DNA from: a virus
Lineage: Duplodnaviria; Heunggongvirae; Uroviricota; Caudoviricetes
Reading direction: 5' to 3' (one strand)
IMG/VR virus record: IMGVR_UViG_3300044638_003984
DNA: 64,000 nt
The translations under genes were made by a program, and so were the position numbers. Below the pieces are notes generated by a model. The model saw only the letters and a program-made list of their open reading frames with translations. It was not told the DNA's origin and ran no database searches. This document shows, one piece after another, positions 1 through 64,000 of this stretch; position 1 is the first letter of the stretch, and every line of letters starts with the position of its first letter.

Positions 1-58
1 TCCAAAAGTTGCGCAATGTATACAAAAATCAAAGTGCATAAGTAGAAATTATAAAAAA

Positions 59-66
59 TATAAATA
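59..66 (+). promoter_or_regulatory. T4-type late promoter motif TATAAATA upstream of homing endonuclease gene
   Basis: Exact TATAAATA octamer ~70 nt upstream of the ATG at 137. Confidence 0.35.
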
Positions 67-136
67 TATTTATACGATTATGGAAGTCGTTACGCAACTC
101 CCATAATCTAAACACAAACTAAGGATAAGTTAGCTT

Positions 137-748
137 ATGTCTAAACCTATTTATTGCACTTACCTCACTGTATACAAAGGTAATAAACTCCCTCCATTTT
201 ATATTGGATCCACTTCTGTTGTCAAGATCAACAATGGTTATCGTGGTTCAGTTAAATCTAAGAAATACAAAGAAATCTGGAAATCTGAATTAAAGAATAA
301 TCCGAATCTATTTACAACAAAAATTGTAACAATTCACGATTCTAGACAAGAAGCTCTTGACAAGGAAGATTTGTTACACAAGAAACTTAATGTTGTTAAA
401 TCACCAATGTATATTAATATGTCATTTGCATCTAAGAACGGTTATTTTGGAACTTCGTTATCTGGATATGGACAAGACGCCCCATTCTACGGTAAAACGC
501 ATACAACAGAAACAAAAATGAAAATATCTAATAGTTTATGTGGTACAAGTAACCATATGTATGGTAAAACACACAGCCAAGAAGCTAGAAAGAATATTTC
601 TTTAAAATTGTCAGGCAATAAAAATGGTTCTTTTGGAAAGGGATGGTTTTATAATCCGTCAACATATGACAGTATTAAATGTTTTCCTGAAAATAAACCA
701 GAAAATTATATTCCTGGAAGAAAAATAAAACCAAGAATAACAAAGTAA
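137..748 (+). CDS. GIY-YIG homing endonuclease with NUMOD3 DNA-binding repeats (Seg-like)
   Basis: N-terminal IYCTYLTVYKGNKLPPFYIGST GIY-YIG motif; repeated GKTHTxETKxKIS NUMOD3 motifs; paralogue of 40428-41237. Confidence 0.8.
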   Translation: MSKPIYCTYLTVYKGNKLPPFYIGSTSVVKINNGYRGSVKSKKYKEIWKSELKNNPNLFTTKIVTIHDSRQEALDKEDLLHKKLNVVKSPMYINMSFASKNGYFGTSLSGYGQDAPFYGKTHTTETKMKISNSLCGTSNHMYGKTHSQEARKNISLKLSGNKNGSFGKGWFYNPSTYDSIKCFPENKPENYIPGRKIKPRITK

Positions 749-761
749 TGAACATTTAAAT

Positions 762-839
762 TGGTCGAGAAGGTAGGATTTGAACCTACGACCTCCTGTT
801 TCCAAAACAGGCGGGGACTCCAGACTCCCCTACTTCTCG
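762..839 (-). tRNA. tRNA-Pro (anticodon UGG), CCA encoded
   Basis: Cloverleaf on reverse complement: acceptor CGAGAAG/CTTCTCG, D-stem GGGG/CCCC, anticodon loop UUUGGAA, T-loop TTCAAAT, A73 then CCA. Confidence 0.8.
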
Positions 840-852
840 AAAAACTTTTGAT

Positions 853-928
853 GGAAAAGAGTGGGATTCGAACCCACGTGCTTCTGTTTCCAAAACAGAC
901 GAGATAAGCCAGACTCCTCTATTTCCCG
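853..928 (-). tRNA. tRNA-like second copy with UGG anticodon loop (degenerate acceptor stem, no CCA; possible pseudo-tRNA)
   Basis: Identical anticodon stem-loop UCUGU-UUUGGAA-ACAGA, same D-loop AGTCTGG and T-arm GTGGG-TTCGAAT-CCCAC as the Pro tRNA, but acceptor pairing is only 5-6/7. Confidence 0.4.
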
Positions 929-938
929 ATATTAAATT

Positions 939-1013
939 TGGAGCGGCCAGTCAAATTCGAATTGACACCAAGAGTTTGGAAGACTCCTGTGCTACCGTTA
1001 ACACCATGGCCGC
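939..1013 (-). tRNA. tRNA-Gly (anticodon UCC)
   Basis: Acceptor GCGGCCA/TGGCCGC, anticodon loop CUUCCAA, T-arm GTCAA-TTCGAAT-TTGAC, CCA encoded. Confidence 0.75.
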
Positions 1014-1024
1014 ATATAATCTTT

Positions 1025-1101
1025 TGGAGGGTATGTTGAGAATTGAACTCAATCTGAGAGATTCACAGTCTCCCGTGCAAAACCTTAAACACTTCATACC
1101 C
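1025..1101 (-). tRNA. tRNA-His (anticodon GUG)
   Basis: Acceptor GGGTATG/CATACCC, anticodon stem GGAGA/TCTCT with loop CUGUGAA, T-loop TTCAATT, CCA encoded. Confidence 0.7.
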
Positions 1102-1107
1102 AAACTT

Positions 1108-1200
1108 TGGTGCTCCCACCAGGATTCGAACCTGGACCGTGCTCTAATCAGGAGCGAACAGCTTATAAGGCTGCCGTGCTTACCATTACACCATAGGAGC
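1108..1200 (-). tRNA. Atypical 93-nt tRNA with anticodon UAU (AUA-decoding, Ile2-like) and a long type-II-like variable arm, discriminator A73
   Basis: Acceptor GCTCCTA/TGGGAGC, D-arm GTGT-AATGGTAA-GCAC, anticodon stem GCAGC/GCTGT with loop CUUAUAA, 22-nt variable region forming hairpin GCTC-CTGATTA-GAGC, T-arm CCAGG-TTCGAAT-CCTGG, CCA encoded. Confidence 0.55.
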
Positions 1201-1207
1201 AAATTTT

Positions 1208-1281
1208 TGGCTCTCCCGTTCGGATTCGAACCGAAATCGACGGTTTTGGAGACCGTAATGTTACCATTACACCACAGGAGT
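1208..1281 (-). tRNA. tRNA-Trp (anticodon CCA)
   Basis: Anticodon stem ACGGT/ACCGT with loop CUCCAAA, D-stem GTGT/ACAT, T-arm TTCGG-TTCGAAT-CCGAA, CCA encoded; 1:72 A-A mismatch. Confidence 0.7.
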
Positions 1282-1481
1282 ATTATTATTTATAGAACTC
1301 TTTGAGAGACCAGACCTCGAACCTGGATCAGTTAGCTTTGAACTAGCACCCAATTAGTGCCCTGGTTTTTCCTTGTTAAACTATCTCTCGAAATTTAAAT
1401 TAATCAGTATGGATTAATAAGCTATCTTTTTCATCCAATCTTTTCATCTGCTTACTAGATGTTGGACCTACTGATTAAAGT

Positions 1482-1563
1482 TGGTTGCGGAGGTAGGATT
1501 TGAACCTTTTGAGACGTCCTCTTGGTTATGAGCCAAGCGAGCTGACCGCTGCTCTACTCCACA
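1482..1563 (-). tRNA. tRNA-Met/Ile2-like (anticodon CAU), 82 nt with weak T-stem
   Basis: Acceptor TGTGGAG/CTCCGCA plus A73-CCA, D-arm GAGC-AGCGGTCA-GCTC, perfect anticodon stem CTTGG/CCAAG with loop CUCAUAA; T-stem only 3 bp and an extra variable segment containing GACGTC. Confidence 0.5.
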
Positions 1564-1568
1564 ACAAT

Positions 1569-1886
1569 TTAATACGAACTAAACGAAACACTCATTCTTT
1601 CGAAATCAACTTCTTCTGGATTGATTTGTGAAAGATCGAATCCTTCAACTTCAAAAACCTTTTCGGTCAATGTATGTTCCATTCCACAAGATCCATTACA
1701 AGAACAACCTGAGGAATAGCACCACAAAATCTTTCCTTCCGAATTAACTCCAATTCCTTCATAGTCATGGTGGCCGTAACCGTGTTCTTCGTTACAAATT
1801 TCTTTTACAATAACGCATTCCTCATCATCGAATGAAGACTTTGGTAGTGTATTGTAATTTTCAACAACATATTTAATGATATCCAT
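1569..1886 (-). CDS. hypothetical Cys-rich small protein embedded in tRNA array
   Basis: ORF-track ORF of 105 aa with a CYSSGCSCNGSCG cluster; sits between tRNA genes. Confidence 0.45.
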   Translation of the reverse strand: MDIIKYVVENYNTLPKSSFDDEECVIVKEICNEEHGYGHHDYEGIGVNSEGKILWCYSSGCSCNGSCGMEHTLTEKVFEVEGFDLSQINPEEVDFERMSVSFSSY

Positions 1887-1904
1887 TATTCCTCACAAAT
1901 TTTA

Positions 1905-1992
1905 TGGTGGAAGCCGTGAGATTTGAACTCACAATCCCCTTGGGGAAATGGTTTTACAGACCACCGCAGCTAACCGTATCTGCCTGACTTCC
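1905..1992 (-). tRNA. tRNA-Tyr (anticodon GUA), type II
   Basis: Acceptor GGAAGTC/GGCTTCC, anticodon stem GTGGT/ACCAT with loop CUGUAAA, long variable arm with CCCC/GGGG stem, T-arm GTGAG-TTCAAAT-CTCAC, A73-CCA. Confidence 0.8.
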
Positions 1993-1993
1993 A

Positions 1994-2149
1994 TTAATCT
2001 TTTCTAAAAACAAACTCAGTACAATCGCAAGTTAAACATTTCTTTTTGGTGTTTGGTATAATTTTACCACAATCACCTATTGGATATTTATGATCTTTTC
2101 TTTCATGACCGCATATACATGGATCATATTTAGTGCAATTAACTATCAT
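1994..2149 (-). CDS. hypothetical small Cys/His-rich (zinc-ribbon-like) protein
   Basis: The ORF-track ORF 1994-2218 overlaps tRNA-Glu; trimmed to the internal Met (MIVNCTKYDPCICGHERKDH...CLTCDC). Confidence 0.35.
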   Translation of the reverse strand: MIVNCTKYDPCICGHERKDHKYPIGDCGKIIPNTKKKCLTCDCTEFVFRKD

Positions 2150-2188
2150 AGATATACTATAACGTATTTTAGTTTGCTTGTCAATATT

Positions 2189-2265
2189 TGGTATGGTCGA
2201 CGGGATTTGAACCCGCAATCCCCACCTTGAAAGGGTGGTGGCTTAACCAATTTGCCTACGACCAT
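2189..2265 (-). tRNA. tRNA-Glu (anticodon UUC)
   Basis: Acceptor ATGGTCG/CGACCAT, anticodon stem CCACC/GGTGG with loop CUUUCAA, T-arm GCGGG-TTCAAAT-CCCGT, A73-CCA. Confidence 0.75.
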
Positions 2266-2283
2266 ATATGTTTAAATATTTTT

Positions 2284-2361
2284 GGTGGCTCCGCCCGGAT
2301 TCGAACCGGGATCTTATGCTCTTCAGGCATATGCTGCATACCAATCCAGCTACACAGAGCC
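2284..2361 (-). tRNA. tRNA-Phe (anticodon GAA)
   Basis: Acceptor GGCTCTG/CGGAGCC, anticodon stem TATGC/GCATA with loop CUGAAGA, T-arm CCCGG-TTCGAAT-CCGGG, A73-CCA; D-arm pairing imperfect. Confidence 0.65.
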
Positions 2362-2459
2362 ATTAAAATTTTGCGCTTCTCAGTGGATTTCACTATAGTT
2401 CCGAATCTTGACTAGATACCTTGAGCTCAGTATCAATCGCACGTCTATCACTAAGAATT

Positions 2460-2533
2460 TGGTGGAATCTGTCAGAATCGAACTGACATCGCCTGAATGC
2501 AAATCAGGAGTTTTCCCATTAAACTAAGACCCC
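2460..2533 (-). tRNA. tRNA-Ala (anticodon UGC)
   Basis: Acceptor GGGGTCT/AGATTCC with G3:U70 wobble, D-arm GTTT-AATGGGA-AAAC, anticodon stem CCTGA/TCAGG with loop UUUGCAU, T-arm GTCAG-TTCGATT-CTGAC, CCA. Confidence 0.7.
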
Positions 2534-2538
2534 AAAAG

Positions 2539-2612
2539 TGGAGGTTGATTGTAGAATTGAACACCAGATTTTCCGTAGACAACGGAAGGTTTTACCACTA
2601 AACTAACGAACC
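2539..2612 (-). tRNA. tRNA-Asp (anticodon GUC)
   Basis: Acceptor GGTTCGT/ATCAACC, D-arm GTTT-AGTGGTA-AAAC, anticodon stem TTCCG/CGGAA with loop UUGUCUA; T-stem has 2 mismatches. Confidence 0.55.
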
Positions 2613-2629
2613 AACTTACTACATTATTT

Positions 2630-2658
2630 AGTATACTTCTTTTAGAACATTTCGTCAA
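2630..2658 (-). promoter_or_regulatory. sigma70-like promoter (TTGACG-17-TATACT) upstream of tRNA-Asp
   Basis: The reverse complement reads TTGACGaaatgttctaaaagaagTATACT. Confidence 0.5.
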
Positions 2659-2664
2659 ACTCTT

Positions 2665-2838
2665 TTACCATTTTGTTAAAGAAAAAAGAACGATACTACC
2701 ATCACGATCAATACCAAACTGCATATCTTTGAATGTAAAGAACCACACTTCAAACAGATTTGAGTATTCAAGATCTGGAATCACTTCAGATAAACCAATT
2801 TCTTGAAGAGAAGAAATTACATCGTCATTAGGTTTCAT
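2665..2838 (-). CDS. hypothetical 57-aa protein (not in ORF track)
   Basis: ATG preceded by AAGGA Shine-Dalgarno at ~7 nt; translates MKPNDDVISSLQEIGLSEVIPDLEYSNLFEVWFFTFKDMQFGIDRDGSIVLFSLTKW. Confidence 0.35.
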   Translation of the reverse strand: MKPNDDVISSLQEIGLSEVIPDLEYSNLFEVWFFTFKDMQFGIDRDGSIVLFSLTKW

Positions 2839-2858
2839 AATTATCCTTTATTATAACT

Positions 2859-2932
2859 TGGAGCACTGTGATGGAATCGAACCATCGTTAACTGTTTTGC
2901 AGACAGTTACCTAGCCTCTCGGACAACAGTGC
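2859..2932 (-). tRNA. tRNA-Cys (anticodon GCA)
   Basis: Perfect acceptor GCACTGT/ACAGTGC, anticodon stem ACTGT/ACAGT with loop CUGCAAA, T-arm GATGG-TTCGATT-CCATC, CCA. Confidence 0.75.
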
Positions 2933-2942
2933 AAAAATTGTT

Positions 2943-3017
2943 TGGTGGGATCGGTGAGGCTCGAACTCACAACTCCAGACTTAAAAGGTCTGTACTCTAC
3001 CATTGAGTTACGATCCC
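2943..3017 (-). tRNA. tRNA-Lys (anticodon UUU)
   Basis: Acceptor GGGATCG/CGATCCC, D-arm ACTC-AATGGTA-GAGT, anticodon stem CAGAC/GTCTG with loop CUUUUAA, T-arm GTGAG-TTCGAGC-CTCAC, A73-CCA. Confidence 0.8.
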
Positions 3018-3100
3018 AAAATTTCTTTCATCACTTTCACATTTGATATTCACACAAACATTGAACCAACCTGACCATCAGTTTTGGATACTTAAAATTA

Positions 3101-3186
3101 TGGAGGAGGATGATAGCATCGAACTATTATCCCTAGAGATACTACGGTTTTCAAGACCGTGCGGGGAGCCAACCCCAGCATCCTCC
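3101..3186 (-). tRNA. tRNA-Ser (anticodon UGA), type II
   Basis: Acceptor GGAGGAT/ATCCTCC, anticodon stem ACGGT/ACCGT with loop CUUGAAA, long variable arm, CCA. Confidence 0.7.
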
Positions 3187-3192
3187 AATATT

Positions 3193-3267
3193 TGGCTCCC
3201 CGGGCAGGACTCGAACCTACAACATCCTGGTTAACAGCCAAGCGCTCTACCATTGAGCTACCGAGGA
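3193..3267 (-). tRNA. tRNA-Asn (anticodon GUU)
   Basis: Acceptor TCCTCGG/CCGGGGA, D-arm GCTC-AATGGTA-GAGC, anticodon stem CTTGG/CCAGG with loop CUGUUAA, T-arm GTAGG-TTCGAGT-CCTGC, G73-CCA. Confidence 0.75.
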
Positions 3268-3392
3268 ACAACTTAAAAAGGCCCGAACTGGGATCTCACG
3301 GGTATTCTCTGCATGCCGAGTTATTTCCCTATCGTTCCATAGAAGGTAACCATACATAGCACCATTTTCTATTGTCTATCCAGTTCAAAATT

Positions 3393-3476
3393 TGGTAGCC
3401 CTGGGAGGAGTTGAACCTCATGCCGTCCGCCCAACTCTAAGGATCGGTTTAGAAGACCGATGTCGGGTTCAGGGCC
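3393..3476 (-). tRNA. Atypical 84-nt tRNA-like with UCU (Arg) anticodon loop and truncated D-arm
   Basis: Acceptor GGCCCTG/CAGGGCT plus A-CCA, T-loop TTCAACT, perfect hairpin ATCGGT-CTTCTAA-ACCGAT; only ~9 nt where the D-arm should be and a ~23-nt extra segment. Confidence 0.4.
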
Positions 3477-3527
3477 AAAACTTGTAACAAGTGAGAGGAT
3501 CAACTTCATCAACTCAATCACTTATTT

Positions 3528-3556
3528 ATTATACTTCATTTTACTACTTTCGTCAA
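3528..3556 (-). promoter_or_regulatory. consensus sigma70-like promoter (TTGACG-17-TATAAT) heading the tRNA array
   Basis: The reverse complement reads TTGACGaaagtagtaaaatgaagTATAAT. Confidence 0.55.
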
Positions 3557-3560
3557 CCCA

Positions 3561-3635
3561 GGCGATTCTTTACCAAACTGATAGTTCACGCATTGTTCAA
3601 TGAACTTCCATGCGTAGATCAGGATAAAGAATCGC
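3561..3635. repeat. perfect 12-bp inverted repeat GGCGATTCTTTA / TAAAGAATCGCC flanking a 51-nt loop with inner palindrome GTTCAATGAAC
   Basis: Lies between two minus-strand promoters upstream of the tRNA array. Confidence 0.6.
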
Positions 3636-3682
3636 CGATCACTTAATTTAGATATTCAGTTGTCAAAGAACTTTACTTATTT

Positions 3683-3712
3683 AGTTTACTACTTTTTACT
3701 TCTTTTCGTCAA
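3683..3712 (-). promoter_or_regulatory. sigma70-like promoter (TTGACG-18-TAAACT)
   Basis: The reverse complement reads TTGACGaaaagaagtaaaaagtagTAAACT. Confidence 0.4.
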
Positions 3713-3750
3713 GCACTTTTTGTGAATTTTTGTTTCAAAAATTTTTTACA

Positions 3751-3963
3751 TTAATCTTCTTCGGTGTAGAGTTCGATATCTTCACGAAGAATTTTTGTTG
3801 CATGGATAGGTTCATCAGTCTGATCTACTCCGATAGCCCAAATTTCTTCATTGATTTCAACTACACGCCAACCAGTCCATTTCATTTCACGACAAGGTTC
3901 AACTCCTCCAATAACTTTTGTCTGTTTCTCATAATACGCATTCATTACTTCATTTTCAGTCAT
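3751..3963 (-). CDS. hypothetical protein (70 aa)
   Basis: ORF track; compact minus-strand operon of small genes. Confidence 0.4.
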   Translation of the reverse strand: MTENEVMNAYYEKQTKVIGGVEPCREMKWTGWRVVEINEEIWAIGVDQTDEPIHATKILREDIELYTEED

Positions 3964-3972
3964 TTGTAATCC

Positions 3973-4170
3973 TTAAAAGAATCGAACGGTTCGGAGATTG
4001 TATTCATCGCAAGTTAGAATTCCGAGATTCGTTTCGACGACAAAATTCTCGCCATCGAAGGATACGCAATAATCTGTAACAGAACCAGAGAATCGAACCA
4101 ATTGTCCGATCCTAGCAGCCCGAACCTGATCATCAGTAATTTCGAACCACGGCGCACTTGCCATTTCCAT
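3973..4170 (-). CDS. hypothetical protein (65 aa)
   Basis: ORF track. Confidence 0.4.
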   Translation of the reverse strand: MEMASAPWFEITDDQVRAARIGQLVRFSGSVTDYCVSFDGENFVVETNLGILTCDEYNLRTVRFF

Positions 4171-4218
4171 ACAACCATTATACCTTTTCAGATTTTGGAA
4201 GTCAAGCGATTTTGGAAA

Positions 4219-4506
4219 TTAATTTCCGAAAATCACTTTTCCTTCCAGGACGATCTTTCCATCAGATGTAGGAACGAGCAAACCATCGTTCATCAGAATC
4301 TTGAGAGGAGCAGCGGAACGAAGTTTTTCGAAATAATCCTCCACAGTATAATGCTTTATGAGCACGTTCATGAACTTTGTCTTCGTGACGGGAGCCTTTC
4401 TGTAGCGGAAACGAGCCACACAAACCTGGTTGCCGTTCAGATCGTAGTTCAGATAGTTGAACTGTAATCCTTTAATGTACGAAAATTTGCTTCGTTCGAA
4501 TTTCAT
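4219..4506 (-). CDS. hypothetical protein (95 aa), start trimmed to MKFERSKF
   Basis: ATG sits 6 nt after a TATAAT box (the conserved TATAATGGTTCTATGAAA element), so the upstream part of the ORF-track ORF is promoter sequence. Confidence 0.45.
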   Translation of the reverse strand: MKFERSKFSYIKGLQFNYLNYDLNGNQVCVARFRYRKAPVTKTKFMNVLIKHYTVEDYFEKLRSAAPLKILMNDGLLVPTSDGKIVLEGKVIFGN

Positions 4507-4512
4507 AGAACC

Positions 4513-4541
4513 ATTATAGCGTACTCGATCGACCGAAGCAA
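4513..4541 (-). promoter_or_regulatory. sigma70-like promoter TTGCTT-17-TATAAT with -10 box 6 nt before the ATG (leaderless-type)
   Basis: The reverse complement reads aaaaaagaTTGCTTcggtcgatcgagtacgcTATAATggttctATGaaa. Confidence 0.5.
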
Positions 4542-4585
4542 TCTTTTTTGAAATTTTTATTGCCTTTAGAATCAATGACTTGCAG

Positions 4586-4822
4586 TTAACTAATTGAAAA
4601 CACATGAGATATTCTTTTCTTCATGCATGCGTATGCATCCGCCGTTTCAATATGAAAAATGTACTTCGGCTTGGGATCCCTTTCCTGGGCTTCCGAAATG
4701 GTTCGGTATACCAAGGGTATACCGTCCTGGCCGATCGTTCCTGTGAGGAATGATTTTGGACACAGGCTGCATCCAAAATCATAAAGCCTATTGGCTACGA
4801 AGAATATTCTCTTTGTTTTCAA
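4586..4822 (-). CDS. hypothetical protein (TTG start in ORF track; uncertain)
   Basis: ORF track only; no clear RBS. Confidence 0.25.
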   Translation of the reverse strand: MKTKRIFFVANRLYDFGCSLCPKSFLTGTIGQDGIPLVYRTISEAQERDPKPKYIFHIETADAYACMKKRISHVFSIS

Positions 4823-4873
4823 TTACTTGCTGCAAATTATTGAAAATAAATAGAATATAGTTCAGAAAAAACT

Positions 4874-4901
4874 TTGATCTATTGTTCGTTCGAGGTATAA
4901 T
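4874..4901 (+). promoter_or_regulatory. sigma70-like promoter TTGATC-16-TATAAT, -10 box 6 nt before the ATG at 4908
   Basis: Reads aaaaaactTTGATCtattgttcgttcgaggTATAATggttctATGaaa; same downstream element as at 47850 and 4513(-). Confidence 0.5.
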
Positions 4902-4907
4902 GGTTCT

Positions 4908-5219
4908 ATGAAAGCTTATCGAAATATTCGGTTAACTGAATGTCCAGATATCGCAGATATCCAATACGAAGGGCGAAAGACCTCTGTTGGTCGGATTCTT
5001 AGAGGAGAGAAGGCGGTCCCTCGCTACAAGAACGGTATTGTTGGATATGCTGATGGTACTCCTGGAATCGACCTCAATGCCGATAAGATCGTCCACAACG
5101 ATCGTGGTTACTGCCGTCCCAAAAAGAAGAAGTCGGTCCGTCGTTATTTGAAGCGCAAAGACAAAGCGATGGAAATGAAGTTCCAAAAAAACTCTGAAAA
5201 TTTTTCTCAGAACGATTGA
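4908..5219 (+). CDS. hypothetical basic protein (103 aa)
   Basis: ORF track; Lys/Arg-rich C-terminus. Confidence 0.5.
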   Translation: MKAYRNIRLTECPDIADIQYEGRKTSVGRILRGEKAVPRYKNGIVGYADGTPGIDLNADKIVHNDRGYCRPKKKKSVRRYLKRKDKAMEMKFQKNSENFSQND

Positions 5220-5245
5220 CATTTTCCGATCAAATAGAGTACACT
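5216..5245 (+). promoter_or_regulatory. sigma70-like promoter TTGACA-18-TACACT, -10 ends 6 nt before the ATG at 5252
   Basis: Perfect -35 TTGACA; the ORF-track TTG start at 5216 is the -35 itself. Confidence 0.45.
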
Positions 5246-5251
5246 AATAAT

Positions 5252-6334
5252 ATGAAGAAACGCTTCTCAAATTCTAACGAAGTCTACTGGGGCAAAGAAC
5301 CCGAAGCAAAAGATTTCGTGGATCCTCTTTCGCCGAACTTTCGCACTTTTCTTCTTGAATCGCTGGCGTGGTACAACTACTCCACGACTTCGGAAAAGAA
5401 GAAGAGATGGTTTATTGACTGGGTGAAGGCCACTCGTCCGAAAGCCAATCATGCTGCTCTTGAAGTCATAAATGATGGCGCCTTCACTACTGCTGGTGCT
5501 CTGGCTCGGATGCATTCTCGTGGACTAACTGAATCCGATTACATTAACCGAAAACTCGCTGGTTGGGTTTCGGACTTTATTACCGAAGGCGAAGGAATCC
5601 TTCGTGCGAAGTCTGTTCAGAAAGAAACCAAGAAGAAGCTTGTTGAAGCCGATCCTCGTCTGTCGAATATGATTAATTCGCTAGATGAAGAATTGGATCG
5701 TCTTATCAAGAATAACTATAAACCGACGGGATTCAATATGGATTATTGGATTCGTCTGAATACTCCTTCTCCGGCTCATCATGCTGCGATTAAAGATCAC
5801 TTCATGAAACTTCTTGAAGAGATTACGAATGAAGATGATGAGCAGATTGCAGAAGCTTACTCTCATCTTAATGAGAAACAATTCAATAATCTGGTTGAAT
5901 TCGTTCTCGATATTGTTTCTACGAAGAAGATTCGGAAGACTCGGGTCGTTCGTAAGAAGAAGACCGCTTCTCCTGTGAAACAAGTTTCTAAGATGAAGTA
6001 TGCTGATAACGATCCGGATACTGGTGTTAAATCTGTTTCTCCCACCGACATTCCTGGTTCTAAGGTAGTCTGGGTTTGGAATAAGAAGTATCGGATGCTT
6101 GGCGCTTATTATGCTCAGGATGGTGCTGAAATCGCAGTGAAGGGTACGACTCTTCTAAACTTCGACGAAGAGATTTCTGTCTGGAAGAAGATTCGTAAAC
6201 CGGAAGTAATTATCCCTCAGATGATCTCCGCAGGAAAACCTGCAATGAAAAAAATCTTCGAAGGAATCGCTTCTAAGTCTTCTAAGATGACTGGTCGAAT
6301 TAACTCTGATACTGTGATCTTGAAGATCTCGTAA
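5252..6334 (+). CDS. hypothetical protein (361 aa)
   Basis: ORF track trimmed to the first ATG downstream of the promoter; no recognisable family. Confidence 0.5.
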   Translation: MKKRFSNSNEVYWGKEPEAKDFVDPLSPNFRTFLLESLAWYNYSTTSEKKKRWFIDWVKATRPKANHAALEVINDGAFTTAGALARMHSRGLTESDYINRKLAGWVSDFITEGEGILRAKSVQKETKKKLVEADPRLSNMINSLDEELDRLIKNNYKPTGFNMDYWIRLNTPSPAHHAAIKDHFMKLLEEITNEDDEQIAEAYSHLNEKQFNNLVEFVLDIVSTKKIRKTRVVRKKKTASPVKQVSKMKYADNDPDTGVKSVSPTDIPGSKVVWVWNKKYRMLGAYYAQDGAEIAVKGTTLLNFDEEISVWKKIRKPEVIIPQMISAGKPAMKKIFEGIASKSSKMTGRINSDTVILKIS

Positions 6335-6354
6335 TAATAAATAAAGATAGGAAT

Positions 6355-6603
6355 ATGTCTCACAACGAAACTGTAAATTATCTTGTACTCCAGGGCTGGG
6401 AGTATGATGCGAATGCTGGTGATGGCTTCGCTTTTCGACCTAATTGGTATGATGAGGATATCGATGAACAAGAATGGTTCACTATTGACCAAGCTCTTGA
6501 AATCGAAAAGATTAATGATCCAGAATCTTATCGAGAATATGATATGGTTCAGAATCTGAATTCTAGATACGCTTGTATGTTCTCTCAATATATGGAGTCG
6601 TAG
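6355..6603 (+). CDS. hypothetical acidic protein (82 aa), TAG stop immediately followed in frame by the next ATG
   Basis: ORF track. Confidence 0.45.
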   Translation: MSHNETVNYLVLQGWEYDANAGDGFAFRPNWYDEDIDEQEWFTIDQALEIEKINDPESYREYDMVQNLNSRYACMFSQYMES

Positions 6604-6819
6604 ATGATTCTCGGTTGGGTTATTACAAAGACTCATTCCTCTGGCGTAACAGAAGTTTACGCCAGAGATTATAAAGAATCATGTTTTGGATATTTTACGC
6701 CGAAGATTTCTGAATCTTATATCTTTCGAAATCGTTCGGCTGCTGAGTTAGAATTTAAGAATTATATAGCTATTGTTTCGGAATCATTTGAACTGGTTCC
6801 GGTAGAAGCTTATATCTAA
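6604..6819 (+). CDS. hypothetical protein (71 aa)
   Basis: ORF track; GGAG ~9 nt upstream. Confidence 0.4.
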   Translation: MILGWVITKTHSSGVTEVYARDYKESCFGYFTPKISESYIFRNRSAAELEFKNYIAIVSESFELVPVEAYI

Positions 6820-7724
6820 CTCAAGAAATTAACCCAACCTAGGATGTGTTTTTCCCAATCATAGTTCTCTCTTGCGAACTCTTGAATGTCGAGGCATTTT
6901 TTATTATATGCTTCTGGATTCTTTTGATAATATTCAATAGATTCTTTCAGAGCAGAACAATATTGATCCTCTTCAGGATAACCCATAGGAAGAACTACAC
7001 CACCACCTTTAGGTCCATAATCTTCGAAATATCCAACTGGTGTTGATAAGACTAATCTTCCTGCTGCAGCTGCTTCCATAGAAGGCAATCCAGCAGATTC
7101 TTCAATAGAAGACACTGCCAATGCATCGATTGAGTTATAATAACCTGGCATACACATCCAGTTATAGAAATTATGTTCCACTAATTTAACTTGTGGAATT
7201 TCTGTTGCAGTCTGTTTAACTAGATGACCACGTTTAATCTCTACATCGAAGAAATTCTTAGTCTCTTTCGCCCCACCATATCCTAACTTCTCAAGTTTTT
7301 CCGAAGGTTTCCTATAGAAGGAGTCGAAATGAATTCCAAAAGGAATTACATCAGGAATTCTTTCGACTCCAAATTCTGCCGCTTTATTCTTCAATACATT
7401 AGAAACTACACCAAATTTTTTAATTTGATTGTAGAAGAGATTACCGAAATCTCTTCTAGCAAGAAGCATATCCCACTGTCCATGAGCAACTGTTGCTAAT
7501 TTTTCAGGTGGAATTCCTAGTCTGTTCAGATGAACAATCGCTTCCGGATTAGTAACGAATAGATCGTAGGAGTCGTTTAATAAACGAATTTCATCAGGAG
7601 TATAGTGTTGTGTCCAATCAAGCAGATTGGCAATAATTCCATACTTATATAATTCTTTTGCTAGAGCATGATGGATCGATCCGAAGGCCCATCTGTTCTG
7701 TGTGTAGAATAATACTTTCTTCAT
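6816..7724 (-). CDS. glycosyltransferase, GT-B fold (group 1 / GT4-like)
   Basis: C-terminal SIEESAGLPSMEAAAAGRLVL (E-x7-E retaining GT motif). Confidence 0.65.
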   Translation of the reverse strand: MKKVLFYTQNRWAFGSIHHALAKELYKYGIIANLLDWTQHYTPDEIRLLNDSYDLFVTNPEAIVHLNRLGIPPEKLATVAHGQWDMLLARRDFGNLFYNQIKKFGVVSNVLKNKAAEFGVERIPDVIPFGIHFDSFYRKPSEKLEKLGYGGAKETKNFFDVEIKRGHLVKQTATEIPQVKLVEHNFYNWMCMPGYYNSIDALAVSSIEESAGLPSMEAAAAGRLVLSTPVGYFEDYGPKGGGVVLPMGYPEEDQYCSALKESIEYYQKNPEAYNKKCLDIQEFARENYDWEKHILGWVNFLS

Positions 7725-7760
7725 TATATACCTCGCAAATTCATTTTTATGTAAATAATA

Positions 7761-8405
7761 TTATTTGGTGGCTTTCCAGTTAGCAAACCATTCATGCTCT
7801 TCTTTACTTATTTTAGGTAAATTTGGATTACTTGTATTATAATCTGAACAACATGTAACTCCAAATACCCTATTATTAGGTAAACCATCAATATACCAAC
7901 AATCTGGTAAACACATATTAAACAAATAATCATCTCCATACAAAATTTGTAATTCACTTGGAATCTGAAGATAATTATTTTTCTTCATAATCATCAAACA
8001 CCCAAAACCCCAACACCGTTCATGTGCTCTTGTTAATTTGAGTGTATCTGAATTACTAAACATATTCAAACCGTATAAACCTGATTCGTGATTATCTAAT
8101 ACTGGTAATAGAGCATCAAAAATATTGGTATCAAATAAAATATCATCATTTAGAAGGCACACGTAATCGAATTTAGCTAATTTTACACCAAGATTCCAAG
8201 CGGGATTCACATAGATATTTTGTTCTTGATCTATTACGTTGATCTTCGGATTCTCTAATATTTTCCAATCAGGTGTTTTATTTTTCTTGTTATTGATAAT
8301 TATAATTTCATGTATTACATCTTGTTGTATCAGTTCAGTCAATTGGATCTCAAAACTCTGAGGAACCCACATTGTGGGTATAATGATTGAGAATTTGTTG
8401 TTCAT
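7761..8405 (-). CDS. glycosyltransferase family 2-like (GT-A)
   Basis: N-terminal FSIIIPT and an NDD (DxD-like) motif. Confidence 0.6.
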   Translation of the reverse strand: MNNKFSIIIPTMWVPQSFEIQLTELIQQDVIHEIIIINNKKNKTPDWKILENPKINVIDQEQNIYVNPAWNLGVKLAKFDYVCLLNDDILFDTNIFDALLPVLDNHESGLYGLNMFSNSDTLKLTRAHERCWGFGCLMIMKKNNYLQIPSELQILYGDDYLFNMCLPDCWYIDGLPNNRVFGVTCCSDYNTSNPNLPKISKEEHEWFANWKATK

Positions 8406-8488
8406 ATTACAGTCCTGCAAAATTTGGCCACCAAGGCGACCATCTATCTAATAAATAATACTTATTATCATGAGAGTGTGACTCTTCA

Positions 8489-8941
8489 TCATATATAAAA
8501 TGTAGTGTTTTTCTCATAATCCTCTATATAATCAGAACATATACCAATACATTTAGAAATATTGTCTTCGTAAAGTTCCGGAATAACAGCTATAGAATTA
8601 TTTATAGGCTGTTTACCTGGATACACCCAAATGAATCCTTTGGATGTTAATGTCATATCGTCCACATCATGCCAGAACCAATTAAACACGGTACTGAACA
8701 TAATATCAACTGCACTATGATTTTTGCAATGAATCCAAAGTTTATGGTTTCTTTCATATAGAAATGATAGATCAATTTCTGAATGACCAGAATCATGACC
8801 AAGAAATAACTGTGAATCATGAACCCACAAATCTACTTCTACATCGTAACCAAGATCTAATGCTCTGTCAATATAATCTGGAGTATTTTCTAGATCCCGA
8901 TTCTTTCCAGAAATGTTACCACGATGTGAAATATATATCAT
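8489..8941 (-). CDS. glycerophosphodiester phosphodiesterase (GDPD)-like protein
   Basis: N-terminal SHRGN...ENT...G-D-VEVD...HD motifs typical of the GDPD family. Confidence 0.5.
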   Translation of the reverse strand: MIYISHRGNISGKNRDLENTPDYIDRALDLGYDVEVDLWVHDSQLFLGHDSGHSEIDLSFLYERNHKLWIHCKNHSAVDIMFSTVFNWFWHDVDDMTLTSKGFIWVYPGKQPINNSIAVIPELYEDNISKCIGICSDYIEDYEKNTTFYI

Positions 8942-9621
8942 AGTCTATTCTTAAATTCTTTATTTAAATATTGTAAACAATAATCAGTTTGATATCTATT
9001 AGATTCATGATACCTCCAATCGATATTATTTTTAAATTCGACAAGATATTCTTTCTTCAAATCCAAGGTATGAAACATCAAAGCCCAACGTCTTTCCATA
9101 CCACAAGCTTGCATTTTATTTGTTGGATATTTTAACCAGTCATTAGGTATCTTATCCATAGATTTCTTGTTTATAGAAAATATTGGGCCAAAAATACCAC
9201 AATCCGGGAGCGAATTGAATGGTATTCCATCTTCAACCCAATTCTGTTGTTCTGTGGAATCATATGAATAGAAGAAATTAAATAGACCCAAAATATCTGT
9301 ATTTTGTAATCTTTCTGAAATTATTTTGAACACATTCGGATTTGTAATTCTGAGAGAATCTTGTAAGAATATGAAGTTTTTAGCCTGATAATTTCTATAT
9401 GCGTGGATATATGCACCAGAATCCCAAGAATCGTATTCTAATCTTTCAAAAATGTATCTAGGATACATATTCTCAAATTCTAAGAAACGATCTTTGAAGT
9501 CTTTATCTTTAGAATTAGTATCTATTATTAATACATCATCAGATGATAGATCACAATTATCCATATCTTGTAATATATTTGATAGACAATCAACATTATC
9601 ATGAGATGCGATTACAATCAT
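8938..9621 (-). CDS. hypothetical protein in glycan island
   Basis: ORF track; operon context. Confidence 0.45.
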   Translation of the reverse strand: MIVIASHDNVDCLSNILQDMDNCDLSSDDVLIIDTNSKDKDFKDRFLEFENMYPRYIFERLEYDSWDSGAYIHAYRNYQAKNFIFLQDSLRITNPNVFKIISERLQNTDILGLFNFFYSYDSTEQQNWVEDGIPFNSLPDCGIFGPIFSINKKSMDKIPNDWLKYPTNKMQACGMERRWALMFHTLDLKKEYLVEFKNNIDWRYHESNRYQTDYCLQYLNKEFKNRL

Positions 9622-9622
9622 A

Positions 9623-10417
9623 TTAATCTATCTTTCCAACAAAAGCCCATTCTTTATTATACCAACATCTTTCAAATTGTTCTGGATATTTTTTACGATA
9701 TTCTTCTGGATATTTCAGTGTGTCGAAAAATATATCTTGTTTATCTAGAACCAAACAATAATCGTCTCTCTGCCATCCAGATTCCCATCTTGTTTTAGCT
9801 CTACATAAACTCTGTTCGTATGATCTAAAAGAATATTGATTATGATTGAAATTATCAACAAATACACTAGGAAGACTTTGTGGGGGAACTGTTACTGAAT
9901 GTTCTTTACCATAAACATAATTCTTGTTGAATCTAAAATATCTATTTTCAGGAAAACCAGGAGCCATGAAGTATTTCATTTTAGGTTCTATCTTATTGCC
10001 CTGTTCAAATTTCCATGTATCTTTTTGGGAAGTGTGAATGAAAAAATGTCTATTTCTAATACAAATAGAATTTGATAAAGGATGATTCACATCTACATAT
10101 TCGAATAATTGTAAAACATTATTATCAGGAAATTCGTCCGGATGAAGTATCCCAACCCATTGTTTATCATTAACCAGTAACTTAGCTTGTTCCCACACAA
10201 ATCCTCTTGTTGTCGAATCATTAGAAGTTGATATTACATTTTTATCACGTTCATAAAATATAACTTCATTAAATTTTGAACAAATTTCTTTACCTTCTAA
10301 ATCAGAAGAACCGTCTAATACCAAAATCTTATCGAAATAGTGAGTAATCTTAGTGAGATATTCTTCTAGAATATCATTTTCGTCTTTCATTATAAGAATA
10401 CCTAACTGTCTATCCAT
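9623..10417 (-). CDS. putative GT-A-like glycosyltransferase
   Basis: ILVLDGSSD DxD-like motif near the N-terminus; operon context. Confidence 0.4.
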   Translation of the reverse strand: MDRQLGILIMKDENDILEEYLTKITHYFDKILVLDGSSDLEGKEICSKFNEVIFYERDKNVISTSNDSTTRGFVWEQAKLLVNDKQWVGILHPDEFPDNNVLQLFEYVDVNHPLSNSICIRNRHFFIHTSQKDTWKFEQGNKIEPKMKYFMAPGFPENRYFRFNKNYVYGKEHSVTVPPQSLPSVFVDNFNHNQYSFRSYEQSLCRAKTRWESGWQRDDYCLVLDKQDIFFDTLKYPEEYRKKYPEQFERCWYNKEWAFVGKID

Positions 10418-11072
10418 ATGTTATTCCTTTCAAATTATAAATTAAGTCATTATCTATGATAAAATCTACACCATCGAATTTTAGATATTTATCAAAAATA
10501 TCTTCGGCATTAACAACATCTTTAATTAATTCTTCTGTATAAAACGATTCATCCGGAACACATCTAGACATAGTTTCATAATCACCATAGAAAAATATAT
10601 CACTGGGAAACCCATTTATTGGAGATCGTTTTCCATAAATTTTTCCAGTTTGTATTTCTTTTCTAAGATCTATATTAATAGAATTTAAATCGAATCTACT
10701 TCTAACAACAACATCATATGATGTATTTGTGTAACTAATACATTGTTTAATCTTTTTGAACATCAATAGAGTATTCAATGCATTAACTGAGTGTGGAGAA
10801 TTAGGCAATATTATATCAAAAGAAGACAAATAATTGTATTTAGATCTATCTTCTATATCGAAAAATTTTGGATTATAATTAGCATTTAAGATATCAGAAT
10901 CAATTAAATCACATTCTTCACGTTCACCTTTCCAAAAAGAGCAATCTATTCCCGATTTAGTCCATGTAGATAAAAAGAAATCTGATTTTAATTCAGAAAA
11001 ATATACACTCGGCTGACTTAATTCATTCTGAAATTCTCTTACGTGACCTGAAATACAATATGCAATTTTCAT
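10410..11072 (-). CDS. hypothetical protein in glycan island
   Basis: ORF track. Confidence 0.45.
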   Translation of the reverse strand: MKIAYCISGHVREFQNELSQPSVYFSELKSDFFLSTWTKSGIDCSFWKGEREECDLIDSDILNANYNPKFFDIEDRSKYNYLSSFDIILPNSPHSVNALNTLLMFKKIKQCISYTNTSYDVVVRSRFDLNSINIDLRKEIQTGKIYGKRSPINGFPSDIFFYGDYETMSRCVPDESFYTEELIKDVVNAEDIFDKYLKFDGVDFIIDNDLIYNLKGITYG

Positions 11073-11665
11073 ATTCTTTTGAAGTGTACGTCCGCTTCTT
11101 TATTAACATTATCAGGAATAACTTGACAAGAAAATCCATTATCATTTAAGAACTGCACAATATCTTCTACTCTATTAGAAGTTCCTGTATATAATTCTAC
11201 AGTATATGATCCTTCACACTTACCTTCTCTTACTATGTTAATTCTATTTCCTAAACTCTGCAATACTCTGAAATCGTTTCCTTGCGCATCTATCCACAAA
11301 TAATCTATATCTAATATAGATTCACTTTCTATTATAGAATCCAATCTCTTCTTTTCTACTAGACAAGACTCAGTGAAACTGAAATCTGGTCTGTTTTCCC
11401 AAAGTTCATGAATATTTTCACTGAATTTATATAGAGAAGAACATCCCCAATCTCCACTACCAGCTATATTAAATTCTGATATTCCTTCTTCAACATCTAT
11501 CGCATAAGGATAAATTTTAATATTTGAATAATGTTTGAAATTATTCGTTAGATCTGAGAATAATTTTGGTGTTGGTTCGAAAGCGAAGACAACATTATTC
11601 TCATTATCAGCAAATCTTTTCGTGTCTAGACCTAAATTTGCTCCGACTTCAAATATTATATTCAT
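11069..11665 (-). CDS. FkbM-family methyltransferase
   Basis: N-terminal FEVGANLGLDT...VFAFEPTP pattern of FkbM SAM-dependent methyltransferases. Confidence 0.55.
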   Translation of the reverse strand: MNIIFEVGANLGLDTKRFADNENNVVFAFEPTPKLFSDLTNNFKHYSNIKIYPYAIDVEEGISEFNIAGSGDWGCSSLYKFSENIHELWENRPDFSFTESCLVEKKRLDSIIESESILDIDYLWIDAQGNDFRVLQSLGNRINIVREGKCEGSYTVELYTGTSNRVEDIVQFLNDNGFSCQVIPDNVNKEADVHFKRI

Positions 11666-13016
11666 AATTCGTTAAAAAGGAATTCAAATCTTCTGGAGTT
11701 CCCAAACCCCACATTTCATTTATGTTAAAAATTTTAAATTTCTTTTTGTCTTTTAGTGCTTCATTGAAGACCGGACAAACGTAAAATTCGTTATTAACCC
11801 TAATATTATTAGATATCATTTGTTCAGTATATTTAACATAATCTGAACCCTTAGACCAATAATATATTCCTGCGGTAGCAATATCAGATATCGGATTCTT
11901 TTCTGCAACCTCTGTCACAAAACCATATTCATCTGTTTTAACAAAAGACCATTTTGGATGTGTTGCATTGAATGTAATAATTCCACCATCTATGGAAGAT
12001 TCTTGCATCTTATACATAAATTCATTAGAATTCCATTCAACAAATTGATCCGAATTCGCCATCAATAGAGGTTCGTCGTTATCTATGAATTCTTTTGCTA
12101 ATAGAGTCGTACAGGCTGCACCTTCTGTTAATCCATCTACTTCCACAATTTTACAGCCAGGAGTAATTAGTTTCAACATGGAATCTAGATTATACTTCTC
12201 TCGATGTTTCTTTTGGATAACATATATGAATCTCCCATCTACATTCAAATTTTCTACAACAACTTGAATCATAGGTTTACCATTTACATCAATTAATGGT
12301 TTCGGAAAGGTATATCCTGCTTGTTCAAATCTGGAACCAGCTCCAGCCAATGGTATCAAAATATTCATAGTATTACCTTGCCATTTTGGCACAAATTTAT
12401 TTGTCTTTGTTTTTAACAAAATATTATCAAGTATTAAATCTTCAGGTGAATTAACTCTCAATACATTAGCTCCTGATCTATAAGCTGCCAATAAACCTGT
12501 TGGTGAATCTTCAATTATTAAAGTTTCTTCAGGTAAAAATTTAAATGATTGCATAGCTTTCCAATATATTTCAGGATAAGGCTTTGGATATCTCACATCT
12601 TCATTAGATATGATGATATCCATATAATGGATTATTCCAATTTTTTTAAGAACAGATTCTATTGTGTTTCTTATTGAATTAGAACAACATCCTAAAATGA
12701 ATGATTGGTGTTTTAATGAATTAAATATTTGAATTAATTTATCTGAAGTATGTAATTTCGACAAATGTTTTTCAATTAATTCTTGTTTCTTTAACCAAAT
12801 AGATTTGTGAAGATTTGGATCTAGATATTTTTCTTTGGTTAATAGATCTAATTTGTCGTAAGTTGTTAATCCATCATATTTCGAATGATGTTCGGATAAT
12901 GATATAGTTTTATCAGAATCCGAATAACATTCTATAGCTTCATTTAGACAACTGAAATGCATTTCTTTAGTGTCTACTAAAACTCCATCTAAATCAAATA
13001 ATATCAATTTAATCAT
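11649..13016 (-). CDS. bifunctional HAD-superfamily phosphatase / sugar-phosphate nucleotidyltransferase
   Basis: N-terminal LILFDLDGVLVDT (HAD motif I); C-terminal ILIPLAGAGSRF...KPLIDVNGKPMI (NTP-transferase glycine-rich loop). Confidence 0.6.
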   Translation of the reverse strand: MIKLILFDLDGVLVDTKEMHFSCLNEAIECYSDSDKTISLSEHHSKYDGLTTYDKLDLLTKEKYLDPNLHKSIWLKKQELIEKHLSKLHTSDKLIQIFNSLKHQSFILGCCSNSIRNTIESVLKKIGIIHYMDIIISNEDVRYPKPYPEIYWKAMQSFKFLPEETLIIEDSPTGLLAAYRSGANVLRVNSPEDLILDNILLKTKTNKFVPKWQGNTMNILIPLAGAGSRFEQAGYTFPKPLIDVNGKPMIQVVVENLNVDGRFIYVIQKKHREKYNLDSMLKLITPGCKIVEVDGLTEGAACTTLLAKEFIDNDEPLLMANSDQFVEWNSNEFMYKMQESSIDGGIITFNATHPKWSFVKTDEYGFVTEVAEKNPISDIATAGIYYWSKGSDYVKYTEQMISNNIRVNNEFYVCPVFNEALKDKKKFKIFNINEMWGLGTPEDLNSFLTNYEYNI

Positions 13017-13037
13017 ATTACCAAACTATATTTATCC

Positions 13038-14210
13038 TTATGCTTGTGGAGCTGTCTTAATCCCTGCTGGATAATAACGATTCAACCATTCTAATTCATC
13101 TGTATGTTCGTCTTCCGTATACCAACCTTTACCAGTGTAAACATTATGAACCATGGTGAAATAATGCTCATACATTCTGGCAACACGGTCCAGTGTGAAG
13201 TTTGCCATCGCCCAATCTCTACAATCTTGTGGATTGATCTTGTCAATATTCTTAGCCGCCCAAGAGAATTCTGAGAATGAACGACAACGATAACCAGTTA
13301 CTCCGTGTAAATTATTCTCTGCGTGTGAACCCCAATCTGTTGTGATAATAGGACAACCTGCAAAAAGAGCTTCGATAGATGCTCCACCAAAAGGTTCGTT
13401 GAACATAGAAGGAAGCCAAAATCCTTTTGCTTTTGACAGGACTCGTTTTCTATCTTCAGAATTTAGATATCCGATAACTTCAATTTGACCAGGAATTTCT
13501 TTATAACCATGTTCTTCAAGAGAACCTTGTCCTGCGATCTTCAATTTCAACCCAAGTTTTTCACAGACTTGATAGGCAACATCAATACCCTTTCCAGGAT
13601 AGATTCTACCCATGAATAGAAGATAATCATCTTTCTCTTTTGAAAATTCAAATTCATCTGGATCGAAATAATTAGGAATCACAGCATGATACCAGGATTC
13701 TTTGCACTGACCAACAGCTTCATGACCACCAACAGCAGAACGAATGGCATATGATTCATAGATTCGCCAAGGAGAGAATTGGCCTGTAGCATATCCAATA
13801 CCAGGCTCTACGATAATCATATCGTCTACAAACGCATCACATACTGGTTTATTACCCCATCCCCAGAAAGGTAGAATGAAATCGTTTGGTTGTTTTCTCT
13901 TTTGAATTTCTCTAATAGCGTTCTTATAGAAAGTTTGATAAGCATGGTCATTCATATCAAACTTAAAGAAATTCTTGCGCCAATCAAAATCACCATATGC
14001 TTTCTTAAAATCATCATTGGTAACAACCGTAACATGTTCCGTACACTCTAGTTCGGAATCTTCGTGACCATAATGAATAACTTCGTGTCCACGTGAGACC
14101 ATCATTTTCCCGAATTTGCGTGTCTTTTGTCCGTACGCACAAGCCGAAAATTCTGCATTAGTTACTACATGTGGTGGTGGTAGAATATGAAATCTAAACT
14201 TTTGACTCAT
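13038..14210 (-). CDS. glycosyltransferase group 1 (GT4-like)
   Basis: GRIYPGKGID...KIAGQG and EPFGGASIEALFAGCPII motifs typical of retaining GT-B enzymes. Confidence 0.65.
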   Translation of the reverse strand: MSQKFRFHILPPPHVVTNAEFSACAYGQKTRKFGKMMVSRGHEVIHYGHEDSELECTEHVTVVTNDDFKKAYGDFDWRKNFFKFDMNDHAYQTFYKNAIREIQKRKQPNDFILPFWGWGNKPVCDAFVDDMIIVEPGIGYATGQFSPWRIYESYAIRSAVGGHEAVGQCKESWYHAVIPNYFDPDEFEFSKEKDDYLLFMGRIYPGKGIDVAYQVCEKLGLKLKIAGQGSLEEHGYKEIPGQIEVIGYLNSEDRKRVLSKAKGFWLPSMFNEPFGGASIEALFAGCPIITTDWGSHAENNLHGVTGYRCRSFSEFSWAAKNIDKINPQDCRDWAMANFTLDRVARMYEHYFTMVHNVYTGKGWYTEDEHTDELEWLNRYYPAGIKTAPQA

Positions 14211-14226
14211 TATAACTCCTAATTCA

Positions 14227-14255
14227 ATTATAATATACTTGAGTATTTAGGTCAA
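14227..14255 (-). promoter_or_regulatory. sigma70-like promoter TTGACC-17-TATAAT for the glycan island, overlapped by palindrome GGTCAAAATTGACC
   Basis: The reverse complement reads TTGACCtaaatactcaagtatatTATAAT, then RBS AGGAG and the ATG at 14210. Confidence 0.5.
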
Positions 14256-14386
14256 AATTGACCAAATAAATTATACATGAGATAGAAATTTTCTAATAAT
14301 CTCTAACCCACTATCCATCTACTATGATTGACTAGTAAATGTCTAATCATATTTATGCACTTTAAAAGTACATAATTATTCCAGCG

Positions 14387-14959
14387 TTATACTCCAAATG
14401 CGATCTTATATAAATCAATTTTAGTTGTAGATCCTGCTGCGGCGGATGCAATTAATCTTATATTTCCACCAGTGATATTGGTTGTATAAGTTACTAGAGG
14501 ATTTGCTGAAGTATGTACTCTAGAGTATTCGGATATATAAGCTGTTGTTCCATTATGGATCAATAGAATTTCAGAACATTGGAAATTTGTGAGGTATGAA
14601 ACTTGTAATACATATTTCACTGTTCTGAATGTAGATATAGGCGATTCATCGATAACAGTTTCTGTAACACCAATATTTGTGATTCTTTTACCAGAAATTA
14701 ATGCTGGATCAATTGAAAGTTGTCCAGTCATTGTTAGTGTATTAGTTTCTTTGACCCATGTTAATCCTGTTGCCCCAACTACAGATGTATTATCTAGATA
14801 CAACAATTCACGATTAGATCCAGAAAATGTTCCTGTCGCTCCAGTAAAACCAGTCGCACCTATTCCTGTAGAACCTTGATTACCTATTGTGCCCTGAGTT
14901 CCTATTGATGCAACTTTTACAGTCGTTGATGATGGTATTGTAACTGTTATATTTGACAT
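14387..14959 (-). CDS. virion structural protein with short collagen-like G-X-Y stretch (neck/tail-associated?)
   Basis: [24 protein letters not shown] motif; directly follows the gp13-gp14-gp15 genes on the same strand. Confidence 0.45.
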   Translation of the reverse strand: MSNITVTIPSSTTVKVASIGTQGTIGNQGSTGIGATGFTGATGTFSGSNRELLYLDNTSVVGATGLTWVKETNTLTMTGQLSIDPALISGKRITNIGVTETVIDESPISTFRTVKYVLQVSYLTNFQCSEILLIHNGTTAYISEYSRVHTSANPLVTYTTNITGGNIRLIASAAAGSTTKIDLYKIAFGV

Positions 14960-14960
14960 T

Positions 14961-15299
14961 TTACTTTGTTGCGTTTGGTTTAACTTCTACAATTCCTTCA
15001 ATAACTCTAGTTACAATAGAACCATTTGTTATCTCAACATCATAAACATATCTACCCGATTTATATGTTGCAGTTTGTGTTGCAGTAGCTGATAATGTTA
15101 ATTTACCATCAGTTGGAGGAGAATCTATAGTAACAGTTAAAGGATATACGTTGAAATCCGAATAATATGATGTTCTTATTTTACAACTACCAGTATATCC
15201 AGTTAGATTCATCGATGAACCATCAGAATTATTTAATTCAATTGTTGTACTAAATGTAGCACCAGATTCTATCTTTAAATTAGTGTAACCTGCTGACAT
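14961..15299 (-). CDS. hypothetical structural protein (112 aa)
   Basis: ORF track; Thr/Ser-rich, beta-sandwich-like composition. Confidence 0.4.
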   Translation of the reverse strand: MSAGYTNLKIESGATFSTTIELNNSDGSSMNLTGYTGSCKIRTSYYSDFNVYPLTVTIDSPPTDGKLTLSATATQTATYKSGRYVYDVEITNGSIVTRVIEGIVEVKPNATK

Positions 15300-15308
15300 G
15301 TAATTTCC

Positions 15309-16334
15309 TTAATATTCCGTAATAGTTGTATTTATTGTATAAACATCATCTCTATCTGCTGTAGATGGATTGACGGAAACTGTTGTTGTTACTAATTTTT
15401 GTGTAGTATCTAATTCGTAAAAATTAGTAACAGCATTTTTAATAATCTTAGCATCAGAAATTGGTGGATAAATCCAAGAGTTTGCAACAAATGTTAACGT
15501 CCATGTTAAAATTCTATCATCTTCTACTGATCCTTCATATTCATCTGATTGTGAAACTGATGTTAAAGTAATTTGCACATCCCTCTTCATATCAATAGAT
15601 GGTATATCGTTCAGAGTAATGGTATAAAAAGGAGTGAAATATGGAAGAATCTGTTCTATAATTTGTAGACCATCATCAATATATTTAACAAATAAATTAA
15701 CAGTAAATTCAAAATTATAAGGAACTGGATTATACTGTCCAATATATGTTGTTTTTAACGTAGAAATACCGGAACCTGGTGCGATTAAATCAATTGCTGT
15801 TCCGGCTTCAGCTAAAGATTTAGAAGAAGCGAGTTTAATTGTATTGTTAGTCGTCTTAATTGTGTAATAAGTTCCACCATCAAAAAATCCTGTTGCTCCA
15901 ATTGAATTTCCAGATCCTTTAATATAAGTTACTGATTGACCAGTTCTTAAATTATGTGACGGGATAGTTATGGTATTTTCACTTACATTAATGGCACTTG
16001 AAGCATTAAACGTCAAATCATTTTGTGGAACAAATATATTCTTTCCAATAGTTTGTTGTTTTCTTGTTGAATCATATGACATAGAAGTTAACTCAAACGA
16101 TAATCTTGGAAGAATAACTTTTACATCAACATAATTATCTCTTCTCTGAACATCTTGTTGTTGTAACATCGTGATGGTTTTATCTGCAGATGCGTATGCA
16201 AGTGGAACTTTAATGGTTTTTTCTATCGATCCATCTTGATTATATCTTAAGACTCTTATATTATTAAATAGAGAACCAAAAGCTGCAGTCAGATTTCTAA
16301 TTGTAGAGAAATAAAAGTTTGATGAATTTAACAT
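15309..16334 (-). CDS. T4 gp15-like tail sheath stabiliser/tail completion protein
   Basis: N-terminal FGSLFNNIRVLRYNQDGS...KVPLAYAS and QIIEQILPYFTPFYTITLNDIPSIDMKRDVQITL...WIYPP blocks align with the remembered T4 gp15 sequence; follows the gp13 and gp14 homologues. Confidence 0.6.
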   Translation of the reverse strand: MLNSSNFYFSTIRNLTAAFGSLFNNIRVLRYNQDGSIEKTIKVPLAYASADKTITMLQQQDVQRRDNYVDVKVILPRLSFELTSMSYDSTRKQQTIGKNIFVPQNDLTFNASSAINVSENTITIPSHNLRTGQSVTYIKGSGNSIGATGFFDGGTYYTIKTTNNTIKLASSKSLAEAGTAIDLIAPGSGISTLKTTYIGQYNPVPYNFEFTVNLFVKYIDDGLQIIEQILPYFTPFYTITLNDIPSIDMKRDVQITLTSVSQSDEYEGSVEDDRILTWTLTFVANSWIYPPISDAKIIKNAVTNFYELDTTQKLVTTTVSVNPSTADRDDVYTINTTITEY

Positions 16335-16357
16335 TTAATACACATATTCCTTTATAA

Positions 16358-16996
16358 TTAATTATTGATATTAGAAAAAGGATTTGACTCTGTGAAGTCT
16401 ATTATAATATCGGATTTAGATTGTATTTTATCGTTCTTAGCAAATGGATCACCAATTCCTGTAGCACCATCATTATTATAAGTTACATTAACTTCATCTG
16501 CTTCAGTACCAGTGTCAATAGTTTCATTAGAATATTTAAATACTTCGCAAGTTAGAATAAAATATTGTCTCGCCCCAAGAGGAAATAGAGGATTCTTATC
16601 ATCAACATATTTAATTTCGAAAAGGGATCTTGCTGTAGGATACATTATAAGATCACCTTCGACTGGAAGAACCTTTCCTACAATAGATTCAAATCTTTCT
16701 CTAGAAACAATTAATCTTAATCTATCACCTAGAGTGAATCCAAATTTAGAAATTAAAGCTCCGTCCCCAAGAAATGCTTCATAATTCTCTATGTACATTT
16801 CTATTACAAAATTTCTCTCGAATTTAGATATATAATCTTCACGATATAATTCATCAACATTAACAATAGTTCTTGGTAAATAAACAAAATCACATCCTGC
16901 AATTTGTATAGATTCATTTACCAAAACTTGGAGAAGATTCTGTTCTTCTGTAGAACCTATACCACGACCGGATTGAAAAAATTTATTAGTTGGCAT
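16358..16996 (-). CDS. T4 gp14-like neck protein
   Basis: Position between the gp13 and gp15 homologues; size 212 aa. Confidence 0.5.
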   Translation of the reverse strand: MPTNKFFQSGRGIGSTEEQNLLQVLVNESIQIAGCDFVYLPRTIVNVDELYREDYISKFERNFVIEMYIENYEAFLGDGALISKFGFTLGDRLRLIVSRERFESIVGKVLPVEGDLIMYPTARSLFEIKYVDDKNPLFPLGARQYFILTCEVFKYSNETIDTGTEADEVNVTYNNDGATGIGDPFAKNDKIQSKSDIIIDFTESNPFSNINN

Positions 16997-16999
16997 GAT

Positions 17000-17764
17000 T
17001 TATCCAATAAATAGATCCAACGGTAATTGTAAATCTTTAGTGAGTCTTGTTTCTAATTTTTCTATTTCAGTTATAGCTTCTGAATATATTGCATCACCAT
17101 TAATTGTTATACCACCTGGTAAATTCATATTTCCAAATTTCTTAAGATTCTCGCCCCATTGTCTTTTAATTAGAGCTGTAGCATATTCCTTAAGAAATTC
17201 GTCAGCCCAAATATCGTTAAAAGTATTGATATCTAATTTCTTGTAAATTTTCAAAACAATATTGGATGTTTTCTCTTTTAATAAAGAGAGCGGTTCGTTG
17301 AATCTTATTCTATTTGTTTTTCTATTAAAGTTAAAAGAATTTAATGGTGATAAAGACATCTGCATAGTGGCAAGATATGATTTCATAGAATCTAAATAAG
17401 CTAAATTATTTCCTATAATATTTGATGTATTATAGAAATCGTTCATATAGAACTGATATTGTGCATTAAATAGATCGCCACTACCAACTCCTGTAGAAAC
17501 GTCATTACCGACAGGAAGTGCAGATATTACAGAAAATACTTTTTCATCTAGAGTAATATATCCATTAGTTACATCCGTATTAGTTATAGGAACAATAAGA
17601 TAATCTTCTTCAACGCCATCAAAATGATAATCAAAATATTTCGTTATGGCATCATCGATTCTATCATCAACTTGTTCTTCTGCAACATTTATTTCTATTA
17701 CAGGAAAACCTAGTCTTCTTAAACAGTAATCGGAAAATTGTTCTCTAGTTGTTGGCGTTGCCAT
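17000..17764 (-). CDS. T4 gp13-like neck protein
   Basis: CLRRLGFPVIEINV...YFDYHFDG and C-terminal LPGGITINGDAIYSEAI...LPLDLFIG match T4 gp13 blocks. Confidence 0.8.
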   Translation of the reverse strand: MATPTTREQFSDYCLRRLGFPVIEINVAEEQVDDRIDDAITKYFDYHFDGVEEDYLIVPITNTDVTNGYITLDEKVFSVISALPVGNDVSTGVGSGDLFNAQYQFYMNDFYNTSNIIGNNLAYLDSMKSYLATMQMSLSPLNSFNFNRKTNRIRFNEPLSLLKEKTSNIVLKIYKKLDINTFNDIWADEFLKEYATALIKRQWGENLKKFGNMNLPGGITINGDAIYSEAITEIEKLETRLTKDLQLPLDLFIG

Positions 17765-17779
17765 TACATACTCCTATCT

Positions 17780-17793
17780 TATTTATATAAATA
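17780..17793 (-). promoter_or_regulatory. palindromic T4-type late promoter (TATAAATA on both strands) upstream of gp13
   Basis: TATTTATATAAATA; minus-strand TATAAATA ends ~16 nt before the ATG at 17764, with RBS AGGAG in between. Confidence 0.5.
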
Positions 17794-17796
17794 AAG

Positions 17797-17819
17797 AGGG
17801 AACTCTTTAAGAGTTCCCT
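17797..17819 (-). terminator. intrinsic terminator hairpin (9-bp stem AGGGAACTC/GAGTTCCCT) followed by a U-rich tract on the minus transcript
   Basis: Perfect stem with 5-nt loop immediately after the stop of gene 17841-18197. Confidence 0.55.
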
Positions 17820-17840
17820 AAGAAATATGAACTTATAAAT

Positions 17841-18197
17841 TCAATCAGCAATAAAAAAACTTAATTGTGATAATTGTATTGGCGACAAATTAACTGATTC
17901 CGGAAGAGACTCTACTTTAATAGGTTCTAGTGGAATCTCAATTTCTTCCTGTAGAAGAGGATTTAATTCTTCAACAAACATATTAAGATTTTCTTCAGTT
18001 ACCACAACACTTCCTTCGTTCTCTACACCATATTTTTGCACTAACTTCTGTCTTGTTTCTTCTAGATTTGTGAGCTCAGAAGCTATTACTTTTAAAGCCT
18101 TAGAAATTCTGTATGCAATATTAATTGGTAAAGTGCAGTTTGATAGTGCAACCAACGCAGCTTCAGAATTTTTAAGTTGTCCTAATGTCAATTTCAT
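17841..18197 (-). CDS. hypothetical protein (118 aa)
   Basis: ORF track; a minus-strand TATAAATA at 18277-18284 could be its late promoter. Confidence 0.45.
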   Translation of the reverse strand: MKLTLGQLKNSEAALVALSNCTLPINIAYRISKALKVIASELTNLEETRQKLVQKYGVENEGSVVVTEENLNMFVEELNPLLQEEIEIPLEPIKVESLPESVNLSPIQLSQLSFFIAD

Positions 18198-18294
18198 TTT
18201 ATTATCTCCTAAATATAGTTATGCACTAAATTTCTCAGCACACCATTCTTTCGTCATGAATTAAATTCATCAAAACTATTTATAGGAGACAATT

Positions 18295-18708
18295 TTGATT
18301 AGAAATATAATAATTTCTATTGCTTTTTGCACGCTTGTTTTTAGCTATGATACAAGCAATAGAAATGTAAACTGTATGACACAAGCAATTTATCACGAAG
18401 CAAGAGGAGAATCTTATATGGGGAAAATTGCAGTCGGACATATAATTCTAAACAGAATAAAAAAAGGATATGGAACGGATCCTTGTGAAATAGTTTCTAG
18501 TAAGAGACAATTTTCTTGGTATGGAAAAAACAATTCCATCAAAGAACGAGATAGATGGGATGAATGTTATAGATTATCAAAAAAGATTCTTGCAAATGAA
18601 ACTCAAGATCCAACCAAAGGATCTATATTCTTTCATGAGAAGAGTATCAACCCAGGTTGGAAATATAAGAGAATAGTAGTCATCGATAGTCATATATTCT
18701 ATAAGTAA
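18295..18708 (+). CDS. cell wall hydrolase, SleB/CwlJ (Hydrolase_2) family, N-terminal hydrophobic anchor
   Basis: QAIYHEARGE...IAVGHIILNR...PCEIV...QFSWY motif series; TTG start 8 nt after AGGAG. Confidence 0.65.
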   Translation: MIRNIIISIAFCTLVFSYDTSNRNVNCMTQAIYHEARGESYMGKIAVGHIILNRIKKGYGTDPCEIVSSKRQFSWYGKNNSIKERDRWDECYRLSKKILANETQDPTKGSIFFHEKSINPGWKYKRIVVIDSHIFYK

Positions 18709-18827
18709 TATACTTAAAATCGCTACATACTAAGTATAGCGTAGAAAGTCAAGTTCGTCAAGTGAGATGATGTTGAATCTCAAAAAATCATATTGATGAA
18801 TCATATGTTATATAGTATAATAGTTAT

Positions 18828-19844
18828 ATGAGTATATTGGTTGATTCAAAATATCTTTCGTTGATATCTCCTAAATTAGACTTATTTAAGAAGAAGTCTG
18901 AAGTCTTATGGAATTTTAGATGTCCATATTGTATGGATTCGAAGAAGAGAGAATCAAAGGCGAGAGGTTATGTCTACAGGAAACACAACGACCTCTTTTT
19001 TAAGTGTCATAATTGTGTGAAAGGCACAACGTTCTCTAATTTCCTTAAATTCTTAGACCCTGTTTTACATAAACAATATATATTCGAGAGATTCACATCA
19101 GGAGATACTCATCCAAATCATAATTACAAGAAACCAATTTTAGTCTCTTCTGATGCAAAAAACAAATTTCAGAAAAAAAGCATAAATTATGATATCGGTT
19201 TGGAATCTATAAAGGATCTTCAAGACGGACATTACGCAAAAGAATATATTAGATCAAGAGAAATACCATCTGAGCATTGGAATAAATTGTTTTTTACAAA
19301 CGACTTTAAACAATATGTCGAATCTATTAATAAAGAAAAATCTAAGAACTTAAAACCAAAAGATCCAAGGATTGTGATTCCTTTCTTTGATAAAACTGGT
19401 AAATTGATAGCAGTTCAAGGTCGTGCATTGGAAGACAGTATCGCAAGATATATTACAATTAAATTACACGAAGATAATGATAAAATATATGGTTTAGAAC
19501 GTATAAATACAAATACAACTTTATGGATATTTGAAGGTCCAATTGATTCGTTATTTGTGAAAAATGCTCTGGCTACAGCTGGAGCTGAATTATCAAAATT
19601 AATAAAAGATTATCCTAAAGCAATATTCGTTTTTGATAATGAACCATCAAATAAACAGATTATTCAAAATATGAATTTTGTAATAGATTCTGGATGTAAA
19701 ATTGTAATTTGGAAAAAAGAAAACAAATGTAAAGATGTCAATGATATGGTTCTTGCAGGTTTAGATATTGATTTAGAATTAACAGAATCGTCTTATTCGG
19801 GGTTAGAAGCATTATTTAAATTTAATATTTGGAAGAAGGTGTGA
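18828..19844 (+). CDS. DNA primase, T4 gp61-like (zinc ribbon + Toprim)
   Basis: FRCPYCMDSKKRESKARGYVY...CHNC zinc ribbon; IFEGPIDSLFV, VFDNEP and KDVNDM blocks match T4 gp61. Confidence 0.85.
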   Translation: MSILVDSKYLSLISPKLDLFKKKSEVLWNFRCPYCMDSKKRESKARGYVYRKHNDLFFKCHNCVKGTTFSNFLKFLDPVLHKQYIFERFTSGDTHPNHNYKKPILVSSDAKNKFQKKSINYDIGLESIKDLQDGHYAKEYIRSREIPSEHWNKLFFTNDFKQYVESINKEKSKNLKPKDPRIVIPFFDKTGKLIAVQGRALEDSIARYITIKLHEDNDKIYGLERINTNTTLWIFEGPIDSLFVKNALATAGAELSKLIKDYPKAIFVFDNEPSNKQIIQNMNFVIDSGCKIVIWKKENKCKDVNDMVLAGLDIDLELTESSYSGLEALFKFNIWKKV

Positions 19845-19845
19845 C

Positions 19846-20214
19846 ATGTATACTTACAGTGCTAAGATTTTAAGAGTTATAGATGGCGATACAATTGAAT
19901 CTGAAATTGATTTGGGGTTTGGAGTAAGTATTCGAAAGATTGTTAGATTGAATGGAATCGATACTCCAGAAAAAAATTCAAGGATCGTATCGGAACGTGA
20001 ATTGGCTGTAAAGGCGACAGCTAGAACTAAATATGCTTTAGAAAATAAAACAGTAATTATAAAAACGCAGTTAGATAAAGATGATAAATATGGGCGTGTC
20101 TTGGCTTATGTTTATGTGTCTGAGAAAGATGTTGAATCTAACCAATCGTTTAATATTAAGTTAATTCAAGAAGGATTAGCTTTTCCATATTCTGGAGGAA
20201 AGAAGAATGTATAA
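19846..20214 (+). CDS. staphylococcal (thermo)nuclease-like protein
   Basis: RVIDGDT...VRLNGIDTPE pattern of the SNase fold. Confidence 0.6.
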   Translation: MYTYSAKILRVIDGDTIESEIDLGFGVSIRKIVRLNGIDTPEKNSRIVSERELAVKATARTKYALENKTVIIKTQLDKDDKYGRVLAYVYVSEKDVESNQSFNIKLIQEGLAFPYSGGKKNV

Positions 20215-20890
20215 GAAATATGAAGATATTCTTTCCGTTAAATTGATTTCCTACACACAACCAAATCCAGAAGAATTTTCACAAGGATTTATTGATGATG
20301 GTATTCAAAATTTAATCTCTTATTGTGCCAGAGTTTCTAATCCCTCAAACCAAAACAATCTAGATACAGTCGATAAGCTACTTAATTATCTAATTAAGAA
20401 TAAACATTGGTCTCCATTTGAGATGGTTGATGTTTGTCTTGAGATTACAAGCACCAGAGATATTGTACGTCAGATTCTAAGACATCGTTCTTTTTCATTC
20501 CAGGAATTTTCACAAAGATATGCAGATCCAACAAAAGAATTAGATTTCTGTCTAAAGGAATGTAGACTTCAAGATACAAAGAATAGACAGAATTCAATTC
20601 TAATTAATAATGATGAATTGGCTGAGATTTGGAAACAGTTACAAATACAAGTAATTGATATTGCTAAAGCTAATTATGAAAATGCAGTCTCAAGTGGTAT
20701 TGCTAAGGAAGTAGCAAGAGTTATGCTACCGGAAGGTAATACAGTTTCAAGAATGTACATTAAAGGTTCTATTCGTTCCTGGATTCATTACATTGAAGTT
20801 CGTGATGGCAATGGTACACAGAAAGAACACCAATTAGTTGCACGTGCTTGTGCCGAAGCCATAAATAAAATTTTCCCTTATATTAAGTAG
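20207..20890 (+). CDS. thyX: flavin-dependent thymidylate synthase ThyX
   Basis: ThyX signature RHRSFSFQEFSQRY (RHR-x7-S-x-R). Confidence 0.85.
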   Translation: MYKKYEDILSVKLISYTQPNPEEFSQGFIDDGIQNLISYCARVSNPSNQNNLDTVDKLLNYLIKNKHWSPFEMVDVCLEITSTRDIVRQILRHRSFSFQEFSQRYADPTKELDFCLKECRLQDTKNRQNSILINNDELAEIWKQLQIQVIDIAKANYENAVSSGIAKEVARVMLPEGNTVSRMYIKGSIRSWIHYIEVRDGNGTQKEHQLVARACAEAINKIFPYIK

Positions 20891-20898
20891 GAGTTTAG

Positions 20899-22677
20899 AT
20901 GTCAGAATATCTAGGTATTAATATTGACCGTTCAAGAGATTCTCTCTTTGATGAATTAGGTTTGAAGAGATTACAGGAATCGTATATGAGAGAAGAGGAA
21001 ATCTCTCCACAAGAAAGATATGCATTCGTTGCAAAGACTTTCGGTTCTAATCCAGAACACGCACAAAGATTATATGATTATGCATCTAAACATTGGTTGA
21101 GTTTTTCTACACCAATTCTTTCTTATGGTAGAACAAAGAAAGGATTGCCAATTTCGTGTTATCTCGCCCATATACATGACTCAGCAGAAGGTTTAATTGA
21201 TACTCTAGCTGAAACTAATTGGTTATCTATGTTGGGTGGTGGAGTTGGTTTGGGTGTAGGAATGAGATCTTCCAGTGAAAAATCTACTGGTGTTATGGCA
21301 CATATGAAGACTTATGATGCGTGTTCTCTTGCATACAGACAAGGAACAACTAGACGTGGATCATATGCTGCTTATCTTGATATCTCACATCCTGATATCA
21401 TTAACTTCATGGAGATGAGAAAACCGACTGGCGATCCAAATATTCGCTGTCTTAATATGCATAATGCTGTTATGATCCCAGATTCTTTCATGCAAATTAT
21501 TGAACGATGTATGATTGATCCGAATGCAGATGATTCCTGGAATCTTATCGATCCGTCTTCAAAGGAAATTAAAGAAACGGTTTCAGCAAAGTATCTCTGG
21601 CAGTTACTTTTGGAATTGAGAATGATGACTGGTGAACCTTATCTGATGTTCATTGATACTGCAAATAATGCTCTACCAAGAGAACAATATGATAAAGGTC
21701 TAAGGATAAGACAATCGAATATATGTTCAGAGATCCATTTGTGTACGGATAAAGATCGAACAGCAGTATGTTGTTTATCGTCAATTAATATTTACAGATA
21801 TGATGAGTTTAAGGATTATTTTGAACAGATTATTTCTGATGTTGCTGAGATGTTAGATAATGTCTTAACTAGATTTATTAATGATGCCCCAAAAACAATT
21901 AAAAGAGCAAAATATAGTGCGATGATGGAGAGAGCAATTGGGATTGGAGTTTTGGGATATCATTCATATCTGCAATCTAAATCTATCCCATTTGAATCAG
22001 TTGCAGCTAAGATCTTTAATAAAACTTTCTTTAAGACAATGAAAGAATATGCCGATGCAGCCAATCTAAGATTAGGAAAAGAACGTGGTGAGGCTCCGGA
22101 TATGGTTGGTTCAGGAAAGAGGTTTTCAAATTGCATTGCAATTGCACCAACTGCTTCCACATCCATCATCATGGGTAACATAAGTCCTTCTATCGAACCT
22201 CTTAGAGCAAATGTATTCAGACAAGATACTCTGTCTGGTTCTTTTATTCACAGAAATCATGAACTAGAAAAAGTTCTTCTCAAAAAGAATGTTGATATGG
22301 AAGAAATCTGGAATTCAATAGTATTGAATGACGGATCAGTTCAACATCTAACTTGTCTGACAGATGATGAGAAGGAAGTGTTCAAGACAGCAATTGAAAT
22401 CGATCAACGTTGGATTATTGAAAAAGCTGGTGATAGACAGAAATATATTGATCAAGGACAATCTGTCAATCTATTCTTCAAACCAGATACACACGTAAAA
22501 TATCTTCATGCGATTCATTTCTTAGGATGGAAAGTTGGTTTGAAAGCATTATATTATTGTAGATCAGAAAAGATTAGAAAAGCCAATAAGATCTCACAGA
22601 GAATCGATAGAAAGAGAATTGAAGATATTGATATCAAATCAATAGTCGAAGGAGAAGGGTGTATTGCTTGTGAATGA
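20899..22677 (+). CDS. nrdA: ribonucleotide reductase large subunit (class I, no ATP-cone)
   Basis: Catalytic NxCSE motif (QSNICSEIHL); C-terminal Cys pair EGCIACE; beta subunit gene downstream. Confidence 0.8.
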   Translation: MSEYLGINIDRSRDSLFDELGLKRLQESYMREEEISPQERYAFVAKTFGSNPEHAQRLYDYASKHWLSFSTPILSYGRTKKGLPISCYLAHIHDSAEGLIDTLAETNWLSMLGGGVGLGVGMRSSSEKSTGVMAHMKTYDACSLAYRQGTTRRGSYAAYLDISHPDIINFMEMRKPTGDPNIRCLNMHNAVMIPDSFMQIIERCMIDPNADDSWNLIDPSSKEIKETVSAKYLWQLLLELRMMTGEPYLMFIDTANNALPREQYDKGLRIRQSNICSEIHLCTDKDRTAVCCLSSINIYRYDEFKDYFEQIISDVAEMLDNVLTRFINDAPKTIKRAKYSAMMERAIGIGVLGYHSYLQSKSIPFESVAAKIFNKTFFKTMKEYADAANLRLGKERGEAPDMVGSGKRFSNCIAIAPTASTSIIMGNISPSIEPLRANVFRQDTLSGSFIHRNHELEKVLLKKNVDMEEIWNSIVLNDGSVQHLTCLTDDEKEVFKTAIEIDQRWIIEKAGDRQKYIDQGQSVNLFFKPDTHVKYLHAIHFLGWKVGLKALYYCRSEKIRKANKISQRIDRKRIEDIDIKSIVEGEGCIACE

Positions 22678-22951
22678 ACCAAATTTTATTGAGGAAATGA
22701 TTCATCACTTCATTTCTTATCAATCTAAAAAATATAAGTTAGATATGATGGTCCATGAAATATTTGAACACGATCCAGAAAATTTTGATTTTGATGACGA
22801 TATAGAATTTGATTGGTTTAATAAATCAATTACATTAGATCTAAAAGGAAATTATCCAAAAGAAAAGTTTAAACCTTTGTTTGATCTTGGGATATCTATA
22901 ATCATAATAAGAAAACATTTACTCGAAAGTATAACTCTAGTTCAGGAATAA
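22664..22951 (+). CDS. hypothetical protein between nrdA and nrdB
   Basis: ORF track. Confidence 0.4.
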   Translation: MLVNEPNFIEEMIHHFISYQSKKYKLDMMVHEIFEHDPENFDFDDDIEFDWFNKSITLDLKGNYPKEKFKPLFDLGISIIIIRKHLLESITLVQE

Positions 22952-22952
22952 T

Positions 22953-23930
22953 ATGTCAAAGAAAAAGAATCAATTGCAATTGACTGATAAAAGATCTACA
23001 TTCAAACCAATGAATTATCCTTGGTGTTTTGACGCCTGGAGAACACATGAACAAATGCATTGGTTGTGGACTGAAGTAGAAATGATGCAAGATATTAAAG
23101 ATTGGAAGGAAAAGTTGTCTACTTCAGAAAAGACTTTCTTAACACACATCTTTCGTTTCTTTACACAAGGAGATATTGACGTCTCAGATGGATATGTCAC
23201 AAATTATCTACCATTTTTTCCACAACCAGAAGTTAGAATGATGTTACTTGGATTCGCTGCTCGTGAAGCAATTCACGTTGCCGCTTATTCTCATCTTGTT
23301 GAAACTCTTGGTCTACCAGAAACAACTTATAATGAATTCTTAGAATATACTTCTATGAAAGAGAAGCACGAATATATCTTCTCACATAAGGGCGATGATA
23401 TCAGAAGTATTGCTAAGAATATTGCAGTATTTTCTGCTTTTACAGAAGGAATGCAATTATTCTCTTCATTCGTTATGTTGCTTAATTTTGCAAGACACGG
23501 AAAGATGAAAGGAATGGGTATGATTATCCAATGGTCTCTGTTGGATGAAGATATGCATTCTGAATCAATGATTCGATTATTCAGAACTTTTATCGAAGAG
23601 AATAGAGAGATTTGGGACGATGAGTTGAAATCAGAAATCTATACCATCGCAACTAAAATGGTAGAATTAGAAGATCAATTTATTGATCTGGCATTTAGTA
23701 TGGGTCCGATGGAGAATCTTACTCCCGAAGAAGTTAAGAAATATATTCGCTATATTGCAGATAAGAGATTAATCTCGATGGGTATGAAAGGAATCTTTAA
23801 AGTTAAGAAGAATCCTCTAACTTGGGTCGATGCGATGGTTGGAGTCGGTCACACAAGTTTCTTTGAGAATCGTTCTACAGATTATGCGAAGGGTGCTCTG
23901 ACTGGATCTTGGGAAGATGTTTGGAAATGA
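22953..23930 (+). CDS. nrdB: ribonucleotide reductase small subunit (ferritin-like di-iron)
   Basis: EAIHVAAYSHL and E..H iron-ligand motifs. Confidence 0.85.
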   Translation: MSKKKNQLQLTDKRSTFKPMNYPWCFDAWRTHEQMHWLWTEVEMMQDIKDWKEKLSTSEKTFLTHIFRFFTQGDIDVSDGYVTNYLPFFPQPEVRMMLLGFAAREAIHVAAYSHLVETLGLPETTYNEFLEYTSMKEKHEYIFSHKGDDIRSIAKNIAVFSAFTEGMQLFSSFVMLLNFARHGKMKGMGMIIQWSLLDEDMHSESMIRLFRTFIEENREIWDDELKSEIYTIATKMVELEDQFIDLAFSMGPMENLTPEEVKKYIRYIADKRLISMGMKGIFKVKKNPLTWVDAMVGVGHTSFFENRSTDYAKGALTGSWEDVWK

Positions 23931-24217
23931 CAATTGAAGAATTGATGCAATGGAACGAACAACTAGCAGATGAGATAACAGGTTCGGCTCTATATTATGG
24001 TAACAATACTGCGGAAGATTTTCGAAAGATTATCCTGAAAATTATTAATCAATCGACTCAACGTGGATATTCTCTCGCCAAAATAGAATCTTTCACAGAA
24101 GAACGTTGCTGGTGTCTATCTGCAGAATACGAAGATCATCCTTATAATCCTAATAAAAAAGTTGGAGAAATATGTGAAGTTTGTGGAAACTTAGTTGAGT
24201 CTGAATGGTATTTGTAG
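23909..24217 (+). CDS. hypothetical small protein with CxC / CxxC pairs; ends TAG TAA
   Basis: ORF track. Confidence 0.4.
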   Translation: MGRCLEMTIEELMQWNEQLADEITGSALYYGNNTAEDFRKIILKIINQSTQRGYSLAKIESFTEERCWCLSAEYEDHPYNPNKKVGEICEVCGNLVESEWYL

Positions 24218-24238
24218 TAACACAATAAATAATGGATA

Positions 24239-24871
24239 ATGCCTACATTATCCATTAATATTCCACTACAATATTGTCTGTTAAGAAAAGAATATCTCTA
24301 TAATTTAGAAGATCGTTTTGGTGAATTTATTCCTTGCTCTGTGTTTGGTGTTACTTCAATACCAGCCAGAGCAATCACTTTTTCATGCATGATTAATAAT
24401 GGTGCACAAGTAGCCAGATTACCTATTTCTGCATTCTGTTGGAAAGAGACCGAACCACAACCACTTGAAGTTCTAGAACTTTGGGATTGTTTCTCATACG
24501 ATCTAACTTGTGTAGAATATGATTATCTTCGTGGAATGAGAGCATCTGCTTTCCTAAAAGATAAGTCTTGGTATGAAGGTGAATATTGTTTTACTCTAGA
24601 TTGGTACGGCTCACCGACAGCAGAAAATCCAGGAGAAGGTGGATTTAAGACTGCTCACATCTTGAAGTTAGATAATGGTAATTTTGCTGCACAACCAAAT
24701 AACAGAATCTGTTGGTTCGAACCATCATTTATTACGAAACCATATATAGATTGCGAAACAAAACCAGATTATAAAGTAAATGAACATATTTGGAAATGTG
24801 AAGGACGATCGAAATGGTATACAGAAGATTCTGATAAATACTTTTACGATATAGTAAGAGGAAAAGATTAA
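24239..24871 (+). CDS. hypothetical protein (210 aa)
   Basis: ORF track; the start codon lies in a 10-bp AT-rich hairpin (24228-24259). Confidence 0.4.
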   Translation: MPTLSINIPLQYCLLRKEYLYNLEDRFGEFIPCSVFGVTSIPARAITFSCMINNGAQVARLPISAFCWKETEPQPLEVLELWDCFSYDLTCVEYDYLRGMRASAFLKDKSWYEGEYCFTLDWYGSPTAENPGEGGFKTAHILKLDNGNFAAQPNNRICWFEPSFITKPYIDCETKPDYKVNEHIWKCEGRSKWYTEDSDKYFYDIVRGKD

Positions 24872-26221
24872 ATGGCTCAATACAGAAAAGATTTGCAAAT
24901 TATAGACGATTCTCCACAAAGATACGAAATGTTTATGTTAGCGGATCGTTGGGGAAACCAAACAACTGATTCTAAATCAACAGTTAATGATGCTTTTGGT
25001 CGACAAAGAGTCTCTTCACCATTTACGCTTTTCGATTCGCAACATAGATATGGTCCTAATGGTAAGTTCACTACTTATGTCAATAATGCTGTTGGTGCGA
25101 CTGGGTTTTCCGGTGCAACAGGAATAGGAACATCGTATATAACACATTCAAGCGCAGAATCAGCTATTAATTTACATATTGGAACTGGTTCCGGTCACTA
25201 TATTATAAGAGAATCCAAAAATATTTTTCCTTATCAACCAGGAAAATCATTATTGATTTTAGAATCATTTGCATTTAATGAGCAAAAGACGAATCTAAGA
25301 CAAAGAACTGGATATTTCGGTCACCAGAATGGTATCTATTTCGAGAATGATGGAACAGGAAATTGGATTGTTCTAAGATCATATTCTGGCGGCGGTGGCG
25401 GCGCCACTGGTCCTGTCGGAACGATTGTAGAAAAAAGAGTAGCGCAAGCGGATTGGAACGTAGATACATTTGATGGGAATGGTGATGCATTAAGAACTCT
25501 AGATATCACCAAAGCGAATATCGTATTTATTGATATTGAATGGCTTGGTGTTGGAGATGTTAGAGTTGGGTTTGTGGTTGATGGTGTTATGAGAGTGGCA
25601 CATATTTTTCATAATGAAAATATTTGTCCATCTACATATATGACAACAGCTTGTCTTCCAATCAGACTAGAGATAGAAAATACTGGAACAACTGCATCTC
25701 CATCATCGATGAAACAAGTGTGTTCTTCTGTTATTTCTGAAGGTGGATATGATTTGAAGGGAACATCATATTCTGCGTCAAGAGGAGTTGTTGGTTATCA
25801 AACTCTTAATGGATCTGGAACTGCAACTCCTACAATTTCCATTCGATTGAATTCTTCATATCTAGATCAGATTGCAGTCTTATCTGAATTGGCTATTTTA
25901 TTAGATACTAATACAAACTTACAATATAAATTGTTGTTGAATGCAACAATAAATCCAACAAATTGGGTTACATCTGCTTCAGGTAGAATAGATTATAATA
26001 TCGATGCAACTACAGTTAGTGGTGGAACTGAGATATTATCTGGTTTCGTAGCTTCTCATTCAACAATTTCATTGCAATCAACATCTATTCAATTAGGAAG
26101 AACAGTAGTAGATACTTCTAAATCTATAACAGGAATATCTGATGTACTCACACTAGCATTAACTTCTTTTGGTAATAATACAAAAGTTGCCACTCTATTG
26201 GGATGGTCAGAATTAATTTAA
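24872..26221 (+). CDS. tail fibre/baseplate-associated structural protein (collagen-like [10 protein letters not shown] motif)
   Basis: Immediately upstream of, and coupled to, the large collagen-like fibre gene; Thr/Ser/Gly-rich. Confidence 0.45.
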
Positions 26222-26222
26222 T

Positions 26223-29200
26223 ATGACAACTCTGAATTTCAATACATCATCGAATTCAATAGTCGATTCATCAATATCAATAACATCCCATAATTTAATA
26301 ACTGGAGTTAATGTAAGATATCAAAATGGCTCTGACCCATCACCATATAATATTGGTTTGACAGATGGAACCGAATATTATGTTGTAGTTAAAAATACAA
26401 ATACAATTTATCTGACATCTAATTTAGATGATATACAATTCTTTTTGAGTTCATTTGATGATTTAATTAATTTGAATGAAAATTCCATTTATATCGATGA
26501 ACACAATTTTTCTACTGGTGATAGAGTTATATATTCTTCTAATGAGGGAATTGATATTGGTGGATTAACTTCTTGGCAAATCTATTATGTAATATCGATT
26601 GATGAAAACAAAATAAAATTAGCAACAAATTATTCGAACGCATTGAATAATATTTCTGTTGATTTAACGAATTTGGGTGAAGGATATACTCATTTAATAT
26701 TTAAATATATTGAGTTATCACCTTCTTCTCTTCCAGGACAAACACATTCATTAGAATACAATTATATTGAAATTGGTGGAGGAGGAGTCTCAGGATCAAC
26801 TGGATTTACAGGATCTACTGGGTTGACAGGAGCTACAGGTCAATTCGGATCAACTGGATTTACTGGTGCAACTGGATTTACAGGATCAACTGGATTTACA
26901 GGATCTACTGGGTTGACAGGAGCTACAGGTCAATTCGGATCAACTGGATTTACTGGTGCAACTGGATTTACAGGATCAATTGGATTTACAGGATCTACTG
27001 GATTTACAGGATCAACTGGATTTACTGGTGCAACTGGATTTACAGGATCAATTGGATTTACAGGATCTACTGGATTTACAGGATCAACTGGATTTACAGG
27101 ATCAACTGGATTTACAGGATCTACTGGATTTACTGGTGCAACTGGATTTACAGGATCAACTGGATTTACAGGATCAACTGGATTTACAGGATCTACTGGA
27201 TTTACTGGTGCAACTGGATTTACAGGATCAACTGGATTTACAGGATCTACTGGATTTACAGGATCAACTGGATTGACAGGAGCTACAGGTCAATTCGGAT
27301 CAACAGGATTTACTGGTGCAACTGGGCCGATTGGCGGTTCAAATACACAAGTTTTATATAATTCTAGCGGAGTCGCCACAGGTTCTGCCAATTTTACATT
27401 TGATGGAACTAGGGCAACCATTGCTGCGTTGACGGTAGATACAAGTACATTGTATGTTGATGCAACAAATGATAGAGTTGGTATTGGGACAACGAGTCCT
27501 GCGGTTATTTTAGATCTTGGTGGTGGAACAAATTTTGTTAATGGTGTAACATCTTATACTGGTATTTCACCAACTGCAAAAACAATACAAATATATGATG
27601 CCACACAATCTTTCTTAAATTTAGTCAGCGGTGTTGACACCGCTGGTGCAGTGCTAGGTGGAATATTTTTCAGTAGAAGTCTTGGTCAAGGCGATGCTCA
27701 CTACAATGTTGCTGGAATAACTGCTTTACAAAATAGTACAGGAACAATTTCTGGTGGGGAATTATTATTTTATACAAAGGCTAACTCTTCACCTACAGAG
27801 AAAATGAGAATCAATGTAACAGGTGACATTATTTTCGGAAATGGGGAATCGAGTGCTACAACTACAGCAGCTACTTTAAGAGGACCAGCTAGAACAGGAA
27901 CAAATGCTGCTGGTTCTAACTTAACTATTGCTACTGGCAATGGAACTGGAACGGGTGGTAGCGGATCTCTAATATTTCAAACTGCTTCTGCCGGATCTTC
28001 TGGGACAACGGCAAATACTTTAAGTGAAAGAATGAGAATCGACTCCTCCGGCAACGTCGGTATTGGAACAGCGAGTCCAAAGCAATTGCTGCATGTAGCT
28101 GGGCAAGGATTGTTTACAACTAGTACATCAAGTTATGACCCAGGTGATTCAGCCGGATCTGCGGTAAGAATCGGTTACAATACTGGTGGAGATTATGGAT
28201 ATGTAATATCCAACAATACTGGCGTAGCCAGTAAACGACTTCTTGTTGGCGGATCTACTGTTGAATTTCTAGTTAGCGGCGCAGAAAAAGGCCGTTTTAA
28301 CTCTGATGGGAAGTTTGGTATTGGAACGACGAGTCCATTAACCACACTACATGTAGGTGCTGTTGCTGCCCTCGACGGCGATGTCACTCTTAGTGCTGGC
28401 ACTAACATGGTGTATGCCACTGCTACTAGTGGGGCGGCGCTGACCTGGAATGCAACCACCAATGGTGGATATGCAAACACCATCATGGCTAGATTACAGC
28501 CTCGCCAGGACACTGGCGCAAACTACTGCTTGGATGTATTCTGCGGTACCTGGAACAACAACAACTCTGCTGGCACTGCTATTGCTACATTCTCAAGTTC
28601 TGGCAATGTCGGTATTGGAACGCAAAGTCCATCTAAGAAAGGTTCCGTAGGGACTGCCGGGACGGACGGCTTTGCGATCCAGTATTCCCCCACCTCGCAA
28701 GAAGTTTTTTCAGTTACGGCAAACACAGGGACTGGCGAGACAAAATTCTTTTGCGATACCAATTACTTCCAGACGTTCTACACGAATAACTCTGAAAAGA
28801 TGCGTGTTAATACTGATGGATACCTTCTTGTTGGATACGCTTCTTCAAACGGATCATACAAACTCCAGGTTAACTCTCAGATATTTGCTACTAACGCAAC
28901 CATCGCTACCTCTGATGGACAATACAAGCAGAACGTTGTTTCGTTGCAGTCTGGTTTGGACGTGATAGAAAAGCTCAATCCAGTCACTTTTAACTGGAAG
29001 GATCACGATATTCACAACTTTGAGAGTGGTACTCAGGTTGGCTTCATCGCTCAGGAAGTTAAGGAGGTTCTTGCGGATACTCCGTACCTGGATTCAGTCA
29101 TCAAGCGCAACGAGCTAAAGCGAGACGATGGATCTGTTGAAGAATTCTACGGCATGGCGGATGCCAAGCTGATCCCCGTATTGGTCAAAGCAATTCAAGA

Positions 29201-29240
29201 ACTGAAGGCAGAGATTGACCTTCTGAAAGCAGGAAATTAA
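26223..29240 (+). CDS. collagen-like tail fibre protein with C-terminal intramolecular chaperone (peptidase S74-like) domain
   Basis: ~170 residues of (G-S/A-T-G-F/L-T) triplet repeats; C-terminal [11 protein letters not shown]...[15 protein letters not shown] resembles endosialidase/tail-fibre self-cleaving chaperone domains. Confidence 0.7.
26790..27340 (+). repeat. tandem 9/18-bp repeats (ggatttacaggatcaact units) encoding collagen-like G-X-Y triplets
   Basis: About 30 near-identical 18-bp units with higher-order ~96-bp periodicity. Confidence 0.8.
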
Positions 29241-29363
29241 TGGCTATCACATACGATTGGATCTTCAACCCCTTTGATTCAAGGATCGACTAGATGGATC
29301 AAAGAACTTTCTGAACAAAATAAACAGTTATTAGAAGAGATAAATAAATTAAAAGGGTAATAT

Positions 29364-29693
29364 ATGGCAATTAATTTTACGTGGCAATTCAGCAACTTCA
29401 AAGTCAAACCAAGTTTGGATGAACTAGAAGATGTATTGGTTTCCTATGAATGGCGAAGAGGAGCAAAAGATGGAGAGTATTTTATAGATTGTTATGGTTT
29501 ATTATCTCTATCAGATCCTGACCGAGATTCTTTTAAAGATTATGAAACTTTAACAAAAGATGATATAATTAACTGGACTATTTCCAAATTAACACAAGAA
29601 ACTGTTGATAATTATGATTTAAGTTTGGTGTCTCAGATTGAAAATTTGAAGAATCCGCCATTAATAACCAAACCCGTTCCTTGGAGCGAATAA
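29364..29693 (+). CDS. hypothetical protein (109 aa) upstream of terminase genes
   Basis: ORF track. Confidence 0.45.
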   Translation: MAINFTWQFSNFKVKPSLDELEDVLVSYEWRRGAKDGEYFIDCYGLLSLSDPDRDSFKDYETLTKDDIINWTISKLTQETVDNYDLSLVSQIENLKNPPLITKPVPWSE

Positions 29694-29694
29694 A

Positions 29695-30081
29695 ATGATC
29701 GATGATAAATTGAATGAAATCTTCGATATAGAGTCTACACCAAATCAATCAGATATCATTAAAAACGTCCCACCAGTACGAGAAGATATTGATGAAGATA
29801 TTGAAGCAGCAAAAAAGATACATCGTGATCTAATGGAAAAATCACAAGATGCTTTAGATAATCTGATTGAATTTGCAAAAGCATCTGAATCACCACGTGC
29901 ATATGAAGTTGTTGCCAATCTTATTAAGACGACTTCAGAAGTTGCAAAAACACTAGTAGAAATCAAGAATAAAGAAACAAAAGCTAAACCAGAAATTCAG
30001 AATAATACACAGAATAATCTTTTCGTCGGTTCAACTGCAGAATTACAGAAGTTCTTGAAAGGACAAAAAGAAGATGTTTAA
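29695..30081 (+). CDS. terminase small subunit, T4 gp16-like
   Basis: SPRAYEVVANLIKTTSEVAKTLVEIK block resembles T4 gp16 [27 protein letters not shown]; immediately precedes gp17. Confidence 0.65.
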   Translation: MIDDKLNEIFDIESTPNQSDIIKNVPPVREDIDEDIEAAKKIHRDLMEKSQDALDNLIEFAKASESPRAYEVVANLIKTTSEVAKTLVEIKNKETKAKPEIQNNTQNNLFVGSTAELQKFLKGQKEDV

Positions 30082-31663
30082 TACAGGTGATAAGAATTAT
30101 TATCTAAATCCACAAATAAAAAGATCTGGATTATCGGAAGAATACACCACAGAACAGATTCAAGAGTATGTTAAATGTTCACAGGATCCAATATACTTTA
30201 TAGAAAATTATGTAGAGATTAATTCTCTTGATAAAGGATTCGTGAAATTCAAAACACGTGGTTATCAACAAGATCTAATAGAAAAATACCATAAAAATAA
30301 AAAGAATATTGTACTTTCAAGTAGACAGAGTGGAAAAACGATTACTACTGCATCATTCATTCTTTGGTATATATTCTTTAATCCTGATAAGAATGTTGCA
30401 ATTCTAGCAAATAAAGCTGCAGTAGCAAGAGAAATTCTAGCAAGAATAGTTGCTTCTTTCGAACGAATACCATTCTTCTTACAACCTGGTGTTAAAATTC
30501 TAAATAAAGGTTCTGTAGAATTGGGTAATTCTTCTAGAATAATTGCATCTGCAACTTCAGCATCCGCAATTCGTGGTTTTTCAGTTTCGTTACTTTATCT
30601 AGATGAATTTGGTTTCGTAGATAATGCGGAAGAATTCTTTAGATCAGTTATTCCAACAATTTCATCGGGCGAAACAACAAAAGTTATTATTTCATCTACA
30701 CCAAATGGGTTGAATCTTTTCCATAAATTGTGGAAAGATGCTATAGATGGAAATAATGATTATGTACCGACAGAGATAACTTGGGATCAAGTTCCAGGAA
30801 GAGACGAATCTTGGAAGAATCTACAAATTGCGCAACTCGGAGAACATGGATTTAGACAAGAATTCGGAAATGAATTTCTTGGATCTTCGAATACTCTAAT
30901 TTCTGGATATAAATTGCAATCTCTAACTTGGGAAAAACCAAAATTAGATTCTGATTCTTTAATTATTTTGGAAGAACCTATTCAAAATCATAATTATGTA
31001 ATTTCAGTAGATTCTTCTAGAGGAGTCGAAAATGATTATTCAGTTGCAATTGTTATCGATACAACACAAATTCCATATAAAATAGTTGCAAGATTTAAAG
31101 ATAATACAACTAGACCAATACTTCTACCGAATATCATTGTTGATTTGGCAAAGAAATATAATATGGCATTTTTGTTAATAGAAAGAAATACAGTAGGACA
31201 AACAGTTGCAGAATCCTGTTATTGGGATTTAGAATATGAAAATATATTCACAACTATTCCAGGAAAATCTGGACAAGAATTACGATCATCATTTTCAAAA
31301 TCAAATAAAATCGGTGTTGAAATGACTTCACAAGTGAAAAGATTGGGTACTTCTATTCTAAAAACGCTTGTTGAAGAAGATAAGTTAATTAATTATACAG
31401 AAGATATTGTTAATGAATTATATTCATTTATTAATAAACATGGTTCTTGGGGTGGAGAAGCAGGAAAACATGATGATCTTGTTATGTCTTTAGTGTTGTT
31501 TTCTTGGGCGACAAACCAATCTTTCTTTAAAGAAATAACAAATTCTGATTTAAGAAAATCGTTTTTCGATTCACAGGAAGAATCTGTAGAAGAAATCTAT
31601 TCTTTTGCTGGAATTACTACTGGATCTGAAGAAGAAACTGCAGATAATTCTTGGTTAATTTAG
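30074..31663 (+). CDS. terminase large subunit, T4 gp17-like
   Basis: Walker A SSRQSGKT; GYQQDLIEKY, YLDEFGFV, STPNGLNLFHKLW and HDDLVMSLVLFSW blocks match T4 gp17. Confidence 0.9.
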   Translation: MFNTGDKNYYLNPQIKRSGLSEEYTTEQIQEYVKCSQDPIYFIENYVEINSLDKGFVKFKTRGYQQDLIEKYHKNKKNIVLSSRQSGKTITTASFILWYIFFNPDKNVAILANKAAVAREILARIVASFERIPFFLQPGVKILNKGSVELGNSSRIIASATSASAIRGFSVSLLYLDEFGFVDNAEEFFRSVIPTISSGETTKVIISSTPNGLNLFHKLWKDAIDGNNDYVPTEITWDQVPGRDESWKNLQIAQLGEHGFRQEFGNEFLGSSNTLISGYKLQSLTWEKPKLDSDSLIILEEPIQNHNYVISVDSSRGVENDYSVAIVIDTTQIPYKIVARFKDNTTRPILLPNIIVDLAKKYNMAFLLIERNTVGQTVAESCYWDLEYENIFTTIPGKSGQELRSSFSKSNKIGVEMTSQVKRLGTSILKTLVEEDKLINYTEDIVNELYSFINKHGSWGGEAGKHDDLVMSLVLFSWATNQSFFKEITNSDLRKSFFDSQEESVEEIYSFAGITTGSEEETADNSWLI

Positions 31664-31676
31664 AAAACCCTTTTTT

Positions 31677-31684
31677 TATAAATA
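31677..31684 (+). promoter_or_regulatory. T4-type late promoter TATAAATA upstream of the tail sheath gene
   Basis: Exact octamer ~55 nt upstream of the ATG at 31739. Confidence 0.5.
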
Positions 31685-31738
31685 TAACTAGAAATATATA
31701 TTCGAAAGAATAAAAACCTCTCAACAAGGAGAAAAATA

Positions 31739-33679
31739 ATGGCTTTTCAGCTTAGTCCAGGCGTAAATGTTTCTGAAATCGATTTAACAACTACGGTTCC
31801 TGCAGTTGCAACTTCAATTGGAGCAATTGCTGGCGCTTTCCAATGGGGCCCAGTTTTAGAAATAAGAACAATTTCTTCAGAAATTGAATTAATAGATACT
31901 TTCTTTAAACCAAATAACACTGTTGCAGATACTTTCTTTTCTGCAGCAAATTTCTTACAATATTCTAATGCTCTAAGAGTTGTTAGAAATGTTGGTACTG
32001 ATGCTAGAAATGCAACAAATGGCGCTTCTGGTATTTCCGGATTGACTATTGCAAATGCTGGTGTGTCAAATAATATGGCACCAGGAACTTTTGCATTATC
32101 ATTTACAGGTGCTACTGGAGCAGGTTCTGGTGCTGCTGGTACTGCAACTATATCTTATGGTGCAACAGGAGCAATTGTTTCTGCAGTAACTCTGACAAAT
32201 GCAGGATCAGGATATACTTCTGCTCCAACAGTTGGTATTACAGGTGCTACAGGATTTACTACAAATTTCTCTATCACATCATCAACTGCAAATACTTTAA
32301 TTATTAAGAATGAAACTGATTATCAACAAAATTATATTTCTGGTTCAGCTTCAGCTGCTGGTACTTGGACTGCAAAGTATCCAGGAATCTTAGGAAATTC
32401 TCTGAAAGTTTCAATTTGCGACTCTCAAACTTTTTCCAGTTGGACATATAAGAATGCATTTACAGTAACACCAGGAACTTCTGATTATGTATCTACTCGT
32501 GGTGGTTCTAATGACGAATTGCATGTTATTGTTATTGACGAAGATGGTGCGTTTACTGGAACGCCAGGAACAGTATTAGAAAAATATGCTTTCTTATCAA
32601 AAGCTTCTGATGCTAAGACTGAATCCGGAGAAACTAATTATTATGCAAATGTAATCAATACCAAGTCACAATATATCTGGTGGACTAATCACCCTTCAGT
32701 TGGTGTTGATTGGGGTTCTGCCTCAACTGGTATTGCATTCGATCTATCCGGTCCTCTAACTGCTTCATTATCTGCAGGAGTTGATGCAAATACATTAACT
32801 AATGGCGAAATCCAAGCTGGTTATGATCTATTTGCCGATCCAGAAACTATTGACGTAAATCTAATTATTGGTGGATCTTCAAATACTACTGTCGGAACTT
32901 ATCTAGTCCAATCTATTGCAGAAAATAGAAAGGATGCTATTGTGTTCTTATCACCAGCCAAATCAGATGTTGTAGATAATAAAGGACAAGAAGTAACTGA
33001 CATAACAACAACCAAAAATGCACTACAATTGTCATCATCTTATGCTGTTTTTGATTCTGGTTGGAAGTATCAATACGATAAGTACAATGATGTATTCCGC
33101 TGGGTTCCTCTAAATGCAGATATTGCTGGTCTATGTGCTAGAACCGATCAAACTAACGATCCATGGTTCTCGCCAGCTGGATTTAACAGAGGAAATATCA
33201 AAAACGTTGTGAAGTTGGCATTCAATCCAGATAAGGCTGATAGAGATGATCTATATAAGATCGGCGTCAATCCTGTGGTAACTTTCCCAGGACAAGGCAC
33301 TATCTTATATGGAGATAAGACTCTTCTTTCTAAGCCTTCTGCTTTCGATAGAATCAATGTTCGTAGATTATTCATTGTTCTTGAAAAGGCAATTGCAACT
33401 GCTTCTAAATTCTCTCTATTTGAATTGAACGACGAATTTACTAGAGCACAATTTATTGGATTAGTTGAACCTTATCTACGAGATGTGCAAGGTAGAAGAG
33501 GAATTATCGATTTCAAGGTTGTGTGTGACGAAACCAATAATACTCCTCAAGTAATTGATTCTAATTCATTCGTTGGTGATATCTATATTAAGCCAGCAAG
33601 ATCTATCAATTTCATTCAATTGAATTTCGTAGCTGTCAGAACTGGCGTGGAATTTTCTGAGATTGTTGGACAATTCTAA
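31739..33679 (+). CDS. tail sheath protein, T4 gp18-like
   Basis: FQWGPV, SAANFLQYSNALRVVR, KYQYDKYNDVFRWVPLNADIAGLCARTD...WFSPAG, FDRINVRRLF and PARSINFIQLNFVA blocks match T4 gp18. Confidence 0.9.
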   Translation: MAFQLSPGVNVSEIDLTTTVPAVATSIGAIAGAFQWGPVLEIRTISSEIELIDTFFKPNNTVADTFFSAANFLQYSNALRVVRNVGTDARNATNGASGISGLTIANAGVSNNMAPGTFALSFTGATGAGSGAAGTATISYGATGAIVSAVTLTNAGSGYTSAPTVGITGATGFTTNFSITSSTANTLIIKNETDYQQNYISGSASAAGTWTAKYPGILGNSLKVSICDSQTFSSWTYKNAFTVTPGTSDYVSTRGGSNDELHVIVIDEDGAFTGTPGTVLEKYAFLSKASDAKTESGETNYYANVINTKSQYIWWTNHPSVGVDWGSASTGIAFDLSGPLTASLSAGVDANTLTNGEIQAGYDLFADPETIDVNLIIGGSSNTTVGTYLVQSIAENRKDAIVFLSPAKSDVVDNKGQEVTDITTTKNALQLSSSYAVFDSGWKYQYDKYNDVFRWVPLNADIAGLCARTDQTNDPWFSPAGFNRGNIKNVVKLAFNPDKADRDDLYKIGVNPVVTFPGQGTILYGDKTLLSKPSAFDRINVRRLFIVLEKAIATASKFSLFELNDEFTRAQFIGLVEPYLRDVQGRRGIIDFKVVCDETNNTPQVIDSNSFVGDIYIKPARSINFIQLNFVAVRTGVEFSEIVGQF

Positions 33680-33741
33680 TGATGGGAGGAGAAATCCTCC
33701 CATTTCTAACGAATAAATAAGAATAAAGGATTTAAACACAT

Positions 33742-34254
33742 ATGCCATTTAACTTAACAAATTTCAAAGGAGCGTTTGCTGCAGAAGGCGCAAGACCTAC
33801 TCTGTTTGAAGCAGATGTTTTTGGAGGAGGGATTGGTCCAGACTTCAAATTCCATTGCAAGGCGGCACAATTACCAGGAAAGACAATAGGAATTGTTGAA
33901 GTTCCTTATTTTGGTAGAAAAATTAAGGTAGCTGGTGATCAAACGTTCGCAGAATGGACTGTAACTGTGATGAATGAAGAAACATTCAATGTCAGAAACG
34001 CATTCGAAAGATGGATGAGTGGAATTAATGCTCATGTTAGAAACGTGAAAACTGATGGTGGTTATAAAACAACTACAGCTCAAGTTCGTCAATATTCAAA
34101 AGAAGGAACTGTATTAAAGAGATATAATTTCGTCGGAATATGGCCTTCTGATATTGCACCAATAGATGTTTCTTGGGAATCTAATGATACAATTGAAGAA
34201 TTTACAGTAACTCTTCAATATGATTGGTGGGAATCAGTTCCTAATATTAATTAA
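33742..34254 (+). CDS. tail tube protein, T4 gp19-like
   Basis: FKFHCKAAQLPG, VAGDQTFAEWTVTVMNEE and AQVRQYSKEG blocks match T4 gp19. Confidence 0.85.
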   Translation: MPFNLTNFKGAFAAEGARPTLFEADVFGGGIGPDFKFHCKAAQLPGKTIGIVEVPYFGRKIKVAGDQTFAEWTVTVMNEETFNVRNAFERWMSGINAHVRNVKTDGGYKTTTAQVRQYSKEGTVLKRYNFVGIWPSDIAPIDVSWESNDTIEEFTVTLQYDWWESVPNIN

Positions 34255-34265
34255 GGATTCACTGA

Positions 34266-35876
34266 ATGTTTGATTTTTTTGGTTTTACTATCAAGAGAAA
34301 AGGTCCGGAAGAGGAGAAAGAATTACTTTCTCCTGTTCCACCACAATCTGACGACGAAGCTACTATAGTAACTTCTAGTGGTGGTTTCGTCAACACATCG
34401 TTTAATACGGAGTTTTCTTCTTCAGATAAGAGAGTTCTGATAAACAAATATAGAGAACTTTCTCTTATGCCAGAAATCGAATCGGCAATTGATGAAATCG
34501 TTAACGAAGCAATTGTTACCGGAGACCCAGAATCTCCGGTCGGAGTTATTTTAGACCGTCTTCCTTTTTCAGAAGATATTAAAGAAGTAATACAAGACGA
34601 ATTTTCTGCAGTCTTGAATCTACTTGATTTCAATGAAAATGCTTACGAAATATTCAAAAGATGGTATATAGATGGAAGATTATTCTTTTCAGTTGTAATT
34701 GATTCGAAGAATACAAAAGATGGTATTCAAGAACTAAGATATATTGATCCAAGAGAAATTGAAAAGATCAGAGAAGTGAAAGAAGAATTTTCTAAGCGTG
34801 GTGTGAAGTTACAAAAGACTGTACAAGAATATTATTTTTATAAAAACGATATTAAGTTACCTGCAGATTCAGTAGCATATTGTAACTCAGGATTGATTGA
34901 TTATAAAAATAAAGCAACAGTAATTTCGTACTTACACAAATCAATTAAACCGTACAATCAATTGAGAATGTTAGAAGATGCTACTGTAATCTACAGGTTA
35001 GCAAGAGCTCCTGAAAGAAGAGTCTTCAAGATTGGAACTGGTGGGCTTCCAAAAATTAAAGCAGAACAATATGTAAATTCATTGATGAATAAGTTCAGAA
35101 ATAAGATTGTATATGATCAAGCAACAGGAGATCTCAGAGACGATTCAAGAACTCTATCCGTTCTTGAAGATTTCTGGATTCCAGTTGGAGAAGATGGTAA
35201 GACAACAGACATCTCTACTCTACCTGGTGGACAAAATCTCGGTGAAATGGGAGATGTGGAATACTTCCGCAAGAAATTATATAATGCCCTACATGTCCCA
35301 ATCACTAGAATTTCAGAAGGATCTACATTCAATACAGGTAGATCTGCAGAAATAGATAGAGAAGAAGTTAAGTTTAACAAATTTATTAAAAGATTAAGAG
35401 TGAGATTCTCTTCTATCTTCACAGATCTTCTGAGAACTCAGTTAATTCTAAAGAATATTATAACTACTGAAGAATGGGATACTTATGTGAAGAACAATAT
35501 TTATTATGACTTCAGAAAAGATTCTCACTTCGCAGAATATAATGAAGCTGAAATCATGTCTAGAAGAATGGAATTGGCCTCATCTGCAATAAGTTTAGGT
35601 GATAATTATTTCTCTGAAGATTATATTAAGAAACACTTCTTGAAGTTATCTGATGAAGAATTGAAGGAAATGGAAACAGATAAAGAATCTGTTCCTGATG
35701 AAGAGACTCCTGTAGAACCTGAGATGGATCTAGGAATGTCGGACCTTGGTAATCCTTCTCCTGAAGAACTTCCACCATTAGAAACTCCAGAGATTTCTAA
35801 CATTGAATTACCTCAACAAAATCCCTCAACAATTATAAATAAGAAAGGGAAAGAAAATGAACCTAGAAAATTTTAA
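34266..35876 (+). CDS. portal vertex protein, T4 gp20-like
   Basis: YLHKSIKPYNQLRMLEDATVIYRLARAPERRV and FWIP...GKTTDISTLPG blocks match T4 gp20. Confidence 0.9.
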   Translation: MFDFFGFTIKRKGPEEEKELLSPVPPQSDDEATIVTSSGGFVNTSFNTEFSSSDKRVLINKYRELSLMPEIESAIDEIVNEAIVTGDPESPVGVILDRLPFSEDIKEVIQDEFSAVLNLLDFNENAYEIFKRWYIDGRLFFSVVIDSKNTKDGIQELRYIDPREIEKIREVKEEFSKRGVKLQKTVQEYYFYKNDIKLPADSVAYCNSGLIDYKNKATVISYLHKSIKPYNQLRMLEDATVIYRLARAPERRVFKIGTGGLPKIKAEQYVNSLMNKFRNKIVYDQATGDLRDDSRTLSVLEDFWIPVGEDGKTTDISTLPGGQNLGEMGDVEYFRKKLYNALHVPITRISEGSTFNTGRSAEIDREEVKFNKFIKRLRVRFSSIFTDLLRTQLILKNIITTEEWDTYVKNNIYYDFRKDSHFAEYNEAEIMSRRMELASSAISLGDNYFSEDYIKKHFLKLSDEELKEMETDKESVPDEETPVEPEMDLGMSDLGNPSPEELPPLETPEISNIELPQQNPSTIINKKGKENEPRKF

Positions 35877-36249
35877 GCAAGCATATGTAAAGACAATATC
35901 GGAATCAACAGATGATTCGGATCTCACGAATTATATCAGATCTATTGTAGAAGAAGCGGTAACTGAAGGCAAACTATCTAGTTTAGCGAAAACGGCGGTC
36001 GGACGTTTAGGGAAAATGGCTGGGATTGGATCAAAAAACGAACCAAATTTTGGCTTCAAACCAAAAGACAAAGTTGGTACTCCAAAAGAACAAGAACAAG
36101 CCATGGAACAATTAGATAATATTAGAAATTATTTTATGGAGATAGATGATTTACTAAGAATATTAGATACCAAAATCAAGAATGAATACATTGATGACTT
36201 TATTGATGAATTCAATGAGTTACTCGTAGATCTTAAATCATTAAAATAA
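35857..36249 (+). CDS. prohead core protein (gp67/gp68-like position), acidic
   Basis: Between portal and prohead protease as in T4; shares its N-terminal MNLENFKxAY with the small ORF at 41251. Confidence 0.45.
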   Translation: MNLENFKQAYVKTISESTDDSDLTNYIRSIVEEAVTEGKLSSLAKTAVGRLGKMAGIGSKNEPNFGFKPKDKVGTPKEQEQAMEQLDNIRNYFMEIDDLLRILDTKIKNEYIDDFIDEFNELLVDLKSLK

Positions 36250-36265
36250 AATAGAGTATAATATT

Positions 36266-36289
36266 GTGAGGCTCCTGCAGGAGCCTCAC
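36266..36289. other. GC-rich perfect 10-bp-stem hairpin GTGAGGCTCC-TGCA-GGAGCCTCAC
   Basis: Exceptional GC-rich palindrome in an AT-rich genome, between a stop codon and the next RBS; no U-tract follows. Confidence 0.6.
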
Positions 36290-36307
36290 ACGGAGATCGA
36301 GGATTAT

Positions 36308-36463
36308 ATGACACAAACCGAAAGAACAAAAATTGAAACCATTATTAATTATTGCAAAGAAGATAATCCGCAAGCAATAAAACCACTAATGAACTCTTTA
36401 ATTGCTAGTAGAATTTCTCATTTATTAGATCAAAAGAGAGATCAAATTAAGAAAGAGATATAA
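36308..36463 (+). CDS. hypothetical small protein (51 aa)
   Basis: ATG with GAGGA RBS just downstream of the hairpin; ORF-track ORF trimmed. Confidence 0.3.
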   Translation: MTQTERTKIETIINYCKEDNPQAIKPLMNSLIASRISHLLDQKRDQIKKEI

Positions 36464-36466
36464 TAA

Positions 36467-36886
36467 ATGGCGACAACAACTATCTTAAGACAAGACGAAA
36501 ATTCTGCAGTTGTTACTATTTCTGGTGCTGGAGCAGAAACTCTAGCATTCGTTTTACATCCAGGTGGTGCAACAGGTCCAATCGGCGCCACTGGTTTCGC
36601 TGGAACAACAGGCGTTGGAATTGTTTCTTTAGAAAAGATAGATTGGTCTATCACAGGAACTAACAAAATCTCATTATATTTCAACGGATCAACTGATCAA
36701 TTGATTGGTCATTATGATGGATCTGGTAGAATTGATTATTATAGAGATTATCAAACTAAGATTACTAATATCGCCCCAGCCACAGATTCAACAATCTTAT
36801 TAACTTCTACTACATCCGATCCATATGTTCTTGTTATGAAACTAGAAAAAACATCGGGATTTGTTAAGGTTGGACAATACTCTTAA
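36467..36886 (+). CDS. hypothetical head-module protein with GPIGATGFAGTTG collagen-like motif
   Basis: ORF track; position in the prohead core gene block. Confidence 0.4.
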   Translation: MATTTILRQDENSAVVTISGAGAETLAFVLHPGGATGPIGATGFAGTTGVGIVSLEKIDWSITGTNKISLYFNGSTDQLIGHYDGSGRIDYYRDYQTKITNIAPATDSTILLTSTTSDPYVLVMKLEKTSGFVKVGQYS

Positions 36887-37155
36887 TGCTTAACGAAAAA
36901 ACAGTTAAGATGGGTCAGAAAATCCGCTACGATAGGGTTCGTGGCGGTAAGATTCAACGTAAGAAGATTAAATCTGCTAAAGCAGGATATAGAGTTTCTG
37001 GTAAAAAATTAGTTAGAATGAATCCCGCTGAAAAAAGAAAACGAGCAATATCTGCTAGAAAAGCGTCAAGAAAAAGAGCAGCAAAATTATCATCAATCTT
37101 AAAGAAAAGAAAGATCTCAATTAAAAAAGGTAAAAGAGCAGGAATATACAAATGA
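36886..37155 (+). CDS. highly basic small protein (internal head protein / prohead core candidate)
   Basis: About 40% Lys/Arg; sits before gp21 where T4 has the gp67/gp68 core proteins. Confidence 0.45.
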   Translation: MLNEKTVKMGQKIRYDRVRGGKIQRKKIKSAKAGYRVSGKKLVRMNPAEKRKRAISARKASRKRAAKLSSILKKRKISIKKGKRAGIYK

Positions 37156-37793
37156 AACTATTAACAGAAGTAAATGAATTCATAAAAATTGTTTCAGAAT
37201 CTGCTGAAGGTAAACCAAAAGATTATTTTATTGAAGGTATTTTCATCCAATGCGAGAAGCCAAATAGAAATAATAGAGTATATAAGATGGAATATATGCA
37301 ACCAGAAGTAGATCGTTATGTTGAAGAATACGTCAACAAGAATAGAGCTTTTGGTGAATTAGGTCATCCAGATAATCCTACAATTAATCTAGATAGAGTA
37401 TCGCATCTTATTACTGTTCTAGAACAAAAAGGTAATGATTATATCGGTAAAGCAAAAGTTCTAGATACACCAAACGGAAAGATTGTTAAAGCATTTATCG
37501 ATGGTGGTTGTATGTTAGGTGTTTCTACTAGAGGATTAGGTTCTCTTCAACAAGAAAAGTCTTTTTCTATGGTTCAACCAGATTACAAAATTATGACTGC
37601 CGCAGATATTGTTGCTGATCCATCTGCGCACGAAGCATTTGTGGAAGCTGTTATGGAATCAAAAGAATGGGTTTGGAATAATGGAATTGTGAAGGAAGTA
37701 ACTATTGATTCATATAAGAAGAAGCTAACAACATCAAAAAGATTACAAGAAGATAAGATTGCCATTTTTACAGACTTTCTTTCGAGATTGTAA
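37152..37793 (+). CDS. prohead core protease, T4 gp21-like
   Basis: YFIEGIFIQCEKPNRNNRVY, GELGHP and GVSTRGLGSL blocks match T4 gp21. Confidence 0.85.
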   Translation: MKLLTEVNEFIKIVSESAEGKPKDYFIEGIFIQCEKPNRNNRVYKMEYMQPEVDRYVEEYVNKNRAFGELGHPDNPTINLDRVSHLITVLEQKGNDYIGKAKVLDTPNGKIVKAFIDGGCMLGVSTRGLGSLQQEKSFSMVQPDYKIMTAADIVADPSAHEAFVEAVMESKEWVWNNGIVKEVTIDSYKKKLTTSKRLQEDKIAIFTDFLSRL

Positions 37794-37830
37794 ATTTAAT
37801 AAATAAATTAAGAATATAGGAGAATAATTA

Positions 37831-38982
37831 ATGGAAAACAAACAAGATCCATTTGATTCAATCTTCGAAGGCATCGATCTTCCGGAAGATTTTGCTGCTA
37901 AGTTGAAGAAAGCATTCGACGATGCAGTTGATGAAAAATTAAAACAAGCAACTAAAGGTGTTATGAAAACTGAAGAGGAAGAGGAGATTGTTCATCTAGA
38001 ATCCGAAGGTGAGATGGAAGATGATGAGGAAGAAGTTGTAGAACAAGACGAATCTAAAACATATTCTCTTGAAGATATCAGAGCACTATTAACTGATATC
38101 GATATCGTCAGATTACTACAATCTTCAGACGTAGAAAGAACAAAATTCTTAAATTCTATGCGTGCTGCAGTTACAGATCTATCTGGCAACAGTATAGCAG
38201 AACCGTTCTTATCTCTAGTCATGAGTATTATACAAGTGATCGCAGATGATTCTAGAATTTCTACTATGATTGCAAGAGAACTTAAAGATATGGAAACTGA
38301 GAAAAGCTCAGAAGAGCCAGCTGATAACATGAATCAAGTTAAAGTTAATGCTGAACTTGAAGTTTATGAAAATGTTATCGAATCAGTAGATAAGTATCTA
38401 ACTTATGTTGCTGAATCGTGGATCGAAGAAAACGCTCTAGCTGTTGAACAAGGTCTAAAGATTGAGATCATGGAATCTTTCTGGAATGGATTAAAGACTC
38501 TATACGTCGAAAATAATATTGTTCTACCAGAAGAAATTAATGTTGTTGAAGATCTAAATACAAAAATTGCCGATCTAGAATCAACTCTTTCTGAGGAAAA
38601 GCAAGCATTTGCTGAAGAATTATCTAAGCAAAAGGCTCAATATGAAGAAAAGATAAACGAAGAAATTAATAGATCAATTGTATACAAAAACAAAGCAGAA
38701 GAATCTACTAAGAAAGCTGTATTTGAATCAGTTTCAAAGGATCTATCTCTTTCACAAAAAGAAAGATTTGCGAAGTTAACAGAATCTGTAACTTATGAAT
38801 CAAAGAAATCTTACGAAGAAAAGTTGAAAGATATTGTTAAGAATGCGTTCGATTCTTCTAAACCAAAGAAGAAATTGACCGAAGAATCAATGATTGAAGT
38901 ATCTGAAGAAAATACAATTATTTCTGAAGATCCTATCATGAACCTTTATTCTCAAGCAATTTCTAAGAATGTCAAGTTTTAA
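37831..38982 (+). CDS. prohead scaffold protein, T4 gp22-like
   Basis: Acidic, Glu-rich coiled-coil protein between gp21 and gp23. Confidence 0.65.
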   Translation: MENKQDPFDSIFEGIDLPEDFAAKLKKAFDDAVDEKLKQATKGVMKTEEEEEIVHLESEGEMEDDEEEVVEQDESKTYSLEDIRALLTDIDIVRLLQSSDVERTKFLNSMRAAVTDLSGNSIAEPFLSLVMSIIQVIADDSRISTMIARELKDMETEKSSEEPADNMNQVKVNAELEVYENVIESVDKYLTYVAESWIEENALAVEQGLKIEIMESFWNGLKTLYVENNIVLPEEINVVEDLNTKIADLESTLSEEKQAFAEELSKQKAQYEEKINEEINRSIVYKNKAEESTKKAVFESVSKDLSLSQKERFAKLTESVTYESKKSYEEKLKDIVKNAFDSSKPKKKLTEESMIEVSEENTIISEDPIMNLYSQAISKNVKF

Positions 38983-38987
38983 TTTTT

Positions 38988-38995
38988 TATAAATA
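38988..38995 (+). promoter_or_regulatory. T4-type late promoter TATAAATA upstream of the major capsid gene
   Basis: Exact octamer 31 nt before the ATG at 39026; a second near-match TATAAATT at 39001. Confidence 0.55.
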
Positions 38996-39025
38996 CTATT
39001 ATAAATTTATTTCTTAAGGAGAAAT

Positions 39026-40285
39026 ATGTCTAATCTACAAAACAAATGGAAAGCGATTCTGGAACACCCAGAAGCTGCTCCAATTAAGGACGCTTACAGA
39101 AAGCAAGTAACTGCAGTTCTTTTAGAAAACCAAGAAAAGGCTCTAGCAGAATCAAGAAAGATCATCACTGAATCTGGTGTTCCATCAAACGTTGCAGGAA
39201 ACGTTGATAAGTTTGATCCAATTCTAATTGCTCTAGTTCGTAGATCTATGCCAAATCTAATGGCTTATGATATCTGCGGCGTTCAGCCAATGAACATGCC
39301 AACAGGTTTGATCTTCGCAATGAAGTCAAAGTATGGTTCAGGCGCAACTGGTCCTCTATCTTCAACTGAAGCTCTATTCAATGAAGCAGATACTGACTTC
39401 TCTGGAACTGGTACTCACCAAGATAATATCTTTAGAACTTCTTCAGATACACTATCTACTTATGGTACTGGTATGGCAACTGCAGACGGCGAAGGTTTCT
39501 CACCACTAAACATGGGTTTCTCTATCGAGAAGGTAACAGTTACTGCAAAGACTCGTGCTCTAAAGGCAGAATACTCTCTAGAATTGGCACAAGACCTAAA
39601 GGCTATGCACAATCTAGATGCAGAATCTGAGCTATCTAACATCCTATCAACTGAAATCATGGCAGAAATCAACCGTGAAGTTATCAGAACTCTATACAAG
39701 ATTGCAAAGTCTGGTGCATCTTCTGGTACAACTACAGCAGGTTATTTCGATCTTGATACAGATTCTGACGGACGTTGGTCAGTTGAAAGATTCAAGGGTC
39801 TAATGTTCCATGCTGAAAGAGAAGCAAACCAAATTGCAAAGGCAACTCGTAGAGGAAAGGGTAATATCATTATCTGCTCTTCTGACGTAGCATCTGCTCT
39901 AGCAATGGCAGGCAAGCTAGATTATACTCCAGCTCTATCTACTGATCTAAACGTCGACGATACTGGTAATACATTTGCTGGTGTTCTAAACGGCAAGTAC
40001 AAGGTCTATGTTGATCCATACTTCGCAGTAGGTTCTGGCGTAACATTCTCTGACGTCATGGTTGTTGGGTACAAGGGATCTAACGCTTATGACGCTGGTT
40101 TATTCTACTGCCCATACGTTCCATTACAAATGGTCAAGGCAGTTGATCCAGATACATTCCAGCCAAAAATAGGTTTCAAGACCCGCTACGGCATGGTCGC
40201 AAACCCACTATCTGGCGACGGAAACACTCTAGGTGCAGCTTCCAACGATTATTATAGACTCGTCAAAATTAAAAATATTCTCTAA
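39026..40285 (+). CDS. major capsid protein, T4 gp23-like
   Basis: VRRSMPNLMAYDICGVQPMNMPTGLIFA, YSLELAQDLKAMHNLDAESELSNILSTEIMAEINREV and FQPKIGFKTRYG blocks match T4 gp23. Confidence 0.95.
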   Translation: MSNLQNKWKAILEHPEAAPIKDAYRKQVTAVLLENQEKALAESRKIITESGVPSNVAGNVDKFDPILIALVRRSMPNLMAYDICGVQPMNMPTGLIFAMKSKYGSGATGPLSSTEALFNEADTDFSGTGTHQDNIFRTSSDTLSTYGTGMATADGEGFSPLNMGFSIEKVTVTAKTRALKAEYSLELAQDLKAMHNLDAESELSNILSTEIMAEINREVIRTLYKIAKSGASSGTTTAGYFDLDTDSDGRWSVERFKGLMFHAEREANQIAKATRRGKGNIIICSSDVASALAMAGKLDYTPALSTDLNVDDTGNTFAGVLNGKYKVYVDPYFAVGSGVTFSDVMVVGYKGSNAYDAGLFYCPYVPLQMVKAVDPDTFQPKIGFKTRYGMVANPLSGDGNTLGAASNDYYRLVKIKNIL

Positions 40286-40308
40286 ATTAGAGGATAGCAA
40301 TAAACTAA

Positions 40309-40333
40309 GGGAACCTTCGGGTTCCCTTTTTTT
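40309..40333 (+). terminator. intrinsic terminator: 7-bp GC stem with UUCG tetraloop plus T7 run
   Basis: GGGAACC-TTCG-GGTTCCC-TTTTTTT, 24 nt after the gp23 stop. Confidence 0.8.
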
Positions 40334-40427
40334 GTCTCGAAATTTGTATTTTACTAAATAAGAATGAGGATACTAGATGCAACTAACATCCAATACCCTC
40401 TAAACACATACTAAGGACAATTAGCAT

Positions 40428-41237
40428 ATGCCTAATAATATTTATTGTACATACCTTACAATCTACAAAGGTAACAAACTCCCTCTATATTATATTGGTT
40501 CAACTTCTGTTAATAGAATTAACAAAGGTTATCATGGAACCGTGTCTTCTAAGAAATATAAAGATATCTATAAACAAGAATTAATATCTAATCCTCACCT
40601 ATTCAAAACAAAAATACTTACAACACATGAAACCAGAGAAGAAGCTTATGAGAAAGAATTGTTCTTTCAAATAAAATTATCTGTAGTTAAATCACCAATG
40701 TATTTCAATGAATCATTGGCTGTGACAAATGGTTATTTTGGTCGTGCTCTAAATGGAAAAGATAATCCCCTACACGGTAAGAATCATTCAGAAGAAACAA
40801 GAAGAAAGATGTCTGAGAATAGAAAAGGAAAATATAAAGGAATTCCTAAGTCTGAAGAACATAAAAGAAAAATTGCATTGGCAAATACAGGTAAGAAACA
40901 TTCTGAAGAATCTAAACGAAAAATGTCTTTAAATCATATTGGTATTGTTGCTTCTGATGAAACTAAGAAGAAATTATCTGATATGAGAAAGGGTGAAAAG
41001 CATCCTCTTTATGGAAAGACACATTCTCCAGAATCAATTCAGAAGATGAAAGAGACGCATAGTAATCGTTCAGAAGAAACACTAAAGAAGCTGTCTGCTG
41101 CCAAGAGTGGTGAAAATAATCCTAGTTATGGAAAGAAATGGTTCCATAATCCCATTACCTTAGAACAAATTAGGATCCATCCTAACAATCCTCCATCTGG
41201 ATTCTTTCCTGGTAGAATTCCTAAAATTAATAAATAG
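40428..41237 (+). CDS. GIY-YIG homing endonuclease with NUMOD3 repeats (paralogue of 137-748)
   Basis: N-terminal IYCTYLTIYKGNKLPLYYIGST nearly identical to the first copy; multiple HGKxHSEETRxKMS NUMOD3 motifs; inserted directly after gp23. Confidence 0.8.
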   Translation: MPNNIYCTYLTIYKGNKLPLYYIGSTSVNRINKGYHGTVSSKKYKDIYKQELISNPHLFKTKILTTHETREEAYEKELFFQIKLSVVKSPMYFNESLAVTNGYFGRALNGKDNPLHGKNHSEETRRKMSENRKGKYKGIPKSEEHKRKIALANTGKKHSEESKRKMSLNHIGIVASDETKKKLSDMRKGEKHPLYGKTHSPESIQKMKETHSNRSEETLKKLSAAKSGENNPSYGKKWFHNPITLEQIRIHPNNPPSGFFPGRIPKINK

Positions 41238-41250
41238 ATGAGAGGAATAT

Positions 41251-41508
41251 ATGAACCTAGAAAATTTTAAAGAAGCTTATTTAACAGTTATTAATGAAGA
41301 AATTGAAGAGACCGAAGTAGTCGAAACAGAAGTAACTGATGTCGATGAAGAAACACCTGAAAACGAATTATCTGCAGCAGATCATTTTAAGATGGGTGTT
41401 ATGGCTTTGATGGGTAAGATGGATGCTTCCGAAGAAGAGAATGAAATGATCAATGATTTGGTTGCATCAATCATTTCAGATCTTAACGATTCAATGTCTG
41501 GTGATTAA
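41251..41508 (+). CDS. small acidic protein sharing N-terminal MNLENFKxAY with the prohead core gene at 35857
   Basis: The first 21 nt are identical to 35857-35877. Confidence 0.4.
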   Translation: MNLENFKEAYLTVINEEIEETEVVETEVTDVDEETPENELSAADHFKMGVMALMGKMDASEEENEMINDLVASIISDLNDSMSGD

Positions 41509-42095
41509 TACCATTCTACAATCTTATCGGCAATTCCATATCTTACTGCTTCTTCGGCAGAAAGCCACACATCGTGAGACGGCAAAAGAATTTCTCTTAC
41601 CTTCTTTTCATTCAATCCTGTACACTTCTTATAATGAGCAAGCATTCTCTGGGTAGTTAATTCAAACTCTTTATTTCTTGCATACAATTCATGTTCTTTT
41701 CCAAAAGAACCCCAAGAGAATTGATGTGAAAGGATAGAAGTATTCTGTGTAATATATCTCTTTCCTTTCTTTCCAGCCATGAAAATTGCAAGTCCAGCAG
41801 AAGCGATTGTCCCTAACCCAAAAGTAGAGATATCAATCTCGGATCCTTTCATAATATCAATAAGGGCAAATCCAGAACAAAGATCACCACCAACTGAATT
41901 AATCAGCATCCTGATTTCTGTTCGATCTTTTTGATCTTGGAAATTGGAATTTCTCTCAACAATATACTGAATAGCATCAGATGTAGATTCTATGTTTATC
42001 TCGCCAGAGAGAAGATAATAACCTGCTCCCTCGAAGGAGATATACATCTGAGGAATCTCTGGCTTTGGTTTGATTTTAGACATTTTAGTTCTCAT
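41505..42095 (-). CDS. ClpP/NfeD-like serine protease
   Basis: ClpP-family core (INSVGGDLCSGFALIDIM, GLGTIASAGLAIFMAGKKGKRYITQNTSILSHQ); start trimmed from the TTG ORF-track start to ATG (MRTKMSKIK). Confidence 0.65.
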   Translation of the reverse strand: MRTKMSKIKPKPEIPQMYISFEGAGYYLLSGEINIESTSDAIQYIVERNSNFQDQKDRTEIRMLINSVGGDLCSGFALIDIMKGSEIDISTFGLGTIASAGLAIFMAGKKGKRYITQNTSILSHQFSWGSFGKEHELYARNKEFELTTQRMLAHYKKCTGLNEKKVREILLPSHDVWLSAEEAVRYGIADKIVEWY

Positions 42096-42256
42096 TTCGG
42101 TTGAGGAATCGAACTCCAACGAAAATATTTATCAGATGAATATAAGGACTCAACAATCCTAGAAGCATCAAAGGGATTAGAGGCTTGCACCTCATAATCC
42201 CTCATCATTACGGATCTTTGTTGACCGCAATAAAATGAGCACTTGTATGTTGTCAT
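42092..42256 (-). CDS. hypothetical 54-aa protein between the SPFH and ClpP-like genes (not in ORF track)
   Basis: ATG 1 nt after the SPFH stop; its TGA overlaps the ClpP-like ATG (ATGA coupling). Confidence 0.3.
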   Translation of the reverse strand: MTTYKCSFYCGQQRSVMMRDYEVQASNPFDASRIVESLYSSDKYFRWSSIPQPK

Positions 42257-42257
42257 G

Positions 42258-43049
42258 TTACTTCACATTAACTAGAGGAACAGCATTTGTACCAAGAATC
42301 ATAGTGCAATTCGATTTAGAACAAGCTTCGATTTGTAACATACGAAGATATTGATCTGGAGTTAAGCCTCTAGAATCCTGATATGCACGATCTGCTTCAG
42401 CACGTTTAATCTCAGCCGACTTACGAGACTCTTCAGCAAGAGCTCTTTGTGTTTCAGTCTTAGATCGTTGTTGTTGAACACCCGTTTCATTATATGCCGC
42501 AATAATTTCTTTTTGTGGAGAAATCTTACCAAGCGATACATCTAAAACTTTTACAGGAATCTTATGTTTGGTTACATATTCTTGTAATTGAATTTCTAAT
42601 TCTCGTTCAACTTTCTCTACAACCTCTTGTTGTAGTGCCAATTCTGGCATTGAATATTGTCGAACTTGATTACGATTCATTGTTTGGAAAGGTCGTTGAA
42701 TATTCTTCTGATAGAATTCCGGCCCAAAATTCACTACTAGAGCAACAGAATCTGTAATTTGTAGAAGAACGGAAGCATGATAATCAATTGGATTATTATC
42801 CTTGGGCATAATATCATCAAATGGCTCGTCATATTTAATTGGCTTCTTATCTACATCATAAGAATCTGTAGATAGAGCCACGATAACAGAACCAGGTTTA
42901 ATTGGTTCCTTGTCAATACCACCATGACCAAACAACCATGGTTTATAGATTAGAACTGCTTCATGTCCAGGTTCAACATTTACTCTCGTACAAGAAGTTC
43001 CCATTAGAACCAAACATAAACTAAATACAACTGCAATTTTCTTAATCAT
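42258..43049 (-). CDS. SPFH (stomatin/prohibitin/band-7)-domain protein with lipoprotein-type signal peptide
   Basis: N-terminal MIKKIAVVFSLCLVLMGTSC; central SPFH-like region followed by a coiled-coil QQRSKTETQRALAEESRKSAEIKRAEADRAYQD. Confidence 0.6.
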   Translation of the reverse strand: MIKKIAVVFSLCLVLMGTSCTRVNVEPGHEAVLIYKPWLFGHGGIDKEPIKPGSVIVALSTDSYDVDKKPIKYDEPFDDIMPKDNNPIDYHASVLLQITDSVALVVNFGPEFYQKNIQRPFQTMNRNQVRQYSMPELALQQEVVEKVERELEIQLQEYVTKHKIPVKVLDVSLGKISPQKEIIAAYNETGVQQQRSKTETQRALAEESRKSAEIKRAEADRAYQDSRGLTPDQYLRMLQIEACSKSNCTMILGTNAVPLVNVK

Positions 43050-43210
43050 TATTTCTCCTTAATTATTCAAACCGAATCTTTCGGGTCTTCTTCTTTTCTT
43101 GAGTCGTATCAAAGAAAAGTGATATGATCTCATCAAAAGATTCTTCATTAGTCTTGATTCGAACCGAAGGATTATCGGTTGTGTAAATCGAAAAACAATC
43201 ATTAGAGAAC

Positions 43211-44137
43211 TTAACTAGCATAATTACTCTCCTTAAGAATTTTCATTAGAGCCAAATCTTTTGCTTTTGTTTCTAGATCAAGATAGAAATCTTTTCCATA
43301 ATCATCAGGAAGCGAATTAATATAATCAGAGTGAGCAGTTCGATTACATACAATTCCTTCATGAATCGCTTTTGATTCTGAATAATGGAATAGAGGAACC
43401 TCTTTCCAAGTAGAGAAAGCCATATCGAATGCTTCTTCTTCAGTTAATTCATATTCATTACCATTATATAACGAATGATGGAAGAAGTCAAACGTCAGAG
43501 GAATTCCAATCTTCGAGTGAATATCCAAGAATAGATGAGATGTAGAATATGACGATTGTTTATCATCATTCTCCACAACAAGTCTCTTCTTCATACTATC
43601 AGATAATCTTCCAAAGTTTGCACAGAATCGATCGGAAGTCTCTTCGGAATAAGACATTCCAACATGGATATTAATTGGATAAAATTCACTGGCCTCAAGA
43701 CCCATATGATTCATGATAGAATTGTGAATCTCTAAATCTTTGATCGAATTTAGAACAACATTCTCTTTCATCGATCCCAACTTAACAAATGGACCAGGAT
43801 GAAATGATAATCTCATATCATAATATTTTGCCAAAGACCCAATATCTTGTAGGATGCTTTTAATTTTCGACCAATCAGGAAGATCTTCGAATACATATTC
43901 TGAAGCCCAAGGAAACATCTCGGAAGACATGCGGAAATTCTTAATCTTATTCTGGCCATTCCAATCTACAATCCTGAGTAGATCTGACACGTTCTGAACA
44001 ATAAGATCCGACGCATAATCTATTCCTTTTGTGAGGAATGTATCTTTGCGCATGGTTCTATTAGAAGTAAGTCCTAATGATTTCTGGAGAGTAAGATTAA
44101 TGCAACAATATCCAGGATAAATCACAATTGATCCCAA
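43211..44137 (-). CDS. uvdE: UV damage endonuclease UvdE/UVDE
   Basis: YPINIHVG, RLVVENDDKQ and ETKAKDLALMKIL blocks match bacterial UvsE (YINIHVG / LENDDK / EAKQKDLAML). Confidence 0.75.
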   Translation of the reverse strand: MGSIVIYPGYCCINLTLQKSLGLTSNRTMRKDTFLTKGIDYASDLIVQNVSDLLRIVDWNGQNKIKNFRMSSEMFPWASEYVFEDLPDWSKIKSILQDIGSLAKYYDMRLSFHPGPFVKLGSMKENVVLNSIKDLEIHNSIMNHMGLEASEFYPINIHVGMSYSEETSDRFCANFGRLSDSMKKRLVVENDDKQSSYSTSHLFLDIHSKIGIPLTFDFFHHSLYNGNEYELTEEEAFDMAFSTWKEVPLFHYSESKAIHEGIVCNRTAHSDYINSLPDDYGKDFYLDLETKAKDLALMKILKESNYAS

Positions 44138-44541
44138 CCTTCTGTTTCAAGAGTATAATATACTTTCTTGATATCAAATTCAAATATTGCCCGCATACAA
44201 CCAGAACAAGGTTTCGCCAACCCATAGACTATACTATTAGTCAAAATATCATACTTAACACGACAAACATATAGACTAACTTTCTTGAAATCTTCTACAT
44301 CTATTTGTCTCAATGCATTCTTAATTGCAGATATCTCTGCGTGTAGATAGATAGACAGATCTTTGTTTGTTGCATATTTAGCTTGGAGTGGAGATGATTT
44401 CATAGAATTTACTCCAACCGAAACTATCTTGTTTTTGTAAACAATAGCGGCAGCAAGTTTAGCGCCAGAAACTTTCGGATTAGCTATCGCTATTTGTTTG
44501 AGGAGAGAAAAGACTCTAGAGATCTTCAGCTCAGATTCCAT
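44122..44541 (-). CDS. cytidine/deoxycytidylate deaminase-family protein
   Basis: Zinc-binding HAE...PCSGC motif. Confidence 0.6.
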   Translation of the reverse strand: MESELKISRVFSLLKQIAIANPKVSGAKLAAAIVYKNKIVSVGVNSMKSSPLQAKYATNKDLSIYLHAEISAIKNALRQIDVEDFKKVSLYVCRVKYDILTNSIVYGLAKPCSGCMRAIFEFDIKKVYYTLETEGWDQL

Positions 44542-44581
44542 ACATTAAGTATACCGTATCCGACGGGTAAAGTCAAGCTCA

Positions 44582-45094
44582 TCAAAAATTAAAATATTTT
44601 AATTTTGTTCGGTAGATCGAGTCGTCAATCTCTTTCAAGAATTCGAACCAATTACTCGCAATCTTGACATTTAGATAATCACACACCATCTTGACATTAC
44701 CATATCTCCAAAAATCTTCTGTACAATACACAATCGTTTTTCGACCGGATTTACCGATCGATCTTCCGAATAAGCCTAATTCTAGTAACGTAATAGGAGA
44801 TTTAGTATTCGGATCAAAATAATAACAGTTAATATCTGAATTTTCTTGACACCGCAATTCCCACATCACTTGTTCGTGAAATCTTGGATCATCCGGATGC
44901 TGCCTCCAGGATGAATCCCAGTCATCACGACGGGGATTCATAACAACAACATCTTCATGAAGAGATAGATGTTGGATTACACGGTCTTGCCAATTATCAG
45001 CGATACCCATCTCAATAGATCCACCAAGAAAGATGGTGATATTTTCAAGGTGCTTTGCAGTCAACTTAGTTGGAGGTTTGATTACATTAAACAT
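44582..45094 (-). CDS. nucleoside 2-deoxyribosyltransferase/DNPH1-like protein
   Basis: ITIFLGGSIEMG N-terminal Rossmann-like motif; ORF trimmed to MFNVIKPP. Confidence 0.45.
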   Translation of the reverse strand: MFNVIKPPTKLTAKHLENITIFLGGSIEMGIADNWQDRVIQHLSLHEDVVVMNPRRDDWDSSWRQHPDDPRFHEQVMWELRCQENSDINCYYFDPNTKSPITLLELGLFGRSIGKSGRKTIVYCTEDFWRYGNVKMVCDYLNVKIASNWFEFLKEIDDSIYRTKLKYFNF

Positions 45095-45971
45095 ATAAAC
45101 TATCCAATTCTTCTTTCGCAATTTCAGCCATCCAATCAATAACGTCAATAACTTCGACATTATCAGAAATACCAGACTCTGTGAAAGAATTTGTTGTGTA
45201 GATCTTATCAAAGTATTTCGATAGATCATCGAATCCTTTCGAGAAGATTCCGTGTGTCACAAACAACCGAAGATTTGGGATCTGCAACTTTTCAGCAATA
45301 CCCAAGAAAGTTCCACCACCATCACAGATATCGTCGATGATATAAGAATTTCGTGTCGTGTCTTTGATTACTGGAACTTCGAAACCAAGAAATCTGCCAG
45401 TAACAGGATCACGTTTCTTTTTGCAGTAATATTTCGGATGATTATCGGAAAGCATATCAGCATATCTATTCTTCGCACCTTCATCCGGAAAGATAATATT
45501 TGCTTCAGGATCAGTTACAAGAATTTCTTGAATAATCTTATTAATCGGAATATCTTTATACTCATAATCAAACCTGTTAGAATGACAATCTAAAGTATAG
45601 ATTTTTGCATATGGCCAGACGCAGGTAATGATATTCAAGAAAACTTTCTTACCGAGACAATCTCCTTCTACGAAGCGACGATCGGCTCTTGAATATGGAA
45701 GATAAGGAATCACAACAGCAATATTATTGGATGGCATAGACAAAGTAATATCGTTGATTGCATCTTGCAACAGAAGCAACTTCATTACATCATCGGAATT
45801 CTTAATTCGATGAATTAAGACAACACCAAAACACGAAGTCAATGCTTTGATAGTTTCGGGTTTGAGGCGAACCTGAAGTTCGCCTCCTGGATACTTAAAC
45901 CACTCGTACGAATTTTCGTCGATACGCAATACATTACGATTGGACACGAACACGCTCCTTAATGGTTTCAA
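45087..45971 (-). CDS. prs: ribose-phosphate pyrophosphokinase (PRPP synthetase)
   Basis: PRPP-binding loop IIDDICDGGGTF and overall Prs architecture. Confidence 0.8.
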   Translation of the reverse strand: MKPLRSVFVSNRNVLRIDENSYEWFKYPGGELQVRLKPETIKALTSCFGVVLIHRIKNSDDVMKLLLLQDAINDITLSMPSNNIAVVIPYLPYSRADRRFVEGDCLGKKVFLNIITCVWPYAKIYTLDCHSNRFDYEYKDIPINKIIQEILVTDPEANIIFPDEGAKNRYADMLSDNHPKYYCKKKRDPVTGRFLGFEVPVIKDTTRNSYIIDDICDGGGTFLGIAEKLQIPNLRLFVTHGIFSKGFDDLSKYFDKIYTTNSFTESGISDNVEVIDVIDWMAEIAKEELDSLYV

Positions 45972-47409
45972 ACTTCACTTTATTCAGTATACCGTCTTTC
46001 AAGATGCAAGTCAAGTCGCAATTTTCAAGTTCTTCGAGAGTCGCTTCTTCCTTACAAATCCAGTTGTTATTTTCTGGAGTCCAATCTGGAGCCTTGTAGA
46101 CAGCAAGAATACCTTTACGAGATTTCTTCATTCCAGAATCAGTCTTTGGATCCTTAAAGATAGGAATGATTTTTCCATCTTTTTCGATAGCAGTCGCCTT
46201 CATTGCGAATCCGAAAGTGTCTCTTGTGACATACTCATAAGTATATGACCCGACACCAAACACCATATTATATGGTGAGATCTTCAATTTCTCAACGATG
46301 CCAGATAGAATCTGGCGTGCACGATCCAACGTAATCGAATCACCATAGATACAACCTGCTTTGTTGATCATACGATTATGATCCAAACCAAAAACTTCTT
46401 TCAGAAGAGCCAAGACACCAAGATCAGCTGGTCCATTACCTCGTTCTTGAATGCTAGAATTATTCTTGCCTAGTACAATCTCAACAGGATCACCGGAATC
46501 AGGACGAATAACAATCTTACCGTTACGAGCAATGATTTTATCTTTCAAACGAGGCATGAAGTCTGTTAGAACAGTCCACAGATCCCAAGTATCAGAAACG
46601 ATCGAAACGATTCCTTCTGGATAGATATCTTCAACTAGACGACGGAAAGTTTCAAATTCGTCTTCTTTACCACCAGCACACATAACAGAGTGCTCTGTAG
46701 CAGGAACAGAAGAACCTGTCGTAGCAATGTTTGCATCATAATAATGCTCAGCTGCTAGAATAGCAGGGATAGTATCAGTTCCATTGAACGATAGAAGGTG
46801 ACCCATACCAGAAGCTACTGCATCACCTAGAGACGACATACCACGCATGGAGAAATCGTGGAATTGATAATCGATGAAACCAAAATCAGTCTCTCCTGCT
46901 TTTCGTGCCCATTCCATACCAATCTTACGATATTCAAGAGCAGTCGTTGCCGAAGTGTATGGTTTCCAAATAGATAGAGAAAGAATCGTTTCTAGGAAAT
47001 TAGGAAGCCAGAAAGCGTGGTCGACTGTATTGTAAATGACAAGAGATGGAATTCCAATATTAACCGAATATCCTTCCGGAATTGCGTAGATGTTAATAGG
47101 AAGACGTCCTTCATCATGAAGTGCCTTGATGTGGTCTGTTTTGGGATTCTGAATTCCAAGAGTTTTAGAGATTACACGGACATATTCTGCTTCTACTTCG
47201 ATCCAAGGCACAGAGAAAAAGCTATTATCGAATTCCTTCAGAAGATCAAGTAGAAAATACTGGTGTCCAAAAACAACAATTTTTTCAATACCAGGGACAC
47301 GAGATTTTCGTGCAGTCCAATTTGAGTAGACTCGTGTCACTCCTTCTGGATATTGGCGAACGTGATCAATCTTGTAGAAGTCTGCTAAGAGAACTGGGAT
47401 GGTGTTCAT
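45934..47409 (-). CDS. nadV: nicotinamide phosphoribosyltransferase (NAMPT/NadV)
   Basis: N-terminal MNTIPVLLADFYKIDH and the rest matches the NAMPT family; start chosen at the ATG with a GAAAGG RBS. Confidence 0.8.
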   Translation of the reverse strand: MNTIPVLLADFYKIDHVRQYPEGVTRVYSNWTARKSRVPGIEKIVVFGHQYFLLDLLKEFDNSFFSVPWIEVEAEYVRVISKTLGIQNPKTDHIKALHDEGRLPINIYAIPEGYSVNIGIPSLVIYNTVDHAFWLPNFLETILSLSIWKPYTSATTALEYRKIGMEWARKAGETDFGFIDYQFHDFSMRGMSSLGDAVASGMGHLLSFNGTDTIPAILAAEHYYDANIATTGSSVPATEHSVMCAGGKEDEFETFRRLVEDIYPEGIVSIVSDTWDLWTVLTDFMPRLKDKIIARNGKIVIRPDSGDPVEIVLGKNNSSIQERGNGPADLGVLALLKEVFGLDHNRMINKAGCIYGDSITLDRARQILSGIVEKLKISPYNMVFGVGSYTYEYVTRDTFGFAMKATAIEKDGKIIPIFKDPKTDSGMKKSRKGILAVYKAPDWTPENNNWICKEEATLEELENCDLTCILKDGILNKVKFETIKERVRVQS

Positions 47410-47460
47410 AATTAACCTTTCTTTATTCATTATACTAAATATAGAATCAGAAAGCAAGCT

Positions 47461-47661
47461 TTACTTAAAAATAGTTGCCAAAAACAGGAAGAACCCAGCA
47501 AGCAAAAACAAACCAAGGAATATTGCGGCTGGAATCCAAAGAGGAGAGAGTACCCAAAGCCAAGACCAGGTAATGTGACCAGTTAATTTCAATCCGATGA
47601 ATAGTAGTCCAAACATCGGATTGAAAGAGAACGAAACATTGAAGTTTTTTTCAGAAGCCAT
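47461..47661 (-). CDS. small membrane protein (two predicted TM helices)
   Basis: Hydrophobic FGLLFIGL... and IPAAIFLGLFLLAGFFLFLATIF segments. Confidence 0.45.
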   Translation of the reverse strand: MASEKNFNVSFSFNPMFGLLFIGLKLTGHITWSWLWVLSPLWIPAAIFLGLFLLAGFFLFLATIFK

Positions 47662-47696
47662 TTCAGTTTAATATTCCTTTCAATCGGTACATACCC

Positions 47697-47725
47697 ATTA
47701 TAGCGTACTGAGTCAAGCATGTAAA
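47697..47725 (-). promoter_or_regulatory. sigma70-like promoter TTTACA-17-TATAAT
   Basis: The reverse complement reads TTTACAtgcttgactcagtacgcTATAAT; shares GTACGCTATAATGG with the promoter at 4513. Confidence 0.45.
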
Positions 47726-47826
47726 GGTTTTCTAGAAAAAATAAAAAAAAAAAAGAATATCTCCTTTATTTTCAATATCTTACTGCAAACTATTGATTCT
47801 AAAGAGAATATTCTTTCGAAAAAAAC

Positions 47827-47855
47827 TTGCTTCGGTTGAATGGATAAGGTATAAT
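47827..47855 (+). promoter_or_regulatory. sigma70-like promoter TTGCTT-17-TATAAT, -10 box 6 nt before the ATG at 47862
   Basis: Reads aaaaaacTTGCTTcggttgaatggataaggTATAATggttctATGaaa. Confidence 0.5.
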
Positions 47856-47861
47856 GGTTCT

Positions 47862-48092
47862 ATGAAAAGGAAAACTGTTCGGGTGACTGATGTTGTCGAT
47901 ACTGTGAATCGAATTTTAGATGTTTCCACGTGTTCTGTCGATACTCGCTGGGGCATGATTGCTGTTCTTGAACAGATTCTTCACGACTCAGGAAATTACA
48001 AGGGATATAATAATGTCAAAGACGGAAAGATTTGTGGATACAAAGAACAGCCTGATGACACGAGACGATATTATTATGGCGGGACGAAGTAA
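47862..48092 (+). CDS. hypothetical protein (76 aa), start trimmed to MKRKTVRV
   Basis: First ATG after the promoter. Confidence 0.45.
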   Translation: MKRKTVRVTDVVDTVNRILDVSTCSVDTRWGMIAVLEQILHDSGNYKGYNNVKDGKICGYKEQPDDTRRYYYGGTK

Positions 48093-48197
48093 GTTGTTTT
48101 GTTTGGTGTTGTGGTATTGCTGAAATTTATGGTCGCAGTTAATTTTGATTGACGACTAAACCGCAATTTAGTAAAATAATTCTAAGGAGAAATAATT

Positions 48198-48464
48198 ATG
48201 AAGAAGATTCTTACAGAAGTACAGGGCGAAGGTTTGGTTGCCCTTCTAGGTGAGCATGTGATGTTGTTCTGTGCGAACTACATCTATGCTGGTACACTCA
48301 CTGGAGTGAACGATACATGTGTCCTTCTAGACGATGCGAAGATTGTTTATGAGACTGGTCCGTTCAGCGATGCGAAGTACAAGGACGCTCAGAGTCTTCC
48401 TACCAAGTCTTGGTATATCCAGACTTCTGCGATTGAGTCTTTCGGCATCGGCAAGAAGGGTTAA
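48198..48464 (+). CDS. hypothetical protein (88 aa)
   Basis: Strong RBS TAAGGAG; terminator hairpin follows. Confidence 0.55.
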   Translation: MKKILTEVQGEGLVALLGEHVMLFCANYIYAGTLTGVNDTCVLLDDAKIVYETGPFSDAKYKDAQSLPTKSWYIQTSAIESFGIGKKG

Positions 48465-48466
48465 GT

Positions 48467-48499
48467 GATGGGGGATTTAAAATCCCCCATCCTTTTATT
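48467..48499 (+). terminator. intrinsic terminator (9-bp stem GATGGGGGA/TCCCCCATC plus T-rich tail)
   Basis: Directly after the stop at 48464. Confidence 0.7.
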
Positions 48500-48602
48500 T
48501 GTTCTATGAAAAATATGTTTACAAGAGAACTTGTAAAAATATTGCATCTAGATCTGGTTCTAATTCATCTGGTTGGTCGGTAGCAACTTGGACTCCTACA
48601 TC

Positions 48603-48788
48603 ATGAAGAAATCAATTTACAAAAGAAATATTGGGTCTAGGTCTTGGTCTGGGTCTAGGTCTTGGTCTTGGTCTGGGTCTTGGTCTGGGTCTTGGTCTGA
48701 GTCTAGGTCTAGGTCTGAGTCTAGGTCTAGGTCTGAGTCTAGGTCTGGGTCTGGGTCTGGGTCTTGGTCTTGGTCTAGGTCTAACTAA
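48603..48788 (+). CDS. putative Ser-X dipeptide-repeat mini-protein, unit 1 (MKKSIYKRNIG-(S-R/W/G/E)n-N)
   Basis: ATG-headed frame through the (TCTNGG)n array ends at TAA directly after the array; no RBS. Confidence 0.25.
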   Translation: MKKSIYKRNIGSRSWSGSRSWSWSGSWSGSWSESRSRSESRSRSESRSGSGSGSWSWSRSN

Positions 48789-48792
48789 AAAT

Positions 48793-49035
48793 ATGATAAA
48801 GAAATCAATTTACAAAAGAAATATTGGGTCTTGGTCTAGGTCTGGGTCTAGGTCTGGGTCTGAGTCTAGGTCTGAGTCTTGGTCTTGGTCTGGGTCTGAG
48901 TCTAGGTCTGAGTCTGGGTCTTGGTCTAGGTCTTGGTCTGAGTCTTGGTCTAGGTCTGGGTCTGGGTCTAGGTCTAGGTCTAGGTTTAGGTCTGGGTCTA
49001 GGTCTAGGTTTAGGTTTAGGTCTGGGTCTAACTAA
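48793..49035 (+). CDS. putative Ser-X dipeptide-repeat mini-protein, unit 2
   Basis: Same architecture as unit 1; 80 aa. Confidence 0.25.
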   Translation: MIKKSIYKRNIGSWSRSGSRSGSESRSESWSWSGSESRSESGSWSRSWSESWSRSGSGSRSRSRFRSGSRSRFRFRSGSN

Positions 49036-49039
49036 AAAT

Positions 49040-49264
49040 ATGATAAAGAAATCAATTTACAAAAGAATTATTTGGTCTAGGTCTGGGTCTGAGTCTGGGT
49101 CTAGGTCTTGGTCTGAGTCTGGGTCTTGGTCTTGGTCTTGGTCTTGGTCTGAGTCTTGGTCTGGGTCTAGGTCTTGGTCTGGGTCTGGGTCTTGGTCTTG
49201 GTCTGGGTCTGAGTCTGGGTCTTGGTCTAGGTCTAGGTCTGGGTCTAGGTCTGGGTCTAACTAA
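49040..49264 (+). CDS. putative Ser-X dipeptide-repeat mini-protein, unit 3
   Basis: Same architecture; 74 aa; followed by a 4th header with no array (11-codon ORF). Confidence 0.25.
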   Translation: MIKKSIYKRIIWSRSGSESGSRSWSESGSWSWSWSWSESWSGSRSWSGSGSWSWSGSESGSWSRSRSGSRSGSN

Positions 49265-49346
49265 AAATATGATAAAGAAATCAATTTACAAAAGAATTAT
49301 TTGATCAATGTAGTATAATTGTATACAACTGACAAGGTTATTAATA

Positions 49347-51572
49347 ATGATTATTTCACATTCTCCTGATAATAATGTTGTTCTTTCTTCTATTGATAGA
49401 ACAGATGAATTTAAAATCAAGAATTCTTCGAAAGCATTCTCGATTTTAAGTTCTGGTTTATATGCAAATAAGATTAAAGCGATTATTCGAGAACTTTCTT
49501 GTAATGCTTATGATTCGCATGTGGCAGCAGGAAAGAAGGATATTCCGTTTGACGTACACCTTCCTAATCGTATTGAACCATGGTTCTCTATTCGTGATTA
49601 TGGAACTGGTCTAGATGACACACAAGTGAAATCTATCTATACAACTTATTTCGAATCAACGAAAACGCATTCGAATGAATTCGTTGGTGCACTTGGACTT
49701 GGTTCCAAATCACCATTCAGTTATACTGAAAACTTCAGCATCACTACGATTAAGAACGGTAAGTGTTGGATTTTTAGTGCGTTCGTGAATGAACATGGCA
49801 TCCCTTCCATTGCGTCTATGGGAGTTTCTGATACGACAGAACCGAACGGCGTTGAGATTAAATTTTCAGTAGATAACCAAGACGATATCGTTAAGTTTGT
49901 CACAGAAGCTCCTAACGTATTTATCTGGTTCGAGACACAACCAAATATCTCCGGTAATAGAGAGTATACATTATCTTTCGATTACGTCGTTAAAAGAGAA
50001 AAGAATTACGAAGAACAGAATATCATACCAGGAATTCATGTATTATCTACAAGAGGTTATGGTACTAGTAAAGCTCTGATGGGAAATATCTGTTATCCTA
50101 TTGATGTTCCAAACGCAAAAACGAATTTAACGGATAAACTGCATTCTTTACTATCCAATAATCTTGTAATGGAATTCAATATTGGAGAATTAGATTTCCA
50201 AGCTTCTCGAGAAGGTTTGGCTTACACTCCGTTGACTATTTCTTCAATCAAGAATAAACTTCAAAAGTTAAGTGATTCATTGTACTGTATTCTAGATGAA
50301 CAAGCTAAACAACACAATCATAATTCTTGGTTTCTTGCAGATTTCTTAGTTAATAAAAATTCTCTTCCTATTTGGAAGATGACTGTGACAGAATATGTAA
50401 ATAATAATAACTTAAATGTTGTCGCAATTAACAAATACAATAATTTACATGAAATCTATTACAATGTAATTTCTATTTCGCGAGAAAAGTGTTCTGAATT
50501 CAATATTTCAATTAATTCTTTCGAAAAGGATTCGTATTCTGGAAGAACTAGAAGATATGATCTAAATAACTCTGGCATTAATATGTATCAAACATGTTCA
50601 AAATACAAGTTCATTATTAATGATACGACTATTGGTGCTGGAGAAAGATGTAAACGATATATCGATAATCTAGAAACAGGACACAAGATAAAGAAATTTA
50701 TCCTTTTACAGAAAATCGATAAAGATAAAGATATGAATCTTGAAGAATTCTTCAAGTCAATAAGTAATCCACCAGATGATATTATCATAAATGTTTCTAC
50801 CCTTCCGGAATTGGAAAAGAAAAAGAGAACCAAAGATGTAACAGTTGTTAAAATACAAGAAGATAATAGAAAATATTACAATCCAAATTATACTTGGAAA
50901 GAATGTGGTAAATTACAAGATCTAAATAACACGACGAATACCATGTATTATATTCCTCTTTCTGGGTATAATGTTATTTCAAATTACACTACTGACTTTA
51001 AAGGAGTCTATAAATTATTGAAAGAATGTGGTTTTTTTGGACCGATTGGTTCACGTATGACTATTTATGGAATCAGAAAAGGGGATATTGAATCACTTTC
51101 GAATTATCCAAATTGGATAAATATTGAACGTGTTATTATCGATAAATTACAATCCGAAAAAGAATCCATTAAGAATCGAATTTATGCAGATTTGAATATT
51201 GACTGCATCAATAAATTCAAGTATAATAAAAATATATTGGATAAATTGAATGATAATTCTCCATTCAAGAAAGTTGTTCAAGAATTCAATATAACAAATA
51301 ATTCGAAAAACAACAAACCAGGTTCAATTAATTCCTATATGATGTTGGCGAATATATATTCCAACGATAATATCTATAAAGAATTAAAGGAATTCCAGTT
51401 GGCGGCAGAAACTAAAGTGCAAACAATTTTAAATAGATATCCATTATTACGTTATATGGTTGATATTGATTCTTATTTGTTTGAAACAGACAAAAATAGA
51501 TATGATGTATTTGCAGGATACATTAATTTAATTGACGATCAGAAAAAGGAGTTAACATGTTCCCTTACTTAA
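49347..51572 (+). CDS. rIIA: rIIA protein (GHKL-ATPase-like N-terminus)
   Basis: SKAFSILSSGLYANKIKAIIRELSCNAYDSH and FVGALGLGSKSPFSYTENFSITT blocks match T4 rIIA. Confidence 0.9.
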   Translation: MIISHSPDNNVVLSSIDRTDEFKIKNSSKAFSILSSGLYANKIKAIIRELSCNAYDSHVAAGKKDIPFDVHLPNRIEPWFSIRDYGTGLDDTQVKSIYTTYFESTKTHSNEFVGALGLGSKSPFSYTENFSITTIKNGKCWIFSAFVNEHGIPSIASMGVSDTTEPNGVEIKFSVDNQDDIVKFVTEAPNVFIWFETQPNISGNREYTLSFDYVVKREKNYEEQNIIPGIHVLSTRGYGTSKALMGNICYPIDVPNAKTNLTDKLHSLLSNNLVMEFNIGELDFQASREGLAYTPLTISSIKNKLQKLSDSLYCILDEQAKQHNHNSWFLADFLVNKNSLPIWKMTVTEYVNNNNLNVVAINKYNNLHEIYYNVISISREKCSEFNISINSFEKDSYSGRTRRYDLNNSGINMYQTCSKYKFIINDTTIGAGERCKRYIDNLETGHKIKKFILLQKIDKDKDMNLEEFFKSISNPPDDIIINVSTLPELEKKKRTKDVTVVKIQEDNRKYYNPNYTWKECGKLQDLNNTTNTMYYIPLSGYNVISNYTTDFKGVYKLLKECGFFGPIGSRMTIYGIRKGDIESLSNYPNWINIERVIIDKLQSEKESIKNRIYADLNIDCINKFKYNKNILDKLNDNSPFKKVVQEFNITNNSKNNKPGSINSYMMLANIYSNDNIYKELKEFQLAAETKVQTILNRYPLLRYMVDIDSYLFETDKNRYDVFAGYINLIDDQKKELTCSLT

Positions 51573-52318
51573 TTCAAGGTTCTAACATTATTATTGTGAT
51601 TGGGTCGAAGACTCATACAATCAACAAACAACATCTTTCTTATAACAAGATTGTAGATGCCATCAAGACAAGCGATTGGGATACTGTGAAGGATCTCATT
51701 GAACCAAAGAAAGCCATTCTGAAGTATGGTGCTGGGAATATCTCAATCCAAGGTGACAAGATCTTCTGGAAGGATGAGGAGTTCACTAATTATTTATCAG
51801 ATAAGATTGTTTCTATGTTCCAAGAAGGATTTCCAATTGAACCGATGGTTCTATTTATGGAGAATCTAATGAAGAATCCATCGAAGCGTGCAGTTAACGA
51901 ACTGTATGGTTTCTTGGAAAAGGGGAAAATGCCTATTACTTCAGATGGTTGTTTCCTTGCTTACAAGCGTGTCCGTTCTGATTATAAAGACGTACATAGC
52001 GGAACATTCGATAATTCAGTAGGCAAGATCGTTCAGATGGAACGAAATAAAGTAGACGACGACAAGGATCGAACTTGTTCCAGCGGTTTACATTTCTGTT
52101 CTGAAGAATATCTAAAGCATTTCTCTGGTGAACGAATTATGATCTTGAAGATTAATCCACGTGATGTGGTTTCAATTCCTGCAGATTATAATGATTCTAA
52201 GGGTCGATGCTGCCGTTATGAAGTTATCGGAGAACTTGGAGCCGAAACGAATCCTAAGGATGCTTTCCAAGAGCCAGTACAAGATAATGGTATTGGTATC
52301 TGGATTGAAGTTGGGTAA
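51557..52318 (+). CDS. rIIB: rIIB protein
   Basis: MENLMKNPSKRAVNELYGFL, GCFLAYKRVRSDYKDVHSGTFDNSVGKIVQM and CSSGLHFCSEEYLKHF...PRDVVSIPADYNDSKGRCCRYEV blocks match T4 rIIB. Confidence 0.9.
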   Translation: MFPYLIQGSNIIIVIGSKTHTINKQHLSYNKIVDAIKTSDWDTVKDLIEPKKAILKYGAGNISIQGDKIFWKDEEFTNYLSDKIVSMFQEGFPIEPMVLFMENLMKNPSKRAVNELYGFLEKGKMPITSDGCFLAYKRVRSDYKDVHSGTFDNSVGKIVQMERNKVDDDKDRTCSSGLHFCSEEYLKHFSGERIMILKINPRDVVSIPADYNDSKGRCCRYEVIGELGAETNPKDAFQEPVQDNGIGIWIEVG

Positions 52319-52326
52319 AAGATATT

Positions 52327-52401
52327 GCGCTTGTAGCATAATGGTAATGTAGAAGATTCTAAACCTTCGAGATGAGAGTTCGATTCTCTCCAAGCGCACC
52401 A
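52327..52401 (+). tRNA. amber suppressor tRNA (anticodon CUA), 75 nt, CCA encoded
   Basis: Cloverleaf GCGCTTG-TA-GCAT-AATGGTA-ATGT-A-GAAGA-TTCTAAA-CCTTC-GAGAT-GAGAG-TTCGATT-CTCTC-CAAGCGC-A-CCA; anticodon loop positions 34-36 = CTA. Confidence 0.7.
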
Positions 52402-52451
52402 AATTAAAAGAGGAATATATGACATAGAAGACTAAAATTAAGTGTGAATAT

Positions 52452-52673
52452 TTGATTTTTCACTTCAATAAGAAACATCTTGAAGATCCTTCCATTCCAA
52501 TGTGGTCGATCAAAGCAAAAGGTGAAACTTATTATGTGAAGCATGTAGATTGTGCTCTACCATGGAGCACAAAAGAAACTCCTGATAATCCTCATACAAA
52601 AGGATCTATCAAAATCAAAAATTGTACTTTGACAATAGACTATCTAGATAATGCTTATATAACGGGAGAGTAA
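52452..52673 (+). CDS. hypothetical protein; in frame with upstream RBS-ATG-ACA-TAG at 52419 (amber at codon 3)
   Basis: ORF-track ORF starts at TTG. The only strong SD (AAGAGGA, 52408-52414) precedes the ATG at 52419, followed by ACA TAG and then the same reading frame. Confidence 0.4.
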   Translation: MIFHFNKKHLEDPSIPMWSIKAKGETYYVKHVDCALPWSTKETPDNPHTKGSIKIKNCTLTIDYLDNAYITGE

Positions 52674-52694
52674 AATCTCCCGTTTCATTTTTTT
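52663..52694 (+). terminator. intrinsic terminator (CGGGAGA stem, U-rich tail) overlapping the stop codon
   Basis: CGGGAGAG-TAAAA-TCTCCCG then TTTCATTTTTTT. Confidence 0.65.
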
Positions 52695-52701
52695 ATAAAT
52701 A
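52694..52701 (+). promoter_or_regulatory. T4-type late promoter TATAAATA
   Basis: Exact octamer 20 nt upstream of the ATG at 52721. Confidence 0.5.
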
Positions 52702-52720
52702 CTCTTGGAGTATAATAGTC

Positions 52721-52951
52721 ATGTTCACAATTAATTCAGCAACCAATCCTAATGATCGAAATCTTAATAATTATTATCTAAAACATTTTAAAAATAATAA
52801 TAAATTGTCTCAAGAATTGAAGAAACAAATAACACCAAAACTTATTTCTGATGCTATCAAAGAAGCAATATCACAATCAAAAAAAACCAAGGACAAGGGA
52901 TATAAATTAGAATTCACAATCGACGGTATAAAACCCGTAGAGGAACAGTAA
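52721..52951 (+). CDS. hypothetical late protein (76 aa)
   Basis: ORF track; late promoter upstream. Confidence 0.5.
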   Translation: MFTINSATNPNDRNLNNYYLKHFKNNNKLSQELKKQITPKLISDAIKEAISQSKKTKDKGYKLEFTIDGIKPVEEQ

Positions 52952-53943
52952 TGTTATCTTTTAAATCTTTTCTTATACTAGAAGGTGGCGTCGGGGGCCA
53001 CATGGCGCATGTTTTTGACATATCTTCAACTGGAAAAGAATTGATTGGAGTATTTAAGGAAGCAATCAAATTCATCAATTCTGGTAAGACATCTGTTAAG
53101 ATAGATGGAATCAATGCTTCACTTCGTTTGGTTGAAGGAAAATTTGTTCTAGATCGTGGTTCGGCAAAGCCTTTGGATATTAAAGGAATTCGTCCAGAAG
53201 ATTTGGAAGATAGATTTGGACAAGGACATGGATTTGTTGAAAAAGGAAAGAAGATAATTGACATTTTTGACACAGCTTATCCGAAAATTAAGCCAGAATT
53301 GGAGAAACTTGGTCTTTTAAATAATCCTAATATCTTATTCAATACTGAGTATGTTGAAGGTAAGACTAATGTTGTTCAATATGAAGGAATCGATAATTTC
53401 TTAGCAATCCATGGATTAAAAGAAATTAAGGTTAATAAGACAAATCCAAAGACTGGCGTTGTTACATCAAGAGTAGCTTCCAATATTTCATTCGATCAAA
53501 CAACAATGGCTTCTCTTATCAAGAAATTAGATGAAGTTGCAAAAGCTTTTGGATTTAAAGTTCTCGGTAATGTTGGTGTAACATTCAAAGAGAACCCTGA
53601 TTTAACCAAGGTTTTATCAGAAGAGATTACTCTAAACGAACAAACTAAAACGCTTGGAGAATGGTTATCTAATCTGACATTTAAGACTCCTCTAATTACA
53701 AGAGCAAAATTCATCCAAATTATGAACTCAGATAAGAAAGATCTTACTGAGAAACAACTTACAGATTATCTAGTTTATATTGCAACTATTCGCCTTGGTG
53801 ATGAAATTCTTAATAGTTCAACTTCAGATCTAGGCGATCTTAAAGGTCAAGAAGGAATCGTCATAAGAAGATCTGATAATTCTTTATACAAAATAACTGG
53901 ATCGTTTATTCTTCGTGGATTAGAATCTACATTTGGAAAGTAA
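52951..53943 (+). CDS. hypothetical protein (330 aa); N-terminus MLSFKSFL resembles that of the GH19 lysin gene
   Basis: ORF track. Confidence 0.5.
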   Translation: MLSFKSFLILEGGVGGHMAHVFDISSTGKELIGVFKEAIKFINSGKTSVKIDGINASLRLVEGKFVLDRGSAKPLDIKGIRPEDLEDRFGQGHGFVEKGKKIIDIFDTAYPKIKPELEKLGLLNNPNILFNTEYVEGKTNVVQYEGIDNFLAIHGLKEIKVNKTNPKTGVVTSRVASNISFDQTTMASLIKKLDEVAKAFGFKVLGNVGVTFKENPDLTKVLSEEITLNEQTKTLGEWLSNLTFKTPLITRAKFIQIMNSDKKDLTEKQLTDYLVYIATIRLGDEILNSSTSDLGDLKGQEGIVIRRSDNSLYKITGSFILRGLESTFGK

Positions 53944-56107
53944 TATGTCTAAGAAATATTTCGCACGTCTATCTAAGTCTACAGCTACTAAAAGAAAAAC
54001 ATTCTGGAAGAAACTTGGTTCTTATCCGTTCACTAAAGATGAGTATGATCGTGCGGAAAAAGTTCCTGGAGATGCGAAGTCTGAGACAAGACCATCGCAA
54101 TATAATAAGAAGTATAGAGAAATGTATGAAGCAGTACATAATGAAGCTCCTTATCTAAAATGGGGTATTATTTCTCCAACTGGTAAAGTTATTTCTGGCG
54201 ATGAATATAAAAGTAGTGATAATTTGAATCATGCATCATTTCTTGTCAGACTTGGGTTAGAAAAAGAATACGATCTAAATGGGAAAAATTCGAACTATTC
54301 AAGATATGCTATTTTGAAGGATGTCTATGGATTAACCTCAATAATAACCATACCAGGTCGTGCAAAAATTGATTCTGTTATAAAAGCATGGAAAAATATT
54401 CCGATGGGAGATGATATATTAATCTTACTTAGTAAGTATAATGATGATGAATATGAAGGTCCTTCATCTAAAGCTCTATCGTGGTTAAAACAATATAAAT
54501 CAAAAGTACAAGAAGAATATGACGAAATCAGTGAATCCAGATCAATCAAGGCGCTTCAAAAGAAAGCAAAAGCTTCTGGTGTTCCTTATTCTATCTTGAA
54601 GCGAGTTTATAATCGTGGTATGGCTGCTTGGGTTACAGGACACAGACCAGGTGCAACACAATCTGCTTGGGCATTTGCAAGAGTCAATTCGTTCCTAACA
54701 AAAGGAAAGACTTGGTATGGGCCAGATGCAGATCTCGCGAAGAAAGCAAGAAAGTATCTACAAGAAGCTCATTTTATACCACAATATTTTGATTGGGGCT
54801 GGATTGATGATCGTGGAAATATTCAATATCCAGAAGAGCATGATAGAACACATACATCTATTCTAAGAAGATTAACAGAAAAACAACCTGAATATAATTT
54901 GGGCGATAGGCCAACAGAAACTGATGCAACAAAACAAGGTTGGATTCGTTGGGTAGTTGAATACAGCAATTCTGAATTTGTTTTATTTTTCAATACAAAG
55001 AAATTGATTAAAACGATAAAGATGTATAGATCTATAGAAAATATTGTAAATAAACATAAAGATTCGTCATATATTTCATTTGATTTGCCTAGAAAATTTA
55101 TACAATCTAGAACGAGGAACGAATTCATGTTAGAGCTATCTAAGGTATTTGGAATAAAAGAAGATCAAGATTACGAAATAGAAATGATTTCTGGACAATT
55201 AAAGAAAATTATAGATCTATCTACAGATACCTTGAATATTATCCAGAATCAGTCAGAAATTCCTGCATGGATTCAAGATAAGATCTCAGTTTCTACTCAT
55301 AACGCAGAAGCAATATTTGATTACTACAATTATTCGGAAGAAAAGATTCAAGAAGAAACGCAGATGAAGAAAGTTGTCATATTTCCAGGTGGTTTCCATC
55401 CATTCCATAAAGGCCATTATTCGGTTTATACTGCAATCAAAAAGAAATTTCCAGATGCAGATGTATATGTTGCTTCAACAAACGAACAAACCGAAAGACC
55501 ATTTTCATTTGAAGATAAAAAATATCTAGCAAGTCAACTAGGAGTTCCTGAGAAATCATTCGTTGAAGTAAAGATTCCATATGTTGCTACAGAGATTACA
55601 CGGAAATATGATAAAAAGAATACGATAGTTATCTTTGCTATTTCTGGAAAAGATCCAGATAGAATCTCTTACACAAAGAAAGATGGTACACCAGGATACT
55701 TTGCAGAATGGACTGGTGAAAATGTCGAACCATTTGAATCAAAAGGATATATCTTTATTACACCAAAGGTAGATTTTAAGATTGCAGGTAAACAAGTTGA
55801 TTCTGCTTCAATGATTAGAAAAATGTATAAAGAAGCTGATGATTCAGAAAAGAATCAAATTATCAAAGATATGTATCCTGGTGGTGATGTCAAAAATATT
55901 AAAAAAATCTTAGACAATAATTTGATAGATTCTACACAAGAATCAGTAGAAATTATTTCTGAAACTATCAGATGCAGTAAGAAGACTGGTAAGAATATCT
56001 GTTTCGTATTCTCTAAAAAGGGTAAGAAGATGGGTGGTCCATATTCTGAAACGAAAGCCAAGAAAAGACTCAGACAAATTGAATTCTTCAAACATTTAAA
56101 TAAATAA
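53933..56107 (+). CDS. large protein with C-terminal NMN/NaMN-adenylyltransferase-like (HxGH cytidylyltransferase-fold) domain
   Basis: VVIFPGGFHPFHKGHYSVY (H/T-x-G-H nucleotidyltransferase motif) around residue 480; N-terminal ~450 aa unrecognised. Confidence 0.5.
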   Translation: MESNMSKKYFARLSKSTATKRKTFWKKLGSYPFTKDEYDRAEKVPGDAKSETRPSQYNKKYREMYEAVHNEAPYLKWGIISPTGKVISGDEYKSSDNLNHASFLVRLGLEKEYDLNGKNSNYSRYAILKDVYGLTSIITIPGRAKIDSVIKAWKNIPMGDDILILLSKYNDDEYEGPSSKALSWLKQYKSKVQEEYDEISESRSIKALQKKAKASGVPYSILKRVYNRGMAAWVTGHRPGATQSAWAFARVNSFLTKGKTWYGPDADLAKKARKYLQEAHFIPQYFDWGWIDDRGNIQYPEEHDRTHTSILRRLTEKQPEYNLGDRPTETDATKQGWIRWVVEYSNSEFVLFFNTKKLIKTIKMYRSIENIVNKHKDSSYISFDLPRKFIQSRTRNEFMLELSKVFGIKEDQDYEIEMISGQLKKIIDLSTDTLNIIQNQSEIPAWIQDKISVSTHNAEAIFDYYNYSEEKIQEETQMKKVVIFPGGFHPFHKGHYSVYTAIKKKFPDADVYVASTNEQTERPFSFEDKKYLASQLGVPEKSFVEVKIPYVATEITRKYDKKNTIVIFAISGKDPDRISYTKKDGTPGYFAEWTGENVEPFESKGYIFITPKVDFKIAGKQVDSASMIRKMYKEADDSEKNQIIKDMYPGGDVKNIKKILDNNLIDSTQESVEIISETIRCSKKTGKNICFVFSKKGKKMGGPYSETKAKKRLRQIEFFKHLNK

Positions 56108-56122
56108 CGATAAGGAAAGAAA

Positions 56123-58171
56123 ATGAAAAATTTTTCACAAATACGAAACGAAATCAATATCCAAAATAAATCTTTATTGACTGAAGAATCACAGTTATTC
56201 GGATTAGATGAAACACATTTAATTGAGTCGATAGATATTCTATCTAAGAATTTAATTCTAGCTTCTCTGATTACAGAACAGATTTCTGATTCAGAAATTA
56301 AAGAGATTGTCGATTCAATTCCACTAGATGTAGATAAATTAGAAGATTATATGATTCAAACCAAGAACAATATTGTAATTGTTAATTGGGATGGATCAAA
56401 AGCTTCTGTAGAAGTAGACGGAAAGGAAATTGATATTCCTGGTGTTGTAAATAATCCTGAAGCTCTGCGTGGTGCTGTTGAAGGAATTCTTCAAGATTAT
56501 CCTATGTCTGAAGAAGTTACACAAGATGATTTGGCAGATGTTCTATATAATATTCCAACAGATACAAAAGAGTTAATTGGTAAAGAATTTGATATAAATG
56601 GCGATAAGTTATCTGTAGACTGGAATTCGGAAACAGGATCTGTAAAAGTTTCTTTGAATGGAAAATCTATTGATATTAATGATAAAGCTTATGATTTGGA
56701 TACATTGGCACAAGCAATTATGAAGGCTGTTGGATCAGATTCTAAAGAAAAAGAAGAACCAAAGAAAGATGATAAGCCTGTAACTGATCCTGAAACGAAG
56801 AAGAAACTGGCAGTACTTAATACAATAATCAAACCAAGATTAATTTACAAATATGCAAATACAAGTACAGATAGAAATAGAGTAATTGCAGCTCTAACTG
56901 ATTATATTAAAACTGGTTCAGATGAATCAAAGACAACTGCCGATTTAGATCAAAGAGCTCTAGTTGATCTCTTATTCGATTTAGTTGATGTATTAGTTAC
57001 AAATAGAAATCTAGCAACTCTAGTTACAAAGAATGCAACAGCTGCTTCAGTTTCTGAATCTGTTATTCTTGAAGCAAAGAAGAAATCAAAGAAGAAGCCG
57101 CCTACAGAAGAAGGTGTCGATGTTAAGTTAGATATGCTTTTGAAACTTGGTCTTGTTGATCAGAAGTTGTATAATAGAGCAAAGAAAGCTCTTTCAAATA
57201 AGAAAGCAGCTGGAACAGTTCCTTATTTAAGAAATCTTCTATTTGATTTATTGGATAGATTAATTTCTTATATCAAGAAAGATCCTACTCTATATAATAG
57301 AATTAGAATCAACGTCATGAAAGAAATGAAAGGAATTCTTCCAACAAAGAAAGATCTTGATGAAGCATCATGTGCTGGAAAGAAAGCTGCCGAAGAAGGT
57401 AAGGGAAAAGAAGTCCCTGAATCATATTCAAGACACTACTTCACAAAAGAAGCTTGGTTAGAAGGTTTCGATTCTTGGGATGGAACTATAACTAATATTA
57501 ATTCGGAAGAGGAAGAAATGAAAACATTCAAAGAATTTAATGAAACATTCAAAGAAGAACAAGAAACAAATGAATCGGTAAAGTTATCTGAATTAAATGT
57601 TATTAATGATGTTATAAATGGATTGGAGATCTTATCAACAACTCCTTTTGCAAATCTAGAAGAAGCTGAGAGCGAAATTAAATCTCTATTAGGAACTATC
57701 GGTTTGTCATTTGATAATCTTGAAGATGGCGAGATTCCTTTAGATTCAATTGACGGCGAAAATGCAGTTCTTTCTGTATTTTCTGCAGACGAAACGGTAG
57801 AAGATGAATTGGAAGGAGATATGGTTTTAAAATGTTCCATTTCTGAAGGAGAATCTGGTGTAACAGTTTCTGCTGAAATTATGGTTTACTTCGAAGATGG
57901 AGAAGCAGTTGCATTGACTGACGTTGAATTTGAAGTAGAGAAAGAAGATGGCGAGGAAGCCGAAGACGAAATGGAAGATAATCTAGAAGAAGAATTTGAA
58001 ACTGGTAAAGTCTTTAACGTCATCTTATTCAAGCCAACCACAAGAAGATTCTTATCTTCAATTATCCACGCAAACTCAGTAGAAGAAGTTGAGAAGATTG
58101 TTTCAGAAGAAATGCCTTTGTATGTAGTTCACTCAATTAATCCTATTGAAGTAACAGATACAACTAAATAA
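56123..58171 (+). CDS. large acidic hypothetical protein (682 aa)
   Basis: ORF track; Asp/Glu-rich, possible virion-internal protein. Confidence 0.5.
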   Translation: MKNFSQIRNEINIQNKSLLTEESQLFGLDETHLIESIDILSKNLILASLITEQISDSEIKEIVDSIPLDVDKLEDYMIQTKNNIVIVNWDGSKASVEVDGKEIDIPGVVNNPEALRGAVEGILQDYPMSEEVTQDDLADVLYNIPTDTKELIGKEFDINGDKLSVDWNSETGSVKVSLNGKSIDINDKAYDLDTLAQAIMKAVGSDSKEKEEPKKDDKPVTDPETKKKLAVLNTIIKPRLIYKYANTSTDRNRVIAALTDYIKTGSDESKTTADLDQRALVDLLFDLVDVLVTNRNLATLVTKNATAASVSESVILEAKKKSKKKPPTEEGVDVKLDMLLKLGLVDQKLYNRAKKALSNKKAAGTVPYLRNLLFDLLDRLISYIKKDPTLYNRIRINVMKEMKGILPTKKDLDEASCAGKKAAEEGKGKEVPESYSRHYFTKEAWLEGFDSWDGTITNINSEEEEMKTFKEFNETFKEEQETNESVKLSELNVINDVINGLEILSTTPFANLEEAESEIKSLLGTIGLSFDNLEDGEIPLDSIDGENAVLSVFSADETVEDELEGDMVLKCSISEGESGVTVSAEIMVYFEDGEAVALTDVEFEVEKEDGEEAEDEMEDNLEEEFETGKVFNVILFKPTTRRFLSSIIHANSVEEVEKIVSEEMPLYVVHSINPIEVTDTTK

Positions 58172-58180
58172 GGGAATAAC

Positions 58181-58468
58181 ATGAATTCATTTACTAAAGC
58201 ATATATGGAAGTCCTCAACGAAGGTACCTTCTTGATGGGACAAGATACAACTCTTGCAGATATCTTAAAGGAAACTAAGTTTGAAGATTTTTCTAAATCA
58301 GATTTTGATGCATTTGCTGGTGTGGAAACAGATAATCCTGTTATAGGAACATATAAAGATTATCAGATAATCATAGATGGTAATGACATTATATTGATAT
58401 CTGATAATGAAGAATCAGCTGGTTTTTCTCAAAAGATCTTTTCGTTGAAGTTACAATCAACCATTTAA
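58181..58468 (+). CDS. hypothetical protein (95 aa)
   Basis: ORF track. Confidence 0.45.
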   Translation: MNSFTKAYMEVLNEGTFLMGQDTTLADILKETKFEDFSKSDFDAFAGVETDNPVIGTYKDYQIIIDGNDIILISDNEESAGFSQKIFSLKLQSTI

Positions 58469-58857
58469 TGATTCTAAATTTAACAAAAGACAATATTAAA
58501 TTATATGCAGCCAGTGTTTACCAAAATCCTGGCTGCGCTTCGTCTTTAGAATTTGAAGAGGATTATCTTCGAATCAAATATCTGAAGACGATTTTATATA
58601 AATATCTAAATAACAAGAGTATAAATATTCGTATTTTGTTAAATCATATTATTTGTATACAGAATGTTTTTCCTGGAGAAGCAACTGCTAAGATCTTATT
58701 CGTTGTGTTTTCTGAATCTTCGTGGAATGCATTAGCAACAATCTTGATCTATTTGTCTTTGATGCCTCCAGAAATTAGAGGAATAACGGGAAAAACGATT
58801 ACTCTATCATCAATATCTATAGACAATAATCTATTAGAAAAATTAAAGGAACTATGA
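58468..58857 (+). CDS. hypothetical protein (129 aa)
   Basis: ORF track. Confidence 0.45.
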   Translation: MILNLTKDNIKLYAASVYQNPGCASSLEFEEDYLRIKYLKTILYKYLNNKSINIRILLNHIICIQNVFPGEATAKILFVVFSESSWNALATILIYLSLMPPEIRGITGKTITLSSISIDNNLLEKLKEL

Positions 58858-59765
58858 TGTTACTAGAAGGCGTTTACGGAAGTTTCAAATTAACTGAAGA
58901 TTCAGCAAATAAGTTAACTGAATGGATAAAAGATAACAATGTTATAGAACCTGTTGAAGATGAAGATTTACATATCACAACAACATACTCAAAGGTAGAT
59001 CCGAAACAAGAAATAACTCCTTCCGAAAAGAACAATATCAGATTAGATCATAAAGAATTTTCTATAGCAACATATGGTCGGGCTTTGGTTATTGAAGTGG
59101 AATCGAAAGATCTCGAAACAATTCATAAATCAGCAATAGATTCTGGCGCTTCTTATGATTACGAAACTTATAAACCGCACATAACCATTTCTTATAATGC
59201 AGAAGCAAACGAAAACATAATTCCTCTTCTATTTCCTCCAGATTTTGATATCGTTCTTTCTCATGAAGAAGTAGAACCTCTAAATTATAATTTTTGGGGT
59301 TGGATTAAGCCTGATGGTTCTCTTCTTCTTCCAACAGAAAAGATGAGGTACTCTTATAATGAGTATTCACACATAGATGTATTAAAAAAACAACAAAAAT
59401 CAATTTCTAGTTATGACGCAGCATATAAATTGAATTATATTCGTTTCTATGTAGAAACGGCATTAGATCGCCTTGTTTTTGATTGTCCAAACACAGTTCC
59501 TGCTTCTATTGTTGAAAAAGGATACAAGAATATTCTATATTATGTCAGAACTAAACAATTCAAATTTTATATAAAAAAGAAAAAAGGTCGTAACGAAACT
59601 CATGATTTTGAAACAATTGATAGTGGCAATTCTTTACAAGAATTGCTTGCCAAATTGGTGAAGCTGCAGGAATCAGATGCACCCGCCAATTCAACAGCAA
59701 ATATTGCTACTTATGCAAAACCAATGACATTTAAGATGTTTAAAAGAAAAATGGATTTGAAATAG
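58854..59765 (+). CDS. 2H phosphoesterase superfamily (LigT-like) protein
   Basis: Two H-x-T-x motifs (LHITTTY and PHITISY) with the spacing typical of 2H phosphoesterases. Confidence 0.5.
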   Translation: MMLLEGVYGSFKLTEDSANKLTEWIKDNNVIEPVEDEDLHITTTYSKVDPKQEITPSEKNNIRLDHKEFSIATYGRALVIEVESKDLETIHKSAIDSGASYDYETYKPHITISYNAEANENIIPLLFPPDFDIVLSHEEVEPLNYNFWGWIKPDGSLLLPTEKMRYSYNEYSHIDVLKKQQKSISSYDAAYKLNYIRFYVETALDRLVFDCPNTVPASIVEKGYKNILYYVRTKQFKFYIKKKKGRNETHDFETIDSGNSLQELLAKLVKLQESDAPANSTANIATYAKPMTFKMFKRKMDLK

Positions 59766-59772
59766 GTGTTTT

Positions 59773-60147
59773 ATGGACAAGGGTTTAGAACAAATGGAAA
59801 AAGACGTCCAAGAAATTAAAGTTCAAGTAGAACTTGTCAAGAAAGACATTCAACAATTCCAAAAAGTAGTGGATAAACTAGACACAACAAACGATAAAAT
59901 TCAAGAGTTGATTAATAACATAACAACCATCACAACACAACATCAACAAAAAATAGTTGACTCGGAAACGAATTCTAAGTATATCTGGGAAGAAATTGCT
60001 GATGTTAAAAAACAAATTGCTTCCGAGAAAAAAACTATAGAAGAAAGATTAACTGATTTAGAAAAATCAAAGTGGATGTTAATTGGTGGTGTATCTTTCT
60101 TAACTCTATTGATGAATATTGTTTCTACTTTTGTAAAGAGTAATTAA
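59773..60147 (+). CDS. coiled-coil protein with C-terminal transmembrane anchor (holin/spanin-like candidate)
   Basis: C-terminal WMLIGGVSFLTLLMNIVSTFV hydrophobic helix; immediately upstream of the GH19 lysin. Confidence 0.4.
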   Translation: MDKGLEQMEKDVQEIKVQVELVKKDIQQFQKVVDKLDTTNDKIQELINNITTITTQHQQKIVDSETNSKYIWEEIADVKKQIASEKKTIEERLTDLEKSKWMLIGGVSFLTLLMNIVSTFVKSN

Positions 60148-61467
60148 ATGAAATCCTTCAAACAATTTCTTATTGAAAACGAATTATCTATTGGTAAATG
60201 GGAAATTATTGCCTCAACTGAAAGAAGAAGAAAGTATGCTGAAAATCTATTCGATCTAGTTCAAACAGCATATAAGGACACACCATATGGTTCATTTATT
60301 AAAACTGTAGATAATGTAATTAATGGTATTAAGAATGAAACAGATCCAACAAAACCACCGACAATTTCAGATTGGCAAGTAATTAATCTAGACTCAGATC
60401 CATATGCAGAAGCCACAGTATTCTATAGAAAAAATAGATCAGATGAAACTTGGATTGGAAATAAGATACAAGGTATAGGACATGATGGAAGATATCATAA
60501 TAGAATTAAATCATCTCAGTATGCTGTAGAAAAGATTGTTGAATTGATTAATGAAGAGGGTTGGTGGATAGAAGTTTCAGATGCGTTGAAATACATTTTA
60601 TTTAAAAGATATAATGGAAAATTTCCTGTTGTTTCTGATGTTGTGTTTTTGAGAAAATTATATAATGATCCAACTCTTGAAATGATTGATGAAGTTACAT
60701 ACACTAGAGATATTGGTAGTGGAAGAATCCAGGAATCTACCCTGGGAAAACCTGTTCTTAAGATGAAAGAAGAATCTCTAGATGAAGGTCTTTCGGATTG
60801 GTTGAGGAATATTGTGCTCGCTGCTGGTCTATTCGCTTCGGGGGAGCAGGGTGCAGAAGCAAAAAGAATAACAGTTTATCCTGATGGTAAGGCAATTTAT
60901 ACTGATACAGGAAAACCAGTAATCAATAAATTACCCAAACTACAATCTACAAAGAATATATTATTAAATGTCAAAGCAGATACTCCTGATGAAAGAAAGA
61001 AACTTTTGAATAAGATGGCGATTGCTTCTGGAATAAAAGGAAACGAGTTAGAACATTTTATTGCACAAGCTAGTCATGAAACATTAGATTTCTCGAAGCT
61101 TGAAGAAATTGGTTCTAATAATAAATTTGAATTAAAATATGGTCCGAATTCTAGAATAGGAAAAAAATTAGGTAACGATACCAAAGGTGATGGGGCGAAA
61201 TTCAAAGGACGTGGTTTCTTACAATTAACAGGTAAGTATAATTATGAGAAGATTGGTAAGATATTAAATCTAGATCTTGTTTCTAATCCTAATATGATTT
61301 CTAAGTATCCTGGTGTTGCAGCTGCTACTGCTATTGCTTATTGGAAATGGAGAGTTAAACCTAATGTTAAATCTTTCGCAACAAAAGATACAGTTTCGAA
61401 AGTTACTAAGCAAATCTCCGGATCTAGTAAAGAAAAACATATAGATAGAAGAAAACCAAAAAAGTAG
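60148..61467 (+). CDS. glycoside hydrolase family 19-like lysozyme/endolysin with N-terminal accessory domain
   Basis: C-terminal FIAQASHET...KYGPNS...GDGAKFKGRGFLQLTGKYNY...AAATAIAYW, characteristic of GH19 chitinase-like lysins. Confidence 0.6.
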   Translation: MKSFKQFLIENELSIGKWEIIASTERRRKYAENLFDLVQTAYKDTPYGSFIKTVDNVINGIKNETDPTKPPTISDWQVINLDSDPYAEATVFYRKNRSDETWIGNKIQGIGHDGRYHNRIKSSQYAVEKIVELINEEGWWIEVSDALKYILFKRYNGKFPVVSDVVFLRKLYNDPTLEMIDEVTYTRDIGSGRIQESTLGKPVLKMKEESLDEGLSDWLRNIVLAAGLFASGEQGAEAKRITVYPDGKAIYTDTGKPVINKLPKLQSTKNILLNVKADTPDERKKLLNKMAIASGIKGNELEHFIAQASHETLDFSKLEEIGSNNKFELKYGPNSRIGKKLGNDTKGDGAKFKGRGFLQLTGKYNYEKIGKILNLDLVSNPNMISKYPGVAAATAIAYWKWRVKPNVKSFATKDTVSKVTKQISGSSKEKHIDRRKPKK

Positions 61468-61582
61468 TTTTATAGGAAATGGTAAGTATGAAATCATTTA
61501 AATCGTTCGTAACGGAAAAGAAATTTGCAGATCTTAAACCAACAAAAGGTAAATGGGCAAACTTATCATAAGAATAAGTTAT

Positions 61583-61610
61583 TGCTTTCTTCAACTTAAT
61601 AAGGTATAAT
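61583..61610 (+). promoter_or_regulatory. sigma70-like promoter TTGCTT-16-TATAAT upstream of gp55
   Basis: ttgctttcttcaacttaataaggtataat. Confidence 0.4.
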
Positions 61611-61642
61611 ATAGTTATATCATATGATTCATAATGAGGTTT

Positions 61643-62179
61643 ATGTCAAAAGAATACGTCAACAATCAAGAGTTACTACAAGCACTAGTTAACTATAAAC
61701 AGTCTGTTGCAGAAGCCGAAAACACTGGATTACCGAAACCCAGGGTTCCTGAATATATTGGAGAATGCATTCTTAAGATTACCGAGAATATTGCTAAAAG
61801 ACCGAATTTTTCAGGTTATACATTTAGAGAAGATATGATAGGTGATGCTGTCGAAAACTGTCTATTATATCTTCATAACTTTAATGAGGAAGCTTCACAA
61901 AATGCATTTGGTTATTTCTCTAAGATTATCTGGTACGCATTCTTAAGAAGAATTGAAAAAGAATCTACAGAAACTTATGTCAAATTCAAATCTCTTGAAG
62001 CTTCTCCTTTATTCACAGATCACAAGATGGAATCTAAAAAATTCGTTAATCTTAATAAGTCTGTTCTGAATGAAAACACAATTCATATCATTGAAAAATA
62101 TGAAGAAAAGATATTGAGAAGAAAGAAGATAAAGGTTCTCGATGAGAGTCTAACTAAATTAGAGGAGTTTATGGAATAA
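61643..62179 (+). CDS. late sigma factor, T4 gp55-like
   Basis: YVNNQELLQAL, KRPNFSGYT, DAVENCLLYLHNFNEE and AFLRRIEKE blocks match T4 gp55. Confidence 0.85.
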   Translation: MSKEYVNNQELLQALVNYKQSVAEAENTGLPKPRVPEYIGECILKITENIAKRPNFSGYTFREDMIGDAVENCLLYLHNFNEEASQNAFGYFSKIIWYAFLRRIEKESTETYVKFKSLEASPLFTDHKMESKKFVNLNKSVLNENTIHIIEKYEEKILRRKKIKVLDESLTKLEEFME

Positions 62180-63237
62180 TGTTTGTAGCTCTTATCACCG
62201 ACACACATTTCGGTATCAAAAATGATTCTCCTCTATTCTATGAATATTTCGATTTATTCTTAGATAATGTCTTCTTTCCGACCATAGAACAAAAAGGAAT
62301 AGACAAGATAATTCACTTGGGAGATTGTTTTGATAGAAGGAAATATGTAAATTTCAATACTCTAACATGGGCTAGATCTTCTTTCTTTGATAGAATTCAG
62401 GATATAGCCACAATGGATATTATCATTGGGAATCATGATACATATTTTAAGAATACGAATGATGTCAATTCTCCCAATCTATTGCTTAGTGATTATGATA
62501 ATATTCGCATATTTGATGATGTGTATGAAGAAGACAATTTAATATACGTTCCTTGGATTACAGAAGATAAAAAGAAAGACGTATTAGAAAAGATTTCGAA
62601 ATCTTCTGCTAACATTCTTCTTGGTCATCTTGAAGTAAAAGGATATACTATGTTCAAGGGCGCAATCTGCGATCATGGTTTGTCTTCTGATATTTTCTAC
62701 AATTATGATCTAGTTCTTTCAGGACATTTTCATTCTAAGAACGATTCGTCAAATATCTATTATCTTGGATGTCCTTGGGATTTGATGTTTAATGACGTCG
62801 ATGATGTTAAAGGTTTCCATATCTTAGATACAGAAACAGCTGAATTGACTTTCATTGAGAACCCATATAAATTATTTAATAAATTATATTATGATGATTC
62901 TTCTGCAAAGAAGGTTCAAGATGTTCTTTATTCTGATAAAAAATACAATTCATTAACAAAGACTTTCATTAAAGTTTATATTAAAGCTAAAACAAACCCA
63001 GTATTTTTCGATAGATTTTGTGATCGATTAACAGAATCGAATCCTTATTCTGTAGTTTATGCTGAACAATATCTAGACATTGAAGATTCAGAAGAAGTCG
63101 CTTCACTATCAGAAGATACTCTTTCTCTTCTAAAATCTTCTATCGAAGATTATGTAGATTTAATACCTGATGATAGTAAAATGCGAGAATTAGAAACATT
63201 ATTATCAGATTTATATACCGAGGCAATAAAATCATGA
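62179..63237 (+). CDS. recombination endonuclease subunit, T4 gp47-like (Mre11/SbcD)
   Basis: Phosphoesterase motifs DTHFG, GDCFD, GNHD and GHFH; followed by the gp46 homologue with ATGA overlap. Confidence 0.85.
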   Translation: MFVALITDTHFGIKNDSPLFYEYFDLFLDNVFFPTIEQKGIDKIIHLGDCFDRRKYVNFNTLTWARSSFFDRIQDIATMDIIIGNHDTYFKNTNDVNSPNLLLSDYDNIRIFDDVYEEDNLIYVPWITEDKKKDVLEKISKSSANILLGHLEVKGYTMFKGAICDHGLSSDIFYNYDLVLSGHFHSKNDSSNIYYLGCPWDLMFNDVDDVKGFHILDTETAELTFIENPYKLFNKLYYDDSSAKKVQDVLYSDKKYNSLTKTFIKVYIKAKTNPVFFDRFCDRLTESNPYSVVYAEQYLDIEDSEEVASLSEDTLSLLKSSIEDYVDLIPDDSKMRELETLLSDLYTEAIKS

Positions 63238-64000
63238 TTATATTTGAAAAAATGAAATATAAAAATATTCTTTCAACCGGAAATAAATTTAATGAAATAA
63301 TATTCAATGGTGTGAAAACAAATCTCTGCATCGGAAAAAATGGTGAAGGAAAATCAACTTTTCTTGACGCATTAACTTTCGTTCTATACGGTAAACCTTT
63401 CAGAAAAATCAACAAACCACAACTAATTAATTCTACAAATAACTCAGATTTACTTGTTGAAATTAACTTTAAAATCAATAAAGATTCATACCTAATACGT
63501 CGTGGTATGAAACCAAATATTTTCGAAATCTTTACAAATAACAAGTTAATAGATCAGAATGCAATCTCAAGAGATTATCAAGAATTACTGGAAAATCATA
63601 TCTTGAAGATGAATTATAAAACATTCACTCAGATTGTCGTTATTGGAAACGCAACTTACATGCCATTTATGAAGTTGAATCCAGTAGATAGAAGAAATAT
63701 CGTTGAAAATCTTTTGGATATTGATATCTTCTCTAAGATGAATTCTCTTCTTAAAACAAAAGTGTCTAAGACAAAAGAAGAAATAAATGGAACTTCTTAT
63801 AAACTAGATCTATCTAAAGAAAAGATGAAGATACATAAGAATCTAATTTCGAATTCAACATCAGATATTGACAAATCAATCACAGATATCGATGCTGAAA
63901 TGAGACGAAATGAATTGCAAGTAATTGCAAAAGAATTGGCTATAGATAAATTGAATAAAGAGATTCAAGAGATCATTGTTAATGATTCAAAAATCAGTAC
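63234..64000 (+). CDS. recombination endonuclease ATPase subunit, T4 gp46-like (Rad50/SbcC), 5' part only (runs off the window)
   Basis: Walker A GKNGEGKSTFLDALTFVLYGKPFRKINKPQLINSTN matches T4 gp46; no stop before the window end. Confidence 0.85.
   Translation, partial: MIIFEKMKYKNILSTGNKFNEIIFNGVKTNLCIGKNGEGKSTFLDALTFVLYGKPFRKINKPQLINSTNNSDLLVEINFKINKDSYLIRRGMKPNIFEIFTNNKLIDQNAISRDYQELLENHILKMNYKTFTQIVVIGNATYMPFMKLNPVDRRNIVENLLDIDIFSKMNSLLKTKVSKTKEEINGTSYKLDLSKEKMKIHKNLISNSTSDIDKSITDIDAEMRRNELQVIAKELAIDKLNKEIQEIIVNDSKIS

Follow-up and report, generated by a model that had tools for sequence, protein, structure and literature searches.

A family of phage tRNAs with anticodon UAU carries a second hairpin that resembles the anticodon arm of tRNA-Ile(GAU)

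Phages and cellular tRNA arrays encode a family of tRNAs in which an arm with the anticodon UAU is followed by a second, tandem hairpin resembling the anticodon arm of tRNA-Ile(GAU). One member lies in the stretch of viral DNA analysed here (64,000 nt of IMGVR_UViG_3300044638_003984, hereafter the window). Our preferred reading, to which we assign a probability of roughly 0.5 from sequence comparisons, is that the second hairpin would act as a handle for host IleRS on a tRNA that reads AUA as isoleucine.

Structure of the tRNA(UAU) gene and its array

The window genome is that of a T4-like myovirus (Gp20 portal, terminase, tail sheath, RNR and NAMPT), and its portal is 44–49% identical to the portals of cyanophage T4-likes. 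ARAGORN identified 18 tRNA genes in the window, 17 of them in one co-oriented array at 762-3267; neither a tRNA-Ile(GAU) nor a tRNA-Leu is found among these 17 genes. The gene at 1108-1200 on the minus strand was called as a 93-nt tRNA-Ile(tat) and scored 62.9 bits against the Rfam tRNA model (RF00005), above the gathering threshold of 29. In the RNA sense it parses as GCUCCUA UG GUGU AAUGGUAA GCAC G GCAGC CUUAUAA GCUGU UC GCUC CUGAUUA GAGC ACGGU CCAGG UUCGAAU CCUGG UGGGAGC A CCA, and its five-arm cloverleaf is exactly the minimum-free-energy fold. The features to which we refer are as follows:

137-748, plus strand: NUMOD3-motif homing endonuclease gene beside the array (Pfam)
762-3267, minus strand: array of 17 tRNA genes, including the two-hairpin tRNA (ARAGORN)
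1108-1200, minus strand: tRNA gene with anticodon UAU, 93 nt including the encoded CCA (1108-1110) and A73 (1111) (ARAGORN, Rfam, minimum-free-energy fold)
1158-1174, minus strand: hairpin 1, the decoding anticodon arm GCAGC-CUUAUAA-GCUGU, with UAU at 1165-1167 and both U33 and A37 present (ARAGORN, sequence; the stem covaries as helix 3)
1156-1157, minus strand: 2-nt linker UC between hairpins 1 and 2; 1–6 nt across the family (family parse)
1141-1155, minus strand: hairpin 2, the 15-nt extra arm GCUC-CUGAUUA-GAGC, with a 7-nt loop at 1145-1151 and G-A-U at 1147-1149 (covariation, helix 4)
1136-1140, minus strand: variable loop ACGGU, positions 44-48, class-I type, directly 3′ of the extra hairpin, with U48 pairing to A15 (linker length, 15-48 covariation)
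1119-1135, minus strand: T arm CCAGG-UUCGAAU-CCUGG (sequence; covariation, helix 5)

This structure agrees with the first-pass annotation of the same DNA, which had reported a 93-nt tRNA with clean acceptor (7 bp), D (4 bp), anticodon and T arms, the loop CUUAUAA (UAU) and A73, all of them present by ARAGORN, Rfam and sequence, together with a 22-nt region between the anticodon and T stems that does contain GCUC-CUGAUUA-GAGC. A repeat of GCTCCT in acceptor and hairpin, also pointed out there, is real but not meaningful: we regard it as a coincidence because it is absent in a relative (L001) whose acceptor reads GCCUCG and whose hairpin strand reads GCGCCA. The loop CUUAUAA, with U36-A37 in a t6A context, and A73 match the anticodon and discriminator of a bacterial AUA-decoding tRNA-Ile. 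Within the tRNA body, C4-G69 is present, and G12-C23 and A29-U41 (in the decoding stem) occupy the places of the E. coli-type U12-A23 and C29-G41. In anticodon-arm numbering, hairpin 2 of the window copy has C29-G41, C31-G39, C32, U33, G34, A35, U36, U37 and A38. The window tRNA shares the features by which we define the family below, namely a UAU loop with U33 and A37, a variable loop of 5–6 nt (here ACGGU), A73, and a hairpin 2 with a stem of 4–5 bp, a 7-nt loop, G-A-U at loop positions 3–5 and a C-G pair third from the loop.

Other elements of the array and its surroundings are recorded here as separate observations. At the DNA level, the NUMOD3 gene at 137-748 (plus strand) is ~70% identical to ORFs from T4-like phages that infect Enterobacter and Citrobacter. 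The 5′ half of the tRNA(UAU) gene at 1108-1200 (CUCCUAUGGUGUAAUGGUAA) is nearly identical to that of the adjacent tRNA-Trp at 1208-1281 on the minus strand (CUCCUGUGGUGUAAUGGUAA), which suggests duplication or recombination between tRNA genes of the array. Two tandem tRNA-Pro(UGG) genes of differing sequence lie at 762-839 and 853-927 (minus strand), the second without an encoded CCA, and an 82-nt tRNA(CAU) at 1482-1563 (minus strand) has an unusually long variable region of ~13 nt; a sequence similar to it is annotated as tRNA-Met in Cronobacter phage GAP32. At 1301-1391 (minus strand), ARAGORN called a 91-nt 'tRNA-Asn(att)' for which Rfam gave no tRNA match. This element is conserved in a second locus (L003, 3272-3361), where substitutions in the acceptor, anticodon and T stems are compensated and the 2:71 mismatch stays constant, and it has a class-II-like arm, AGUU-CAAAGC-UAACU. 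Its anticodon loop, UAAUUGG in the window and UGAUUGG in L003, has no U33 in the ARAGORN frame, and a one-base shift of the frame would yield an isoleucine anticodon, AAU or GAU; the element may be a second irregular tRNA tied to isoleucine decoding. A lone tRNA with anticodon CUA (amber-suppressor type, 'Pyl' in ARAGORN) sits amid structural genes at 52327-52401 (plus strand). Recoding of TAG is unsupported, as TAG ends 9 of 64 window ORFs and treating it as a sense codon does not merge large ORFs.

A conserved family with a class-I core

Relatives were gathered by four broad viral pattern scans, each with at least 120 matches, and by running ARAGORN on all loci; every count is a lower bound. 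All but one of the viral scans had GATTA or CAGATTA as a requirement, and the counts are shaped by this pattern-based ascertainment. An exact-pattern scan of viral contigs returned three relatives. Altogether the family comprises at least 201 unique sequences of 84–99 nt, representing at least 65 lineages (≤85% identity), and occurs on more than 250 viral contigs. The anticodon is UAU in 201 of 201 unique relatives among the matches listed. Among the listed matches that were carefully parsed (157 members), A73 is invariant (157/157) and CCA is encoded in 106, and the decoding loop has U33 in 155, U34-A35-U36 in 157 and A37 in 156. The association between extra arm and anticodon holds in both directions: 148 of 152 tRNAs with CAGATTA and the T-loop motif, among the matches listed, have UAU and none has CAU, the remaining four being chance overlaps with other arms, and a scan free of any T-loop requirement gave UAU in 48 of 48 listed tRNAs.

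Loop statistics were taken from the one scan that placed no constraint on the extra-arm loop (37 lineages). In 33 of these 37 lineages, among the matches listed, the extra loop has 7 nt with G-A-U at positions 3–5, with variants that include CAGAUUA, UAGAUUU, UAGAUUG, CUGAUUA, CCGAUUA, CAGAUGG, UAGAUCG and CAGAUAA, among others. The anticodon-like appearance of this hairpin and its GAU, noted in the first pass from the window copy, is in fact the defining conserved feature of the family.

An alignment of 42 diverse relatives yielded paired bases in 96.9% of helix cells, compared with 64.6% after shuffling and 35–47% when partners were slid. Three of the four pairs of the extra-arm helix change on both sides in this alignment, and the 7-bp acceptor stem and the 5-bp T stem covary as well. 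Compensatory changes are already evident in the L001 relative, on a 130-kb contig with different neighbouring genes, where they fall in the acceptor and T stems as well as in the extra hairpin. Covariation supports every helix of the two-hairpin tRNA, and judged by its sequences the family is very probably real and functional. One further regularity concerns the first acceptor pair: G1·U72 is found in ~54% of family lineages, compared with 13% for the other tRNAs and 4% for the tRNA-Ile(GAU) of these loci. The window copy has G1-C72.

We then asked how the extra hairpin relates to the long variable arm of class-II tRNAs, since the first-pass annotation had assigned the gene a type-II, Leu-like body. 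Like bacterial tRNA-Leu, tRNA-Ser and tRNA-Tyr, family members are ~85–95 nt long and have an additional stem-loop between the anticodon and T arms. They differ in having a conserved 7-nt loop, a class-I D arm and a complete 5-nt variable loop after the arm. Specifically, among the matches listed, the linker 3′ of the extra hairpin has 5 nt in 103 of 157 members and 6 nt in 53 of 157, the latter corresponding to a cyanophage subtype, whereas tRNA-Leu, tRNA-Ser and tRNA-Tyr from the same loci have arm loops of 3–4 nt and 3′ linkers of 1–3 nt. The linker follows the pattern N-N-R-N-Y, and its last base covaries with position 15 (A15-U48 in 55, G15-C48 in 15), which identifies this stretch as the ordinary variable loop of positions 44-48. 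Given that a regular 5-nt variable loop and its R15-Y48 pair lie 3′ of it, the extra hairpin is not a class-II arm. The D arm of the family is likewise of class-I type: U12-A23 occurs in 65–78% of the family, compared with 0–17% of tRNA-Leu and 94% of tRNA-Ile(GAU) from the same loci. When the tRNA body was compared with its nearest isotypes, best matches were scattered over Met, Lys, Trp and Glu, and Leu was not enriched among the nearest neighbours. Together, the linker, D-arm and loop features define a topology of two tandem hairpins between positions 26 and 44, and class-II membership (Leu, Ser or Tyr) was rejected on the 7-nt loop, the 5-nt 3′ linker and the R15-Y48 covariation. In silico deletion of either hairpin followed by a rerun of ARAGORN was uninformative, as many of the isolated sequences were uncalled anyway.

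Two other origins were considered and rejected. Derivation from tRNA-Leu(UAA) by a single base change, raised in the first pass, does not fit a family in which UAU is found in every one of the 201 relatives listed and the body is not Leu-like; comparison with relatives, which might have exposed a normal tRNA-Leu(UAA) orthologue and hence a mutation, returned none among the matches listed. The second candidate was the allo-tRNAs, among which UAU is one of the predominant anticodons (PMC5389517). Likewise irregular and long-armed, allo-tRNAs come from bacteria and phages, with examples in Acidobacteria and in phage tRNA clusters; unlike the present family, they have 8/4 or 9/3 acceptor/T geometry, G73 or U73, and Ser identity. 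The covarying 7/5 acceptor/T stems and the A73 of all 157 listed members rule out membership, and an 8/4 reading of the subtype with a small D arm was rejected by hand check, as the eighth acceptor pair would be a mismatch.

The family extends beyond uncultured viruses. At least 21 contigs of cellular MAGs, mostly from Pyrinomonadaceae/Blastocatellia (Acidobacteriota), carry members, and these copies lie inside long tRNA arrays, often directly beside tRNA-Ile(GAU). BLAST of the window tRNA and of window positions 1-8000 against cultured phages returned no orthologue; BLAST with a concatenate of five diverse family members recovered copies in two cultured cyanophages, S-SRM01 (NC_070963, 32944-33031) and S-SKS1 (NC_020851, ~178.5 kb), both in regions without annotation in the record. 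In the cyanophage subtype the D arm is reduced to 4 bp and a UGGU loop, and the Rfam score of 28.8 bits narrowly misses the threshold of 29. Plain phage tRNA-Ile(UAU) of 73–75 nt also occur, sometimes on the same contig as the two-hairpin form (L067, L084), so the extra arm is not universally required. As a separate observation, S-SRM01, S-SKS1 and Pyrinomonadaceae arrays contain, alongside two-hairpin tRNA(UAU), class-I-shaped tRNA-Leu of 73–78 nt that lack a long variable arm and have the anticodons UAA, CAA, UAG and GAG (L270 2161-2233; L271 1801-1877; L246 5184-5448; L251 2660-3008). The two-hairpin family is apparently undescribed so far: no description of it was found in the openly accessible full-text literature.

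An isoleucine-type arm and the meaning of ATA

To what extent does hairpin 2 resemble an anticodon arm of a particular isotype? Across the family, its loop in anticodon numbering has C or U at 32, A33 (95%), G34, A35, U36, U37 (93%) and A38 (87%); the window copy, with U at the 33-equivalent, departs from that 95%. Its stem has 4 bp, against 5 in the anticodon stem. The pair equivalent to 29:41, which no search pattern constrained, is C-G in 194 of 201 sequences and 61 of 65 lineages among the matches listed, and the neighbouring 30:40 and 28:42 equivalents covary freely. Elsewhere C29-G41 is less common: of 2212 other tRNAs from these loci 12% have it, as do 23–29% of the family's own decoding stems and 63% of the tRNA-Ile(GAU) genes present there. 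With the triplet masked, the four stem pairs of hairpin 2, with or without positions 32 and 38, best match the Ile(UAU) and Ile(GAU) profiles out of 32 isoacceptor models, and an Ile anticodon-arm model is the best for 45 of 65 lineages among the matches listed. The real anticodon arm, hairpin 1, best matches the profiles of Met, Arg and Lys.

The bacterial Ile identity set, as described, consists of A73, C4-G69, U12-A23, C29-G41, N34, A35, U36, A37 and A38 (PMC9976931). Judged by sequence, hairpin 2 carries the bacterial IleRS determinants C29-G41, G34, A35, U36 and A38. Its A33 and U37, conversely, argue against decoding by this hairpin, and because hairpin 1 keeps U33 and A37 while hairpin 2 mostly lacks both, hairpin 1 is identified as the decoder. 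By the same sequence criteria, hairpin 2 has the character of a copied Ile anticodon arm unsuited to decoding. We also considered whether its loop might pair elsewhere within the tRNA. Pairing of extra-loop GAUU with T-loop AAUC (T-loop positions 59-61) was rejected, as T loops vary under a constant CAGAUUA (TTCGATC, TTCGATT, TTCAAAT, TTCGAGT and others in the T-loop-free scan), and pairing with the anticodon loop was rejected by inspection, as it would comprise at most 3 bp and position 38 varies (A, C or U) opposite an invariant partner.

The meaning of AUA itself was approached through the window's codons, of which ATA makes up 336 of 18,457 (18.2 per 1000). We aligned the translated window ORFs to phage T4 with tblastn and counted, codon by codon, which T4 residues stood opposite. 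Opposite 88 ATA codons, T4 has I at 0.27, V at 0.22 and L at 0.15, a distribution near that opposite ATT/ATC (I 0.35–0.38, V 0.16–0.17, L 0.10–0.12); opposite Leu codons, L reaches 0.37–0.43. For the 88 sites, the Ile profile gives a log-likelihood of −210.8 and the Val profile −211.4, compared with −229.5 for the Leu profile and −249.0 for the Met profile. Ile and Val are thus not separated by this test, whereas the gap of 18.7 lnL between the Leu and Ile profiles, similar to that of the ATC control, disfavours AUA as a leucine codon and runs counter to the leucylation, with Leu inserted at AUA, that the first-pass annotation had envisaged. The test reflects all AUA decoding during infection, that by host tRNA-Ile2 included, in addition to any contribution of the two-hairpin tRNA. 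We consider it likely that the two-hairpin tRNA carries isoleucine, and an 'unusual tRNA-Ile(UAU)', listed in the first pass as a fallback, is the description that best fits the evidence.

Proposed function, alternatives and significance

AUA is the hardest sense codon for bacteria. Its usual decoder, tRNA-Ile2(CAU), depends on lysidine supplied by host TilS, and a plain UAU tRNA is a poor substrate for typical bacterial IleRS; phage T4's own tRNA-Ile is of the CAU type. E. coli IleRS charges tRNA(UAU) inefficiently, and Mycoplasma mobile IleRS requires Arg865 to do so (PMC3575796). The primary identity element for IleRS is the anticodon, and a yeast UAU transcript that lacks modifications has 40-fold lower activity than its modified counterpart (PMC11685878). 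Given that the extra arm occurs only with UAU, never with CAU, and bears Ile determinants, the simplest reading is that it would supply the IleRS surface that UAU lacks.

In the mechanism we propose, the tRNA would be a functional elongator that translates AUA as isoleucine, with hairpin 1 (UAU, U33, A37) decoding on the ribosome. Hairpin 2 would replicate the anticodon arm of tRNA-Ile(GAU), retaining the anticodon-branch elements read by IleRS while being unable to decode, and host IleRS would recognise and charge the tRNA through it. A division of labour this complete, in which IleRS reads a decoding-dead GAU arm and the ribosome an inserted UAU arm, is a more tentative proposition than the handle itself, and we place it somewhat short of even odds. 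As the likely origin of the family we propose insertion of a new decoding arm after position 26 of a tRNA-Ile(GAU). IleRS would meet the GAU arm in the position of an anticodon arm, for example with hairpin 2 stacked under the D stem during charging, which implies a tRNA core able to place either hairpin there. Since the 3′ strand of hairpin 2 enters position 44 and the 5′ strand of hairpin 1 follows position 26, either could stack under the D stem. The result would be an AUA decoder for a mobile element that depends neither on TilS nor on an adapted IleRS.

We infer both the binding of hairpin 2 by IleRS and the manner of that binding, and geometry is the main weakness of the model: with the 3′ end in the active site, an arm at the hinge of a canonical L-shape cannot reach the anticodon-binding domain of IleRS, so another stacking or binding mode would be needed. 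In addition, hairpin 2 has U at position 37 and therefore cannot carry t6A37, on which E. coli IleRS relies as a determinant. The 4-bp length of its stem, instead of 5 bp, and the existence of plain phage tRNA-Ile(UAU) also count against the model. A dedicated partner protein did not emerge from the genomic context. Clustering of 3299 ORFs from 219 loci yielded only homing endonucleases (near family members in at most 15 of 55 lineages) and lineage-specific ORFs, and a Pfam scan of the ORFs flanking the window array found glycosyltransferases, a methyltransferase and the NUMOD3 endonuclease. The lack of a partner encoded nearby points to a host factor.

That factor might be something other than IleRS. 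A less probable alternative, though the strongest competitor, accepts an AUA-decoding tRNA-Ile and has the arm dock a different partner, such as a U34-modifying enzyme that limits reading to AUA, a host or phage protein, or the ribosome, or has it stiffen the 26/44 hinge against misreading of AUG. A conserved loop on a partly conserved stem shows only that something recognises it, the arm exits at the hinge between anticodon stem and D stem, and the geometric objection to IleRS favours another partner; a role in fidelity is plausible in that M. mobile tRNA(UAU) misreads AUG on E. coli ribosomes (PMC3575796). This alternative nevertheless leaves unexplained the combination of a GAU triplet, the Ile-specific C29-G41 and an Ile-type stem, the sparsely distributed homing endonucleases are the only proteins that co-occur with the family, and docking of the loop onto T-loop positions 59-61 is excluded by the variation of T loops noted above.

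It is improbable that the molecule is a non-translational, tRNA-like decoy or regulator, whether a sponge for an anticodon nuclease or other defence aimed at tRNA-Ile(GAU) or a titrator of IleRS. Such a role would suit an arm that mimics the tRNA-Ile(GAU) anticodon arm yet cannot decode, and the reduced D arm and sub-threshold score of the cyanophage subtype are compatible with it. However, hairpin 1 retains the full features of a working loop (C/U32, U33, UAU, A37), A73 is invariant and CCA frequently encoded among the listed members, and the family conserves the 7/5 acceptor/T geometry that EF-Tu requires, all of which makes a decoy unlikely; moreover, the tRNA sits in arrays with one tRNA per codon family, often beside tRNA-Ile(GAU), and AUA is frequent in phage codons. 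Least probable is a LeuRS substrate that places Leu at AUA through recoding or mistranslation: although the anticodon is not read by LeuRS, A73 and A15-U48 would suit a bacterial Leu tRNA (PMC9976931) and a nematode class-II tRNA(UAU) accepts Leu alone in vitro (PMC3333845), this reading is opposed by the ATA-aligned residues, by an arm geometry unlike that of tRNA-Leu from the same loci, by a body without Leu affinity in which U12-A23 is common, and by G15-C48 in ~20% of members with a normal D arm, and it would leave the GAU loop without purpose.

Known systems offer partial precedents for the IleRS-handle model. The tRNA-Ile2(UAU) of M. mobile shares UAU, A37, A73 and decoding of AUA without TilS or lysidine (PMC3575796), but it is an ordinary class-I tRNA whose charging is solved in the enzyme, by Arg865 of IleRS; here the tRNA itself bears a second, GAU hairpin, and the carriers are phages and tRNA arrays rather than a TilS-less cell lineage. 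Nematode nev-tRNA-Ile(UAU) (PMC3333845) also combines UAU with a long extra arm, yet nev-tRNAs are eukaryotic, derived from tRNA-Leu and charged with Leu, while no sign of Leu ancestry is seen in the present family and ATA behaves as an isoleucine codon.

Further parallels come from RNA elements of other kinds. In the operator of E. coli thrS mRNA, a hairpin copies the cognate anticodon stem-loop and is bound by the anticodon-binding domain of ThrRS. Hairpin 2 would similarly be an anticodon-arm mimic outside a decoding arm that serves synthetase binding, with the difference that the thrS mimic lies in an mRNA and represses translation, whereas this one lies inside a tRNA and would promote charging. 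Yeast tRNA-Ile(UAU) requires its intron for the anticodon pseudouridines, another case in which an accessory RNA element offsets weak recognition or decoding of UAU; the intron is removed and works through modification, in contrast to a hairpin that is permanent in the mature tRNA.

Part of the family falls below tRNA detection thresholds and is unannotated in GenBank, so inventories of phage tRNAs and analyses of codon adaptation miss an AUA decoder. Synechococcus cultures with S-SRM01 and with S-SKS1 provide direct experimental access. If the proposed function is correct, the family would represent both a new tRNA architecture and a new identity strategy, and would give tRNA engineering a ready natural template for separating charging from the anticodon. 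Phages and tRNA arrays would then have solved the AUA problem within the RNA, by pairing a copied arm that serves as an identity module with a separate arm for decoding.

Follow-up and report, generated by a model that had tools for sequence, protein, structure and literature searches.

Which acceptor receives the sugars handled by a block of glycosyltransferase genes beside the neck genes of a marine phage? The question is raised by a run of nine genes (g1 to g9, Table 1) in the window, by which we mean the whole stretch of 64,000 nucleotides that was analysed. An earlier note on this DNA had offered three targets side by side: host surface polysaccharide, the virion and phage DNA. Here we show that the island is a glycan-assembly cassette which varies between strains and sits where the host-recognition region of a marine T4-like myovirus borders the neck genes, and we rank the three targets.

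Genomic context and gene content

The phage backbone is that of a T4-like marine myovirus: gp13, gp14, gp15, gp18, gp19, gp20, gp23 and the terminase were identified in the window, and the capsid protein shares 63% identity with its counterpart in Pelagibacter phage HTVC008M. The gp13-gp14-gp15 genes lie directly upstream of the island in the same orientation and mark the boundary of the host-recognition cluster, whose other published border in marine T4-like myophages, beside neck gene gp14, is the VrlC gene. On the opposite side convergent small genes and a tRNA array are found, and the stop of g9 overlaps a convergent gene (6604-6819). T4-late-type TATAAATA/NATAAATA motifs occur in front of gp13 (where TATAAATA is located 23 nt upstream), gp23 and g2. 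In two relatives, L004 and L063, g1 follows the structural gene before it at a distance of just ~35 nt, which makes the island an extension of the late structural operon in these genomes. Elsewhere in the window, the nucleotide-metabolism genes listed by the earlier note are indeed present. ThyX (20207-20890, with the RHRxxxxxxxS motif) lies 6 kb from the island and is the sole thymidylate-synthase-type gene in the window; the dCMP-deaminase-family gene (44122-44541) and the deoxyribosyltransferase-like gene (Nuc_deoxyri_tr2, 44582-45229) belong to a NAMPT/PRPP-synthetase block suggestive of NAD/nucleotide salvage.

The nine co-oriented genes described previously were recovered as minus-strand ORFs occupying 6816-14210, with intergenic distances (in order) of +21, -17, -4, -8, +1, -4, +68 and +36 nt. 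Profile matches also reproduced the calls of two GT1 proteins (g1, g9), a GT2-like protein, an FkbM methyltransferase (g3) and a HAD-nucleotidyltransferase fusion (g2). Protein g1 matches phrog_3408 with 514 bits and, on direct reading, has an EX7E motif; its best solved relatives are 7fg9/8x3q and 5zer/5ze7, the closest being glucosylsucrose synthase 7fg9 (E=2e-21) and pteridine glucosyltransferase 5zer. The C-terminal half of g9 is GT1-like, with an EX7E motif and weak PF13692/PF00534 matches below the Pfam cut-off. No Pfam match was obtained for g6 itself; PF00535 is found in 7 of its 62 homologue clusters, and three clusters carry the source name 'glycosyltransferase involved in cell wall biosynthesis'. 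No transmembrane-like segment is seen in any of the nine proteins (the Kyte-Doolittle mean over 19 residues peaks at 1.09), and all are soluble.

Table 1. Features of the island and its surroundings (positions in the window)
Feature	Position	Strand	Evidence or remark
Neck genes gp15, gp14, gp13	15309..17764	-	phrog_227, phrog_460, phrog_211
190-aa ORF with short Gly-X-Y run, between a 112-aa gene and g1	14387..14959	-	carried by insertion
Inverted repeat GGTCAA-AA-TTGACC, overlapping the -35 element	14250..14263	.	once in window
Candidate sigma-70-like promoter, TTGACC-17-TATAAT, then AGGAG and g1 ATG	14227..14255	-	11/12 consensus positions
g1, GT4-type GT-B glycosyltransferase, 390 aa, upstream anchor	13038..14210	-	PF00534 Glycos_transf_1 67 bits
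g2, HAD-IA phosphatase (residues 1-~200) and sugar-1-phosphate nucleotidyltransferase (~217-450)	11649..13016	-	profile matches
g3, FkbM-family methyltransferase, 198 aa	11069..11665	-	PF05050 60 bits; TIGR01444 73 bits
g4, GT-A-fold transferase of unnamed family, 220 aa	10410..11072	-	
g5, GT2-like protein, 264 aa	9623..10417	-	PF13704 E=7.5e-6, 26.8 bits (cut-off 27.5)
g6, divergent GT2-like protein, 227 aa	8938..9621	-	homologue clusters
g7, truncated GDPD-fold phosphodiesterase, 150 aa, conserved g2 partner	8489..8941	-	fold, family, linkage
g8, GT2 glycosyltransferase, 219 aa, alternative ATG at 8405	7761..8420	-	PF00535 Glycos_transf_2 38 bits
g9, GT-B (GT1-like), 302 aa, downstream anchor	6816..7724	-	phrog_18799 E=3e-60; phrog_2170
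1005-aa collagen-like fibre with C-terminal S74 chaperone domain	26223..29240	+	outside island

A variable cassette between two anchors

Homologues of g1 and g9 occur together and co-oriented in 27 of 80 loci, at separations ranging from 9 nt to 6.8 kb. Three relatives (L111-L113) match the window at ~99% identity as far as g1 extends and at ~98% from g9 on, with unrelated sequence in between. In L003, g1-g2 (93% nucleotide identity) and g6-g9 (96%) are far more similar than the backbone (just 74%), and another methyltransferase and two unknown genes take the place of g3-g5. The cassette differs in L004 as well, and its full gene set is unmatched in any fetched locus. The two GT-B genes act as conserved anchors bracketing a swappable insert, which holds a precursor module (g2 and g7), four GT-A-type transferases (g4, g5, g6 and g8) and the FkbM methyltransferase (g3). 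The product would then be a short methylated sugar chain.

The precursor module

The g2 fusion (HAD_2 112 bits, NTP_transferase 45 bits) is kept in 65 viral loci. A g7 gene accompanies it in 57 of the 66 phage loci fetched with g2 (directly adjacent in 20), and in 37 of 39 cellular loci the nucleotidyltransferase homologue is found beside a g7 homologue; this conserved pair of nucleotidyltransferase and mini-GDPD, shared by phages and cellular polysaccharide loci, is new here. One complete chromosome, of a Methylophilaceae bacterium, carries the pair within a cluster of the order rmlBDAC-GT2-[g2][g7]-epimerase-Wzx-GT2. The HAD domain, aligned to 1lvh-type chains, has the DLDGV..DT, Ser, KP and EDS motifs. 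An identity as beta-phosphoglucomutase was considered and rejected: the score is 77 bits against an NCBIfam cut-off of 189, and the cap residues Lys45 and Arg49, which in that enzyme bind the bisphosphate intermediate by its second phosphate, are replaced by Asp and Thr.

The glycerophosphodiesterase call for g7 stands as to fold and catalytic motifs, and fails as to a complete TIM barrel or a Pfam match (none even at E<=5). About 133 residues align to GDPD structures, the His/Arg, Glu/Asn, Glu-x-Asp and His-Asp motifs align to 7e0v, and H6, R7, E18, N19, E35, D37, H49 and D50 show no variation across 32 sequences. Because g7 has 150 aa, against 218-330 aa in solved enzymes (compare TM1621, GlpQ and the C-terminal domain of phage K gp155), we regard it as a truncated barrel. 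The family of g7 is a separate one with at least 2,800 cluster representatives, nearly all of 140-160 aa, and domains of this family also occur in fusions with GT61, WavE, methyltransferase and sulfotransferase-like domains. The genetic tie of g7 to the nucleotidyltransferase suggests that it serves biosynthesis and not scavenging. The glycerol-phosphate-linked polymer suggested earlier has the GDPD fold as its sole basis; neither a CDP-glycerol enzyme nor a TagF-type polymerase is present.

Promoter and upstream insertion

On the minus strand, the sequence upstream of g1 reads GGTCAATTTTGACC-TAAATACTCAAGTATAT-TATAAT-TGAATTAGGAGTTATA-ATG, with a Shine-Dalgarno site (AGGAG) between TATAAT and the start codon. 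The earlier note had placed all nine genes under one consensus promoter with its -35 element in a palindrome. The near-consensus hexamers are there, while the frequency of such sites in the region is that of chance (59 found, 59.8 +/- 7.9 expected from shuffles). The 'palindrome' is a 6-nt inverted repeat (GGTCAA/TTGACC) around a 2-nt centre, differing from its reverse complement at two positions; its single occurrence in the window compares with 0.63 expected (at most two mismatches) and is not significant. Its position coincides exactly with the junction of a ~700-bp insertion (14251-14955) that L003, L004 and L063 do not have, and was not found in these three relatives. Being specific to the window genome in this way, it is therefore not a conserved regulatory feature of the island. 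In L003 the -10 element and the Shine-Dalgarno site are kept and the -35 element is not. Given the chance-level frequency and the absence of the palindrome in relatives, a single promoter serving all nine genes is no more than plausible. The 190-aa ORF carried by the insertion, present in the ~99% relatives and missing from the 74-90% relatives, is a candidate small fibre and possible sugar acceptor.

Candidate acceptors

Ranking the three proposed targets places virion fibres first, the host envelope second and DNA, as the weakest, last. We tentatively favour the phage's own virion fibre proteins, above all Thr-rich collagen-like fibres, at somewhat less than an even chance. Here g7 and the HAD domain would deliver a sugar- or polyol-1-phosphate, with the 'bisphosphate to 1-phosphate to NDP-sugar' logic of GmhB/HddC and phage AfhF/AfhE as a model; the nucleotidyltransferase domain would turn this into an NDP-derivative, the six transferases would build a short oligosaccharide in the cytoplasm and the FkbM enzyme would O-methylate it. 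No kinase for the bisphosphate route is present in the island. If the reading is true, the virion wears a glycan coat whose structure changes as strains exchange cassettes. The 1005-aa fibre, with 63 consecutive G-X-Y triplets and Thr at Y in 54 of them, is a candidate O-glycosylation acceptor. Of 80 loci with g1 homologues, 28 have a collagen-like ORF no more than 6 kb from that gene, compared with 1 of the 62 that have g2 only (p=1.5e-7), and in ACG-2014f and S-CAM7 the g1 homologue has collagen-repeat genes, a 2OG-Fe(II) oxygenase gene and tail-fibre genes around it; the collagen association may be a mere consequence of the position of g1 in the tail-fibre region. Proteins with at least six transmembrane-like segments were found near the module in 0 of 66 phage loci and in 14 of 39 cellular loci (Fisher p=1.6e-7). 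Together with the solubility of the island proteins, this counts for a cytoplasmic acceptor. Also in favour of the fibres are the enzyme identities, the placement of the island behind co-oriented neck genes with late-type motifs nearby, the anchor-and-cassette layout, the core module, and the precedents for autonomous virion glycosylation given below. Several observations run counter to fibre glycosylation: the promoter before g1 is of an early, sigma-70-like type, the solved enzymes nearest to g1 transfer sugar to small molecules instead of proteins, and the Wzx-type surface-polysaccharide clusters that hold cellular g2-g7 homologues show the normal workplace of these enzymes. Moreover, we know of no glycoprotein demonstrated in any marine T4-like phage.

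The host envelope is a possible but rather doubtful acceptor: the soluble transferases would modify undecaprenyl-phosphate-linked O-antigen, capsule or LPS-core intermediates at the cytoplasmic face, and the host flippase, polymerase and ligase would carry the altered glycan outward, thereby blocking superinfection or stopping adsorption of progeny to infected cells and debris. Such remodelling is the standing interpretation of cyanomyophage and pelagimyophage islands (PMC1079782, PMC7029224, PMC12801897). It is in line with the Methylophilaceae pair inside a Wzx-bearing rmlBDAC cluster, with the fusion of g7-family domains to WavE LPS-synthesis domains, with GT families typical of LPS and capsule synthesis, and with the early expression that the sigma-70-like promoter would allow. 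It is weakened by the membrane count: polytopic membrane proteins of any sort, be it an initiating transferase, flippase, polymerase or ligase, are missing from all 66 phage islands and present in 14 of 39 cellular loci. To our knowledge, membrane proteins are part of every phage O-antigen conversion system characterised so far (gtrABC, Oac, D3 and epsilon15 polymerases); the usual conversion module consists of membrane-bound GtrA, GtrB and a type-specific Gtr, or of a polytopic acetyltransferase, and neither was found among the nine proteins. Host Wzx and Wzy are furthermore usually restricted to their own repeat unit, and an island that continues the late structural operon, as in the relatives, would be expressed too late for superinfection exclusion.

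That the nucleotidyltransferase supplies an NDP-sugar from which the GT-B and GT-A enzymes decorate a hydroxylated pyrimidine of the phage DNA, blocking host nucleases, we consider improbable. The T4-like phages RB69 and DLP3 arabinosylate 5-hydroxycytosine with a HAD phosphatase, a nucleotidyltransferase and several GT-B enzymes, and their clusters and that of Rhizobium phage RL38J1 resemble the island in these enzymes and in the T4-like genome (PMC13326640). The solved relatives of g1 (7fg9/8x3q, 5zer/5ze7) are also the reported top fold matches of the putative DNA glucosyltransferases of RL38J1, and metavirome glycosyltransferase clusters can occur near structural genes (10.1101/2023.12.21.572611). 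Nonetheless, a scan of window ORFs of at least 90 aa (64 kb, part of the genome) found no ThyA-type hydroxylase/hydroxymethylase, TET/JBP dioxygenase, DNA methyltransferase, dCTPase or dNMP kinase. The 5-hydroxy- or 5-hydroxymethyl-pyrimidine synthase, dCTPase and nucleotide kinase that define the clusters of RB69, DLP3 and RL38J1 were thus not found in the window, even though it holds a nucleotide-metabolism block (RNR, ThyX, dCMP deaminase) and base-modification pathways are usually clustered. In addition, g1 has no detectable match in Rhizobium or Escherichia phage genomes at E<=1e-5, the cellular homologues of the core module sit in polysaccharide loci, and six transferases with a sugar methyltransferase, including GT-A enzymes extra to those clusters, exceed any DNA glycan known so far. 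The glucosylglycerol, sucrose and mannosylglycerate pathways classically pair a HAD phosphatase with a glycosyltransferase; this pairing and the solubility of nine out of nine proteins would also suit a soluble glycoside (a compatible-solute-like oligosaccharide or glycosylated cofactor) that tunes host physiology over a long latent period. The cyanobacterial relatives of g1, glucosylsucrose synthase (7fg9; PMC9909042) and UDP-glucose:tetrahydrobiopterin glucosyltransferase, have small-molecule substrates as well. We hold this to be the least probable outcome, given that six transferases and strain-level swapping suit a variable surface structure and not a metabolite under purifying selection, that the island is located among structural genes, and that cellular homologues of the module adjoin Wzx-type exporters.

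Comparison with known systems

Islands of this kind have been described before from marine phages, as hypervariable host recognition clusters with LPS-type genes. Like those of pelagimyophages and cyanomyophages (P-SSM2, S-SCSM2R, S-CAM9), the present one has a T4-like marine backbone, adjoins gp13-15, is non-syntenic among relatives and is rich in glycosyltransferase and NDP-sugar genes (PMC7029224, PMC1079782, PMC12801897). S-CAM9 carries the same HAD-nucleotidyltransferase fusion (54% identity), in a related island placed elsewhere, near hli/psbA genes. The window cassette stands apart by g5 and g6, which across the fetched loci have zero and two homologues, respectively. The g1/g9 anchor pair and the g2-g7 core module are undescribed in the papers on those clusters cited above (PMC7029224, PMC1079782, PMC12801897). 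New here are also the cassette bracketed by g1 and g9 that differs even among ~99%-identical relatives, the lack of polytopic membrane proteins in 66 phage islands, and the occurrence of g1-type genes near collagen-like fibre genes.

Bacterial Wzx/Wzy O-antigen and capsule clusters share with the island the nucleotidyltransferase and mini-GDPD module (41-62% identity), GT2 and GT4 genes, methyltransferases, a low G+C content and conserved flanks around a variable centre. Unlike them, all 66 phage loci are devoid of an initiating phosphoglycosyltransferase, flippase, polymerase, chain-length regulator and ligase, and the phage cassette lies within the virion structural gene block.

Autonomous virion glycosylation has precedents in large DNA viruses (PMC4691112, PMC7019647) and mycobacteriophages (PMC11256854; Freeman 2023, as listed in reference 61 of PMC12801897). 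The systems for chlorovirus capsid glycans, mimivirus fibrils and mycobacteriophage capsids and tails resemble the island in having soluble virus-encoded glycosyltransferases by structural genes, a sugar methyltransferase and an NDP-sugar supply, with no need for a membrane export step; they differ in that the island enzymes are not detectably orthologous, that the host here is a marine Gram-negative bacterium, and that virion glycosylation by the island is a proposal. A further parallel, by analogy only, is offered by BclA, to which the 1005-aa fibre of the window may be likened for its 54 G-X-Thr triplets out of 63: this protein of Bacillus anthracis is a collagen-like G-X-Thr fibre that bears O-linked oligosaccharides ending in a methylated sugar.

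Gene content and enzymes of the island

The island consists of nine ORFs within 6816-14263, all on the minus strand and numbered here from g1 (first, upstream) to g9 (last, downstream). Consecutive ORFs are spaced by +21, -17, -4, -8, +1, -4, +68 and +36 nt, and a 176-nt intergenic space precedes g1. No terminator-like site was found after g9, whose stop codon overlaps the stop of a convergent gene. These results bear out the earlier note, which had listed nine co-oriented genes and whose enzyme calls (glycosyltransferases, GDPD, FkbM methyltransferase, HAD-nucleotidyltransferase fusion) proved good. Overall, six of the nine genes encode transferases and one a methyltransferase, while g2 and g7 make up a precursor module; none of the nine proteins contains a transmembrane-like segment.

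Features of the window and their assignments (coordinates in the 64,000-nt stretch).
Feature	Coordinates	Strand	Assignment	Details
g1	13038-14210	-	GT4-type GT-B transferase	PF00534 67 bits; phrog_3408 514 bits
g2	11649-13016	-	HAD-IA hydrolase + sugar-phosphate nucleotidyltransferase fusion	HAD_2 112 bits; NTP_transferase 45 bits
g3	11069-11665	-	FkbM methyltransferase	
g4	10410-11072	-	predicted GT-A fold	220 aa; structure model
g5	9623-10417	-	borderline Glyco_tranf_2_4	
g6	8938-9621	-	divergent GT2-like	itself without hit; several homologues with PF00535
g7	8489-8941	-	truncated GDPD fold	no Pfam hit even at E<=5
g8	7761-8420	-	GT2	
g9	6816-7724	-	GT-B-like	phrog_18799 E=3e-60; weak GT1 hits
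190-aa ORF	14387-14959	-		short Gly-X-Y run; upstream of g1
1005-aa fibre	26223-29240	+	collagen repeats	C-terminal Peptidase_S74 chaperone domain
139-aa ORF	36467-36886			short G-X-Y run
tRNA array	762-3267	-	17 tRNA genes (ARAGORN)	unusual calls Ile-TAT, 91-nt Asn-ATT, two Pro-TGG
Separate tRNA	52327-52401	+	CTA anticodon (ARAGORN)	reads the amber stop codon
NUMOD3-motif protein	137-748	+	homing-endonuclease-like	
NUMOD3-motif protein	40428-41237	+	homing-endonuclease-like	directly after major capsid gene gp23
Genes adjoining capsid module	41505-44137	-	ClpP-family protease, SPFH/Band-7 protein, UvdE UV-endonuclease	
Four-gene block	44122-47457	-	dCMP-deaminase-family, Nuc_deoxyri_tr2, PRPP-synthetase-like, NAMPT	looks like NAD/nucleotide salvage
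Region without convincing long ORF	47457-49347			48001-49000 unusual: G+C 0.43, GC skew +0.28, AT skew -0.15
724-aa protein	53933-56107	+	DUF5824	weak cytidylyltransferase-like region
303-aa protein	58854-59765	+	N-terminal Acb1 anti-CBASS domain	PF23474, E=9e-29

The GT-A fold of g4 is placed only by the structure model, and a profile of 23 g4 relatives gave no match against the PDB. The WavE family had been suggested for this gene by GDPD-WavE fusions and by a neighbour in viral locus L068 that bears a weak WavE label; the assignment was rejected, as neither BLASTP against two fusion proteins nor Pfam at E<=5 returned anything.

The HAD domain of g2 retains every catalytic motif and is without the two residues that hold the second phosphate in beta-phosphoglucomutase. 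Given their absence and family scores far below the cut-offs, we read the domain as a phosphatase, and a beta-phosphoglucomutase feeding the nucleotidyltransferase was rejected. In the PDB, the transferase half is most closely related to an uncharacterised Vibrio protein (4evw).

Enzyme classes, solubility, the coupling of g2 and g7 (see below) and the cassette architecture are established here, and on these we base a possible route. In the heptose pathway a HAD phosphatase and a nucleotidyltransferase together finish NDP-sugar synthesis by turning a bisphosphate into the 1-phosphate, which is then activated. A similar pair, AfhF/AfhE of arabinosylating phages, follows the same logic (PMC13326640). 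By analogy, the HAD domain of g2 would convert a bisphosphate to a 1-phosphate for activation by the nucleotidyltransferase half, and g7, because its phosphodiesterase catalytic residues are kept, most likely supplies or trims the phosphorylated precursor. The six transferases would then assemble a short oligosaccharide, which the FkbM enzyme would methylate. As product of g2 and g7, CDP-glycerol, CDP-choline, NDP-pentose and NDP-hexose were each considered and specific support was found for none.

Promoter and palindrome

Ahead of g1 the minus strand carries, in order, TTGACC, a 17-nt spacer, TATAAT, AGGAG and ATG, with the -35 hexamer forming one arm of the inverted repeat GGTCAA-AA-TTGACC. 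The consensus promoter with its -35 in a palindrome, as proposed earlier, is thereby partly upheld: an 11-kb scan gave just two 11/12 matches, of which this site is the sole intergenic one, but promoter-like matches as a class show no excess (59 found against 59.8 expected from shuffled sequence). The repeat occurs once (0.63 matches expected by chance) and is not conserved, and was therefore rejected as a recurring operator. It lies at the junction of a segment (14251-14955, which takes in the 190-aa ORF and reaches as far as the palindrome) that is missing in the viral loci L003, L004 and L063; in the latter two the interval between g1 and the structural gene ahead of it is merely ~35 nt.

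In relatives the island carries on the late neck operon. T4-late-type motifs are present upstream of gp13, gp23 and g2. CTAAATA was dropped as the late-promoter motif of this phage because only 4 of its 18 copies precede genes; TATAAATA and NATAAATA are better, though tentative, candidates in this AT-rich genome. No homology was seen between the pair of small ORFs ahead of g1 and those upstream of the g1 homologue in cyanophage ACG-2014f.

Exchange of the cassette between conserved anchors

The GT-B genes g1 and g9 act as anchors around an exchangeable set of inner genes. Of the 80 viral loci recovered with g1 as query, 27 contain a co-oriented g9 relative at a distance of 9 nt to 6.8 kb (5.3 kb in the window). 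Three loci (L111-L113) share ~99% identity with the window across the stretch that runs from gp13 through g1, and ~98% from where g9 starts onwards; the DNA in between is unrelated. The reverse pattern is seen in L003, where the backbone is 74% identical, g1-g2 93% and g6-g9 96%, and g3-g5 are swapped for another methyltransferase and two unknown genes. The island is thus a recombining mosaic with conserved ends, as likewise found in bacterial O-antigen loci.

The middle segment of L113 (IMGVR_UViG_3300034061_002643) encodes a mini-GDPD, a RuBisCO-like protein, a CmcI-type methyltransferase, a stand-alone nucleotidyltransferase, GT2s and a GT-D-like protein. The RuBisCO-large-chain-like protein (396 aa, 9629-10819 of that locus, PF00016 E=2.8e-34) adjoins the mini-GDPD, methyltransferase and nucleotidyltransferase genes, and may hint at a building block derived from pentulose phosphate.

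A conserved nucleotidyltransferase and mini-GDPD pair

Relatives of g2 were returned for 65 viral loci. Of 66 loci examined, 57 have a g7 relative on the same strand as g2 (directly adjacent in 20, within 1 kb in 34), whereas the other seven island genes are sporadic among g2 loci. Among prokaryotic contigs, taking one genome per species, a scan for g7 returned 39 loci, and in 37 of these a nucleotidyltransferase, with or without the HAD half, adjoins it. Methylophilaceae LSUCC0401, whose chromosome is complete, carries the pair inside an rmlB-rmlD-rmlA-rmlC-GT2-[g2][g7]-epimerase-Wzx-GT2 cluster.

At 90% identity the g7 family amounts to 2,676 clusters, and at 50% it has 2,833 representatives; nearly all members are of 140-160 aa, and the family is found in bacteria, phages and one contig binned with an archaeon. 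Among the family representatives P0145-P0268, rare fusions of the mini-GDPD carry GT61, WavE, Methyltransf_11/_24 or sulfotransferase-like domains, all of them partners that build or tailor glycans. A literature search for a described polysaccharide pathway with nucleotidyltransferase and GDPD gave nothing relevant. The pair represents a large family (at least 2,800 cluster representatives) without a Pfam model, and simple enzymology could identify its product.

Possible acceptor of the glycan

Three observations point to a cytoplasmic acceptor and, more narrowly, to fibres of the virion. Proteins with at least six transmembrane-like segments occur near the module in none of the 66 phage loci against 14 of the 39 cellular loci (p=1.6e-7), a contrast that favours a cytoplasmic acceptor and argues against remodelling of the host envelope. 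On viral contigs, 28 of 80 loci have a collagen-like ORF no more than 6 kb from g1, compared with 1 of the 62 loci that contain g2 only (p=1.5e-7), although this could simply reflect the position of g1; the g1 anchor belongs to the fibre region. In the window a small Gly-X-Y ORF lies directly ahead of g1, and the 1005-aa fibre contains 63 uninterrupted G-X-Y triplets, with Thr at Y in 54.

In the cyanophages ACG-2014f and S-CAM7, which represent two genera, the g1 homologue is situated among collagen-repeat proteins, a 2OG-Fe(II) oxygenase and tail fibres. Very long collagen-repeat proteins precede the g1-type glycosyltransferase in both, and the oxygenase accompanies it. This arrangement (L002 11085-11678 in ACG-2014f, L109 8975-9571 in S-CAM7) resembles a putative hydroxylase and glycosyltransferase pair for collagen-like fibres.

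The earlier note had offered host surface polysaccharide, virion glycosylation and DNA hypermodification as targets, which is a reasonable list of options rather than a result. Since the fibre and membrane-protein links are associations and not proof, the window contains an early-type promoter candidate, and the cellular homologues act in exported polysaccharides, we hold glycosylation of the virion (fibres) only tentatively, at somewhat less than an even chance; the latter two observations agree with remodelling of the host envelope, which we consider somewhat less likely still.

In favour of modification of the phage DNA, the enzyme types agree with those of the RB69/DLP3 pathway, and g1 has the same solved relatives as reported for putative DNA glucosyltransferases of RL38J1. 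However, hypermodification pathways are normally clustered, and no pyrimidine hydroxylase, dioxygenase, DNA methyltransferase or dCTPase turned up among the scanned ORFs of the window, even though it does contain nucleotide-metabolism genes (among them the ThyX, dCMP-deaminase-family and deoxyribosyltransferase-like proteins noticed earlier), which makes this target improbable. A soluble glycoside as product, suggested by solved g1 relatives that act on small molecules (PMC9909042), is a minor and very improbable option.

Returning to the virion as target, a more elaborate and in our view rather unlikely scenario is self-glycosylation by marine T4-like phages, whose Thr-rich collagen-like fibres would receive their glycans while in the cytoplasm of the host. 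This would be done with a GT-B-bracketed cassette whose inner genes are swapped between strains by recombination, while the very widespread core pair would make an NDP-activated block also used in bacterial surface polysaccharides. If so, glycan structure would be a fast-evolving trait and, rather than fibre sequence alone, would determine host range, stability or recognition by grazers or immune systems. With the virion as target in general, variation of host range and antigens among ocean phages would have a layer, the glycan coat, that has been overlooked. If the host envelope is the target, O-antigen assembly would be rewired by a lytic phage acting at its cytoplasmic face, likewise something not reported so far.

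Stop codon usage

TAG terminates 9 of the 62 genes, including g4 and g9.

Genome context and comparison with known islands

The window belongs to a T4-like myovirus in which gp13, gp14 and gp15 were identified, as well as primase, RNR, ThyX, terminase, sheath, tube, portal, prohead protease, scaffold and gp23. Against 50,697 phage records the island gave no megablast hit and 24 kb of backbone just short matches of ~70%, so that this collection contains no close relative. The capsid protein is 63% identical to that of Pelagibacter phage HTVC008M, 62% to those of Methylophilales Melnitz phages and 58-59% to those of cyanomyophages.

The island begins two small genes past gp15, co-oriented with the neck genes. 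Pelagimyophage and cyanomyophage genomes contain a large non-syntenic 'host recognition cluster' bordering gp14, rich in tail fibres and glycosyltransferases (PMC7029224). LPS-type gene clusters of cyanomyophages have been known since P-SSM2 (PMC1079782) and are still interpreted as cell-wall modification genes (PMC12801897); sugar-gene islands of marine T4-like phages have carried the label 'LPS genes' since 2005. As a published island occupies exactly the same part of the genome, the feature belongs to a known kind, and is an ordinary example of an already known class of putative glycan islands. Three findings go beyond the searchable literature and make the question of virion versus host directly testable: the anchor-and-cassette structure, exchanged between near-identical strains; the phage versions, sited in the fibre/neck block and systematically without any of the membrane steps of the bacterial ones; and the conserved core pair that they have in common with bacterial polysaccharide loci.

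Follow-up and report, generated by a model that had tools for sequence, protein, structure and literature searches.

In an uncultured freshwater T4-like phage, the genes for an SPFH/Band-7 lipoprotein and a ClpP-family serine protease lie side by side. They probably belong to an accessory cassette in which two unrelated genes, each host-directed, ended up as neighbours, and do not form a protease-substrate or scaffold pair of the stomatin/NfeD type. The DNA analysed, referred to here as the window, had a length of 64,000 nucleotides. An earlier note on it had compared the two genes, together with a 54-codon mini-ORF between them, to bacterial and archaeal stomatin/NfeD pairs. If right, this would have meant that viruses put the stomatin/NfeD module of membrane quality control to a new use.

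SPFH gene, mini-ORF and ClpP gene were contiguous ORFs on the minus strand, and all three were found exactly where the earlier note had placed them (Table 1). They stood at the end of a cassette containing NAD salvage, nucleoside and nucleotide enzymes, UvdE and small ORFs, which runs head-on into the late head-gene module. The small ORF upstream of SPFH (orf52) followed UvdE in all relatives with 45-69% identity.

Table 1. Positions of the features in the window
Feature	Position	Strand	Evidence or remark
SPFH/Band-7 lipoprotein gene, 263 aa	42258..43049	-	Pfam Band_7 1.8e-19; phrog_200 'lipoprotein' 1.1e-25
Signal peptide and lipobox, SPFH residues 1-20	42990..43049	-	Cys20 codon (predicted lipidation) at 42990-42992
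Mini-ORF, 54 aa, CxxxC motif	42092..42256	-	Conserved; accompanies ClpP
ClpP-family serine protease gene	41505..42095	-	196 aa from ATG 42095; 192 aa from conserved ATG 42083
ClpP catalytic Ser99 codon TCT	41799..41801	-	Aligns with E. coli ClpP Ser97; 23/23 members
ClpP catalytic His124 codon CAT	41724..41726	-	Aligns with E. coli His122; 23/23 members
ClpP catalytic Asp175 codon GAT	41571..41573	-	Aligns with E. coli Asp171; 23/23 members
orf52, small conserved ORF, overlaps UvdE 3' end	43063..43221	-	Backbone upstream of SPFH
UvdE UV-damage endonuclease gene, co-directional cassette member	43211..44137	-	Pfam UvdE 1.6e-52
dCMP/cytidine deaminase-like gene	44122..44541	-	Pfam dCMP_cyt_deam_1 8.5e-13; first gene past the best sigma70-like site
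Sigma70-like promoter candidate TTGACT-17-TATACT	44548..44576	-	10/12 consensus; upstream of the gene string from deaminase to ClpP
gp21-type prohead protease	37152..37793	+	Pfam Peptidase_S77 9.7e-33; flanked by portal, scaffold and gp23 genes

The SPFH stop codon TAA was followed after 1 nt by the ATG of the mini-ORF. The TGA of the mini-ORF either overlapped the ATG at 42095 or sat 8 nt ahead of the ATG at 42083, and a GAGA/GAGG Shine-Dalgarno sequence spanned this stop codon. A ClpP start at TTG 42119 is unlikely, and public gene calls take ATG 42095. The start kept in relatives is ATG 42083; it was regarded as the conserved one because in L010-L012 the ATG overlapping the mini-ORF stop runs into a stop codon after three codons. 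As the junctions measure 1 nt and 8 nt (or overlap) on one strand, the three genes are almost certainly co-transcribed and co-expressed in the window clade. Translational coupling of mini-ORF and ClpP would be compatible with the tight junctions, and judging from relatives it is not obligatory: a 200-nt spacer with another ORF (L014-16) or a homing endonuclease (L084) was present between the two. Because of the tight packing and the near-certain co-expression, a lineage-specific functional link among the three genes may exist in the window clade.

The arrangement was rarely conserved. SPFH adjoined ClpP in only 3 of the 68 ClpP loci on IMG/VR viral contigs (L010-12), and in six near-identical metagenome copies. 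ClpP occurred alone in L013 and with the mini-ORF, without SPFH, in L014-16; the remaining IMG/VR loci had neither mini-ORF nor SPFH within the locus DNA compared, where the absence of SPFH is only partly assessable for those loci that end close to ClpP. In L082-84 the SPFH gene was located upstream of UvdE and was separated from ClpP by UvdE and small ORFs or a homing endonuclease. Both genes were still about 3 kb apart or less in these loci, and co-occurrence is therefore commoner in this small clade than across the whole ClpP family. SPFH without ClpP was detected in L081, in another T4-like phage (L087), in cultured phages and in bacterial contigs (L085/86 and the Bryobacteraceae contigs L088/89), and it stood alone across L085-L092 as a whole. 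A genome scan found the closest named homologues in Bryobacteraceae MAGs and not in Bacteroidota, as had first been guessed for the L085 contig. No protease partner of SPFH was found in the other phages and bacterial contigs. Judged by this synteny, SPFH and ClpP adjoin only within a single narrow sub-lineage, and their adjacency is disrupted or missing in the next-closest relatives and wherever else it was examined; on the same evidence, the two are independent accessory genes that are neighbours here by happenstance. Being separately mobile and adjacent in one sub-lineage, they should therefore not be carried on as a 'system'.

The ClpP fold that the earlier note had assigned to the protease was correct, as was its SPFH domain with a lipoprotein-type signal. 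The ORF at 41505-42119 reached 110.9 bits (8.5e-32) with Pfam CLP_protease, which has a gathering cutoff of 20.2 bits; this was the only Pfam match, and it covered residues 59-202 of 204. Ser99, His124 and Asp175 were in register with the ClpP triad in the alignment and invariant in all 23 family members. The AF2 model consisted of a single ClpP domain, and the fold included a handle region of full length without gaps. Neither a signal peptide nor a membrane span nor an N-terminal hydrophobic segment was predicted. The sole Kyte-Doolittle window of 19 residues above 1.6 (1.66) corresponded to the buried active-site strand ISTFGLGTIASAGLAIFMA, and the protein is predicted to be cytoplasmic. The NCBIfam ClpP models all remained far under their cutoffs (PRK12553, the best, 99.1 bits vs 228; TIGR00493, 72 vs 308.6), and orthology to cellular ClpP was not assigned by the equivalog or subfamily cutoffs.

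A search for ClpP homologues yielded 4,327 sequences at E<=0.001, the closest 120 of which all had about 185-228 aa and at least 55% identity. The nearest cultured carriers were Synechococcus phage BUCT-ZZ01 (51.5%), Sinorhizobium phage Phosso (45%) and Ralstonia phage RsoM2USA (35%). The neighbours in BUCT-ZZ01 and RsoM2USA were an M15 peptidase, a PD-(D/E)XK nuclease, PhoH and unknowns; neither SPFH nor a Clp ATPase was present beside ClpP in these two phages. Across 67 loci, no gene, for example for an unfoldase or adaptor, accompanied ClpP constantly. The commonest neighbour family occurred in at most 15 of the 67, and the neighbours were RNase H, DNA polymerase, UvsX, RNR and helicases. 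The ORFs of the window contained no Walker-A motif and hence no visible unfoldase gene, so any unfoldase would be that of the host. A PADLOC scan of the ClpP, mini-ORF and SPFH proteins gave no match.

The SPFH protein passed the gathering score of SPFH/Band-7 (PF01145), in addition to the phrog_200 and lipobox matches. Its model showed a helix at residues 2-18, followed by the SPFH alpha/beta domain and a long helix. The signal MIKKIAVVFSLCLVLMGTSC had a positive n-region and a hydrophobic core with a maximum KD(19) of 1.91. The N-terminus, MIKKIAVVFSLCLVLMGTS and then the cysteine, obeyed the PROSITE-style lipobox rule, as did 48 of 72 homologues. Read as MIKK, IAVVFSLCLVLMG and TS-C20, it satisfied the pattern {DERK}(6)-[LIVMFWSTAG](2)-[LIVMFYSTAGCQ]-[AGS]-C. 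Two cysteines at the C-terminus were near-invariant in the family, and the GC3 of the gene (0.20) was fully phage-like. Structure comparison placed the fold nearest to prohibitin, erlin and HflK/C and farther from stomatin and QmcA; BFVD contained 27 structural matches at E<=1e-3. The protein is predicted to be an exported lipoprotein residing on the other side of the inner membrane from ClpP; this localisation, the lipidation and the oligomeric state are derived from sequence rules and models of the monomer.

These properties bear directly on the proposed stomatin/long NfeD (STOPP)-like pair, in which the protease would process the SPFH protein, or be scaffolded by it, at the membrane. A conserved operon is the hallmark of SPFH-NfeD, and prokaryotic NfeD1b is thought to stem from a ClpP domain placed beside an NfeD-SPFH operon (PMC2636767). 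This origin and the ClpP fold of 1510-N (PMC4208085) favour such a pair, as do the adjacent, co-directional and tightly spaced genes in the window and L010-12 and their distance of about 3 kb or less in L082-84. PH1510, however, possesses a Ser97-Lys138 dyad, four to five membrane spans and a C-terminal OB-fold (PMC4208085), while the phage protease has a Ser-His-Asp triad, no membrane segment and no NfeD domain, which makes the label 'NfeD-like' inaccurate. The OB-fold could not be located elsewhere either: Pfam detected nothing on the mini-ORF, and a protease of 192-196 aa leaves no room for it. The protease domain was also structurally closer to other proteins than to 1510-N. A TM-anchored SPFH protein of the p-stomatin type in the compartment of the protease domain was not found; the two proteins are predicted to be on opposite sides of the inner membrane because ClpP is predicted to be cytoplasmic and SPFH an exported lipoprotein. 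Moreover, the SPFH fold is nearer to prohibitin and HflK/C than to stomatin or QmcA, and the adjacency (3/68 IMG/VR ClpP loci) has been lost by the nearest relatives and is seen in no other context. We therefore regard a functional pair of this kind as very improbable and the stomatin/NfeD model as largely refuted.

The regulatory surfaces of the phage ClpP were compared with those of E. coli ClpP, whose verified sequence was the reference for residue numbering; the list of docking-site residues for the IGF/IGL loop was taken from bioRxiv 10.1101/2023.03.01.530711. As the docking residues were called from sequences aligned with MAFFT at about 25% identity, the calls are reliable near the INSxGG, DxM and GKR motifs and not at the N-terminus. 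Throughout the family Y60 was replaced by R, K or T, F82 by G, L114 by T, F49 by N or a gap, and A52 by D, E or other residues. About half of the docking positions were still hydrophobic (Y62 to L/I/V, I90 to F/I/V, M92 to L, F112 to Y/F and L189 to V/I). The Arg beside the catalytic Asp (E. coli R170) was E, H or Q. The N-terminal gating loops (residues 1-19) and helix alpha-A were not recognisable, only the Pro equivalent to E. coli P4 being conserved. This Lys/Pro-rich segment varied from about 14 to 45 residues across the family, and the AF2 model had no helix ahead of strand 1 (pLDDT 56-59 for residues 1-20). A deleted gating hairpin was ruled out, since 61 residues precede INSxGG vs 63 in mature E. 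coli ClpP; the segment is thus replaced and variable. The remodelling of gate and docking surface constitutes a modest lead.

With the gate motif and several docking residues replaced family-wide, canonical docking of ClpX or ClpA is less likely than the alternatives. This speaks against a conventional ClpP whose only effect is to raise host ClpXP/ClpAP capacity through canonical unfoldase docking, as 'more of the same'. Such an auxiliary subunit would retain the intact triad and the gap-free handle seen here as well as the hydrophobic residues at Y62, I90, M92, F112 and L189; it would depend on the host unfoldase, as the lack of a Walker-A ORF in the window implies, and published work counts phage ClpP among AMG-like genes (PMC5332604; PMC7824862). 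However, the polar or small residues at Y60, F82, L114 and F49, the variable N-terminus, the E, H or Q in place of R170 and the low scores with every NCBIfam ClpP model are difficult to combine with it, and we consider it rather unlikely. It is likewise only a tentative proposal, and a doubtful one, that the ClpPs of many uncultured aquatic T4-like phages are a distinct subfamily with an intact triad, in which the gate and part of the docking pocket have been rewritten. They might then act as ungated, unfoldase-independent peptidases, or as subunits that stack on or mix with host ClpP rings and retarget proteolysis, and the 54-aa CxxxC protein might be a dedicated accessory factor in this lineage.

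The mini-ORF exhibited pN values of 0.07-0.19 vs pS values of 0.70-0.88 across relatives, and by this measure it is a real gene under strong purifying selection. Its product was 74-89% identical in relatives, where the gene always lay upstream of ClpP, independent of SPFH; by this distribution it travels with ClpP and not with SPFH. No match was obtained in Pfam, PHROG, NCBIfam or PADLOC. An exhaustive HMMER search of 1.8 billion representatives revealed one other related cluster of 54 aa. Two weak matches to long repeat proteins were treated as spurious because neither the phage tail C-terminal repeats nor the low-complexity matches that Pfam assigned to them offer a usable lead. A profile HMM applied to all six-frame ORFs of 94 loci recognised only this lineage and no distant relatives beside diverged ClpPs. 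Visual similarity had suggested orf52 as a paralogue, which was rejected as the two were unrelated by HMM.

The window contains a gp21-type prohead protease (Peptidase_S77), as the earlier note had stated, and the ClpP gene is therefore not needed for head maturation. That the ClpP-like protein serves beside gp21 as a second morphogenetic protease, in head maturation or processing of virion proteins, is also quite improbable. Its best PHROG matches were 'head maturation protease' families (phrog_94 1.9e-24 and others), and it reached 70.7 bits with the NCBIfam model Clp_rel_HeadMat, but the latter value is under the cutoff of 120 and cellular-type ClpP models scored higher (99 bits). In the window only about 1.2 kb separate the gene from gp23, and the stop codons of ClpP and orf85, which is paralogous to an ORF of the head module, overlap; nevertheless, the ClpP gene is on the strand opposite the head genes and has no late promoter, and most other phages carry ClpP among replication genes and not among head genes. 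Phage G packages ClpP and ClpX inside its virions (PMC12484599), while in this phage gp21, scaffold and portal are all present. Neither score nor position nor a status as sole protease assigned the protein to the ClpP-related head-maturation class (NF045542; PHROG 94 etc.).

No T4 late promoter TATAAATA was found on the minus strand near the cassette; gp23 has one at 38988. The sigma70-like site upstream of the deaminase gene is only a candidate because the number of such sites in the region was not above chance (24 found vs 29 expected). The cassette is probably early or middle. Given the correct folds, the presence of gp21 and the lack of a nearby late promoter, a host-directed accessory role is reasonable for each gene, as had been suggested for the two as a pair; a functional pair like stomatin and NfeD is not supported.

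According to the preferred reading of two unrelated host-directed genes, ClpP would be a cytoplasmic, predicted catalytically competent protease, preceded in the lineage by the gene of a small 54-aa partner. It may form ClpP-type rings via the intact handle region and could break down proteins or peptides of host or phage origin within the cytoplasm, resulting in proteome remodelling or amino-acid recycling. Co-assembly with host ClpP rings or a non-canonical ungated activity would be likelier than canonical ClpX/ClpA docking. The SPFH protein would leave the cytoplasm through Sec, receive a lipid at Cys20 and be tethered to the periplasmic side of a membrane. Its architecture suggests that the long helix and C-terminal strands may promote the formation of an HflK/C- or prohibitin-like ring or cage, which might order or protect envelope components in the infected cell. 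Modulation of an inner-membrane protease (e.g. FtsH), envelope stabilisation and superinfection exclusion are candidate roles that are indistinguishable here.

Non-structural phage ClpPs are on record from T4-like environmental viral genomes (Nishimura 2017; PMC5332604), jumbo phages (Iyer 2021; PMC7824862) and the freshwater phage P26059A (PMC5964084). As phage SPFH genes are on record as well, the find is an ordinary one. The upstream 54-aa gene and the gate and docking substitutions are not mentioned in these three papers, and phrase searches of the literature for phage-encoded ClpP and SPFH with anti-phage gave nothing relevant. The locus clearly illustrates how little the adjacency of genes in a hyperplastic phage region says about a functional link. 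A widespread phage ClpP subfamily with intact chemistry and altered regulatory surfaces offers a cheap biochemical target for studying how phages use host proteolysis. The predicted exported SPFH lipoprotein is common to aquatic and soil phages and bacterial contigs, including two Bryobacteraceae MAGs.

The closest system named for the protease was bacterial and organellar ClpP (MEROPS S14, PF00574; E. coli 1tyf/3mt6, Listeria ClpP1 4jcq, Chlamydia ClpP2 6x60). The phage ClpP differs in scoring below all NCBIfam cutoffs, in its location among replication and accessory genes of T4-like phages, in the Lys/Pro-rich segment of variable length that takes the place of the N-terminal gate/alpha-A motif, and in the replacement of Y60, F82, L114, F49 and the Arg. 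If ungated, it would functionally resemble ADEP-activated or N-terminally truncated ClpP. With the recorded non-structural phage ClpPs, none of which has been functionally characterised, it shares the separate capsid protease, the patchy distribution and the presumed host-directed role. Like PH1510 and the stomatin PH1511 (SPFH1b-NfeD1b operon), the phage genes combine a serine protease of the ClpP/crotonase fold with an SPFH gene on the same strand. However, the phage ClpP is without dyad, spans and OB-fold, the SPFH protein is a lipoprotein and not TM-anchored, and the operon is not conserved.

HflK/C, prohibitin and erlin cages are anchored by a TM helix, and HflK/C is encoded by a gene pair, whereas the phage SPFH protein has a predicted lipid-modified Cys and is encoded by a single gene. 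It was 12-19% identical to these proteins and obtained 21.9 bits with NCBIfam hflK vs a cutoff of 159. Vi01-like phages and giant viruses are further carriers of virus-encoded SPFH/Band-7 proteins. Other viral SPFH proteins (phrog_200; Stenotrophomonas phages DLP3/DLP5, Xanthomonas phage X1, Pseudomonas phage PaBG and Tunturiibacter phage Tunturi_3) exhibited 27-38% identity over 86-100% of the query. They are annotated as lipoprotein, SPFH or HflK-like, are encoded among hypothetical or early genes, in no case beside ClpP, and are all uncharacterised. The SPFH protein of the window was far more similar (55-63%) to homologues from bacteria, including two from Bryobacteraceae MAGs, and to those of uncultured aquatic phages.

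The three ORFs described in the earlier note, encoding an SPFH protein, a mini-ORF product and a ClpP protease, were confirmed; they are tightly packed on the minus strand. The SPFH ORF runs into the mini-ORF as ...GTGAAGTAA-C-ATG..., and the mini-ORF into ClpP as ...CCGAAATGAGAACTAAAATG.... Public gene calls start ClpP at ATG 42095 (196 aa). In L010-12, the comparison loci most similar in ClpP, the equivalent ATG hits a stop three codons on, and the start kept across relatives is the next ATG, at 42083 of the window (192 aa). A Shine-Dalgarno sequence (GAGG/GAGA) precedes ATG 42083, straddling the mini-ORF stop. The virus is an uncultured freshwater T4-like myovirus; contigs near-identical to the window came from lake metagenomes, and the match to the closest cultured relatives is confined to gp23, at ~72% nucleotide identity. 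Immediately upstream, on the plus strand, are the portal, gp21, scaffold and gp23 genes, and the gp21 homologue (Peptidase_S77, 9.7e-33) is, as had been noted earlier, already present. orf85 and its paralogue share the N-terminus MNLENFK.AY, so orf85 possibly arose by duplication of a gene for a head-core or internal protein.

Features of the SPFH/ClpP locus and of the rest of the window
Feature	Coordinates	Strand	Description
SPFH ORF	42258-43049	-	263 aa; Pfam Band_7 1.8e-19; phrog_200 'lipoprotein' 1.1e-25
mini-ORF	42092-42256	-	54 aa; no family match
ClpP ORF	41505-42119	-	Pfam CLP_protease 8.5e-32
orf85	41251-41508	+	acidic, 85 aa; stop overlaps ClpP stop convergently
orf85 paralogue	35857-36249	+	130 aa; right after portal gene
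NUMOD3-type homing endonuclease	40428-41237	+	
NUMOD3-type homing endonuclease, paralogue	137-748	+	
NAD-salvage and nucleoside cluster	44582-47430	-	upstream of SPFH/ClpP locus
NAMPT	45934-47430	-	
PRPP-synthase-like gene	45087-45971	-	
nucleoside 2-deoxyribosyltransferase-like gene	44582-45229	-	
tRNA array	762-3267	-	17 genes, dense: Pro x2, Gly, His, Ile, Trp, Asn x2, Met, Tyr, Glu, Phe, Ala, Asp, Cys, Lys, Ser
lone tRNA	52327-52401	+	anticodon CTA; ARAGORN label tRNA-Pyl; amber-suppressor-type
sugar-nucleotide/glycosyltransferase cluster	6816-14210	-	
HAD-hydrolase/nucleotidyltransferase fusion	11649-13016	-	
GT1 glycosyltransferase	13038-14210	-	
collagen-repeat protein	26223-29240	+	1005 aa; triple-helix repeats; C-terminal Peptidase_S74 intramolecular chaperone domain
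Glyco_hydro_19 protein	60148-61467	+	439 aa; C-terminal chitinase/lysozyme-like domain

The decisive test of a ClpP-SPFH pairing was synteny. Each of 68 IMG/VR ClpP loci (ClpP identity 87% to 36%) was searched for SPFH and the mini-ORF; some loci end near ClpP, and absence of a neighbour refers to the available flanking DNA. SPFH adjoined ClpP in L010-12 only (ClpP 84-87% identical). L013 (81%) had neither SPFH nor mini-ORF, ClpP following directly after UvdE-orf52; L014-16 (77%) had the mini-ORF and ClpP and no SPFH; and in the remaining 61 of the 68 loci neither SPFH nor mini-ORF was found within the available DNA. When SPFH relatives were taken as the starting point, the gene lay upstream of UvdE in L082-84 (SPFH 68-72% identical), with UvdE, orf52 and, depending on the locus, six small ORFs or a homing endonuclease between it and ClpP. 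It followed an HD-domain gene in L087, another T4-like phage, which had no ClpP, and stood alone in L081. SPFH genes 63% identical were found on two bacterial contigs (L085/86) with TonB-receptor-like, sulfatase, OPT and MFS genes. The nearest named cellular homologues in a genome scan (55-57%) came from two Bryobacteraceae (Acidobacteriota) MAGs, with no NfeD- or ClpP-like gene among the scanned neighbours. Neighbours in the cultured phages with SPFH homologues (Tunturi_3, DLP3 and PaBG) were all hypothetical, and none of these SPFH loci contained a ClpP-like sequence, even at E<=1. The arrangement of ClpP next to SPFH is not conserved. The locus comparison thus gives a backbone of deaminase-UvdE-orf52-(mini)-ClpP that runs convergently towards gp23. 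SPFH is a movable insert, found in two different slots or missing.

No ClpP neighbour family recurred in more than 15 of 67 loci; the genes around ClpP belong to the usual replication set of T4-like phages (RNase H, gp43, UvsX, RNR and helicases). Synechococcus phage BUCT-ZZ01 (L001, 3283-6046) is the only cultured T4-like cyanophage with a ClpP of this subfamily. There, a PD-(D/E)XK nuclease-like gene lies upstream and overlaps ClpP, and an unannotated 511-aa protein without Pfam match is encoded directly after it; this arrangement possibly offers a different ClpP partner from the mini-ORF. The N-termini of the two NUMOD3 paralogues in the window are almost the same (MPNNIYCTYLTIYKGNKLP / MSKPIYCTYLTVYKGNKLP). 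Among relatives of the window, homing endonucleases of this kind come and go at the ClpP locus, and the L084 copy (4650-5360) splits mini-ORF and ClpP.

The mini-ORF was 74-89% identical in relatives and at least as conserved as ClpP. Saturated synonymous sites (pS 0.70-0.88) together with low pN (0.07-0.19) indicate a real protein-coding gene. It was always found upstream of ClpP, independently of SPFH, although inserts can separate the two, and it encodes a conserved CxxxC motif. No relatives were detectable outside this lineage. Its absence from L013 and L082 shows the mini-ORF to be dispensable. The 200-nt spacer between mini-ORF and ClpP in L014 (5795-6000; also L015 and L016) holds a small ORF of about 63 aa (MEKFNYCITTNWPENN...), which illustrates the rapid turnover of tiny genes in this region.

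Ser99, His124 and Asp175 of the protease were invariant in 23 of 23 diverse family members and align to Ser97, His122 and Asp171 of E. coli ClpP (reference sequence identical to PDB 3mt6). The defining features of long NfeD/STOPP proteases, namely a Ser-Lys dyad, 4-5 passes through the membrane and an OB-fold at the C-terminus (PMC4208085; PMC2636767), are all missing from the phage protease. Of the earlier label 'NfeD/ClpP-like', the ClpP half thus stands and the NfeD half falls; judged by sequence, the enzyme is a true ClpP. No signal peptide or hydrophobic N-terminus was found in it. All NCBIfam ClpP models scored far below cutoff (best 99 bits vs 228).

The ADEP/IGF docking site of E. coli ClpP comprises Val44, Leu48, Phe49, Glu51, Ala52 and Phe82, and further Arg22, Leu23, Val28, Phe30, Tyr60, Tyr62, Ile90, Met92, Leu114 and Leu189 (bioRxiv 10.1101/2023.03.01.530711). 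In the phage family alignment Y60 is replaced by R/K/T, F82 by G, L114 by T, F49 by N or a gap and A52 mostly by acidic residues, while hydrophobic character is kept at Y62, I90, M92, F112 and L189. The canonical N-terminal gate/alpha-A motif was unrecognisable in the family; the N-terminal segment, rich in Lys and Pro and ranging from about 14 to 45 residues, is of low confidence and has a single Pro kept. The Arg beside the catalytic Asp is changed to E, H or Q, and the handle region is full length. [quoted passage not shown] These gate and docking features come from alignments and are suggestive only; on their basis, the protease would more probably work in a hetero-ring or without a gate than by canonical unfoldase docking. 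The visible genome portion is 64 kb, and a phage-encoded unfoldase may lie outside it.

The lipoprotein-type signal reported earlier for the SPFH protein was borne out: its N-terminus satisfies the lipobox rule, as do 48 of 72 homologues, the others being mostly fragments or keeping the Cys after a hydrophobic stretch. In the structural model (pLDDT 86) a signal helix precedes the SPFH alpha/beta domain, which is followed by a helix of 48 residues and by short strands at the end. C243 and C248 near the C-terminus are at least 90% conserved, which would fit a periplasmic disulfide, and the protein is predicted to be an exported lipoprotein. L085 (5001-5798) and the Bryobacteraceae loci L088 (4001-4807) and L089 (3033-3836) encode bacterial SPFH lipoproteins that share 55-63% identity with the phage copy. 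The phage copy is fully phage-like (GC3 0.20) and the bacterial contigs are very different in GC content; such identity despite this difference implies SPFH gene exchange between phage and bacteria.

On these predictions the inner membrane would separate the protease from the SPFH protein, and this speaks against direct interaction between them. With adjacency confined to L010-12, the stomatin/NfeD-like operon proposed in the earlier note was not upheld, and the two proteins quite probably do not form such a pair. Instead, one cassette would co-express two accessory functions, each directed at the host and independent of the other. In the cytoplasm, a ClpP-type peptidase, accompanied by a small partner specific to this lineage, would serve protein remodelling or recycling, and a lipid-anchored SPFH ring facing the periplasm would act at the envelope; these specific roles are much less certain.

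No T4-type late promoter (TATAAATA) was found on the minus strand anywhere near the cassette; the one of gp23 is at 38988. Among sigma70-like sites, the best are at 44576-44548, ahead of the deaminase gene, and further upstream, and no terminator-like site was found from the former to ClpP. The number of sigma70-like promoters in the region did not exceed chance, so early or middle co-transcription from deaminase to ClpP stays an inference.

Elsewhere in the window, the NAD-salvage/nucleoside cluster is followed by the dCMP-deaminase-like gene and then UvdE. The CTA tRNA, far from the main array, may be relevant to the way phage or host uses or recodes stop codons. The sugar-nucleotide/glycosyltransferase cluster could modify DNA, virion or host surface. 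The collagen-repeat protein is probably a tail fibre, and the Glyco_hydro_19 protein is a candidate endolysin or virion-associated hydrolase.

Non-structural ClpP genes have been noted in T4-like environmental phage genomes (PMC5332604) and in a freshwater siphovirus (PMC5964084), and those of jumbo phages have been described as patchily distributed and probably host-directed (PMC7824862). Annotations of SPFH/Band-7 proteins are widespread in viruses (17 phage records by tblastn, 27 BFVD structural matches), and in Vi01-like phages the gene adjoins an annotated superinfection-exclusion gene (PMC3220722). Both kinds of gene were therefore already known from phages.
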